A stretch of 64,000 nt of DNA from Octopus vulgaris (lineage: Eukaryota), in assembly GCA_951406725.2 (NCBI GenBank), contig OX597821.1, positions 78,678,001 through 78,742,000 on the forward strand, written 5' to 3'. The notes beneath the pieces are model-generated. The model worked only from the letters and a program-made list of their open reading frames with translations, was not told the DNA's origin and did no database searches. The position numbers were made by a program, and so were the translations under genes. Positions within the stretch are counted from its first letter, which is position 1; every line of letters begins with the position of its first letter. Shown here piece after piece: positions 1-64,000 of this stretch.

Positions 1-419
1 GGAGGTGATAGGAAATGTTAAACAGGGCATAGTAGGAAAATTTGGCGCATAAAACTTTATGAAAAACGGAAACGCTTATGCAACTAAATAGAGAATTCAA
101 AATAATCATAAATTTATTTGATAGGAGTTTAAATAAAAATAAATCTTTATCTATAGATAAGAGGCCAACCACTTCAGCGATTTAGTTATATAATTCATAA
201 TTTCAGCAATGACATCGGAATGAGCAGTGAGTTGTACAAATGTGCCACAGTCACACTGAGTAGAGGCAAATTATTTAGCCCTGAAAACACAGCACACGAC
301 ATAGACACAGAAATTAGAGAATTAGATCACAACCACCAATACACATTTCTAGAAACAAACGAAACAGGGGATAAAACATGCTGGCCATACCAATCAAAAA
401 TTACAGTTTTAACAAAATA

Positions 420-1300
420 AACTGAAAGATCAGTGAATTGAGAAACCTAGATGGGTGGGGGTAGAAAACAGAAAACTACTAACAGTGTACCGAAGTCACC
501 ACGCCAAAGCAGACGCAGACAGAATATATCAACTCCACTCAGAAGGAGGCTCTGTTCTGATACAGATAGAGATCTACTATAAAATAACAACATTCAGACT
601 AGGAAAGTACTTAGAGACAAAGAGTGGAAGTCTATTACATTAAGTAAAGCATCGCGACAAGAAGAAAACGCTTTTCTCTATTTCACAACGAGGTGACAAA
701 ATACTTAAATAGCCTCAGATGAAAACATAGAAGAAATGGTCAAAGAGACAGAAAACAACATGAAAACAAAATTACAGAAGATACTGAAGAAGAAATGGAA
801 AGAAAAATCACTCCATGGCTAATACCCTGCAAGACTTGACGGAAAGAAAGTGAGCCTAATTAAAAGCCAACGACGGTCCAAAAGCTTTAGATTACAAGGT
901 GATATGGAAGTAATATTTCTCACTGCACAAGACCAATGCCTGAATACAAACATTTATAAAAACACAATAATGAAAACAGACCCGCTAAAGCAAATGCAGA
1001 ATGTGCAAGCAGCACAATGAGCCAGTTGACCGCAGCGTCTCGTGCCAAATTTGAATATATATACAGATAGAGATAAAGTCAGCAGTTATATCCACTGGGC
1101 AACATGCCAATATCACAACAGTAGAACTGACACTAGAGAGTATAAGGATGTGCCAAATAAGGTACAAGACAACGACAAAGCGACAATCATCTGGGATATG
1201 GCTGTTCAAACCGAGAAAGAAATAAAAGCAAACATCTTAGATATCATAATGAGGAAAAAAACCCGCCAAATTAGCCTCAATCTACCAAATGTTGAATAGT
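420..1300 (+). mobile_element. Decayed R4/Dong-like non-LTR retrotransposon, 3' part (RT C-terminus, zinc knuckle, RLE)
   Basis: Broken frames give RKLLTVYRSHHAKADADRIY..EGG, LHGxYP, AQDQCL, CRMC and ATIIWDMAVQTEKEIKAN.LDII, homologous to the younger R4 copies in this window. Confidence 0.8.
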
Positions 1301-1304
1301 TAAA

Positions 1305-1331
1305 TAATAATAATTATAATGATAATGATCA

Positions 1332-1369
<38 letters not shown>

Positions 1370-1605
1370 TTACTACTACTACTACTACTACTACTACTAA
1401 TACTACTACTACTACTAATAATAATAATAATAGTAGTTGTAGTAATAGTAATAGTAATAGTAATAGTAATAGTAATAATAATAATGATGATGGTGGTGGT
1501 GGTGGTGGTGGTGGTGATGATGATGATAATAATAGTAATACTAATAGTAATAGTAGTAATAATAGTAATAATAATAGTAATAGTAATAATAATAATAATA
1601 ATAAT
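1305..1605. repeat. Compound trinucleotide microsatellite (TAA/TAC/TAG/TGG/TGA)
   Basis: Directly visible. Confidence 0.95.
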
Positions 1606-2158
1606 CTGCCCTGATGCAGTACCAGACAGTGGCTCTCGTGGCTTCTGATCTTAGCTCATTGGAAGTGTTATCATGTACATTGTTTTGTCTCTGTATAAAA
1701 GATGGGATACAGCAAATATTCTGCTCAATACCACAGATTTGCTTGTCAGTTGTTTGACCATAACCAGTTGAGCGTTTCCGTTAGTGGCTGACGATATGTA
1801 CATCTCTGATCACGAGCAGAAGTAGTGAGGGAGCATCATAGCTGTGTGATGAAAGGAAATCTTAGAGGTTTGGATAATCCACCTTTGGAAACATGGGTGG
1901 TTCGTTCAACATCCTTAAACAACTCTTATTCAGGGACATTTTGAGCGGGATGGGTTTCTCGACCAGAAGAAAATTCTATATGGGCTCCACCTGCAAGGTC
2001 ATGCACTTATCTTGATATGAGATCACCATGTGGTGCACATATGGTTGTGATGCATGTGCCTAGCGTACCCTTACCAGACGGGTAGTCATGATGTGTATGC
2101 TGCGCTTCGTATATTTTACCCCAGTGTCACTTTGATGGCATGCACTGTTCTCTCACTC
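1606..2158 (+). mobile_element. Non-coding interspersed repeat inserted in (TAA)n (SINE-like or LINE 3' UTR)
   Basis: Flanked on both sides by TAA runs; its last ~113 bp recur at 6796-6908 with the same right end (ctcactc then aataat). Confidence 0.7.
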
Positions 2159-2204
2159 AATAATAATAATAATAATAATGATGATGATGATGATGATGAT
2201 GATG

Positions 2205-4495
2205 CAATTTCCCTTTCTTAAAAGTGACTTTGGAACACTTTTCAATGCCAAACTCCATCCCGATATCATCACTGAATTCTTTCACAGTATGTAATAATCC
2301 TTCAAGCTCTTCATCATCTTTGCCATATAGCTTTAAATCATCCATACAAAATAGATGGCTTATTTTCCTGTTGTCAATTTTGTAGCCATATCCTGTTCTA
2401 TTCAGTTCACTTGAGAGTGGTATTAGTGTTATGCAGAAAATTAAGTGAGTCACCTTGGAAAATTCCACAGTTTATGCTAATATTGTTTAAGCGCAATACT
2501 CCATTAGAATGATGTAATTGGAGCTTTGTGTTCCATAGTGACATATTATACTTTAAAAAATCTGAAATCACAGGAGAAATTTTGAAAATGTCCAGCGATT
2601 TCAGAATCCACGAATCCGGTATGCTTTCAAAGACTTTTTTATAATCAATCCATGAAGAGCTGAGATATCTGCGCTTGTTATGGCAGTTCTGAAGAGCCTC
2701 GTCTGCATCCTTTTTGTTCTGTGGGAAAAAGGTTATTCCCTTCCATAAACGTATATGTTTTCTCTACTAGAATAGATGTCAAAATCTTATAGGTAGTAGA
2801 TAAACATGTTATAGGCCGGTAGTTTTTAGGGTCTTCGTTTTGTTATTTGGGGAGGAGGTAAGTAATACCATTTGCCATCCAATGGGGAGTTTTTTCCGGG
2901 TCTTTCCTAATACTATTAAATAGTATTACTAACATCTTGTGTGCGGACTAGAGTGATGAGAGCCAGAAATTTGGTACTCTATCAATACCAGGGGAGTCCC
3001 ACTTATGAGCCTTCGTAAGTGCTCTCCTTAGGTCGGCGATTGAGATGTTTTCCCATACCTGTTCTTGCAGGTTTTTGTAGTCATCTTGGGTGCGTTTGAT
3101 CCACTCTGCATTTTCATTGTATGGTTTCTCATCACTTCAGATCCACTTCCAAAAATTTTCAACTTCTTCCATTAGGGGTGGATTTTCAGAGGTTACTTTT
3201 TTTCCCTATTTCCCTGTAAAGTGATTTGTCATTGGATTTGGACATCTTATTTTGTTTGTAGAATTTGATTCTTTTCTCAAATCTGCGTATTCTCTGAGCT
3301 TTTGCTTGAACTTTTTGTTTAAGTGTTTCTTTCGCTGACATTAGTTCTCTTGTTGAGTGTCCATATTTTCTCACAATCTTCCTGCCTTTTCTTGATCTTA
3401 CATCATTTTCAGAAATTAGCTCAGTTAATATTGATATCTCCCTGCGCAATGATTCAATTTCAGTTTTAATTCTACTCCTCCAGTTTGATTTTCTTTTCGA
3501 ATTTGGTATTGTTGGGTTTTGGGGTGTTAAACAGCGTCTTTCGATTACCTTAGCGACAGAGTAAATAATTTCATTTAATTTATTAAGATCGGGTTTTAGT
3601 TGTTGTATGATTTCTTGTGTAACGCAGTTGCCAATTTTATTTGTGTTTTATGTTGATGTGCATTTGAGAGTTTATGGAGTGGTTCCCTATCATTCATAGT
3701 TGTATGCCCTACAACTGCAAGCTCATTCAGAACTTCTTGCATTATTTCAATGATAGATATTCAGTGTTGTTCAGCAAACATGTGGTCTTCAAATTCTGTT
3801 TCGACATTATTTCCGGGCTGTTTTTCTAGGATCATTATATTTTCCTTTTTCTTCAGGATCTTGAGTCGTTTCGGCAGATGGTCGTCTTTCAGTAAATGCT
3901 TGTGGCCCCACATTGCTCTCCTCAGCTTCGTTATTTCTTTCCTGACTTACATTTAGGTCATTCTCTACCACTTCTTTTAATAGAGGTTAATCCTGTATCT
4001 GTGAGTCTGGTATTTCTGAAGATATCTCTTCTAGCATTTGCTAATCTGTTTTTATCCAGGTTTGGTCTGCTAGCTGGATTCCGGCTCCTCCAAATTCCGT
4101 AGGAGTTTGCAGTGTGTTTCTGTTGGGTTGGCCTACTTAATGCAAAGTAATAAGCATATATTACTTCTTTATATTCTTCCCGGTTCCATTTAGTTCTTTT
4201 AGATTTTTGATTTTCTGGTCGTTGTGGTGGTGAAATTTGGGGGCTTAATTTGGGACAAATCCCGTTTAAGTGACCTTCCAGGTTCGTACTCGTGGAAGAT
4301 ATTCTGCCATTTGAAAATTTTTCGCCATCAGGCTGGCAGCCTCCTGACGGGCGCGCTTCCTGTATAACCATTGGACAAACGATTCGGTGTACTGTTAGAA
4401 ATTTTCTTTTCAAGTAAAGTTAAATTATTATTAAGTTTTCATTAAAAAAAGGAAAGAAAAGAAAGAAAAAAATTAACCACTAATCTTCATACAGG
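2205..4495 (-). mobile_element. R4/Dong-like LINE, inverted 5' part (5' UTR, N-terminal region, most of RT); inactivated
   Basis: Minus-strand frames RTKWNREEYKEVIYAYY, LKQKVQAKAQRIRRFEKR, WIDYKK, HLFCMDDLKLYGK..DIGMEFGIEKCSKVTFKKGKL; stops and frameshifts present. Confidence 0.9.
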
Positions 4496-6015
4496 GGCCT
4501 CATGAGCAGGAAGAAACCTATAAATACCTAGGAATAAATGAAGGCTCTGGTATCCAGCATGCAAGCATGAAAGAGAAGGTTAGGAAGGAATGTTCGAGCA
4601 GTCCTGCAGTCTGAGCTGAATGCATATAATAAGGTGTTGGCCATAAATTCCTTAGCAGTCCCAGTTGTTCTTTATAGCTTCAATGTGCTTAACTGGAATA
4701 TCAGTTAAATAATGAAAATTGACAGAAAAACCCGCAAGCTACTGACTTGTAATAAGATGCACCATCCAAAGACAGACGTGGATCGTCTTTACCTTCCCAG
4801 AGCTCAGGGAGGACGAAGTTTGATCCAGCTTGAACTTACATACAAAACCACCACAATCGGACTGGCCAAATACCTTGAAGCAACCAACGATTGGATGCTA
4901 AAACTTGTTGAAAAACATGAAAGACCTAAAAAAACTTCACTCTATTCTCAAAGAGGGCAAAAACTTCGCTGCTGATCTCTTAGATACCCACCAGATTGAG
5001 CAGGCTGAAGGAAATGCACCAACTGCAGCTGCAAAGAAAAGAAAATTAATTGCAAAGCGCATGAAAAATTAGCTAGCAGATGGGAACAGAAACCTCTCCA
5101 TGGCAAGTATGTGGCCCGTAGCAAACAAGCTGATGTCGACCAGAAACACACGCACCAATGGTTACGAAGTTCAGGGCTAAAAGTAGAGAGTGAATGTTTC
5201 ATATTAGCTGCTCAAGACTAAAGCTTATTAACCCGGAACTACCAAACCAATGTGATATAAAATGGAGCTCACCCAAAAGGCCGATTCTGTAACGATGAGA
5301 TTGAAACAATAGACCACCTAATCTCAGGGTGTAGAGCCTTAGCGCCTGCAGAATATAAAGCAAGACATGAAAGAGACGGCTAGTATTTACATTGGACAAT
5401 ATGTCGGCATTATAAAATCAAAACCGCTGACAAATGGTATAAACACCATCCTGAAGTTGTGACTGAGGGAGAAAATGTGTCGAGTCTATGGAACTTCCCC
5501 GTACGGACCGACAAGACTATAAAAGCTAATAAACCGGATATTATAATAAAAGATCAGACAAAAAAGTTGTGTTTATTAATTGACATGAGTATTCCTTGCG
5601 ATCACAATATAGCGGCGAAAGAATTTGACAAGATTACTAAATATAAAGACTTGTTAATAGAAATTGAAAAACTGAGGCATCTCAAGGCGACTACAGTACC
5701 AGCAATTGTAGGATCTCTAGGAATGATAAAAAAAGGTACTGAAACCTATTTGAAAATGATTCCAGGCTTGCCATCCCTACAGGAAGTGCAGAAAAGCGTA
5801 TTAACTGGAACGGCTCATGTACTGAGAAGAGCATTATCGTTGTGTAAACAACATCCATCCATGAATTTATTTATTTATTAATTTTTAAATATACATTTTA
5901 TCTGTGAATTTCCGCGTGTAATCTGGGAATGCATACAATGAGCTTCTCTGCCCTAGATGTATGGAAAACACTCGGCGAGAAACTGAAGAAAATTTGAAGA
6001 AAGAAGGTAAAACAC
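4496..6015 (+). mobile_element. R4/Dong-like LINE, direct 3' part (RT end, zinc knuckle, RLE, 3' UTR) followed by (TAA)n
   Basis: EQEETYKYLG, HHPKTDVDRLYLPRAQGGRSL, KPLHGKY, LWNFPVRTDKTIKANKPDII..LIDMSIP..KITKYKDL; 3' UTR homologous to 28523-28696. Confidence 0.92.
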
Positions 6016-6064
<49 letters not shown>

Positions 6065-6067
6065 ACT

Positions 6068-6730
6068 CAAAAGATACCAGGAACCCTTCTAATGGGTTAC
6101 AGCAAGTAAACCTATGGCCTATTTCCAGCCAATGTAGGCCACTTGCCCAGAAGGAATATAAGAGACGCCACGACAATATAGCCAGGCTTGTCCATTGGAC
6201 ACTTTGCAACAAGTATGGAATTGACAAAGCAAAAAATTGGTACGACCACAAAATTGAAGGCATCGTCGAAAATAGAAATGTAAAGATCCTGTGGAATTTT
6301 ATGATTCAGTGCGACCATGAGATTGAGAATAGGAAGCCAGACATAGTCTTAATTGAGGAAGAAAAGAAACTATGCTGGATCATAGATATGACATGCCCAG
6401 CTGACAACGAGGTATACGATAAGGAAAAAGAATAGTCGAGAGATATGACAGGTTAGCTTGGGAAGTTAAGTAGTTGTGGTCGATGAAAAAGGTAGCAGTA
6501 GGACCAATTATTGTCGGAGCTCTGGGAACAGTGAACAAAAATCTTGAGAAGTACGTGGAACAAATACGGGCTGCAATAAGGGTGGAGCACTTGCAGGAAA
6601 CAGCACTGCTTGGAAGCGCTCGAATACTCCGGAAGGTGCTCGAAAACTAAGAGGTGTTACCTTAATTCACTGCTTGTGAACAGCTGAAACCGTAGTACAT
6701 CTCCAGTGTTAGAAGCTGTGTAAAGGCAAA
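6068..6730 (+). mobile_element. 5'-truncated R4/Dong-like LINE (second family), RLE region between TAA runs
   Basis: CRPLAQKEYKRRHDNIARLVHW..VKILWNFMIQCDHEIENRKPDIV..IIDMTCP; 3' end abuts (TAA)n. Confidence 0.85.
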
Positions 6731-6740
6731 AATAATAATG

Positions 6741-6795
<55 letters not shown>

Positions 6796-6797
<2 letters not shown>

Positions 6798-6908
6798 TGA
6801 TGCATGTGCCTGGTGTACCCTTATCAGACGGGTAGTCATGATGGGTATACTGGGCTTCGTATATTTTACCCCAGTGTCACTTTGATGGCATGCTCTGCTC
6901 GCTCACTC
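6796..6908 (+). mobile_element. Short 5'-truncated copy of the 1606-2158 repeat
   Basis: Roughly 90% identical by eye to 2047-2158; flanked by TAA runs. Confidence 0.8.
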
Positions 6909-6981
<73 letters not shown>

Positions 6982-7129
6982 GCTTCACGCAAACGAATGT
7001 AAAATGGAGGAAATTAGTTACTCAGTTTAAAACATCAAGAAACAGATTTTTCCTAAATTGTAGTTACCAAAAAGTAGCGTTAAATATTTATCGATTAGCC
7101 TGCGATATGACAAATCTATCCATTCGAAG

Positions 7130-8145
7130 AACAAGGAAGTGATATCATGTAAAAATCAACGCTGAACAGGCAGACATCTCTCTCATTGTCACCGTGAATG
7201 CTTTAAGGCCATCAAATACATCATCAAAAGCAAAATGCGTAAAATGGATTGGAGAGGATTATAGATACGTGTTGAAAGATTTCTATACAGCCCTGCTAAA
7301 CACAAAAATTAACCTCCTTGCACAGGCAAAAGGAGCTAGGAAATCAAGGAAAATTTGAAATAATATAAACCTCCCTGCAACCAAGGAACTATTGAAACAG
7401 CGAATACCGCTGAAGGCCCTGCAGCTTAGAAAGTATGATAAAAGAATGAAATGTTATCGACAATACAGGATGCAAAGAAATTTTATAAAACCCAGGACTA
7501 GACCGGATTCATAGATTCAAGTTGAATTTTGACAGAATTACAGCAAAAATACGTTGCATCTCTTACTGATGTTGTCCAGAACCCAGAGCAAAAACCTGCC
7601 TGGTTGACTGAAGGAACAACATACCTTCTACCAACATCTAAAGACAGAAAAATCCAAATAACTACTGATCAATAACATGTTTCAACATCATCTAAAATAA
7701 TCTTACATTTATACTAACTGAAAAGATATACGATTTCTTTGAACAGAACTCTACTTTTCCACAAGCGCAAAAAGGTTATAAAAGGAATTCTTATGGTTGC
7801 AAAGATCAATTATCCATAAATAAAATGAATGTAGAGAATTGCCGAGCAAAAAGTAAAAACCTGAGTATGGCATGGATAGACAACTGGAAGGCAGTTGATA
7901 GTATCCTACATAGTTGGCAACTGAAGGCACTTCAGACATATAAGAAATCTCCTGTCATCTCCAAGCTCATATATGATAGCATGGCCAAGTGGAACACAAG
8001 TCTCGCTGTAAACCATAGTAATATTATAAGCGAATCTAACAACATCAACATCAAACTAGACATCTTTCAATGTGACTTTCTCTCCCCATTACTCTTTTGC
8101 ATGGCACCGATCGCACTCACAAACCACAGAAAAACTCAAATATAA
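7130..8145 (+). mobile_element. Decayed R4/Dong-like RT fragment
   Basis: WLTEGTTYLLP, SYGCKDQL, LSMAWIDNWKAVDSILHSW, IFQCDFLSPLLFC. Confidence 0.8.
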
Positions 8146-8409
8146 CATAAAAGCCGAGGCTGAAATGATTGTAGGTCTGCTTGCTTAGAGCTGAACTGGT
8201 GCTAAATAATAAGATATGATTTCCCTAAATTACTGTAAATTTTATATTCTATGTAATAAGTAACAAACACGAAAAGATATATTCTCAATGATAATAAGAT
8301 AAACAGAACGATTTCATTAAGAGAAACTTGGTGTCGTAAATACAATCGTAAAATTCTCCAACTATGAAAATGTTTATTACATTCATCACTTCTAATATAT
8401 TTGTTACAG

Positions 8410-8513
8410 CGATGGCTTTTTCAGCATCAAAACAAGCGGAGGAATCTACCTACTCCATGGATCGATAGATATTTCCGTTACTTACGAAATTCTCTATCGA
8501 ATGAACATCAATG
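8410..8513 (+). CDS. Penultimate coding exon of paralog A of the secreted PAN-like gene (upstream exons not found in the window)
   Basis: ttgttacAG acceptor, GTaaga donor, 104 bp, phase 2 to 1, open frame DGFFSIKTSGGIYLLHGSIDISVTYEILYRMNIN; flanking introns are homologous to those around exon 50950-51056. Confidence 0.75.
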
Positions 8514-8579
8514 GTAAGAAATATATTTCCATGTTACATAAGCAAAGCATTGCATATTTTTGTCTGTGTATATATAAGT

Positions 8580-8626
<47 letters not shown>

Positions 8627-8883
8627 TGTGTGCATGTATGTGAGTATGTGTGTGCGTGCGTGTCTGCGTATGAACGTATGTATGTTGTTTACACTTCCCA
8701 ATTTTATTAGTATTCTTCTTAAAAGGAGGCAACTAGTTTAAAACAAAGAAAGGTGCTACCGCTGGTTTTTCGATCATATATATATTTATTAGAAATCGAT
8801 CTTTAAGAATAGTCAGCTTACAGATTGTATTGGGTAAAATCCGTGTGTCTCGGTCAGTTTTTTTTAGAATATATTAGCTTCTC

Positions 8884-9200
8884 TCAATTACCACTGCGAC
8901 ATTTACTGACATAACCAAGAGCTCCAGTAATTATTGATATAAATGTGATTCTACAGTCAAGGTAGAGAGATAGCTGTTGCCGTAGCTGCACATAGATATT
9001 CTCCTTCTTGCTGATTTTGCAAGAGATATTTCCATCTTCAGTGCAGTTGACTAACGTCATTGTAACGACTTTTCTTTCACGCCTCAAGTAACTACGTCAG
9101 GTTTGTTATTTTGGGGCTTGGTAGAAGTTTTAAAAGAAATGCTCAACTAATATTGACTAGGGAACCGCAAGTCGATATTTATTAATCATGTCGTGGATTG
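8884..9200 (-). mobile_element. Old R4-like RLE remnant inside the intron of paralog A
   Basis: NKPDVV and ITFISIITGALGYV; counterpart at about 50300-50600 (+). Confidence 0.6.
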
Positions 9201-9726
9201 CGAATTATTTGACAGGTGCAGTTGAGTGATGCCATCCGGTATTTGAACACTGTCTGTACTGTTCAAAATCTATTGTTTTCATCTTTTTCTTGCGATAGTT
9301 TGTCAATATTCTTGTGTATATTTTATGTAAATTTGCAGCTGATATTTTATGTAAATTTGCTAGCTTTGATAACTTTGAAGCGGGTTTTCTTGTTAAACCA
9401 GCTCGGTATACCAAATGTTAATATCAGTGCATGTGTTGTATATGCACTGTTGTATATTATTTCGTTACACACTCTTTGTTTCAGTACATTCGAATATATA
9501 TTTTCATTAATACCTATGTCTGTACACGTTATGTACAAAAGGGAAGCTCGGAGATATGCCGGTGATGCAAAAGTTCGAGAAACGGCATTACCACTTCCAC
9601 TTGTTAAATATCAATATTTATTTTGATCATCTCTGTATCAACGGAAAATGTAATTAAATAAATTTACTTTGCAGTACACTATAGAATCCGGGCATAAATA
9701 TTTCGATCGTGAACAGAATACATATA

Positions 9727-10103
9727 TATTTCTTTATTACCCACAAGGGGCTAAACATACAGGGGTCAAACAAGGACAGACAAAGGGATTAAGTCGATTA
9801 CATCGACTCCAGTGCGAAACTGGTACTTTATTTATCGACCCCGGAAAGATGAAAGGCGGAATTTGAACTCAGAATGTAACACCTATTTCTTTATTACCCA
9901 CAAGAGACTAAACATAGAGGGGACAAACAAAGACAGACATAGGTATTAAGTCGATTACATCGACCCCGATGCGTAACTGGTACATAATTTATCGACCCCC
10001 AAAGGATGAAAGGTAAAGTCGACCTCGGCAGAATTTGAACTCATACGTAATACCGCTAAGCATTTCGCCCGGCGCGCTAACGTGTCTGCCAGCTCGCCGC
10101 CTT
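9727..10103 (-). mobile_element. tRNA-derived SINE: one full copy plus a tandem 5'-truncated copy
   Basis: Minus-strand head aggcggcgagctggcaga..ttag (A-box-like) and gagttcaaatt (B-box-like); 9727-9882 repeats the body and tail of 9884-10103. Confidence 0.85.
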
Positions 10104-10329
10104 AAATAGAAGGCACACATTACTCTTTATCTTTTATTAAACTTTTAATACTTTTGATATATATTTAAAATAATATAAATTAAATTAATTTTATGTATTG
10201 GCTTATGTTTTTCATTGTTTGATTTGCCTAATAGTGGTTTTATCTCTAATTTAATACAATATATATATATATATATTTGTAATTACTGATGTGTTTACAG
10301 TGTTATGTATTTGAGTGGGGATTTAGGAA

Positions 10330-11290
10330 GTATAGACTTTTTCTGTTGGCTTGCTGTATGTTTGTTTCGTGGGAGCTTTCCTTTCTTGTTTCTTGTTACA
10401 TGAGTGTATGTGATGTTGTGTATAGTTTGTGTAATGTGAGTAGTGTTTTCTTTTAATTGGACTTCTAATATATATTGCATTAATTATGTTGTAAGTTATC
10501 AGGGGCTAATTGAATAGGATGTGAATGCGCGCCATAGTTGAAATGTTTCTTGCAAAACAGTGTTGTGCGCCCAAGTATTGTCATTATGCAAAGTTTCATA
10601 TTTTAAATCATACGTAATGCTCTAATTAATACTGATATTCTTTCCACCCTCATGATCCACTCCGGATATATTTGAAATTTAAGGTTTAGTACTTTGATAG
10701 CTTTTCTACTAAGTTATATTTTACTAAGCAATATTTGCTCGAGAATGTGTTGTGATATCTATCAGCGTGCCTTTGTTTCTTTCCCAGTTCTTTATCATTA
10801 TGTTCGTCTTCTTATTACGCTTCGTCTTGTGGTAGTTGTTACTTTGGACAACTTTATTCCCGATTATTGTGGCCAGGTCATTGTAATGTATTGTATTCGG
10901 TACATGCGTGAACGAGGTCTTGTATGAATTCACATCGAAGCGTTGGTATATTGCATAATGTATGTACAATTTAACTCGATCACACCTCTGTGTATTTTGC
11001 GGTTTGGTAAAGACTGGGAAACCGGGGAAAATGTAGTCAATCATTTCATAGTGCCTTTTGCATATCCTATATTTTGTGTCAGGATCCGTTTCAAGATTAT
11101 ATTTCAATACGTGTTTATCTAGGAGTAGTCTTTTCGTTTCTGAGTTTAAGCAGAAAAGAAGAGATTGACACTAGCTGCAGAGTGAGAGACATTCAAAGCC
11201 AAAATAAAGACCATAAAACTATATCGGTTTTTATGAGACATGTCTATTTGCATTTATAACTGAAGAAGTTTCATGGAATCGTTTCTGACT
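10330..11290 (-). mobile_element. Old R4-like zinc-knuckle/RLE remnant in the last intron of paralog A
   Basis: DPDTKYRICKRHYEMIDYIFPGFPV..RCDRV..TLIDITT; homologous to 48690-49600 (+). Confidence 0.7.
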
Positions 11291-11399
11291 CCTTTCCTAT
11301 ATGTATTTTCATTGCATACGTATTTTTCAAACATTTTGTATATAACCACAATCTGAAATTGAACTGTTTTGATAAAAAAAAAACATTCTTTCATTTCAG

Positions 11400-11449
11400 A
11401 TACTGAGGAAAGAGTCGCAGATAGGTTGGATGTCTACGCATATTCATAA
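11400..11449 (+). CDS. Terminal coding exon of paralog A
   Basis: ttctttcatttcAG acceptor, phase 1, (D)TEERVADRLDVYAYS-stop; aligns with [16 protein letters not shown]-stop at 48521-48573. Confidence 0.75.
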
Positions 11450-11626
11450 GAGGTTCTGTATTATTGCTGAAAATATGTATAGTAATACACACATACATAA
11501 ATAGATACATGTATACACGCATTCAAATTTTTATAGATGCATTCATACATTACAAAAAACCATTCGTACGTTCATATATACATACAAACGTGCATACATA
11601 CATACATTTATACATACATAGTACAT

Positions 11627-11678
<52 letters not shown>

Positions 11679-12479
11679 GTATGTATTTATGTATATACAT
11701 ACATACTTTGTAGCAAAGTCGGGCAATTGTGATCAAGAAAATTGATCACAACTACCCGACGAACGGGAACGTGAAACTCTGAGTAGCTCTTTTTTGTGAT
11801 ATTTTTAGATGTTTTTGCAGTTTTAATATTAAAGCATATTACTGTATCTTCGGTATTCCACTACAGTTTTCTTCTCACCTCTTTTCACATTAATGTGTTT
11901 ACTAAGATATATATACATATATGAATATGTGTGTGTGTGCGTTTATGTGCATATGTGTATGTACAAATACAAACACACTCACACATGTATCTTTAACAAA
12001 AATATTATCCACATTGATCTTGAAGTCTCTGGATTCAAAACCATCATCGCACACTGGCACATTTGTGTTTATCTTGGCCTTATATATCTCTGATCAATTA
12101 AAATATTCTGACTAGACGTGATCCTATTGAATGAGGAGTATGTTGTAGGGTCGGTTGCAAAACAAATATATCAAGGAATATTTTTTATATCAAATGTGTT
12201 ATTGTTCACTATACTGTGATGCATGTCGAAATTTGTAATCAAGCGAGTCCTTTTAGTTTATTGGTTTCAGGTTTTGTGCCTGTGTTTCTTCTACTCATAG
12301 AGGTATGTGGTGGGTGAAAGTATTTGTTGCTCAGTGCATGTATCACTAAGGTTCATTTCCATCTTTTTTGAAGGGGACAGGAATTCATGATTTATCTTTT
12401 ACTTTCGGAAATGTGAAAGTTATAGTAAAGAGTTTAGACTATGTTCATTAACGCTTGTCAGTTTTTGAGTGTTCACAAA

Positions 12480-13750
12480 ACAATGTCAGTGTGTAAAACA
12501 GTTTAATTCAGCAGGGTAAAATATACGAGGTTGTAGATTGGTTTAAGACGATCCCAAACAAAAAGAATGCCTTTCCTATAATTTTACACCAAAGATTATT
12601 ACGCATCAATAACAAAACCTAAGCTCAGCATCGCCACAATTACACAAGGACAATAACTACAATAAACGACACAGAAACAAGCAAGGAAATCCCTTCTCTT
12701 CCTCAACAATGCTTTCTCGATGAAGAAAAACTTTAAAGAAACATTTGAGCTAAGTATTGACTGTAAGACGAAGTGACATCGACGGCTTTTACATATTAGC
12801 AAACTTTCAGAGAAAATTCCATTCTCTACAAGGATTACGGTCTATTCCTGCCAAGAAACTACGGCCAACAAAAATGGATAAATTAAGGAAAGGGCTACAT
12901 CAAGTATTCGGAAACCGTAGGCGTGTTCTTTGCAGTAAACACACACAAATTTAGCCATCTTCTCGACGCTACACTTGACTTAGCATCCAATGCATATCAA
13001 CTTAAAAAGATTAAAAGCAAGTTCAATGTCTACGCAGGTAATCCATACACTGCTAAAAGCATTGTTAAAAACATTGTATAGAAGATATCTCCAAGAGACG
13101 TTCGTCTTTATCCTCCATCAAAATAAGAACTCCATATAACGAAGCTCTCAATTACACTGATTGTAAGGTAAAAGTACCATATAAGACCGCACCTATAATA
13201 AATAAAATATCATAAGAATGGAATAAAGGAAAATTATCTTCTTCAGCCTATCCATCATGAAACCATAAGCCATTAGCCATATAATTCTTCAGAATCCTTA
13301 GAATACACTTCTCCTCTGAACAAAAGTATCACACATTGCTTTACAAAAATAGCATTAGAATATTATATTCCACGTCTATTAATTTCGAAAACATTGTAGT
13401 CAATTGCAACCACAAAATTTCTGAAGGTATAACCTAAAATCACACACATAGCAGCAACAATTGAAAATCTCTCCTGTCTTCTGATAAGAAGTGATATTGC
13501 CTATGGCTCAACTGTAGCCATGAACATGCAATGTTCGACACATATAAAGTGTACAGCAGGCCTGTTCAAGATAGGATACAACCAAATTACTATTCGCAAA
13601 TCAAACGAAAAAATATCGGTATTAAACGAAATTATGTGTAAAATAATGATATGCCCAATATCATATTTAGTCATGAATTTCGTAAACAAAACTTTGAAAT
13701 TGTTTCTTCCTGCAATCACATCTTCAAAATAATAAAGCCCTTCAAACCAA
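12480..13750 (+). mobile_element. Highly decayed Penelope-like element remnant
   Basis: LLDATLDL and YSTSINFENIVVNCNHKI resemble Penelope RT C-terminal and linker motifs; inverted counterpart at about 46250-47700. Confidence 0.5.
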
Positions 13751-13868
13751 TAGTTATATTCAACCTTCTAAATATGAAAATATCTTACGTACTTTTCTCT
13801 ACCTATTTAACCACAATCTATAACTGAAGAATGAATCTAGCTTATAAGTTGTTCTAATTTTGCATATG

Positions 13869-13957
<89 letters not shown>

Positions 13958-14157
13958 TATGTGAAATAGAAAGATGAATAATCTTGTAGTAGATTAATCA
14001 AAAGTTTAACCGATACCTTAGTAGCAAAAATCACAGCAGTAAACAGCACGGTTGGAGGTACAACCGTGCGTTGGTGCGGATAATTGAAATTAAAACATTA
14101 TTGGTGAATTGAAGAAATGGAGCTGAACGCAGATTGAACAGAAATCGTTTTATTTCA

Positions 14158-14237
14158 TTCTACACGTGTTTCGAAAGGCACAAATTACCAAAATCCGATT
14201 GAATAATGGGACCATATTGTGTCTTTCTCTTCAGGAA
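14158..14237 (-). ncRNA. Type I hammerhead ribozyme
   Basis: Reverse complement of 14321-14400. Confidence 0.85.
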
Positions 14238-14320
14238 GAAAATAGGTTGGAAAAACAAAAACAGAACAGAGGCCTCCGCCTCTGTTCTGTTTTTGTTTTT
14301 CCAACGGATTTTCTATTTTC

Positions 14321-14400
14321 TTCCTGAAGAGAAAGACACAATATGGTCCCATTATTCAATCGGATTTTGGTAATTTGTGCCTTTCGAAACACGTGTAGAA
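14321..14400 (+). ncRNA. Type I hammerhead ribozyme (palindromic stem III, GUA site)
   Basis: ttc-CTGAAGA-gaaagacacaa..ttgtgcctttc-GAAA-cacgtg-TA-gaa. Confidence 0.85.
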
Positions 14401-14458
14401 TGAAATAAAACGATTTCTGTTCAATCTGCGTTCAGCTCCATTTCTTCAATTCACCAAT

Positions 14459-14490
<32 letters not shown>

Positions 14491-15406
14491 TGCTCTGTAT
14501 TAACATTGCGCATACAATAAATCCTTAAGAAGTTATCTCCCTAAAGCACGAGGTTTACATATTTTGAAGTAGTAACCAAATAACTACTACAACTCAGAAA
14601 GCTGCTCATCTAACATTTACACTTACCTTCATACATTTGTGGGGCTTAAATCTCAAGATAAACAAATTTCAACTCTAACTATACCTTGAACTCTAGTTGA
14701 TACACGTTATCACAGAGTCTTCTATGTTTGACTGTTAACCTCCTCATTATAGTCTCTCTTATTGATGAGTAATAACCTTTGGTGTAAAAACCCATGGAAA
14801 GGGCATAAGCCTCATCTATTCCTCCGTATGTGTGATACTCGAGAGGCAGTACAGAGCTGCTTTTTTGTTTCCGGCGAGAATTTGTCTATGTCTTTAACCA
14901 TGTTCGAAGAGATGACATGTCTGCCGAATAGGTTGTTATTGAATCTGGGTTTGTCCTCTAACAATTGACATGTGGTGAGAAATTAGTTAAACGATTCAAC
15001 TTTACACCTACATTCATCAATTTATACACTTTAAAGCACAGTTTAAACTGTTTTTCTAAAACTTCGCACATCAAATCACAAGACTTACCGGTTTGATTGT
15101 TAATATTAGCGACAACAAGTAAAGAGATATGTTGAACAACTACACTTTACACCTATTTATACCTTTTGCAGAACATTTAAAAGACTACATGACCTCTTCT
15201 TTGATATATTTAAATGAGCACACTTAATTACGAGGAATTAGATGCTAAACTTAAGTCTCATCTATGACATTCACTTTCCGGAAACAAAAGGATAAATGGG
15301 CGATTTATCAAAGTAAAATCGATAACTAAACAAGTCAACATTTTACAAAAGTCAACACAAGTAGTCTACAACTAAACCACATTTACTGACCTACTAATTT
15401 TTTCGC

Positions 15407-15806
15407 CGATAATGAGTGTTTATTTAAAATATCCCGTTAAATAAACACTCATTATCGCTATGGGCTCCGTGTGGGCAGTCATCTAAAAGTTTTTGTGCAT
15501 CTTGATGCTGACATACGTTCCTTGTTTTTTCTGATGAGAAGACGGCATAATGCACCCCTTATTCCTTCGAAATTAGGAATATGCAGCCTTCGAAACATAT
15601 GTCGAAAATAAAGGAATTTTGTTAATTCGTCGTTCAACTCCATTCTTTCATTTATTTGTATTTAAAAAAATACACAAATTTCCACACGATAGCACGTGAT
15701 CTCTGCCCTAGGCATGTAGCTTCAACCGTGTTTTTCTGACGTGAATTTGCTACCCAGGTATCGGTTAACCGAATTATCCATAATAAGATAATTCATTCAA
15801 CTACTC

Positions 15807-15810
<4 letters not shown>
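15407..15810 (+). mobile_element. Solo Penelope-like terminus (same family as 55399-57540) with a short 5' fold-back
   Basis: Near-identical to the reverse complement of 55399-55775; begins with the hairpin cgataatgagtgtttatttaa..ttaaataaacactcattatcg; ends at (TA)n. Confidence 0.88.
15526..15608 (+). ncRNA. Type I hammerhead ribozyme (GUC site)
   Basis: ttttt-CTGATGA-gaagacggcat..atgcagccttc-GAAA-catatg-TC-gaaaa. Confidence 0.85.
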
Positions 15811-15858
<48 letters not shown>

Positions 15859-15859
15859 T

Positions 15860-16094
15860 ATTGTATTTTCTTTTACTTCATTTAACAATTAAACTACAGC
15901 CATGTTGCTGCACTGCCTAGTATAATTTCATATCGATTTTTCGACAAATGTAATTACATTGTTATAATCCTGTCACGTATGGAATTGTTTAATTTTCGGG
16001 GATGTAAACACACCAACATCGGTTATCAAGCGATGGTAGTGAGGGGACAAATCAGACATATATATGCACAAACACAAACTCACACACACACACG

Positions 16095-16154
<60 letters not shown>

Positions 16155-16290
16155 ACGGGTTCTATTCAGTTTCCGTCTACCAATCCCACTCATAATAATT
16201 TAGTTGGTCAGATTAGTTGCCCAAGGACGAGTGGGACAGAACTTCATGCCATGTGTTTTGGAAGCATGCTTCTTGCAACACAACCACACC
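15860..16290 (-). mobile_element. Decayed bipartite SINE with an internal (CA)/(TA) microsatellite
   Basis: Reverse-complement homology to both halves of 17167-17580. Confidence 0.6.
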
Positions 16291-16444
16291 TACACTTCGG
16301 ATAATCTACTCACTCTATTTACAAATATAGGTGTGCGTCTTATTCCTGACGTTTGGACATTAATACAACTTACGTATATGAATGTATATATTCATGCATA
16401 TATACATACCTACATACATACACACACACACATATATATATGAT

Positions 16445-16865
16445 TTTTTTTCAGAATGAGATAAAGAAACCAAGGCTGTGAAGATTTTAAGACATTTATA
16501 AATATGACTTACAGATGTTGCCAGGATATTTATTATATCCCTTCATCGGAGACGGCGTGAGAGAATAGTTAAGCAATATATAATTTAGATAAGATACGAA
16601 ATAGAGAGTGAAATGGAGGAATGAAAATGGATGTTTGATATGCAGGGATATTCCATTTGTAGATCCATTATTTAATCAGAATCGTATACATATAGGATTC
16701 GAATACCTTGTGAGTAAATTCCAATAGTATTTAAAATTGATCATTGTAAATTCCAATAGTATGAAGGGATATAATAAATATCCTGGAAATAGCTGTAAGA
16801 CCTTCTATTTATAAATGTTCTAAGATCTTCACAGCCTTGGTCTTTTTATCTCATTCTGAAAGAAG
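16445..16865. mobile_element. Penelope-like remnant with ~105-bp inverted arms carrying decayed hammerheads
   Basis: 16445-16546 is the reverse complement of about 16761-16865; right arm reads ATGAagggatat..atatcctgGAAAtagctgTA; related to 51685-51795. Confidence 0.7.
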
Positions 16866-17166
16866 CATTTTTTATATATACACATACTGATATATGACCT
16901 ACGTTGGACTCCTTATTCGCGTAATCACAGAACCTGGAGCTTAATTATGGGCTATCCATAGTAATTATTCAGCATTAGCTGACACATTTGTATCTTATAG
17001 ACACCATTACCTCGCATGACCTCTCTCTCTCTCTCTCTCTCTATTTCCGTCTCTCTCTCTCTCTTTCTTTCTCTTTCTCTCCCTATATATATATATATAT
17101 ATATATTTTATATATATATATACACATATATATATATAGGCTGTGGCTGTATGGTAACTAGCTATA

Positions 17167-17309
17167 GGCGCAGGCGTGGCTGTGTGGTAGTAGCTTGCTT
17201 ACCAACCACATGGTTCCGAGTACCATGGGCAAGATTCTTCTACAATATCCTTGGGCCGACCAAGGCCGTGAGAGTGGATTTAGTAGACCGAAACTGAAAG
17301 AAGCCCGTC

Positions 17310-17358
<49 letters not shown>

Positions 17359-17580
17359 CATGTGTATATATGTTTGTGTGTCTGCGTTTGACCCCCACCA
17401 TCGTTTGACAACCGAAGCTGGCGTGTTTACTTAACGGTTCGCCAAAGAGAGTGATTGAATAAGTACTAGGCTTACAAAGAATAAGTCCTGGGGTCGATTT
17501 GCTAGACTAAATGCGGTGCTCCTGGCATGGCCACAGTCAAATGACTAAAACAAATAAAACAATAAAAGAATAAAAGAATA
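17167..17580 (+). mobile_element. tRNA-derived bipartite SINE with an internal (TA)n
   Basis: Head aggcgcaggcgtggctgtgtggt..ggttc; 5' half recurs inverted at 18737-18875 and 16154-16290; tail gcatggccacagtcaaatgac recurs inverted at about 17610-17640. Confidence 0.75.
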
Positions 17581-17886
17581 TATATATATTTATATATTTA
17601 TCTATATTTTGTTTCAGTAATTTGACTATGGCCATGTGGAGCACTAACGTTTGATGAGCAAATCGATCCCAGGACAATTCTATGTAAGCCTAGTACGTAT
17701 TATATCGCTGTCTTGTGTCGAACAGCTAAGTTGCGAGAAGTAGGAAGTAGGTGATTGGGAGTACAAAACGGACACAAAAACATTCACAAACACGCACACA
17801 CAAACACACAACCACACAGAGACACAGACACACAGACACACACAAACACATACATATATACTCATTTATATATATATATATATATA

Positions 17887-18713
17887 CAACAATTGAGGGT
17901 AAAATTAATTAATTATTAATCAATTTCACCAAGTGTTCAGTATGCAAAGGGACCATTTAAGGCGAATTCAAATTATTACATTATATAAAAGGGCTTAGTA
18001 AAATAAATTACTTTGCCGCATACTGAACTCATTAGAAATAGCAGCTAAAAAACTTTTTTAAAGCTATTTCTAATACTTAAAGAAAATCTCTCTCATATAG
18101 TGTTTGCTTAATTCAACTCACAAAAGTTTGGGGGTAAGGACATCAAAAAATCAAATGCTAAGGTTATTTGAGAACGTACGTTTCAAGATTAGTCAAAACG
18201 ACACTTCTATCATCAGCTCAGAAACTCCTTGGTTTGGATTTGGAAACACTGAAAGTAAGAACATACCCTTTCGGCTTCTCATCGCTTTCGAAGATCTGCT
18301 CGTAACTAACAGTGCCAACAAACTCAAATAAGCAAGCGAAGAATTTCTGTTCTCCCCTTTCCACCAGCGTGGGTTAAAATCATCAAACACTATGCTTATT
18401 TCGGTAAAATCCGAAGCATTAATTAGAGGGAGATTAATTATAATTTCAACAATTGAGGGTAAAATTAATTAATTATTAATCAATTTCACCAAGTGTTCAG
18501 TATGCAAAGGGACCATTTAAGGCGAATTCAAATTATTACATTATATAAAAGGGCTTAGTAAAATAAATTACTTTGCCGCATACTGAACTCATTAGAAATA
18601 GCAGCTAAAAAACTTTTTTAAAGCTATTTCTAATACTTAAAGAAAATCTCTCTCATATAGTGTTTGCTTAATTCAACTCACAAAAGTTTGGGGGTAAGGA
18701 CATCAAAAAATCA
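17887..18713 (-). mobile_element. Non-coding 560-bp-period partial tandem with a hammerhead (retrozyme-like), inserted in (TA)n
   Basis: 17887-18153 is identical by eye to 18447-18713 (267 bp); hammerhead in the single-copy part; TA runs on both sides. Confidence 0.75.
18169..18220 (-). ncRNA. Type I hammerhead ribozyme (GUU site, palindromic stem III)
   Basis: Minus strand tgag-CTGATGA-tagaagtgtcgttttgactaatctt-GAAA-cgtacg-TT-ctca; stem II is imperfect. Confidence 0.75.
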
Positions 18714-18736
18714 TATATATATATATATATATATAT

Positions 18737-18875
18737 ACGACGGGGGTTCTTTCAGTTTCCGTCTCCCGAATCCGGTCTCAAGGATTTGGTCCGCCTGAGG
18801 CTACGGTAGAAGATACTTGCCGGAACGATGTGGAAGGTAAACCAGCCACTTACCACACAGCAACTCCTGCGCCTA
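18737..18875 (-). mobile_element. SINE 5' half (family of 17167-17580)
   Basis: Reverse-complement homology to 17167-17310. Confidence 0.75.
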
Positions 18876-18918
18876 TATATCCGTACATACATATATACAT
18901 ACATACATGCATACATAC

Positions 18919-18972
<54 letters not shown>

Positions 18973-19015
18973 TGTGTGTGTATGTATCACACGAAGACAC
19001 ACACACACGAACGCA

Positions 19016-19100
<85 letters not shown>

Positions 19101-21859
19101 TTTGCATTCCTGAAATTTTAAACCTTTTCAGCTGAGACATTTATTTCAACGAAATTTCTAAGCCCCTTCACTGTTATAGCCCCTGATTTCAATGCACTTA
19201 TGGCGATGAAGCTATTTCGTGGAGATCCTATGGGTCCTCTAATGCTCAAGTATCTAGAGCCCTTGTCACAGCACCTTTCAATTTACATCTCTAAACCGGA
19301 AGCTCCCGTTGTTTTTGATGTCCTTTGGTCATTGCACTCTTAAAGTAATTCCAGCTTTCCTAATGGTCAGATTCTCTTGGATTGGATATAATGACCAAAA
19401 CCATCTCCCAGGTGCCAAAAAAGCTTCATTCCTTTTCTTTGCTCCTGAACATTCTGGGAATAATCTTTGTATAAATTTGCTCCTGGGAGATCTTCACTCA
19501 AACGTCTACGACAGTTATCCCACCAATTCCAACCTGTATGCTTAGGCACACAACGGTTTTCATCCATCTCCTCCCACACCTCTCATCGCTTTTCACATCT
19601 CTTCTACCGTCCTTGACCCTTTTGCCGCAACCATATACTTACACGATATAATCCATAAACAATCCGAAGCGTTTTTACTCAATTTCACGGAGAATTTACA
19701 TCCTACTAGCTACTCAGCTGTTTAAAATAGTGTGTATTAGGGTGCTTTCAAATTCCTGCTACATCCTAAGTTTGGAATATAAATAAATAAAATTGGCGGG
19801 ACCGCTTGTCAGATCCCTTGTATTACTATAATTAATTAACAATAATCTTAGCAGTTATAACTATCTCCCTTAAAACAAAGTCACGAAGTTTCTGGAATAT
19901 ATCACTTACATTACTTTTTGGAACATTGGATATCGAACACATAAATGAATCCGGGCATTCACTGGCAGACTTCGATATCTGCTCTCCCAAAGTTGTTTTT
20001 CTTGCTTTTGTTTATCATGCCCCTTTTGTTGCACGTATTCTACACCATATTTGGCACTACTTTACTGGTTCTGAGACGAAATATTTTCATAAATGGTAAA
20101 ATATCTATATATAAAGATAATAATTTAGTGAGATGGAAGAGCCATTTAAATCGACTTTAGAATTCTATTAGCACTTGTTAGTTCTATAGATTCCATTTCT
20201 CTTGACAGTAGGTGATGTATAAAGTCAAGGCGTTCAGTGACCACCTCACGTACTGCACTTCACAAAAACCCCTACTTCTAAGAAGTATCCCATATGTCAA
20301 TTCTTACTATTGGTGACTATATTATTCCACCATTTTTAAACTTTATTCCTCTCATTTGCATAGTTTCAAATTTTGGCGCAAGTTCAGCAATTTGGGGGAA
20401 GGTATTAAATCGATTATATCGACTGATACTTAAGTAATCGATCGCGAAATGATGAAAGGCAAGGTGGACCTCAGCAGATTTAGAACGTATAAACTTACGA
20501 AATGCAACGAAGTATTTGGTCGCTGCCATGTCATCGCCTTATTTGTTTGATAATTGTTTAATTTTTTTTTTGGTCATCCATAAGAACATTAAGAACACCT
20601 TTCGATACCTCGCACTCTTATATACCGTAATTACATTTGACTTGCTAAACAAAATACACACCTTATGACAGTGATCTTTTTGTTCCTTATCTGCATTCGA
20701 ATCTCATTTAGCTTTCAATATTATAATAAATACAGAAATTATAAATGAAGCTCTATTTCCATGGTAATTCACACGCTCTGTTTTACATTCTCTATTTAAA
20801 TGCTTATTATTTCGACGTCGTAACATTACTAACTTCAATAGCGCCAGCATTTCTTACATGCTGGCTGTATTTTTTTAATTCTCATCTACTATTTCATGGT
20901 TGTATATTTTTCAATATACGCGTGCATGCGCAGATGCACGTTATTTGTTTTAAGTTTATTTTTCTATTACAGGTTTAAGTATATATGTTTTAAATATTTG
21001 CGAACTTAAGTGAATTCTCTGATGTGTTAAAGGCATTTTATAAAAACTCTTTAAAATTATGTTTTCATCTAACTGACTTGACGCTTATTTCAATATCTTG
21101 AATATTCTATAGCGTTTTCTGATCCATTGAAATGTATTCTTTTGCACAAATAAAAATCTTATTGAACGATATTTGTTTTGGGAGTTAATATTGGCATTTA
21201 TATTACAAAACTCGTAATGGTGGCATCAGCTTTGACTTGTTGAATTTCTGTATGTTTTCGACATTCACTCTGGATTCGTAATTTTCATAAACATTCTTGA
21301 AACATGAAATTAAACAGGACAGTCTCGGTGGCAACGCATTTTACATGAATTCTTCTCAAGGCCAATCTGCGGCTACACAACAACATTTAAATGAAATTCA
21401 ATTTTGGCGATCAACCTTCTACTATATATTATATATATATATGACACATGACAAAATCCCCTCCAGTCACCTAACGATAACAAATTCTTATCTCCACTAT
21501 TTTGTGTATTGCTCAACAAACCTATACATGTATAGTGGTAGAAAGCAATCAGCATAGAGAGAGAGAGAGATAGCGAGAAAGAGAGAGATAGAGAAAAAGA
21601 GAGAGAGAGATAAAGAAAGAGAGGGTTTAGATATAAAAGAAATCGTGCTGAACCCCGACATTGTTGTTTATCCCGCAGCTTTGCAATATGTTACAGTCGA
21701 CACATTATATCATTGTTTTGATGAAAATTTGCTTCAAAAAATATTGGTCAAGTTTAATAGAATCTAATATGTACTCAATGCATGAAATGTCCCAATGAAG
21801 CGCCCTCGACAGGAGTTAGCTGAGAAGCCGCTAGATAGGGAGGCGTTTTATCTAGTATA

Positions 21860-22167
21860 TCACCGTGATCACCGTGACCGTCCAGGCTATCAGATGTTGC
21901 TACACATCGATGGTCACAATGCGCTTCGCATTGTTTTAGCCTTAAAATGACGCCACCCCGCTGGCTAAGCGAGCAAGCCAACAGAAGAAAGAGTGAGAGA
22001 AATTTGAGGAGAAAGAGTACAGCAGGGATCGCCACCACCCAACGGCCAGAGCATCGTGGAGCTTTAGGTGTTTTCGCTCAATTAACTCTCACAACGGTCT
22101 GGGATTCGAAACCGCAATCCTACAACCGCAAATCCGCTGCCCTAACCACGGGTCCATTGCACCTCCA
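21860..22167 (-). mobile_element. tRNA-derived SINE
   Basis: Minus strand gaggtgcaatggacccgtggttagggcagcgg..ggtttcgaatccc; same head and body as 44235-44400. Confidence 0.85.
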
Positions 22168-22183
22168 CTTTTGATAGTGTTTT

Positions 22184-22214
<31 letters not shown>

Positions 22215-22220
<6 letters not shown>

Positions 22221-22675
22221 ATATATTGTTATAATAATTAATAAGTGGATGTAAACACATGAACAAAATAAGAATAAACAAAAACAACAACAACAAAAAC
22301 AAATTACATGAACGTATATAAACAGAAGATACAAATATTACAGGCATCCCCCCACACTAAATAAACATAGACGCACATAGCGATATAGGCATGCGCAAAT
22401 GAAGACATACCATAGAAATACAAAATGACTGACGGTTAGTAAGGAGAGACACAAATAAGAAAGAAGAAAACAAAGGACCACTGATACGGTCACAGGAGTG
22501 TGACGAAAGAACTCTGGCCGAAATAAGATTAAGATTAACGTAAAAAATAAATAACACTAAAGCAAAATAAGACCAAATATATAGTGGGTGTTTTTATTGG
22601 CTAAAGTGGCAAAATGATCATTCCGAAATATAACAATATCTGTTTCAACACACGACTTCACATAAGAAATCTTGC

Positions 22676-22685
<10 letters not shown>
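22215..22685 (+). mobile_element. 3' terminus of the Penelope-like family seen at 62641-64000, with a variant hammerhead-like motif at 22478-22517
   Basis: Reverse-complement homology to 62641-63090; cca-CTGATAC-ggtcacaggagtgtgac-GAAA-gaac-TC-tgg. Confidence 0.8.
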
Positions 22686-22706
<21 letters not shown>

Positions 22707-22927
22707 CGAGAGACAGAGAGACAGAGAATTTATTAAAAAAAAACAAAAGACGAAGACGAGTGTGTAAACAACAAACAGATGTATTAGTTGAACGCTCGGG
22801 AATTGAGAATTTGTTTAACGTTTCGAGCTTAAGCTCTTCGACAGAAAGGAACATAGAAATAAACAGGGAGAGATAATTTTCATAATGTTAGTAGCTAGCG
22901 ATCTTTCATATCGAATGCCATATATAT

Positions 22928-22971
<44 letters not shown>

Positions 22972-22989
22972 TTATATTAATAAACATAT

Positions 22990-23243
22990 ATCATCATTAT
23001 CATTATCATCGTTCAACGTCCGCTTTCCATGCTGGCATGGCTTGGATGCTTTGACATCACATCTGATACTGCTTAGGCCCAACTTTTCTTCCAAGGCACT
23101 TACACTCTGTGGAGTATGCACATTGATATTACACAGCCAGCTGAGCATACTGGCTTCATTCCTTGCAAGCTTACGCATATTCTCAGCAATCACGGCCCAT
23201 GTTTCACTGCCATGTAGCATGGCTGTTCGTACACATGCGTCTA
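22990..23243 (-). mobile_element. RTE-clade LINE 3' fragment
   Basis: MLHGSETWAV..LARNEASMLSWLCNI matches the RTE C-terminal LxGSETW..E.RML motif; ends in a (GAT/AAT) tail. Confidence 0.75.
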
Positions 23244-23266
23244 ATTTTTATATATGTACACATACA

Positions 23267-24404
23267 TTGGGTTGGCAACTAAGTTCCAGCCGCCTTTTTA
23301 AATTTTGGGATCTATCTTCTTTGAGAATTCTATTTTTGAATTATTTAGGAATCTATTTCTTTCTCGTTAATTTTAGTTAATTTTGTTTATTTTCACTTCA
23401 TTAAGATGGAATGCCAAGTAAAAAAAACGAGTATTTTTGACACCTCCTACATTTTGCTTTTAATGAAAGTTCTAAGGCCGCAAAAGCTGCTCGCGACATG
23501 TGTGCTGTGTATGGAGAGGGTGCCATAGCTGAAAGAACTGCTTGTGATTGGTATTCCAAGTTCAAAAATAGAAATTGTGACCTCAAAGACGCACCTCGTT
23601 CCGGCCGTACAGTTGAGTTCGATGAAGAGTGATTAAACCACCTTTTGCACGAAAATTCTCGTCAAACGACAAGGGAGCTGGCAGAGAAAATCGAATGCTC
23701 TCACGCTGCTATAGAGACGCATCTTCACTCTATGGGAAAGGTTCAGAAGTATGGAGCATAGATTTCGCATGCTTTAAGTGATAACAACAAAATTCAACTA
23801 GCCAGAATATCCGCTGGTTTGCTTGATCGTCACCGCTCAACTCATGGACGCAAGCAACGATTTCTTTAGCGAATCGTTACTGGCGACAAAAAATGGTGCC
23901 TGTACAAGAATATGAATCGACACCCCGAGTGAAACAAGATCTTCATCCGTGTAAAACGATGTTGTGCGTATGGTGGAACTGGGAAGGGATTCTCCATAAC
24001 GAATTGCTTGAACGGAACCAAACGGTCAACGCAGAACTCTATGTTCAACAGATGGAACGACACAACATGGCTATTCTAGAGAAAAGGCCTAATCGCAGCA
24101 TGGAGTTCTTCTGCTGCACGACAACCCCGCCTTCTCATTCTCAATACGACTAAGGAGGTCATTCAAACGCATGGCTGGGAAGTGCTGCCACACCTTCTGT
24201 ACTCTCCTGATTTGGCACCAACAGATTTCCACCTCTTTCGGTCTCTTTCAAATGCTATGCGCGGAGTTTCGTTCAAAACTGATGCTGAATTGAGAGCCTG
24301 ATTGGATCAATTTTTCGAGTCGAAATATACTAACTGGGTATTGAAAATCTTGTTGAACGTTGGGAAGAAGTTGTAAGCAACAAGGGTGAATGCATTATTG
24401 ATTA
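23267..24404 (+). mobile_element. Decayed mariner DNA transposon (transposase pseudogene 23406-24404, left TIR only)
   Basis: TIR-like ttgggttggcaactaagt; AARDMCAVYGEGAIAERT..DAPRSGR, RIVTGDKKW, HDN, YSPDLAPTDFHLF; frameshifts and stops. Confidence 0.92.
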
Positions 24405-24523
24405 ATTAATTGTTATTTTGTTATTAAACACATTTAAATATTGTATGCACAGAATATGGTTAAATATTGATAAATATTAAATATCAATACTATTATTTTC
24501 TAAATATTCTGAAAAGACTTACC

Positions 24524-24707
<184 letters not shown>

Positions 24708-24989
24708 ATAGCTACAATAATGATAGTAATAATTAGGAACAGTATCGGAAGGCATCAATGAAATTGGACGATTCTGCCTCGTAGAACTGTAACAAAAGAT
24801 TTGCTTCCTTGGCACGTCCAGAATAATCAAGAATAATAAGCTAAAAAGCACGAATAGCATCGTATCGTAGGTTGCAGGTAGTAAGCCTGCTACACATGCA
24901 AGACTCCAGGTGCTCCCACAAAACCTGTGTTAAAGAGGAGATAATAATAATGGGAATGCATCAACAGTTAAAGAAGCAACATGGCAGAG

Positions 24990-25790
24990 TATTTGGTAAA
25001 GAGTAAACAATACCTCCTGCAGGATGCTGGTAATGCAGAACCGTGGAACAAAAAAGGACTTGAGAGAGCTCATGAATTCCGATGAAAAGCAGCCATTAAG
25101 AGAGGAGAAACCCTACACCATATGGAATTACATGGTCAGTTCGAATTAAAAGACAAGGAAGCATCATGGAGGTGGCTTAAAAATGAATGTTGAATGTATA
25201 ATCATCGCTACCCAGGACCAGGCGCTGAATACTAAATCAGTGAAAAACAATATATACCACACAAATGCAACGGACCTCTGCAGAAAGTGTGAGAAGAAGG
25301 TCGAAAGTGTGATTCTCATTGTTAGTGATTGTGAAAACAACAAGCGTAGACATGACAAGGTAGCCGCCCAAAACCTCCTCTGGCTACTATGCCGTAAGTA
25401 TGGGAATGAGTTTACGTTGGCTTGGCACTAACATACACCGGAAAACGTAATGGACGAAAAGGGGAAGGCAAAAGTTATCTGAGCCTTTGACTTCCAGATA
25501 GACAGGTGTTAGATCACCGAAGATCGGATATTGTAACATTTAGGATTCACAAAAAAAGAGCGGTTGTGCTAGAAGATATACATATCCTCATGAAAGAACG
25601 AGAAAAGGTTGATATACATGAAGACCTGAGAATTGAAATCGCGAAGATTCGTGAGTCAAACATAAATGTTATCATTATTGTCATCGGAGTATTGCAACCA
25701 ATCTGAACAAACCCTACAGCCTAGTATTGCCAAAACCGGCATTACTTGGACCTGTACGCATGTTGCGCAAAGATCCTTGTTGGGACTTGA
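24990..25790 (+). mobile_element. Decayed R4/Dong-like 3' fragment (third family)
   Basis: IIATQDQALNT..DLCRKCEKKVESV..RRHDKVA..DHRRSDIV; homologous to 53150-54260 (-). Confidence 0.8.
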
Positions 25791-25899
25791 CAAACAGTAC
25801 AAACTCCATTAGACACAATATCTGACACAAATATAGACGCAAAAATAAGTGACACAGGTAGATTATATGTACCAATAAGAAGAGGGGAAGAGAACTGAA

Positions 25900-26875
25900 T
25901 GGATGCGAACAAAGCAATAGAGAAGAAAGCAACATAGCATGCTATCTAAAACGTGCCACAGAATCGCGATTATTGGGAGAAAGAAGGTCAGACTTGTGTG
26001 GAATGGATAATTGCTAAAATAAAGCATTGTACCAGAAATTGAAAATGAATGAAACTGTAAATAGGTGGATAAAGAAAAGAATGCATGGACAATTTCTTTG
26101 GAATGTTGAAGATAGACAGTCAGAGAAAAAAAGATGGCTATCTATGACTAAAATTGATTTAAAACTGGATACGGAGGCTCTAATCTGTGCTGATGCCCAA
26201 CAGCAACCAATAAGAATCAGTTAAATAAAATACAGAATAGGCAACACATCAGCAAGTGATAAGAACAGAACGCCTGGACAAAATGGTGAAACCGTATGGC
26301 ATACTACATTTTAATGCACGCCATTAGCCCAGAAAGGATAACGCAGACGTCCTGACAACGTAGCAAAGATTGCCCATAGGACACTTTGGAATATGTATGT
26401 ACTTGACAGAGCAAAAATGTGGTACGAACATAAACCCGAAGGCTTCATCAAAAATGATAATACAATGATCCTGTGGGATTTTATAATTCAGTACAACCAT
26501 GAGATACAAAATTTGAAACCAGACATAGTTTACACTGAGAAATAATGCAAGTGATGCTGGATCATAGATATATCATGCGCAGACGAGGTATACGATAAGG
26601 AAGGAAGAAAAGTCAATAGATATGATAGGTTAACTTGAGAGGGTAAGCAGCTGTGTCGCTGAAAAGGCTGGTAGTATTACCAATACTTGTCGAAGCCTTG
26701 GGGATAGTGAGTAAAAATCTTAGGAATTACATGGAATAAATAAAGGCTGCAATACGGGTGGAGTACTTAAAGAAAGCAGCACTAATTGCAATCGCTCTAA
26801 TACTTAAGTTGTTGCACTGAAAAAAGTCACACTGTGGTACATCTCCGGCGTTTGAAGCTGAGCAAAGACAATAAC
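25900..26875 (+). mobile_element. Decayed R4/Dong-like 3' fragment (family of 6068-6730)
   Basis: KRMHGQFL, DTEALICA, ILWDFIIQ, KPDIV; 3' end runs into the long TAA array. Confidence 0.8.
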
Positions 26876-27571
<696 letters not shown>

Positions 27572-28695
27572 AAGCTCGTGGAAAAACACGAGAGACGAAA
27601 GAAGCTTCATTCTATCATCAAGGAAAGCAAAAAATTTGCTATTGATCTCGTGCAGGATACCCAAACTGAACAACCCGAGGGAAGTACGGCAACTATTGTT
27701 GCAAAGAAGGTGAAAATGATGGCAATGAAAAAAGCGCACGAGCAATTGGCTGATAGGTGGGAGGAGAAACCTCTGCACGGCAAATATGTGACCCGCAGCA
27801 AACAAGCTGATGTTGACCAGAAGCAAACCCATCAGTGGCTGCGGAGCTCAGGGCTAAAAGCAGAGAGCGAAGGTTTCATCCTGGCTGCTCAAGACCAAAG
27901 CCTATTAACCCGGAACTACCAGGCCAATGTGATGAAAAATGGAGCAGACCCAAAATGCCGATTCTGCAACGACATGATTGAAACAGTGGACCACCTAATC
28001 TCTGGATGTAAAGTTTTAGCACCAGTGGAGTATAAATTAAGACATGACAGAGTTGGCCAATATCTCCACTGGCTAATAAGTCGGCATTACAATATCAAAA
28101 CTGCCGACAAGTGGTATAATCACCACCCTGAGGCTGTAACTGAAGGAGAAAATGTAACCATTCTGTGGGACTTTCCAGTACATACAGACCGAACCATCAA
28201 GGCCAATAAACCAGATATTGTAGTGAAAGACCAAAACAATAAAGTTTGCTTATTGATCGACATGAGCATCCCCTGTGATCATAATATCTCAGCGAAAGAG
28301 TTTGACAAGCTCACAAAATATAAAGACCTACTCATTGAAATTGAGAAAATGTGGCTTCTCAAGGCGGTTACAATACCAGTGATCGTAGGAGCACTAGGAA
28401 TGATGAAGAAGGGAACCGAAAATTATATGAGAATGATCCCTGGCTTACCATCCCTGCAAGAAGTGCAAAAGATTGTCTTAACTGGTACATCACACGTATT
28501 GAGAAGAGCATTGTCGATGTGAGAACTGTTGCTGCTCATGTATTTTAATTTAACTTTAAAAAAAAAAAAAAAAATTGAACGAACTACTGAGTTTGGTTTA
28601 ATGGCCTACCAATATACACTATGAGTTTCTTTGCCCTAGGAGTCGGGAAGACACTCGGCAAGAAATGGAAGAAAATTTGAAAGAAGAAAAAAAAA

Positions 28696-28696
<1 letters not shown>
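27572..28696 (+). mobile_element. Young 5'-truncated R4/Dong-like LINE, copy 1 (zinc knuckle plus RLE, frame open to stop 28522)
   Basis: CRFC..ETVDHLISGC, RHD, PD..D..K-type RLE (KPDIVVKD..LIDMSIP..KLTKY); 3' UTR then (TAA)n. Confidence 0.95.
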
Positions 28697-31714
<3,018 letters not shown>

Positions 31715-32697
31715 AAGCTCGTGGAAAAACACGAGAGACGAAAGAAGCTTCATTCTATCATCAAGGAAAGCAAAATATTTGCTATTGATCTCGTGCAGGA
31801 TACCCAAACTGAACAACCCGAGGGAAGTACGGCAACTATTGTTGCAAAGAAGGTGGAAATGATGGCAATGAAAAAAGCGCACGAGCAATTGGCTGATAGG
31901 TGGCAGGAGAAACCTCTGCACGGCAAATATGTGACCCGCAGCAAACAAGCTGATGTTGACCAGAAGCAAACCCATCAGTGGCTGCGGAGCTCAGGGCTAA
32001 AAGCAGAGAGCGAAGTTTTCATCCTGGCTGCTCAAGACCAAAGCCTATTCACCCGGAACTACCAGGCCAATGTGATGAAAAATGGAGCAGACCCAAAATG
32101 CCGATTCTGCAACGACATGATTGAAACAGTGGACCACCTAATCTCTGGATGTAAAGTTTTAGCACCAGTGGAGTATAAATTAAGACATGACAGAGTTGGC
32201 CAATATCTCCACTGGCTAATAAGTCGGCATTACAATATCAAAACTGCCGACAAGTGGTATAATCACCACCCTGAGGCTGTAACTGAAGGAGAAAATGTAA
32301 CCATTCTGTGGGACTTTCCAGTACATACAGACCGAACCATCAAGGCCAATAAACCAGATATTGTTGTGAAAGACCAAAACAATAAAGTTTGCTTATTGAT
32401 CGACATGAGCATCCCCTGTGATCATAATATCTCAGCGAAAGAGTTTGACAAGCTCACAAAATATAAAGACCTACTCATTGAAATTGAGAAAATGAGGCAT
32501 CTCAAGGCGGTTACAATACCAGTGATCGTAGGAGCACTAGGAATGATCAAGAAGGGAACCGAAAATTATATGAGAATGATCCCTGGCTTACCATCCCTGC
32601 AAGAAGTGCAAAAGATTGTCTTAACTGGTACATCACACGTATTGAGAAGAGCATTGTCGATGTGAGAACTGTTGCTGCTCATGTATTTTAATTTAAC
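31715..32697 (+). mobile_element. R4/Dong-like copy 3 (same 5' breakpoint; 3' UTR cut off)
   Basis: About 99% identical to copies 1 and 2; homology stops after tttaatttaac. Confidence 0.95.
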
Positions 32698-32699
32698 AA

Positions 32700-33570
32700 C
32701 GATTATAACTGAACTGTAAATGAACTAATCAAAATACTCATAAAAACAAGAAAAATAATGACGGCAATTAGGATGAACCGCCCAAAACATGACATGTATA
32801 TAAAACAATCTTAGTGAATAGAGGGCCTAGTCAGCTAGAAAAGTGTTACAAAATAACCACCATAGAACTACTGAAATACCTACTTCAGAAGTATGGAAAA
32901 CAAATAAAATAGCCACAAAATATGGCCAAAACAAAAGATAGTTTTCTGGCATTAAGGAAGATGACAAATACAGATGTCATAGTACCTAACACCTATGAAG
33001 AAAAATTAGAAAGCGCAAAAACTGTAAAACAACTGAAATTTGAACTAAATCTAGTACAGCAATTGATCGTTATAAAACGATGTCAAGAATAGGACTTCAT
33101 ATCAAATACTGGGTCAAACTAAATGGAAAAGAAATAGACAAAGCAAAATTCGAACAATGGCTGAGAAATTCAGGACTCATAACAGACTGAAGGATTTTTA
33201 ATTGCAGCACATGATCAAAGCCTTCCCGAAATCACCAACAACATATAATGAAAAGAAATACATGTGCCTGGAAAATACAAGGGCCTGGAAATAAAGGTTA
33301 CTCGAATGTGGAGCGCCTAAAAACAGAAACAATTCCTACTATAGTAAGTGTGGCAGTCATGATAAAATATATTCAGACATAATCATAACAAAAACACCAG
33401 GACTTACAAGTATGTAATAGAAAGCGACTAGCACTATTACGCACCGCACACATCCGACGTAAAACACTTTCAATACAATGAAAATAAGAGCACCACAACA
33501 ACCCACAGAACATACCCAAGTCACTCACATCTGCACTCAGTAGTGCAGTGAAAACCCATGATAAAATTAA
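32700..33570 (+). mobile_element. Old decayed R4-like 3' fragment
   Basis: GLVQLEKCYKITTIELLKYL, QWLRNSGL, TETIPTIVSV remnants. Confidence 0.65.
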
Positions 33571-33581
33571 GACTACTACTG

Positions 33582-33664
<83 letters not shown>

Positions 33665-33797
33665 TACTACCACTACTACTACTACCACAACCATTACTAC
33701 TACTACTACTACTACTACCACTACTACTATTACCACTACTAGTACCACTACTGACGATGATGATGAGGAGGAAGACGATGACAATAATGATGATAAT
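33571..33797. repeat. (CTA)n/(CTG)/(GAT) compound microsatellite
   Basis: Directly visible. Confidence 0.93.
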
Positions 33798-33799
33798 CG

Positions 33800-34230
33800 C
33801 TTGGAGTTATGTAGAAAGCTAGGATTTGAACGAACTGATCAGTGGTATGAATACGACCCTAGTAAAGTACTACCAATTGGTAAGTACAAATTATGGGACT
33901 TCAACATTAATGGAAGCGAGATGGCCTGATCTGGTAGTATTAGATAAAGAGAATAGAAAGTGTCAGATAATTGTCTTTGCTGTCCCAAATGATGAAACGC
34001 TTATTACGAGTGATATAGAAAACTTAACGAAGTACTTGGACCAAGATATTGAATTACAGAGACTATGGAAAGAGCGGGTAAAATGTATCCCAGTAGTTAT
34101 AGTAGTTATGGGAGCTATTCCTGAAAATCTGAACAAATGGATAGAGGGCATAGTCGTAAAACCCAGTTTCGTACAGATGCAGAAAACAGTGTTACTAGGG
34201 ACAGCTAAGATATTTATGGAAGGTTCTTGA
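33800..34230 (+). mobile_element. R4-like RLE fragment
   Basis: LWDFNI, ARWPDLVVLDKENRKCQII.FAVP..KY..ELQRLW..IPVVIVVMGAIP..QKTVLLGTAKI. Confidence 0.8.
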
Positions 34231-35516
34231 TATCTAAGATTACTTGTTGTAACCCAATATGAGGGGCCTTGGCAGCTAAGGCTACTTTTTGTAGCGCTTT
34301 GTTGGGATTCTTTTCTTTTCCGATACTCTAATATGTTCATTGTATACGGAAATGATAATAAAATATTTTGAAAATGAGAATATCTGAAATAAACTCGACT
34401 ACTCACACAAATGAGAATATCAAAAATGAACCCAATCGCTCACAAACATTAAATAAAAACAATCTAAAAATAATCCAGAATCCTTATCGTGTACTAGATC
34501 GATCCCTAATCAGTTTGTGGCAGTTTTGAGGTCAAAAATCTCTGGATGATTCATCCGAATCCATCCATCAGTTCAACAAAGAAACACGTCTAAAATCAAT
34601 ACCACTACCTTAAACTTGGGTAATAGCAATTGGAGCATTGAGCATGATAAAAGAAAAAAACATATGAACAAAATCCGTAGAAGCTAAACCTGCTTTCTTA
34701 ACAATACACGCTGTGTAAAATATAGACCAGCTAGGAAGATGTTACATCCTACTAAATACACTATAAATCCAATAATACAACCGAAACAGGCAACCCACAG
34801 ATACAAGACACACTCTATACAGCATTTATCTAGTGAAATTAACTTCCACCAGTAAACCAATGCACTACACACTCAACAGACAATAGAAACAGTAACACAA
34901 CAAAACACACTGCACCACAACTCTAGACAGAAAAACTAACACAATACAGTACAGGGTAGAGTTTGCACACATCTAAGAGCAGAAAAGAACAAACAAGGCT
35001 GCACACACGCCAGAAACACAGAGACGTAGCAGGTGTTGCACTAGAAATTTACCTCAATCTAGCAAAGATTGAACTGTTATATAACAATAACAACACTCAA
35101 TCCAAACAGATCAGGTGCTGGAGCATAACTGACCGGACGTAGTGGTGGTGGACAAGGGACACCATATATGAAATAGTATTTTTCGTCACAGGCATGTGAA
35201 TATTGGATGAGGGTTCTTGCACGCCTACTACGTAGATGGAAGGGCATTGCTCAAAATGTAAGATAGTATATTTTAGATTAAAAAAGATATGTCTGTATCT
35301 CAATTTTGAAAAGATAAGATACATAAAAAAAGCCGCATTAATTATGGGATGACACAATACATTCTTAACACTTACTGGTGGTATATCATTGGATATCTAT
35401 CTCGTGTCTCAAAACGTAGACTGCTGCTGAGTCTTGTGAGTTTTTCCGCCCTTGATTTGTTTCGTTTGTCATCCCATAGTGTGTGCTTGTTGGGTAATGT
35501 GTGCGGGCGCGTGTTT

Positions 35517-35550
<34 letters not shown>

Positions 35551-37879
35551 TGTGCCTAAGAACTGTCTATAATATGAATGTGTATGTAGATAGAAATATC
35601 TACGAAAGCTGACCAGAGAAATTAATATCCAAACAAAAATGATTTTAAAATAAATTACTAATTCCAGTGTTTGTAACTAAAAATAAAGTTACCGTTATTT
35701 TAAAATTACTATGAGCAATGAAAACTAAACAGAAGGATAAATTACCCAGCGGCTGATATGAAAAGAAACTCGGTTTTTAAAACATACCTGTCTTCAATAA
35801 TGCATATAAGAAGATAATAAAAGAGTATCCGATACTCTTCGTAGAGTTTAGCCAGGAACTACAGTTGTCAGCAATATAGATTCTTCAATTTTGGTGAAGA
35901 AACAAAATAATTCCTCCATTTAATCAATTGATTGTTCTGTTTTTCGGAAGCAAAGGTAATACTTTGACTACAGGTGTGTTTCGGGATTTAGTGTAGGACA
36001 GGAAAACTTTCAGGGTGTTTTCCTATCTAAGTCTCTTTGTATAATGCCATGAAAAATATATCAAGAAACTTTGATATGGAAGTGAGCACCACCAACTGCC
36101 ATAGAGGAAACCGTAGACATTATGTAGTCGGAAATCTTGTGTTCGAAAGGTGGAATGATGTAAAATTCAGAGATCTTTAAATGTAGTATCAAAAGTTTTT
36201 AAAAGGCTTTTAAATCGTTGATTGGGTATGTTGCCCAATAATGTTTCTCTCATTTGGGTCACCGATTTTAAAATTAATTATATGTTGTACTTGAAATGGA
36301 TAAAAGAGAAGTGCTTTAGAAATATGATAGTCGAGATTATTTTTGGAAAAGAATATTTTATTTATCAAAGATGTAAAGAATATCTGCGTCACGGCAGATA
36401 TAAGAATAAGTGCATATTTTTTTTTTAAGTACAAAAGCAAAGAATAGACACTATTCAAATTATTTCATTCGGAATGCAAATCTCTGAACCTGTCTTTGCG
36501 TGCAGCGAAATGTTCGAGAATTTTTAATGAAACATAACATGAAAAATATGTAAAAGAGCATATGTGTAAGAAATGTATTCTGTTTCCAATCTGAACAGAG
36601 ATAAATGCTGGTGAAAGACACTGAAATAAGAAACACAACAGTACCTTTGCTTTAAATTGTAAAACGAACTCAGGTGATCTTTCCAAGGATATGCTAAACG
36701 TGAGTTACGTTAAGTGACAGAGAGTTAGCCGTGTGAATAAACGCGCGCTCGCTTCTGTCGCATCACAAATTTACGTATTAATCACACACGCCAAACAACC
36801 ACTCACACATACCTTTTCTATATCCGAATTTCCAGAAATGGATGTTTTTCATAGAACTGTATTTGCTTGTTTCCTTTGGATTGGTCCGATATTTTCCCTC
36901 TCCCTCTCTCTTTTCCTCTGACACTGACTATTCCACTTTCTTAATTCAAATCTATGCTTCTCACCTTCTTCTCATGACGGACTAACGTCAGAAATGTTAC
37001 CGATTTTTCACTTCCTAACAAAGCGTTAAACTAAAATCGGATTAGACTTTATCCGTCTTGCGATGCTTCCTTTTATTGCATTTACATATATTTGGAGTAA
37101 ATTCATCTGTATCTATCTATACGCACGCCACCACCAACACAGAAGACAAGCAAAGGGAGTACAACAAAAGAAACACACAAACAAAACACGCCAACCCCAA
37201 CAAATAAACATACACCAACGCCTGGAAAAACACCAACAACAACAACTAAAGAAATTGAAAAACCAGAAGAAATCAGAAAAACTTACACCCCTTCGCCTAG
37301 ATCACATGCACCACAAACAAAGAGCCAACATACAACACCAACGAAAACAGCAACACAACCACTTACATAAACTACCATAGAAGCCCACAACATGCCTCTA
37401 CCCCCGTCCGATTCCTCAGAAATTTCGTTGGAGGACGAAACCAGTGAGGAATGGCAAATAGCCAGAAAAGGAAGGAGGGAAAGGAGCAGAAAAACATTCA
37501 AACCAAATGCAAACACGAACAAAGCAGTGGGACATACATCTCCCGAAGACATTTCAAAACCCACCACAAACAACAGCATCACCAACACCACATAAATATA
37601 TATAGCAAACATGGTCACAGCTATAGACACTAAAAACGCAGATTTGATGGAATACATCAAATCAAGATCAAACATAACAGAAGATGACATAAAAATAAAC
37701 AATCACCCATACACAACACCACCGGATCACATCAAATTATTACACTTATCCAGAAGTCTACACCGCACACTAAAAGGCATTTTTCCCAGTGCGGTTGGTA
37801 AATGCCAAAAATACGTCACGAAGAACTTTACTGGGATCTCCTCGACTACAAACAAAGGGAGGAAAAAGCAAAACCTTTC

Positions 37880-40285
37880 GAGCAGTAAGTAACCCTCTCT
37901 TCCTTCCGCTTGTGTTTTAATTCACTATGATTATGATCAAGATTAATTGTGTGAATGCGTATGGCTTGGGGTTCCCTTGGAAACAAGGGTACCTCTTAGA
38001 AGACATAAAGTCACACAAGTTAGAAATCGGAGCCATAAGTGAGACCAGACTCCACAATCCGTGGGCCCTAAAGACCATGTTTGGCGAACATTTTAACATT
38101 TATTTTCCCCCTGTCCGCCGAGAATGGGCGGTAGTGGCACAGCGATTCTTTTTAGCAAGAGTCAGGATCTCAAAGTAAAGACAATATTCGTAGACCTGGA
38201 GGGTAGGCTGGTCGTCCTAGATGTCGATGGCAGCAATGGGTGCGCTTTTCGATTCGTATCAGTCTACGTACCGCCTTTAACAGGCCGGGCGGATTTCTTT
38301 CGACGTCTAAAAGTATTCCTAGGAACATCTCGTCCTTTACTTTTAGTGGGGGATTGGAATGCTACCTTGGACACACATGTAGACTACGTGGGCAGAGATA
38401 GGAATAGATGGGGAGGCAAATACCTCAGAGACCTGCTCAGACGCTTTCGACTGTCTGACAGGAACCGACTCGACCATCCGAATGCGCCAACGTGGACATA
38501 GAGCAACGGCATCGGGTCGTTGAGATCGTACCTAGATAGGATGTTGTGGAGGACAGTAGATAGAGATAGCGTAGGATGTCCACAATTCCACATAGTCAGC
38601 TACACGGATCACAAACTTGTGACATGTACGCTAGACTTAGGTAAGACACAGGCAGGGTCCGGGGTACTGAAACTAAACGCATCTTTCCCATTGAGACAGG
38701 TTTTCAGAGACCGGATTAGCGATGGCAGAATGCTCGCGGGACAAATCGTCGTGTTTTGATGGTCTACCCTATGAGCTTTACAGTTGTATGCCAGACTTGT
38801 TTGGAGGCGTCTTGGCAGCGGTGCACTACAACTAGCAGCAAAACGGGAGCAGCCCTGGTTTTGTGAACCGATGAGCCGTAACACTACTGAAGAAAGATCT
38901 AAACAAGGGGGACGTAATAGATAACTTTAGGTCCATCACTCTGCTTAATGCAGACTTGAAAATTTTGGCCAAGGTGTTAGTCAAGAGATTGGCGCTTGTC
39001 ATCGAGAAACTGGTCGACAAAGCGCAAACGTGCGCCGTCCCGGGACGGAGCACCCATGACAAGCTCCATCTGATGCGCTACATCATGGACAGAGTAGTTA
39101 AGGAACCTGGCATGGGTGGGGCCCTTATCAATTTGGATCAATCGAAAGCTTTGGATAGGGCAGACCATCGATACTTGGAGCCTGTCCTCAGAGCGGCTGG
39201 TTTCGGTCCCGTCTTCCGCGGCTGGATAGCCGCTTTCTACAGAGGTAGCCGTTCGGTAATTCGCGTAAATGGACATATATCGAGACCTTTCGACATTGCA
39301 CGTTCGGTCCGTCAGGGATTCCCCCTCTCGTCCCTTCTATACGCATTGACTCTCGAGCCATTACTGCGGAAGCTGGCGACTCTGAGGGGCATCTCGAGAG
39401 AATTGGGATGCGGTACGAGCGTGTCTGCATACGCGGACGACGTTACTGTCATAGTGTCTAGCCACGAGCACACCAAGCTGGTCGGCGAGATAAGCTCTAC
39501 AGACACGGCTCGAGAAACACGGGGCCAACCTGCCCGAGATGCGTTCAGACCGACGAAAATGGTCTGCACGCCTCGTACAGTGTCCAACCATTTCCGACCT
39601 GTGGGCTTATGTCAAACGACTGCAGTCATGTGGGACGAGTCGGTTTATCAGCCGAGTCTATCGTTAATATCGTCACGCCTCCTTCCTTCAAACGGGAAGG
39701 AAGAGCTATTTTTATCATATTTGTGGCTATGGCGAAGGAATGTATGTGGTGGACACGTCTGAAAGGATTAGTGACAAACAGTTTCCTCTCTGATCAATCT
39801 CTCATCAACTTTAAGTATCACTTGAAAAGGTAAGTGAGAATAGAGAGGCAAGTTTTGTCTAGCGAATGTTTGAAAAAGTGATGAGGGAATGTAGCAAGGA
39901 CGGCACGTATGAATGACGAAGACACCTTGAGCATAATCCTATGAACCCGGAAAAATTTAAAACAGAGAGTTACTTACTTGCAAATAAATGTGTTAACATG
40001 TGACATTAATAACCCTGGTTACCATGGTCTTTTCTGTAGGCTTTTATTTCCAAAGATAAACCTTACCTGCTTCCCCCTTTACACTTTATATCATGACATT
40101 TCTGTGATACACAATCTCTATTGATCTTGTTTTTCTATTCTTTTTTCTTTTTCTTCTTTTTTTTTCCTTTTTACGATCTCTTTTGATTGAAAACCTACCC
40201 CACTTTTTTTCCGCCCCAAAAAGAAATGCTCTACTTTGTAATTTGTTCCGTCTGTGTTCAGCCCTGTGAGGCTAATAAAGAAACA
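37880..40285 (+). mobile_element. L1/Tx1-clade LINE ORF2 pseudogene (AP endonuclease, RT, C-terminal CCHC) with internal deletions
   Basis: INCVNAYGL..ISETRL, GDWNA, YLDR, TDHKLV; FRSITLLNADLKILAK, LDQSKALDRADH, SVRQGFPLS, AYADDV; CPRC..H; T-rich 3' UTR with aataaa. Confidence 0.93.
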
Positions 40286-40368
<83 letters not shown>

Positions 40369-40439
40369 ATATATATATATCTATCTATCTTTGTATATAT
40401 ATATATATCAATCTATTAATCTGTCTGTCAATTTGTCTG

Positions 40440-40536
<97 letters not shown>

Positions 40537-40550
40537 TCATCTATCTATAT
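40286..40550. repeat. (TATC)n/(TA)n array at the LINE 3' end
   Basis: Directly visible. Confidence 0.95.
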
Positions 40551-40941
40551 GCATCTATTTAGGTATGTATGTAAGAATATAAGAATACAAAATACTTGGA
40601 ATAAGATATTTTCTAAAAGAAACGTCCTATGTGGATTGATGAAGGAAAAATTAAAACCTAAAAATTTATGAATCCAAATCCATGATTTTGTGTGTATGCT
40701 TATACACATATCTACAACACGTACATTTATACACCCTCTTACATATACCTTTGGAAAAGGAAATCAAATCACTTTACTGGTAGTTCTAATCAGTTTAAGT
40801 TATAATTACTTTTTTTATTTTTGTACAATATAGATTTTAGTTTATAGATCTACATTTGTAGCGATCGCAAATATTAACACAATCGCTGACATAGAAGGGC
40901 CTCACTTTGAGAGAATCACCTGAAAGTTCATGGTGTACTCC

Positions 40942-40991
<50 letters not shown>

Positions 40992-41339
40992 TAGAAGAAA
41001 TAAGGTACTCAGAAATCTGGATGGGTTTACATTTACAGATTTTTATTAATATGTCACGTTTTATAAATCATATATCAACGCTTGTATCTACTCTAGTAGA
41101 ATCTACAGATTTGAATTTGTTTAAGAGTAAGAGGATTCGTCTCTTTTTATAGTATTATTGAGTGTGTAGGGCTGAGGAGAGATATAAGATAGTAAAAGAG
41201 TTTGAGGAATAGGGAGAAATTGAGAGAGAGAGTGTGTGAGTGTGTGTATGTGTGTGTATCTGAAAGGAGTGTCAGTGAAAAAGAGAAAGAAATTAAGAAG
41301 GAAGAGAGAAAGAAGAAAAAGTGTGTTTGCATCTTTATA

Positions 41340-41910
41340 GCTGGTCAGTTCTTTCAATAGAAAATGATGAGTTGATTCTTGTCCTTTAAAAATGGCAAAA
41401 GCAGGTGAATACTCCTCCAGTGCTGTTCTGTCCTCGTCTACAGAATTCATATCTTTTCGTCAATATGGATTCTGAGGACTGCGGAATAAATGATAATCAG
41501 ATGAGGCAATGCCCGGCGAATATGTTGGACGGGCCATCATTTTCCATTCAAAATACTTCAGGCTTTTGAATGTCATCCTCACTTTATGTGACTGAGCTTT
41601 ATCCTTAATGGAAAACCCAACATTCGTCTTGAAAACAAAGATGGACGTCTTTCGTCTAGTGCTGAATGAGGTCACACAAGCTGCTCGCAGATCTCCTTAG
41701 TTACTGTTAGGTTTGGGTTTAAAAGTTCAAAGTGCACGAAACTTTTTCTATCCCACAAAACAGACAACACCTCACGTAGCTGAAGACCTTCTGTTGTCCG
41801 CGTGTCGGTGTTTCTCCCTTCCCTACCATGTGTCTTTTGCGATTGATATTTCTATAGAGAATCCAATCACAGTTACCAGGCACTATTTTGTTCAAAAATA
41901 ACTTCATTTG
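41340..41910 (-). mobile_element. Decayed mariner transposase fragment
   Basis: KIVPGNCDWILYRNINRKR and PTYSPGIASSDYHLFRSPQN. Confidence 0.8.
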
Positions 41911-43844
41911 TTGTATAATTTTTAAAATTTTATGACGTATCAAGGGCCACTGCCCGCCCATGAAGGGTTAATTATGTAACAAAGTAAAGGAAAAACAACA
42001 TTTAAGCATAAAATAAAAAGGCGGAGCGTGTGAATAACAGTGGAAACTGAGCTTTATTAAAAATGTGTGTATTCATTATAATATTGAAAGTTAAATAAGA
42101 TTCGAATGCAGATAAATAACAAAATAACAGTCATAAAATGTCATATCCTTTAGCATGTCAAAAGTAAGTGAAATATATATGAGTGAGAGGTGTCAAAATG
42201 TGTACTTAGCTTTCCAAAGCGTGACGATATGAAAAATTAAACCGTATCATATCAGTTGAATAAGGCGGCGGCGTGGAAGAACCGTTAGGAAAGTGGACAA
42301 TATGCTTGACGGCATTTGGTAAACTGACACTCTAGCATACTAGAGTCGAATTAACTGGCAGTTCCTTCTCAGCAAAGTATCTTATGTATATGTAGATATT
42401 CGTCCAAAATATTTATTCTCAGAACCAGTGAAGTAGAGCCATAGATCGTGTAGAATACGTGCATCAATAGGGTTATAAAACATATTCCGGAGAGAAAATG
42501 TCGAAAACTGCCAGTGGATGCCGGGCCTCTTTTTTTACTCGTCATTCAATGTTCCAGGAAAGAATGTATTAACTGTATTCCAGAAATGTTCAGGCTTTGT
42601 TTCAGGAGAGATAATTTTAACTGTCTAGATTATTGCAATGTAAGTATATCAATACTAGACATCTTACAAGCTGACCATTAATGGTTAGTGATTTTTATAA
42701 CAGACTATAAGATGCAGCTGTAATAATACTTTGAACTCAACCTACCATGATCTACTTGAGACAGTTGAGTAGTTTCCAGGATGCACTCGAGTCGTGAAGA
42801 CCATTCAGAAGTTTGCTTATGCAATAAAAGTTTTTGTGTTAAACTGGGCAAAACGTCTTCAGGTTGCATATAGATTATCTTGTGTGAGCTGACCAAGAAT
42901 TTATCTCTGGGACGAGAGAGTCAATGTCGGTAGATGGACAGTGAAAGATGATGAGTGGTGTTGGGTTATATAGACGTTGAAACATGAGAGCGGGTTGAAA
43001 AAGTTCGTAATTTTCTGGATAAGCCCGTCATGTGTCTATGCAAACAGAATGGAGTTGGTTTGGTAATTGTACACAGTATTATGCATCGAGGTCTGTACTT
43101 GCGCAAACATTCTAACTAGAATACACATTGACGAAAAGAAAGGAACGGAAGTTTGGTGGCAGCAAGGAGATGGTTTAGATAATTATTTTCACAAAAGTGT
43201 ACTTGTCTATGAGGAATGCGAGAACAACTATTATGATGCAAAGACCAATGAACAGGAAACCGAACTGAAGCATCCTACATCCTACAGAACTACTAGCCAT
43301 AGAAACTACACCGAATACCTCTTGAAGATCCTTTTTTTGTCGACAAGAATATAGATTACTATCAGTGGATTCTCATTGGCCAGGTGGTCAACAAAGAGTC
43401 TTTTATCGAGGTTTTGAATGGTTTGAGGAATAGAATATTTCCAAATGTCATGAGCTACCACACTAGTATCGGTGGCACGTACAGCTGAACAATGCATTTG
43501 TCCAAAATTCCATCTCTGTAACCATCTACTTGACAGATAAGGATATCAAATCTTTGTCTCACCTTCTTCACTTCCTAGATGTTGCTCTTTGTGACATTGG
43601 TTGTTCTCCAGGCGGAGGGAGAACAAATGGGGCAACAATTTTCAAGACATTTAAAAGATGAAAGTGTACAGTGGTCAGTGGATTCTAAGTTGTAGTAGTT
43701 TAAAAATCGCTTAGAAATTAATATCAAATCTGAAAATGTCTCAATACTTCTGGAATGCAATCTGCGTGTGTGTGTATTTGTGTGTGTGCATCTGTGTATG
43801 AGTGAGTGCTTAGACACATACACACAACACAAAAGCACACACAC

Positions 43845-43902
<58 letters not shown>

Positions 43903-44234
43903 TATAGAGTATGGTTGATGGTTATATACACACACACACATATGACTCTCATTCTATATTTACATATATATGTACATATATATATATCCAAATAAGCAAC
44001 AAGAATAACTTCCAAATTACCGAAGTTATTCTTGTTGCTTATTTTGATTATAATCATCCCATGGATTTATATGGATAACACCATACAAAATTCTGGTTCA
44101 TCTAAATTAAGTACCATATTCATTTGAATCTAAATTTTGCTGATATATGTATATATATATATATTTATTTATATATATATACATATATATATATATACGG
44201 ATAAATATAGATATAGATATATGCACATACATAT

Positions 44235-44460
44235 AGAGGTGCAATGGCCTAGTGGTTAGGGCAGCGGACTCGCGGTCGCAGGATCGCGGTTTCGATTCTC
44301 AGACCGGGCGTTGTGTGTGTTTATTGAGCGAAAACACCTAAAAAGCTCTACGAGGCTCCGGCAGGGGGTGGTGATCCCTGCTGTACTCTTTCACCACAAT
44401 GGCGGTGCCCCAGCATGGCCACAGCTCAAGAGCTGAAACTGGAAAAACAAAAACAAAACA
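44235..44460 (+). mobile_element. tRNA-derived SINE with a tail borrowed from another SINE family
   Basis: A-box tggcctagtgg, B-box-like ggtttcgattc; head as in 21860-22167; tail ggcggtgccccagcatggccacag as at about 17513-17540. Confidence 0.85.
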
Positions 44461-46249
44461 AATATATATATATATATATATATAAGCATAAATTAAGTCA
44501 TACATATATGTATATACGCACATTCACCCAAATTCTCTTATATGCAGATGCGTATATATGCCTGTTTTGATATTAAATTATAAAGAAAACAAATTTTTAT
44601 TAAAGTAAAATATTGCTAGACACTCTTTGCAGTCAGTATTCTTTCTACAGTACTCCTTATTCATTAACAAGTGTATTGACAGAGAGTTCGATGCTCCAGT
44701 CTGCTAAATCTTCAATGGATTTTGGCACATTTTATTTACTCTCAGCATATACAGTCTCTGATGAGTTAAAATGTTCCGAGTACGTGAGTTTCTGTCTACT
44801 GAGAATTATATTGTAGAGATGGTTGCAATGAAAAGGCGTCATGGAAGATTGTTGTTGACGAAATCTGGAGTTGTGTTATTGTTCACTATTAAGTCACACA
44901 CGAGAAATTCGTAATCGGGTGTTTCTATTTATTTGCATCAGTTTCAGGTCATTTTCTTTTTTCGGGATTCATATAAGGATATTAGTGGTTGAAATGATTA
45001 GTAGGTCTATATGTGTGGATTAGTTGTTGACTACATTGAATTGTTATCGAATTTAATTGGTCAGTAAAGGATGATAAATCACAGGGTTATCCTTTTGCTT
45101 TCGGAATATGAACGTTATATTTGGAAGTCCAGTCTAGCAATTTAATTCACATAATTGGGTTAGTTCATTTAGGTGTATCAGAATGTAGGTCACACAGTGT
45201 TTTAAATGTCTCTTTGCTTTTTGTTTGTGACACCTAGATATAACTAGTTACTTTTGGAAAGGTATAGGTTAACAATCAAGCAGGTAAGACCGTGCTTATG
45301 TATGTGAAATTTATATCATCATATTGTTTGCATGGAAATTCCTTTACCTTATTCTTGAAAGTGCACAAAAGGATGAATGTTCGTGTAAATTTCAGTCGCT
45401 TAACTTAATTAGTCGCATGTGTTAATTGTTAAAGTATAAACCCAGTTTCAATAGCAACCGATTCGGCAAACGTATAATGTTTTCGAACCTGAACAAAGAC
45501 ATAAGTGAAAAAACACCACGGACAAATTCTCGCAGAAAGTAGAGAAGCAAAGTGGAAAATTCTTCTCGGGTATATTTCATACGGAATAAAAGCTTAGTTT
45601 AAGAAGATCTCAAAAGAAAAAGAATCGAATGCCTTTTCCTTACGTTTTTACACCAAAGGTTATAAAGTATCAATAACTGAAACTATAATGTGGAGGTTAG
45701 CAGTCAAACATGTAAGACTCTAAGATAAGGTGTGTCAACTTAGTTTCTGGTATGCTATGCAGATAGGTGTAAAATTTAGATGATCAGCTGATTTCTAATT
45801 GGGTTGTAGTTGTTATTTGATTACTACCTAAAAACATGTAACGTTCGTGTGTTAGGGAGATAAATTCTATGGGTTCTTTTTACATAAATATTTTTCTCTT
45901 CATGTTTAAATGCCTGTATTTTATAAACAAAAACTATTAGGCACCTATGGATATACACGAATGTGGGACATTTTAAACACGTGCAATATATAATATATAT
46001 ATATTAAAAATGTATATAAGTTTATATATATAATCTTATATATACAAGCTTATATATATACATAAGTTTATATATATAAGCTTATAAAAATATGTATAAG
46101 GTTAAATTCTCGTCTTCCTTAGATATATTTCCCGTCTTCCTTGGATGTATGTATACGTGTGAATCTATGTGTGTGCACTTATATTTAAAATTATTTTAGT
46201 TTGACGGGTTTTAGTAATTTGAAGATGTGTTTACGAGAAGAAACAAATT

Positions 46250-47700
46250 CAGAGTTTTGTTTTTGGTTGTCATTCGTAAGTATGAGAACGGGCAAGATCC
46301 ATTCGTGTAACATTGGCAATGATTGCTTTAACGTTAGTATCATAATGTGTATTACAATATTTTATCCACAATGCTAAACGTCATAAAATTTCTTTCAAAT
46401 CCCATATATTTGGATAGGAAGATACGATTTTCTCCGTTTGGGTTGTGAATATTATAGTGATTGTAGCATATCTTGAACAGGTTTGATCTCGACCCTATAT
46501 ATGTCGATGTAGTAGTTTGCTGTATGTTCATGGTTACTGATGGCAATAGAGAATATCACTAGTAAAATCGTTTACTTTTAGAAGGTATGACAGAGTCGTC
46601 CTGTGGTTGCACTATTTGCTGGTATGCTGTGGTTTTGGCTTTCACTGTCGGAAAATTTAAGGTGATTGCAATTGGCTACAGTGTTTTTGAAATTATCATT
46701 CGTGGAATATAATATTTTTACGTTGTGTTTGTTAATCAATTTGTATTACTTGTGATCGGGGTGAAAGTATTTTCCGTGTATTCTGCGAAACAATATGGTG
46801 TTGTGTTGTACTTTTCCCTTATAATCACTGTTATTCAGTGCCTTGTTACATAGAGTAGCTATTTTGATGGATGATAAAGAAGAAACGCTCAGAGATATGT
46901 TTATACTAGGCTTTAAATATACTTTTGGAATGATCGGATTCCATTCGTATATACTGGATTTCTGCATTTTTTAGAGTTTATATATACTGGATTCTAAGTG
47001 AAGGTGTGGATTAAATTTATCCAGTTTTGGTGGGCTGGAATATCTTCGTACGAGTTAACCGTTGTCCCTGTAGTTGTTACGAATGGAAATTTGCAGCATA
47101 AATTTGCTATTATACGAAATCTGATAATATCACTTCGCTTTTCACTCCCTGCTTAGGTTAAATGGGACATTCGGGATGTTTCTTAATGCAGAAAATACTG
47201 TTGCCGAATGTAAGTGATGTCCTGATTTGTAATATTCTTTCTGTTTTGGGGTCGCTTATTGTAGTTATTGTCTTTGTATGTTTGTTGCAACCATAAGCAT
47301 AGATATTATTATTGATATGTAAAATTCTTTGGTGTTAAAATGTACGAAAATGCATTCCTTTTGTTTTCGGATTGTATTAAATCAAACTATAACCTAAGAT
47401 GGGCTTTACTAGCAGGACAATTCAGAGTTTACTTTTGTGTTTGATGAGAATATGTTTTGTATCAATTTTGTCCCCTAATGAAGTTTATCTCCGTGTTCGA
47501 CAGTTTTATAACTGGCGGAGATGTTGCTTTAGAAAAAAGGGTTTATCGTCTAACAATTAATGCATGGAGGAGAAATCTGCGAAACCATTGTTCTTTACAA
47601 CTACCTTCAACTTTTTTTAACTTGAAAGTACACATTAAACAAATTTCTATCCTACACGTGCTACAACCTAAATTTGATACAAAAGAAACAGGTAAAATCT
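46250..47700 (-). mobile_element. Decayed Penelope-like remnant, inverted-duplication partner of 12480-13750
   Basis: 46665-46720 reverse complement (atattatattccacgaatgataatttcaaaaacactgtagccaattgcaa) matches 13360-13409. Confidence 0.55.
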
Positions 47701-48278
47701 CCTAACTATCAGGAGCATGTAGTAGGATAATCTGCTGAATTAAACTCTTTACCTACTTACATTGTTTGGTGAACACTTAACATCTAAATGATCTACAAGC
47801 TGACTGACCTAAATGAACGTAGACTGAACAAAAGCTTAAATCATTCATTAGTGTCCAAATAAAATTTTAAAATCTACACGTAATGACACATTGCTGACCT
47901 ACTAATCTTGTCATTGAACAGCATTCATCCATGACTCCCTAAAATACAGGACCCAGTCCTTAATCTAATAAAACTAAAGGCGCATCTTATTAAATATTTG
48001 TACATGCTTCACGGAATTGTGAACAATATCACAACTCCAATTCTTTACAATAAATATCTCCATTGAAACCTTCCTGTTACAACCGACCCTACAACAAAAT
48101 TCTCAGTCAAAAGGACATCCACCCATTCAGAAAATTTTAACATCACAGAGTCTATAGAAGACCAAGATAACTCAAATGTACCATAGTCCAGTGACCACTT
48201 AGCATCCCAAGATTTCGAAATGATTGTCAATAATATTCTTGTTGAAGATCTAGATATAAATAAATAAATAAAGAAAGA

Positions 48279-48359
<81 letters not shown>

Positions 48360-48412
48360 CATCCGTTTATTGTTTACAGACATGTCTTTGTCTTTTGTAT
48401 TTTTGTAAATTC

Positions 48413-48460
<48 letters not shown>

Positions 48461-48520
48461 GCATGCAAATATGCATGTATGTATTTATTACCGCACATAA
48501 TTTCAGTAATAATATAAAAC

Positions 48521-48573
48521 CTATTCTAATAATACGTAGACATCCAAACCATCTAGGGGTGTTCGATAAGATG
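48521..48573 (-). CDS. Gene B coding exon 5 (terminal)
   Basis: ttttatttcAG acceptor, phase 1, (T)[19 protein letters not shown]. Confidence 0.78.
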
Positions 48574-48689
48574 CTGAAATAAAAGAAAATTTGTTATAAA
48601 TCAATTGAAATTCGGAATGACGCTATATTCTAAATGTTCGAAAAATACATATAAAATGACGAAAACACATATGTGAAGTCAGAAACGAC

Positions 48690-49600
48690 TTAATGAAACA
48701 TTTTTCAGTTGTGAGTATAAAGAAACACGCATGCCTTTTTATACAAATGTATAGTTTTAGCTTCATTATTTTCGTTTTGTATGTCTGTCATTATGCATCT
48801 AGGGTCGATCGCTTCTTTTTGCTTAAAAACCGATACGAAAGGATTCACTCTAATGACACAAACAACTATAGAAATATAATCTTGAAAACAGATCCTAACA
48901 CAAAATGCAGGATATGCAACCAGCACAAGTAGACAGATGGGGGAAACATCTGTAGTTGCCCAGTTTTTAGCAAATCTGAATATATATCTGAATATATAAT
49001 CGGGTTAATTGTTACTTTTATTGAGCAATATACTAATGTTTCTGTGTGACTGCAGACAAGATATGGTTCACACATATACCGAACACAGCAAATGATAAAG
49101 ACCTGGCCACAATAATCTAGCGATTTACACAGATCTCCTTCAATACGAAGCCCTCAGACATAATAATAATAAAGGGCTGGGGAACAAAGAAGTACATTGA
49201 TATATATCAGAACGTCTGAGGAAAATATTGCCCTAAAGGTAGTACTGTCAAATGCAAATAAATGAACGTTGAAATATAGACGATGTGGAGCATGAGGGTG
49301 GATACATTACCAGTATTGTTTAGAGAATTAGAACCGCTTCAAAATATGAAATGCTACATAATTCCAGGACCTGGGTTAACAACCCTATACACTGGTCTGC
49401 TCAATTTCACAACATATACAATAAGTCCCTAATAACTTAAAATAACATAATTCATGCAACATATACTATAAGATGAAGGCCCAATAAAATTACATTTCTC
49501 ACATTACTCAAACGATACACAACAGCACCTACACCTGTGTAACAAGAAACGAGAAACGAACAGGCAACACGCCAACATATAAATCTATACTTCCTACATC
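48690..49600 (+). mobile_element. Old R4-like remnant in the last intron of gene B (partner of 10330-11290)
   Basis: TNNYRNIILKTDPNTKCRICNQHK; collinear homology to the paralog A intron. Confidence 0.7.
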
Positions 49601-50949
49601 CTTTCACAAGAACACAGCATAGCAAACAATTTATGAATTATATTTAATATGTAAATTTACATACATACAAACATACATACATACATACATACATACATAC
49701 ATACATGCATGCATACATACATGCATACATACATACATACATACATACATACATACATACATACATACATACATACATACATGCATACATAGGCATACAT
49801 ACGTTATATGCAAACAGACTTATATTTTCTGTTTACGATCCTCAGATCTATGCCCGGATTCTATAGTTACCGAAAAGTAGCTTAATGTAATCCCATCTTC
49901 CGTTGATACAAACATGAAGATTGATCGAAATAACTATTTATATTTAACGAGTCAACGTATTAAAACCGCTCCGCCAATTTTTGTCTTACTGGCCTCTCTC
50001 TCTGAGCTTCCCTATTGGCAAAACAATTACTTAAATCCCGACGTAGCTATTGATGAAAAGTATATGATGAAGAAATAATGAAAACAAAGTGAGTGTAATC
50101 AAATAAACCTAAAAAGATATGTATCATTTACAGGTTTTCTTTTACATTAAGGCAGTATCCCACAATGCATTTACAGCACCTGAGATCAGCATCTAATTCC
50201 CATTAATCAAAATTTAGAAATATATACAGCCTCTATCGCAGGACAAAAAGATGACTTCACTCAAATGGCACAAGTCAAATAGTTGGCAATCAACCACAAG
50301 ATTGAAAATCAAGAGAATATCAACTCGCTGTTCCCTAGCGAATACTGGTTGAGCATTTCTTATAAAAAATTTTAGCAAGCACCAAAATAAAAAAAAAACT
50401 GACGCGGTTATTTGAAACATGAAAGTCGTATACAATGACGTTAGTCATCTACCCGGAAAATGGAAATATATCTTGCAACATCATCAAGAAAATGAATGTC
50501 TAGATACCACTGCGGATCCATCAGCCGCTTTACCCTTCATTGGTGCACTTGTTTTTGTGAGTATATGTCACAGGGAAAATCTGGGAAAGCTAAGATTTTC
50601 AAGCTAAAGAAACAGACAAGCTAACATGAACTTTACCAGATATAATTTTTAAATGGGACTTTTCTTCAAGAACGATTTGTAATACCTATGATTATTGTCC
50701 AAAATCCACTGATAGCGCCTTTCTTTGTTTAAATTCAGTTGCCTCATTTTACGAAGAATACTTATATGAAGTATACAAAACATACACACATGCATACTTT
50801 GGTACACACGTACGCACACACACACAAAAACACAAACACACACAAACACAAACACACACACGCACGCACATATAACGACGGACTTATTTACAGACACAAA
50901 TATATTGAATGATTTGCATATACATAAACGAAATATATATATTACTTAC

Positions 50950-51056
50950 TAATTTTGTTCATTTTGAAACCGATATCGTAATATGTTTCATTCACCTTTT
51001 CTACAGACAGCATGCATTGGTCTCCATCTTTCACCTCGATTATAAAATATTTTTCA
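50950..51056 (-). CDS. Gene B coding exon 4
   Basis: attcatttcAG acceptor, GTAAGT donor, 107 bp, phase 2 to 1, EKYFIIEVKDGDQCMLSVEKVNETYYDIGFKMNKI. Confidence 0.78.
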
Positions 51057-51684
51057 CTGAAATGAATATATCGTAACCTATGAATTCAATAAACGTCATC
51101 ATAGTTGGAGAATTTTAATATTGTATTTACGACACCCAGTTCCGTTTGGTGAAATATTTCAGTTTATCTTTTAATCATTGAGATGATTATATCATTTCCC
51201 CTTTCATATTTATTATATAGAATATATGTCCTACTTGTTTCTCTAAATTGTTATTATTTATTGGTAAATATATAGTCATAATGGTAAAAGTACATTTGTT
51301 AAAAATAGTTTTGTCGCTAGTAACATGATTATTGCTTCCTGCATATTTTGAAACTTTGTATTGTAAATATTTCTATCCTTAAATGTAATTAATTCTATTC
51401 TTAATTATAATTGTTTTTATGCTTAAAAAGTAGAGTTGCATTATTTTTCATGTTCTCTAAGTAAATGAGGAATCAATAATTATTTCTGTATCTGCTACTT
51501 TCAATGCTTACTTTTTATGCTCTACCTACCTATCTATCTGCCTGCCTGCCTGTCTGTCTATCTGTCTATTTATTTATGTATCTAATAATACACACACACA
51601 CACACACAAAGACACACATATATATATATACATACATACATACATACATACGTATATATGTACGTGTGTGCGTTTGTATTTGAA

Positions 51685-51795
51685 AGAAAATGATACAACA
51701 AACCAAGGCTGTGTGGAATTTTCTGGACATTTATAAAGAGTCAGAAGACGTACAGCTGTTTGTGGGATATTAGGGATAACTCTTCATCAGAGTCC
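51685..51795 (-). mobile_element. Penelope-like terminus with a decayed hammerhead
   Basis: Minus strand gact-CTGATGA-agagttat..atatcccac-AAA-cagctg-TA; homologous to 16445-16546. Confidence 0.55.
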
Positions 51796-53115
51796 ATGTG
51801 AGATAGTTAAATAGAGGCGAATAATAGAGTTCAGTGTGAGGAGTTATTTTGGAAAAAATGGAAGTGAGAATTGTAGAGGAAAAGAGAAAAATGAAAGAAG
51901 AAAAGATGTTATATTTACAGTTTCATTATCCAAAGAAAGTGTTGTATAGCAGTGGTATAAATACCTCATGTTCATGGTATGTAAATTACAATAGGTGTTC
52001 ATATTTTGCCATTACAAATGCAAGGTGTGTAGACGTAGATTACATGTGCTGTTCATTCATTTTGTAGCATGAATGTAAATTTGAGTATGGACTGGTAGTA
52101 TTAAATGGGTAAAGAGGGGAGAAAATATATGTATGTTAAAATGAGAAGAAAGGTCAAAAGGAATAGGTGACAGAAGAAGGAGGAAAGAAAAAAGAAGAGA
52201 ACAGGAAAACAAGAAGAGAAAAGGAGAAAAATGAAATAATTGAACCAAAGTTAAAGAAAGTGAAAGAAATGAAAAAAGTGAAAAAAGAAATGTAGTTGGT
52301 GGTCGAGAAATTATGAGGGTGTGGGAGGGATACTTTCTTCATTTAAATATTTAAATAAACGCAATACTACAATCATAGTAAACTAATTTGTTATAAACAG
52401 TTTGTAATAAACAATTTTCTTTGTACTGGAATATTTTGTCAAGATCGTTCCCTTGTGATAAGGCAAATGTCAACACCTATAAAGAATGTTTCCAGGTGTT
52501 TACATTGGAAAAACACACTTTCAGCTATTTCAAATTATATCTGACCAATTTACCTAATAATATCTGTAACTTTCACTTTATTCTTTTCATTCCAAACATA
52601 CCATTCTTTCTTTACCATTTCTATCCATTTACCATTCACCTTTCTATTTGTTTATTTCTACATTACTACCTTCACTTCTCTCAACCTATGGCTTCAAGTT
52701 TCTTAACGGTATTTTAAAATTACTGGCATTCTCTATCCGAATTTTGTTTTTCATATATTATATATTATACTTTCTTATATCTGTAAAATAGGCTTATCAA
52801 TGAATATTGTTATTTATAATCTCCACCCTGCTCAGATTGATGTATTATTCCACCTTATTTCTCCTTTCGGATTAATATTGCTTTTTTCCATCGAAACTAT
52901 ATATGTCGGTGCTATAAACGATGATTTAAATAACAGCTTGTGCGTTAGTATCCATTTTCCATTTCTCTTATATTCTCCAAAACACGCCTCACTTCTTGGA
53001 ATTATTCCATATGAATGTGTCGTTAGTAATATCTTGAAGTATTTATGTAACATTATATCTATTTATCTATATAACTATGTATGTATCTATCTAACTAATT
53101 AACTAACTATCTATC

Positions 53116-53146
<31 letters not shown>

Positions 53147-53149
53147 GTA

Positions 53150-54260
53150 CTAGAGGTTTGCCTGGTCTATGAACTCACAACAAGCACCTCAGAGAGACAT
53201 TACTTGAAGCAATATGCGTACTGTTCCAAGGAAAAGCTGAGTTTTGTACTACACTTAGATTGTAGGTTATTTCTTAGGTCTCCAGATGTTTCTTCAGTCT
53301 GGCTAGTATACACCCCAATGCTCCGATGGTAATAGGTGTAATCTTTACGTGTGACTCTTTTAACTGTCACATCTTCCCGATTTCAATTCTCCGGCCTCAA
53401 TATTTCTCAGTCTTTTCTCTTTCTTACATGATAATATGTTGATCTGGCACCGATAAGTCAATTATAAGGTGCCCTTATTTTTATCCCTCCTAAACATTAC
53501 TATAATCGACCTTTGTTGCTGTAACATCTTGTTTGTCTTAGATCGAAATCACAGAGGATCTTTGCTTGCCTCTTTTCGTTTATTACATTTTCCGGTGTAT
53601 GTTGTAACCAAGAACCCGTTACCACGTATCAATACTTCCGAAATAATAACCAGTGGGAATTTTGGTCTACCTTGTGTCTCCGCTTCTACTCTTTCTACAC
53701 ATGAATTTCACAATCATTAACAATATGAAACACGCTTTCCACTTTCTTCCCACGCATTCTGCAGAGGTTCGATTAACGTCCGTGGTTTATATGAATTTTC
53801 ACTGAGTTGTTATTCAATGCCTGACCTCGGGCAGCGATGATTAGACTCAGTCTTCTGTTTTAGGTCATCCTTGCTGAGTCACCTCTATGATGCTTCCTGG
53901 TCTTGTAAGTTGTTAGTTTCACGGTGGATCAGATTATGTAGAGTAGAGATTCTTCTTTCTCGTTGGCTATTCGTGATCCAAATTCATTAGCTTCCTGAAT
54001 TCCATTTTCAGTAAATTCTTCTGCATTAGCAATACACTGTAGCTGATCTTGTTCGCAGTTTACCAAATATTCTATTATCTTTCATCGTTCACTGTCGACA
54101 AACTCTCATGCTCTAATCAGCCCACGTCCACATCTTTACCTCTTCATGTAGAAACTGTATTCGTTCGCCTCACAGTGGAAGGCACCATACCATATCAATG
54201 TATTTCGCATAGTGAGATCAAGTCGGTCCATTTCAGGATGGGTGCACTATAGCGGACTAC
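53150..54260 (-). mobile_element. Decayed R4/Dong-like 3' fragment
   Basis: Reverse-complement homology to 24990-25790 (CRMRGKKVESVSY, ITPITIGALG remnants). Confidence 0.7.
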
Positions 54261-54632
54261 CTACAGCAACAGCCCATTGTTGTTATTGTTGTTGTTGTTG
54301 TTCTTCTTTTTCTTCTTCTTCTTCTTCTTCTTCTTCTTCTTCTTCTTCTTCTTCTTCTTCTTCTTCTTCTCCTTCTTCATCCATAAGGCTGTAAGCAATA
54401 AATCAGTTTGCAGTTACATTTGTTCCTCAATGTTTTGATTCTCAGTCCCACCACGTTCCTACTTGTCATTTATTCTTCCTTTGTCGATAAAATAATACTA
54501 GTTAGATCGGTGCAATCATAAGTAATTGAAGTGTTCTTCATAAATATGTAACAGTTTGCCTAAGTGAGAAATCATAATTATTTGTAATAAATACCTATAA
54601 ATACAAATAAATTAGACAGCGTTAATATATAC

Positions 54633-54784
54633 CTTAAATTGAAAATGTACGATGTTGATAAATTTCGATACCACGGTTCTGAAAGGAGGTTCATCTCACT
54701 GAACCACGCTGTAGAATTTTTATTTCTTCCGTTGAATATTAAATAGTGAAATATATGACCACGTTTTACGAACGAGATTCTCAC
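54633..54784 (-). CDS. Gene B coding exon 3
   Basis: ttgtatttgcAG acceptor, ag/GTatat donor, 152 bp, phase 0 to 2, VRISFVKRGHIFHYLIFNGRNKNSTAWFSEMNLLSEPWYRNLSTSYIFNL. Confidence 0.82.
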
Positions 54785-55175
54785 CTGCAAATACAATTCG
54801 AATGAGATCATGTAGAAAGCTGAGAAGGAAGACGATAACGAGGCAGGTTGAGAAAGGAAGCAGGCGAGAGGGAGATGGAGAGAGACAAGTATGAGTACAA
54901 TGCAACTGAGGAGGAAAAGGAAAGAGAGAGATGGAGAGGGTAAACAAGGAAAGAGAGATGTAAGAGAGAATACGGGGTGGGGAGACTTAAGAGAGATAAG
55001 ATTCTGGGAAAAGATGTGCATGCATTTTTGTGTAAGTAAAACAGGAGGAACTGGAGGATAAAGTAATAAATATTGATTTAAGAGTGTATGAATTTTGTTG
55101 CAGTTGTACGAAAGATACTTTAAATACACGTACAGAACTATACATACATACAAACACACACACAAACGTACACAT

Positions 55176-55242
<67 letters not shown>

Positions 55243-55243
<1 letters not shown>

Positions 55244-55365
55244 TGTTATATTTCGGAATGGTCATTTTGCCAGTTTAGCCAATAAAAACACACGCACTAT
55301 ATATTTGGTGTTATTTTGCTTCAACACACGACTTCAGATAAATAATCTTGCACAACAAATATTTA
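55243..55365. mobile_element. Tiny internally inverted terminus of the 22215/62641 Penelope-like family
   Basis: 55243-55322 matches 62641-62720 (antisense of the element); 55320-55365 matches the sense tail at about 22643-22686. Confidence 0.75.
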
Positions 55366-55603
55366 AACGTATATTATAATTATTATATATATATATATAA
55401 TTGAGTAGTTGAATGAATTATCTTATTATGGATAATTCGGTTAACCGATACCTGGGTAGCAAATTCACGTCAGATAAACACGGTTGAAGCTACATGCCTA
55501 GTGCAGAGATCACGTGCTATCGTGTGGAAATTTGTGTGTTTTTAAATACAAATAAATGAAAGAATGGAGTTGAACGACGAATTAACAAAATTCCTTTATT
55601 TTA

Positions 55604-55686
55604 TTTTCGACATATGTTTCGAAGGCTGCATATTCCTAATTTCGAAGGAATAAGGGGTGCATTATGCCGCCTTCTCATCAGGAAAA
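55604..55686 (-). ncRNA. Type I hammerhead ribozyme (GUC site)
   Basis: Reverse complement of 57401-57483. Confidence 0.9.
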
Positions 55687-56096
55687 GCAAGGAACTTATG
55701 TCAGTATCAAGATGCACAAAAACTTTTAGATGACTGCCCACACGGAGCCCATAGCGATAATGAGTGTTTCTTTAAAATATTTCGTTATAAGCAGTGACGA
55801 CAAAAATGGTTGAATGTAGAAGATTCTAGAAAGTTCAAGGGTTCAAACAAGGTTGGAGGAGAGAGACCTAAGAATAGGAAGGCAAAAGGGTGCAGGTCAA
55901 ATGAATGGTGATTTTGTTGTTTTCTTTTGTGAATGAGTGCCTATGTGTGTGTGTATGTATATAACTGCATTAATGGCTATGTGTGTGTATGTGTGTGCGT
56001 GATTGTGTGTGTGGATGGGTAGATGTCAAAAAACAGACAGTGGTGAAGTGACAGGTTTGTGTCTTTGTGTTTGATTGTGCTTACGATAGAGAGAGG

Positions 56097-56127
<31 letters not shown>

Positions 56128-57400
56128 GAGGGCGAGTTAAAGAGACAAAGGTAAAACATACCTCAATGGATTGGGTAGTGGTCCTTTAAGAGTATAAAAA
56201 TTGACTATGGGGGTGATATATAAATGGGACTATATTATTAAAATTCAAGGAGGTTATCTATATCAATCATTATTCATATGAGTAAAAGGTGTGTTTTTGC
56301 CAGTGCATGCATCTATAGGATTTCTCGACCATTGTATTTATTAAAGGGACTTTGGCGAACAAAATATGGAAAAGTTCGGAATTACAGACGCCACAAAATT
56401 TCCTGCCCTTATCAAACGGAAAGGATACAGACAATATGGACCATTCCAGCTTAAAAGTTGTATTACTGTCCTTAAGACGCCAAACTATTTTACTGTGTTG
56501 TTTTCTCTTATCTCGGAAAGTTGAATAATGGTTGGAGATCCTGTGGGCTAATTTAGAAGTAGTTGCCCCAATGTAGAAGAAGACATCGGTACCGGAAGAA
56601 ATTTTGCACTGGTAAATGGAATTTCTAATTTTGGAATTGCTGGATAAGAACTTTAATCTGTTAGGGTTTACCTCCGAGACTAAGACGAAGTTTTTATTGT
56701 TATGATTGGTGTTAATATTATTGCTAGCATTGACCACAATACTATTCATATTATTATCATTACTATTAATTGTACTATCGTCGGTAATTTTCCTGACAAT
56801 ATGAATGCTGGGGTTGTTATCATTAATACTACCACTGTTATTAGAAATGCTGTCGTTATTATCACTAACACTACCACTGTTAATAATCCGACTAATATTA
56901 TTATTAATATTACTATTGTTAATGCCAACGCTGCTATGAATGTTGCTATTATCAATACTATTTCTATCATTATTATTATTGTATGTTTGGTTGGAATTGG
57001 TAAGAGCAGTGTCGCTACTCCCGGGTGATGAGTCTTTATTTAGCAGCTTGTTATTATGGGAGGCAATGATCTGCGATAGATTTCTAGTGTTGGAGAATGC
57101 AATCCTTACCTTATGCGAATTGATAGCAGAGTAATACCTAGAATTCCTGGGAAAGTTTCTAGCTACGGCTTCACGGAAATGTAAAGGGAGGTTAGAACTG
57201 ATTTGTTTCCTGAAAGGAATAACAAACCAGATATAGTTTTTTTTTGGACTTAGAATAGTTCAGAGTGTTATCATTTACATTAAAGGGAGTATTTCTGTGT
57301 TGGAGAATTGGTGTTGTTTTCCGATTGCCTCGCTATGGGCTCCGTATGGGCAGTCATCTAAAGGTTTTTGTGCATCTTGATGCTGACATAAGTTCCTTGC

Positions 57401-57483
57401 TTTTCCTGATGAGAAGGCGGCACAATGCACCCCTTATTCCTTCGAAATTAGGAATATGCAGCCTTCGAAACATATGTCGAAAA
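57401..57483 (+). ncRNA. Type I hammerhead ribozyme (GUC site)
   Basis: ttttc-CTGATGA-gaaggcggca..tgcagccttc-GAAA-catatg-TC-gaaaa; intact core and stems. Confidence 0.9.
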
Positions 57484-57820
57484 TAAAATAAAGGAATTTT
57501 GTTAATTCGTCGTTCAACTCCATTCTTTCATTTATTTGTATATATATAAATATGTATGTATATGTGTGTGTGTCTGTGTGTGTATGTATGTATGCATGTA
57601 TGTTTGTATATACATATGCATATATATATATATCCTTGACACACGTTGGATATATAAATTAAGCAGCAAAAGTTTAATCACACGACGTACTTCGTGAGAC
57701 TACCAAACAATCTCTCTTAACTACAACCAACCCCTATTCTTTACAAGAGTTCCACTAGTCCACTCTTCCAATTCCCAAAGGGTGTCAATGATTCTCCCCA
57801 CAGCAGTATATATATATATA

Positions 57821-57868
<48 letters not shown>

Positions 57869-57879
57869 CACTTACATAG

Positions 57880-58520
57880 ATATATAGAAGCAATTACGCA
57901 AACACCGGTACCAGTTATACATCTACTTCTTAGTAACGGGTCTTACGAACCTGACCTTCCCAACAATAATCTCCAGCCGCAGGATAGCTAGAAAAACTTG
58001 CAGTTGTCGCGTGTCTAACACCGACCTCTTGGATATTTCTGTCTACGCAAAAGTATAGTCTACAAATGCCGAACGTAACATCACGTTTCCACCAAGCGTG
58101 TTGACTTCAAAAACCGCTGCCGAGCACGCATGAACTCTTTCCCCAATAATTATCCTAAATTATTACCTCCTTAGCAAATTATATACGCAACGTCAAATCC
58201 TAAAATATCCCCTATAACCTAACCTGCTCCATTGAACTCGAAGCTCTCCTCGTGCAAAACTAATCTCTGCATTCAGAAATTGTATTCAAGTGAATCGCTA
58301 TCGGTCCTTCTCAACCACAACTCCTTATTACAGAATATATTCTCAGATATTATGCCCTCTTCTAAACACTGGTGCAACTCATCGTTTGCGAAATTTGTTT
58401 AATCTATGTAATCCTCGAACTAAGTTCATCCTTAGTTTTTTTAATAATCTTCAGATTAAACTTGGTGGCATTAGCAATTTACCCACTCCTGACCAATACC
58501 ACTCTTTCGACTAAATTATT
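57880..58520 (+). mobile_element. Possible decayed Penelope-like endonuclease region
   Basis: Weak: PLLNTGATH..CEICLI-like remnants across broken frames. Confidence 0.35.
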
Positions 58521-59496
58521 ACTTCTTGTGATTATCTTTGCCCATTCCTTTTACGTACCACATCCTACCTCCCTCACACCTACCATACCCCTTGAGTTAT
58601 CATTCTCCCTTTTCTCGTATCTCCTATTTCTTCGAAACCCCTTACAAATACTCCACTTCTTTAGCTACCGATTTATAAAACCCTCGCTCCCTCTCTATCC
58701 CCCTTCCTCTATTCCAACTCATACACATCTACCACACCTCCACTCACCCTTCAATATAATACTGACTAATTCTGCATTGTCCAACAACATACACCGTCTC
58801 TGTCCAACTCCATCTATCTCCTCCCATGTCATTCTACGTACCTTAGTAATCTCCCTCCGCCACCAACCTTACTTCTCGCTTCAAATTCCACCTTAGCCAA
58901 CTTATAAGCATCTATGCATTAGATTCATTGCCTCATGTCTGCAAGTCTTCAGTCTTTGCTTTCATTCTGTTTGCATGTATACATAAAACCGTTCTTCTTC
59001 GTATCATATTTGACATCTTTGAAGAAACGAACACTCACGTTCCCCAAATCTTCGCTATTTTCCTTAAGACTTCGCTACACTAATAATTCTTTCCACTATA
59101 AACACAAAGCCTACACTAATAATAGTAAAGAATACACACATTTAGGAATTTCACCAGTCAGTAGAAGTTAATTTCCTAGAACAACTTTAAGAAGCCGACC
59201 ATCGGAAAAACTAAATGTGTTGCAACGATTGAATTCTACCTCCTCTCTGAAACTTTTGCTGGGTTTTTAGTTCTCTTTCTAAGTGAATCTATGTTATATC
59301 CTTAAAACGCTACACCATACTTAGTAAAACCGGTAAAGATCCGACTATCTCTGCCGCTTGTCTCATACTCTGCTATTTATAGTGGGTCTCATACGACTTG
59401 TCACGTGGGAGCGGTGTACATTTATTACTAATTCCCAACAACAATCTATAAATACTGAGTTCAACTTCGTTGTGATTATGCCAACCAAATTAAAAT

Positions 59497-59630
59497 GCTG
59501 CTGCTACTACTACTACAACTTCTACTACTACTACTGCTACTTCTACTATTACTACTACTACTGCTGCTGCTACCACTAACACTACTACCGCTGCTGTTGC
59601 TGTTGATGATGATGATGCTATTACTACTAT

Positions 59631-59676
<46 letters not shown>

Positions 59677-59773
59677 GCTGCTGCTTCTGCTGCTGCTGCC
59701 ACTTCTACTCCTGCTATTTCTAAAAACAATAATTATGATTGTGATATTAATAATAATTATAATAATTATAATG

Positions 59774-59823
<50 letters not shown>

Positions 59824-59876
59824 TATAATAATAATCGTTATTATTATTATTATCATCATTATTATTATTATTATTA

Positions 59877-59916
<40 letters not shown>

Positions 59917-59920
59917 GATA
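59497..59920. repeat. Compound microsatellite (CTA/CTG, then TAA flipping to TTA)
   Basis: Directly visible. Confidence 0.93.
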
Positions 59921-60208
59921 ATGAAAACACTTCACTCGATATAGATAGAGAAATTCTACATGAATATCGGAGGAATTGGCATAGAAAGACTTAAATGAAA
60001 ATAAGACAGGGATGAAAATTGAAGGATTTCTGACGACAATGTTTAAACAGCAACAAAATCAACAACATCAAGAAAAGAAATTACATACGCCATTGCAGTA
60101 ACGAAATGAAAAAGATAAAAATTATATCCTTCAAGACATAATGGGCTGAATACTTTGTAGACCGTTTAGTGAAATGAGAATCATTTGGAAATTTTGAAAG
60201 TATATTAC

Positions 60209-60300
60209 CTTTTCAATCGGCCAATTATTCCAGAAAGCATAAAGAGCATTTCTTTTAAACGAAGATGTAGTTATCTGAAATATTTTCTGCCAGGTTCTGC
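60209..60300 (-). CDS. Gene B coding exon 2
   Basis: actcatgcAG acceptor, aag/GTAATA donor, 92 bp, phase 1 to 0, RTWQKIFQITTSSFKRNALYAFWNNWPIEK. Confidence 0.82.
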
Positions 60301-61119
60301 CTGCATGAGTAATAAATAAGAACATTTCAACTGTAAAGGAATACTCGAGTTTTGGGTGAACTTTATTGAAATTTTGAATAAATTATCTTCTACAGCGCTG
60401 TATTGTTTAAAACATTTTTTTAATATTCGAAATACAGTTTTTCGAAGCTTCATCTTTTCACTTTTAGTTCCTATTTCACAAAATAAATAATTTGATACCA
60501 AAGAGAAATAACAAAATGTTGCAATTTTTGTTATTTATCACCAAATCAACCTTGATTAAGAAGTCGTATGGGAAAAGTTGTACCAGCGTGACCAGTCTTT
60601 CGTCTGTCACATATTGGTATGTAGAACAATATCATCCAATGTCCTGTTCTTTTCAACATAATAGGATATAATTTCAAAGAGATTTGTCTGATGTTTCTTG
60701 CAGATCGAGTGAACTCCGAACGATAGTGTCTTCAACTCGTTAAAGTAGATCTCTAAAATATTCCATTGAAAGTGTTATGAATAAAGAATGATCAGAATTT
60801 ATAATGATATTTCGTCAGTGAAAATTCAAAAATGAAAACATTTCTTATCGACGTCGTCTACATGACAAACAAGAGATTTTTTTAGTGTTAGTATATTTAG
60901 TGAAGGCAATATTTTAAAACGTAAATATCAATAATTTAGCAGTGAAGAAAAAACATATAAGTATTCTAATGATATTATTTTAACTATTTCGGGAGGAAAC
61001 AAAGTCAAATCCTTACAAATAACATTCTTTTATGATTTCTGTAGCTGCTTAAATTCTAATGAGGGAACCACTAACTGAATTTACAAAAATGTACTCATTC
61101 GGTGTAGAAAACTAGACCA

Positions 61120-61932
61120 ACTTGTTTAGAGAATATATCAGAGAAGTCAGTTTTGGAGAAAATGATGTTATTCGACACATGATGATGGATATCAAACAAT
61201 TTACTATAAATCAAATAACCATTGATATTAGCATCTGCTGTGGGCGAGTCGAGAATATTCTGCACAATGAATTTGCCATGATAAAGGTTTCTGCTCGATG
61301 GGCTCCCGGATTTGACATCTGACAAAAATCGTACGCAGCTGAACAAGTAAGGACAAAATCTGACATTGTTTGAATTGGAACCAGCCGATTTCTTTGAAAA
61401 TTTCCTAAACCAGGATGAGTGTTGGTTTCATCACTTTAAGCTAGACAAAGTGACAAACCATGCAATGGTAACATCTCTACTTATCTGCTTCCAAAAACAC
61501 TAAGACCGTTTCATCTGCATAGAGTGTGATGATCTCAGATGCAAAATGCAGCGTGTCTATTGACTATTTACAAAAGGCCCTCACCGTCAATGGAGAACAC
61601 TTTGCCACCGTGCTGGAAATGTGAGGAATTGACTTATGATATGAGGACAACGCTCCAGCACACAAGACATTGATCTCAATGGTTGTTGTGCGTGGCTTTA
61701 GCTTTGAACTTTTTGATCAACCTGTCTATGATCCGGATTTAACCCTCTAACTATCATCTGTTTTCCAATGTGAAAAAGCACTGGAACCATATCGCAGTTA
61801 TGATGACGTCATATCTGCTGTTGGTGACTTTTTCGAGCAACAAGTTAAAAGCTTCTTCAATAATGAAATCCAAGCATTGCAACACCGATTGAATAATTGT
61901 GGGAGCCGAAAGGGGGACTATGTTGAAAATTA
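61120..61932 (+). mobile_element. Decayed mariner transposase fragment in the first coding intron of gene B
   Basis: ILHNEFAMIKVSARWAP, FLNQDECWFHHF, DNAPAHK, YDPDL, GDYVEN-stop. Confidence 0.85.
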
Positions 61933-62162
61933 AACCTCATTTGATCGTATTCTTTTAGAATATATTGGTCAGTCTATGATCTAATTCAACCTTACAAGCT
62001 CAAAAAGATAACGATTGAAACAATCAAACAGAGGGGACGTCACAAGAAATGTATCACCTGAATATTATTCAGGTAGTTAGATATATTGCATGGAGATAAT
62101 GGCCTGAATACTAAAATGTAATACAAAAAGACAGAAATACTTGTAAAATATGATTAACTCAC

Positions 62163-62484
62163 TGTTTCCATCCAGCATTAAATAAGATATACAGTCGCAA
62201 GTAAACAATTCAAAATTTCCCTCGGCTTCAGCTTGAAACATTTTGCATGTGCCATTACAATAACTAAAGAATCTACAATAATCAGTCGCCAAACAACGTA
62301 ATGAACATTCTGTGATGGTTAGTGTGGTTTGTGTTCGAATCAACCAGGGAGAAGCTATGCATTGTGAATTGCTTATTTTCCTAAAGAGTGCCTCATTTTT
62401 CGATTCGCCAATCATGACCGTGAGGAGAAACATAATGGTGAAAACTTGCAGTAGGTTGCGAAGGATATACTTTTCATTTGCCAT
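62163..62484 (-). CDS. Gene B coding exon 1: signal peptide plus PAN/apple-like domain of a 241-aa secreted protein
   Basis: ttttcAG acceptor 9 nt upstream of the ATG; hydrophobic LLQVFTIMFLLTVMIG; ECSLRC..C.FFSY...C pattern; GTGAGT donor at 62162, phase 1. Confidence 0.85.
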
Positions 62485-62609
62485 TTTTCAGTCCTGAAAA
62501 TATATAAAAAGCAATATATATATATATAATATGAGGGAATATCATTCCAAACTTACTGGAAAAAATTCAATTTAGAAACACTAAATCAAATTTCACAAAA
62601 TATATTATA

Positions 62610-62640
<31 letters not shown>

Positions 62641-62641
<1 letters not shown>

Positions 62642-64000
62642 TGTTATATTTCGGAATGGTCATATTGCCAGTTTAGCCAATAAAAACACACGCACTATAT
62701 ATTTGGTGTTATTTTGCTTCAGTGATATTTATTTTTTACATTAATCTTAATCTTATTTCGGCCAAAGTTCTTTCGTCACACTCCTGTGACCGCATCAGTG
62801 GTCCTTTGTTTTCTTCTCACTTACTTGTGTCTCTCCTTACTAACCGTCAGCCATTTTGTATTTCTATTGTATGTCTTCATTTCCGCATGCTTATATCTCT
62901 ATGTGCGTCTATGTTTATTTAGTGTGTGTGGGGGGGATGCCTGTAATATTTGTATCTTCTGGTTATATACATTCTTGTAATTTGTATTTTGTTTTTGTTG
63001 TTGTTGCTTTTGTTCTAATTTTATTCATGTGTTTACATCCACCCATTATTATCATTACATATGCTTGTATGTATGTATAACAACAATATTAGTAATAATA
63101 ATAATAAATCTAATCGAGAAAAAAAAAAAAAAAAAAAAAAAAAAGAATATACATATACATATATATATATATACATACATATACATATACATATATATAT
63201 ATATATATATACATATATACACACATATATACACATATACATATACATATATATACACATATACATATATATAGATATTCATTTCTATTTCTTTAATTAC
63301 CTGTGTATTTATTATGTTTGCAGGATCCACTATTGTCATATGTTGTGGTGTGCGCTATTGCTCCATTCTAGTTTTCTATTCAGGCTAGGTTTATTTTCTA
63401 TTATATGTGTAGCTTCTGTAATTTGTCTAATTGTTGCATCTGTTCTATGTGTGGACAATATCTTAATCTCTATGTTATTGATTGATCCCCCGTGTTCTTG
63501 TTCGGCGTGTTGGTACAGAATCGATGAGCTTTTACCTTCCTTGAGTTGTCTCCAATGTTCATTCACCCGCTCACCAATGCTTCTTGCAGTTTCCCCTACG
63601 TATGTTACTGTCTTGTTACTGCATCGTCCCTCTATACATCTTATACTATAGACCACATTTCTGGCTTTACAGTTCGTTTGTGGGCTAAATCTACATACAG
63701 TGCAATAGTTATCCGTACAGAGAGTTCTACTAAAAGGATAGGTTCTACCAATTATAGATCTGATAGGGTTGCCTGGCTTTTCAACAACCTTAATTCTTAG
63801 TTTAAGTTTATCTAGGGTCCTTCTAAAGCGGTACGCTAGTTCACCTCCAGGGGTGGTGTCAACGAACATGACACTCTGGTATTTATGGCTATCATACCAA
63901 GAGTTGGCCTTCCTTATTTTCTTTTTTGTCCTTTCTATAGTGTTCCATGACTTGTTCCTGTAGAGTGGGCAAATCCCATTCCTATCATTACATAATATAT
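62641..64000 (-). mobile_element. Penelope-like element running off the window end, with a variant hammerhead-like motif at 62762-62801
   Basis: GIY-YIG ORF followed by a 3' region homologous to 22215-22640; cca-CTGATGC-ggtcac..gtgac-GAAA-gaac-TT-tgg. Confidence 0.9.
63336..63998 (-). CDS. Penelope-like polyprotein C-terminus: Cys-rich linker plus GIY-YIG endonuclease (frame open to the window edge)
   Basis: [70 protein letters not shown]. Confidence 0.9.

Follow-up and report, generated by a model that had tools for sequence, protein, structure and literature searches.

The coding exons of two paralogous genes, here called A and B, have diverged far beyond the non-coding DNA that surrounds them in a 64-kb stretch of the Octopus vulgaris genome (the window, meaning the whole stretch that was analysed). 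Exons 4 and 5 together were identical at 77 of 147 nucleotides (~52%), compared with 74.5% for the non-coding DNA of the same duplication. Diversifying selection following one old inverted duplication, and acting on a predicted secreted binding protein, probably explains this contrast.

The window was compared with itself by blastn. An inverted duplication was identified in which 8243-20802 on the forward strand is colinear with 51226-41999 on the reverse strand, so that genes A and B are arranged tail to tail. The features are listed below. P0001 and P0031 are the Octopus bimaculoides proteins of LOC106876624 and LOC106876625 respectively, and P0002 is an O. vulgaris protein record.

8243..20802, forward strand: copy A of the inverted duplication, comprising the 3' end of intron 3, exon 4, intron 4, exon 5 and ~9 kb of 3' flank, with insertions between (11 colinear blastn pieces, later realigned)
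8243..8409, forward strand: 3' end of gene A intron 3, including 8287-8388 (131/167 identical to 51226-51057)
8410..8513, forward strand: predicted gene A exon 4, 104 nt, phase 2 to phase 1 (AG/GT sites; 20/34 residues identical to P0031)
8514..11399, forward strand: gene A intron 4 (74.5% identity with gene B intron 4 over 1903 columns)
11400..11449, forward strand: coding part of gene A exon 5, including the stop codon (12/16 residues identical to P0031)
41999..51226, reverse strand: copy B of the inverted duplication (blastn self-comparison, realigned)
48521..48573, reverse strand: coding part of gene B exon 5, including the stop codon (16/16 residues identical to P0002; 12/17 to P0001)
50950..51056, reverse strand: gene B exon 4, 107 nt, paralogue of 8410-8513 (43/44 residues of a stretch identical to P0002; 22/35 to P0001)
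54633..54784, reverse strand: gene B exon 3 (29/51 residues identical to P0001)
60209..60300, reverse strand: gene B exon 2 (22/31 residues identical to P0001)
62163..62484, reverse strand: first coding exon of gene B, with a predicted signal peptide and a PAN/apple domain (81/106 residues identical to P0001; Pfam PAN_1 E 0.004, under the curated cut-off; PAN fold Z 9.5 in the P0001 model)

Gene B is complete. Its five exons (62484-62163, 60300-60209, 54784-54633, 51056-50950 and 48573-48521) join into a single open frame of 241 residues. Exons 1-3 of gene A are absent from the 64-kb window, and gene A is therefore only putatively intact in O. vulgaris; the A/B homology ends at 8243, adjoining retroelement-like debris. 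No gene A protein record from O. vulgaris turned up among the protein matches collected. RefSeq lists two isoforms of LOC106876625 that diverge close to the exon 3/4 junction, a hint of transcript support for the orthologue of gene A. Reads were mapped to gene B (49810-55140). Run X1, an RNA run by our guess, yielded no contig over gene B exons 3-4; contigs register presence only, and this result is uninformative either way. P0002 matches the last two exons of gene B and is a partial model that retains exons 4-5 only. Public gene models of this octopus PAN-domain family are often incomplete or joined to first exons of unrelated origin, as seen in P0002 and in several Octopus sinensis records. 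The conserved intron piece of ~100 nt upstream of exon 4 was considered as a hidden exon and rejected: the matching frame hits a stop in both copies, and homologous proteins map elsewhere, save for read-through of the partial model P0002.

The original prediction was that this intron piece differed at about 18 positions between the copies while the adjacent exon shared only about 8 of 34 residues. Positions 8287-8388 and 51179-51078 were identical at 82/102 positions without gaps, giving 20 differences. Codon alignment of exon 4 gave 8/34 identical residues and 48/102 identical nucleotides; with free DNA gaps, 55/100 positions matched between 8410-8513 and 51056-50950. The frames, phases and splice sites said to be kept were intact in both exon 4 copies, each having AG and GTAAG sites, starting in phase 2, ending in phase 1 and differing in length by one codon (104 and 107 nt). 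The downstream introns also align as described, with approximately two thirds of intron 4 alignable (1903/2886 nt), a microsatellite being masked and a SINE-like insertion left unaligned.

A non-coding baseline was built from the 11 colinear pieces minus the exons and two microsatellite tracts. Identity was 3491/4684 (74.5%), corresponding to an HKY distance of 0.318, which is a lower bound because the pieces were selected by blastn. By region, identity was 78.4% in the intron 3 flank, 74.5% in intron 4 and 74.3% in the 3' flank past the stop codon, and all 42 non-overlapping 100-column non-coding windows fell at 65-83%. The similarity of the ~100-nt piece is thus real, but it lies at the top of the ordinary range for the duplication and marks no special element. 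Exon 4 was simulated at the non-coding rate in 20,000 runs, and the lowest identity reached was 58/102, compared with the observed 48/102. The excess of change in exon 4 was borne out but is not confined to it: codon-aligned exon 5 was identical at 29/45 nucleotides and 5/15 residues, and at the protein level the excess extends to the whole gene.

Three public DNA runs (X2-X4) each contained a contig that fits both flanks of gene B exon 4 while skipping the exon, as well as contigs carrying copy A letters at 4/4 checked sites. The presence of both kinds of contig argues that the exon/intron contrast is not an assembly artefact, with the qualification that one run may be the source of the window. 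Read depth at 51056-51233 corresponded to approximately two low-copy loci, compared with hundreds to thousands in nearby repeats, and the intron similarity is accordingly not that of a repeat. Within 51118-51149, X2, X3 and X4 each had two contigs carrying copy A letters at 51118, 51119 and 51148; they represent either a pair of A alleles or a third close paralogue lying beyond the window. A 31-base insertion at 50536/50537 in gene B intron 4 was present in all three DNA runs and missing from the window.

Selection was assessed from the A/B pair, in which only 49 codons of exons 4 and 5 are comparable; other paralogues were compared as proteins only. With dS fixed at 0.318, exons 4 and 5 together gave a dN of 1.0 and a ratio of 3.2 (p 8e-10), and the result held for exon 4 alone (p 1.4e-8) and exon 5 alone (p 0.008). 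With dN/dS left free, the ratio for both exons was 1.5-1.7 and did not differ significantly from 1 (p 0.26-0.37). Exon 5 alone was significant, with about 15.5 nonsynonymous and 0.5 synonymous differences (p 0.003 against dN=dS) and a dS near 0. For this pair, the excess of coding over non-coding divergence is supported; the classical test did not establish a dN/dS above 1 for exons 4 and 5 together. For exon 4 alone the free dN/dS was 0.64-0.79 with a dS of 1.2-1.5, which exceeds the non-coding distance under a one-ratio model (p 0.004-0.009). Under two-class site models, a dS equal to the non-coding distance was not rejected in any of six fits (p 0.08-0.41).

The reading frame is constrained, since open frames of this kind are rarely retained without selection: unselected change at exon-level divergence left no stop in 4% of 4000 simulations, and at the non-coding indel rate the probability of no frameshift in the exons was 0.08. 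The A/B replacements showed no bias towards conservative changes relative to random ones (mean BLOSUM -0.83, against a simulated median of -0.92). A single weak hint in favour of diversifying selection at gene B came from one contig of run X2 with 7 differences in 755 bases. The four that were listed are all replacements in exon 3 (Fisher p 0.033, assuming that the three unlisted differences fall outside the exon). This replacement-rich allele was absent from X4 at the 3 sites covered and from X3 (depth 3) at 4/4 sites, where the letters of the window were found.

Orthologues were identified for both genes in O. bimaculoides. Gene B corresponds to LOC106876624 (P0001; 166/240 residues, 69%) and gene A, over exons 4-5, to LOC106876625 (P0031; 32/50 residues, 64%). 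As each copy has a separate orthologue, both are probably older than the split of O. vulgaris and O. bimaculoides, which is dated at ~34 My in the portion of PMC10700109 available. In a tree of 18 sequences, A and P0031 formed a pair (support 100), and the other paralogues fell apart from the A and B clades (99). This full-length tree includes 16 relatives; the tree of exons 4 and 5 alone was poorly resolved. P0001 and P0031 were 40% identical over their whole length and 47, 43, 33, 39 and 18% identical in exons 1 to 5, so that divergence is gene-wide. As read from the alignment of gene B with P0031, the first 28 residues were more conserved (18/28) than the rest (77/210).

A multi-member octopus family was recovered by collecting paralogues, as the original prediction had anticipated. 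In O. bimaculoides it counts at least 12 named loci, and a single 97.8-Mb record carries 8 of these. When P0001 was searched against 1.84 billion representatives, 30 matches were returned: 27 octopus, 1 bivalve, 1 amphioxus and 1 that was not looked up. Other orthologue pairs between the family members and O. bimaculoides were 75-80% identical, which puts A and B among the fastest of a family that evolves fast as a whole. Two other members differ hardly at all between O. vulgaris and O. sinensis (identical at 139/140 and 195/198 residues), and rapid change is therefore not ongoing in every member. Variant architectures were seen in P0005 (O. sinensis) and P0026/P0042 (O. bimaculoides), one variant carrying the C-terminal domain twice, the other having that domain interrupted by a long Lys/Cys/Gly-rich repeat. 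Database names for the family were 'uncharacterized' or 'Apple domain-containing' only. The family was not found in the literature searched by topic, LOC/XP and UniProt identifiers, although supplements and subscription papers may mention it. PAN, apple and lectin were all absent by word search from the main text of a cephalopod venom preprint (10.64898/2026.04.09.716377).

Gene conversion offers another route to exons that look older than their introns: non-coding DNA could have been homogenised while the exons escaped, or exon 4 could have been replaced from a distant paralogue. The one-ratio dS of exon 4, which is well above the non-coding 0.32, would fit such a mosaic, as would the clustering of the O. 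bimaculoides loci and the slightly greater identity of the flanks nearest exon 4 (78%) relative to the average. Against this, identity is even across about 12 kb, including 9 kb beyond the stop codon, and dS in exon 5 is near 0. The non-coding distance of 0.32 also exceeds the ~0.11-0.16 expected between O. vulgaris and O. bimaculoides by rough arithmetic (34 My, PMC10700109; 2.4e-9 per generation, PMC7656900, both as given in the parts available; generations of 1-1.5 years), indicating no homogenisation since the species split. The A and B clades are mutually closest in the full-length tree, with no closer exon 4 donor for A among the 16 relatives. The A/B similarity is thus too even and too old to resemble a recent conversion tract, and a mosaic of this kind is improbable.

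Exon-specific hypermutation or segment switching, with selection merely keeping the frame open, would raise silent and replacement change in exon 4 alike. Such a process has been proposed for snake toxin genes, and the same pattern is described there in venom genes (PMC7285919, in the part available). Exon 4 conforms to it in showing differences at 12 first, 22 second and 20 third positions among 34 codons and in having a dS approximately equal to dN. The predominance of replacement over silent differences in exon 5 runs counter to it. In addition, when site-heterogeneous selection was simulated with a true dS of 0.318, an apparent dS of at least 1.23 arose in 47/300 runs, so the high value in exon 4 can be produced by selection. 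We consider hypermutation or switching quite improbable.

Least likely of all is that relaxed constraint let the exons diverge at close to the neutral rate, with the alignable non-coding DNA forming a conserved or selected subset. In its favour, the baseline was indeed chosen by blastn, the divergence of the orthologous proteins (64-69% identity) is about at, or slightly above, the rough neutral expectation, and most octopus genes with high dN/dS are read as relaxed selection and noise by the authors of PMC13174406 in the part available. Against it, some two thirds of intron 4 can be aligned, with an identity equal to that of the 3' flank, both species retain the frames and splice sites, and relaxation is unable to lift dN to three times the neutral rate.

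The protein was examined through predicted structures. The AlphaFold model of P0001 (mean pLDDT 85.7) comprises an N-terminal helix, a PAN/apple domain and then a beta-rich domain of ~135 residues. The helix is hydrophobic and probably acts as a signal peptide, in which case the protein would be secreted. Residues 32-105 of the model matched 4a5t with a Z of 9.5 (rmsd 1.6, 66 aligned), and the top 10 rows (Z 8.2-9.5) all fell on this part. By sequence the domain is less distinct: gene B exon 1 scored 17.4 bits against Pfam PAN_1 (curated cut-off 21.4), and only one of 11 relatives, P0039, passed the curated cut-off of PAN_1/PAN_4. The expectation of a multi-member family of PAN-domain proteins is supported, with secretion as a prediction. 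Exon 4 does not lie within the PAN domain. In the P0001 model it encodes three beta strands of the C-terminal domain, and exon 5 encodes a loop and the last strand.

A domain-only model of the paralogue P0017 (pLDDT 92.8) matched H-ficolin at Z 5.2 (rmsd 4.1, 110 aligned), ANGPTL3 at 5.0 and fibrinogen at 4.8, tied with TLDc at 4.7. Foldseek gave no match at E 0.001 for the full or domain-only models. Pfam Fibrinogen_C did not match P0001 (E up to 1) or any of 11 relatives (E up to 0.1), and a sequence search of the PDB returned only weak PAN matches for the family profile and coiled-coil noise for P0030. In the Atlas, the octopus C-terminal domain matched unnamed clusters of mollusc and cnidarian proteins at TM 0.80-0.82, and an intelectin cluster at 0.51. 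The domain of the bivalve protein P0030 scored 0.92-0.94 to clusters named fibrinogen-like, whose Pfam share is 0-15%. A conserved disulfide loop in the ligand-binding subdomain is a feature of fibrinogen-related domain proteins; no such loop was seen in the octopus C-terminal domain, which has no conserved cysteine in the octopus alignments. No immunoglobulin domain was present: the N-terminal helix together with the PAN and C-terminal domains takes up the whole of the 241-242 residues of these proteins. As a lead only, the fold of the C-terminal domain appears to lean towards fibrinogen-related lectins; the domain may work like one, although it is not filed as one here.

In the reading that we favour, diversifying selection after an inverted duplication, one gene would have been duplicated in inverted orientation in a single event predating the O. 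vulgaris/O. bimaculoides split. The non-coding DNA of the copies would then have drifted to 75% identity while positive selection pushed the coding exons much further apart. More tentatively, exons 4-5 might form a variable binding surface; they encode three beta strands and a loop close to the end of the C-terminal domain. By analogy only, the protein may quite possibly help to recognise foreign surfaces during immune or mucosal defence; a function in saliva or venom is unlikely, some other function equally so, and one in reproduction would be more unlikely still. A clustered family of at least 12 loci, with proteins changing ~3x faster than introns in the tested pair, points to an arms race, and makes the family a concrete candidate for a part in recognising pathogens, in salivary activity or in recognising mates in cephalopods.

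Several mobile elements and other features were also recorded in the window. Three tandem non-LTR retroelement 3' ends (27570-28746, 28981-30159 and 31713-32697, with 4899-6063) are 96-98% identical with a weak zf-RVT match, and each follows a long (TAA)n array that reaches 1.6 kb at most; we take these to be akin to Dong/R4-type elements, which target TAA repeats. An open frame of 329 residues (56270-57259, reverse strand) had no Pfam match at E 0.01, and its end presumably resembles the GIY-YIG endonuclease of Penelope-like elements. At 38097-39762 (forward strand) lies the remnant of a GC-rich (49%) LINE that matches endonuclease and reverse transcriptase. Mariner/Tc1-like transposase remnants occur at 23441-24301 (Transposase_1 match at 23827-24150), with similar pieces near 41460-41967 and 61116-61933. 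Positions 17879-18156 and 18439-18716 form a direct duplication of 278 bases, 98.6% identical.

Exons outrunning introns are a known signature; the octopus family itself is uncharacterised. [quoted passage not shown] As in those genes, introns and flanks are more conserved than exons, the signal-peptide region is relatively conserved, KA is close to or above KS and the paralogues are clustered. The octopus protein family is unrelated to the venom proteins, however, and a venom-gland or toxic role would be an analogy only. The non-coding identity of the octopus pair (75%) is also lower than the 89-98% quoted for the untranslated regions of venom genes in the same source, which makes the octopus duplication look older.

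A further close parallel is with the molluscan FReDs/FREPs, which include PAN/apple and fibrinogen-domain forms in the snail Biomphalaria and the limpet Lottia (PMC7588048, in the part available). The octopus proteins likewise pair a PAN domain with one that gave its best structural matches to H-ficolin, ANGPTL3 and fibrinogen, and they belong to a clustered, diversified family. They differ in having no Pfam Fibrinogen_C match, no immunoglobulin domain and no conserved cysteines in a C-terminal domain that is ~135 residues long, compared with ~210 for fibrinogen-related domains. They also resemble an unnamed mollusc, cnidarian and amphioxus domain (P0030, Sinanodonta; P0015, Branchiostoma), with core homology at an hhalign probability of 97.8 over 62 columns and a TM of 0.80-0.82 over 132-135 residues. 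That domain is often fused to PAN, and its Atlas clusters are named 'Apple domain-containing' and 'Fibrinogen C-terminal domain-containing'. Unlike P0030 and P0015, the expanded octopus members are without the cysteine-containing C-terminal part, and exon 4 lies within this reshaped region. It is conceivable, if doubtful, that octopuses hold a repertoire of secreted recognition proteins combining PAN with a cut-down fibrinogen-like lectin domain without the disulfide loop, venom-like accelerated exon evolution and replacement-rich alleles; such a repertoire would be a counterpart of the snail FREPs or a set of new salivary or reproductive effectors.
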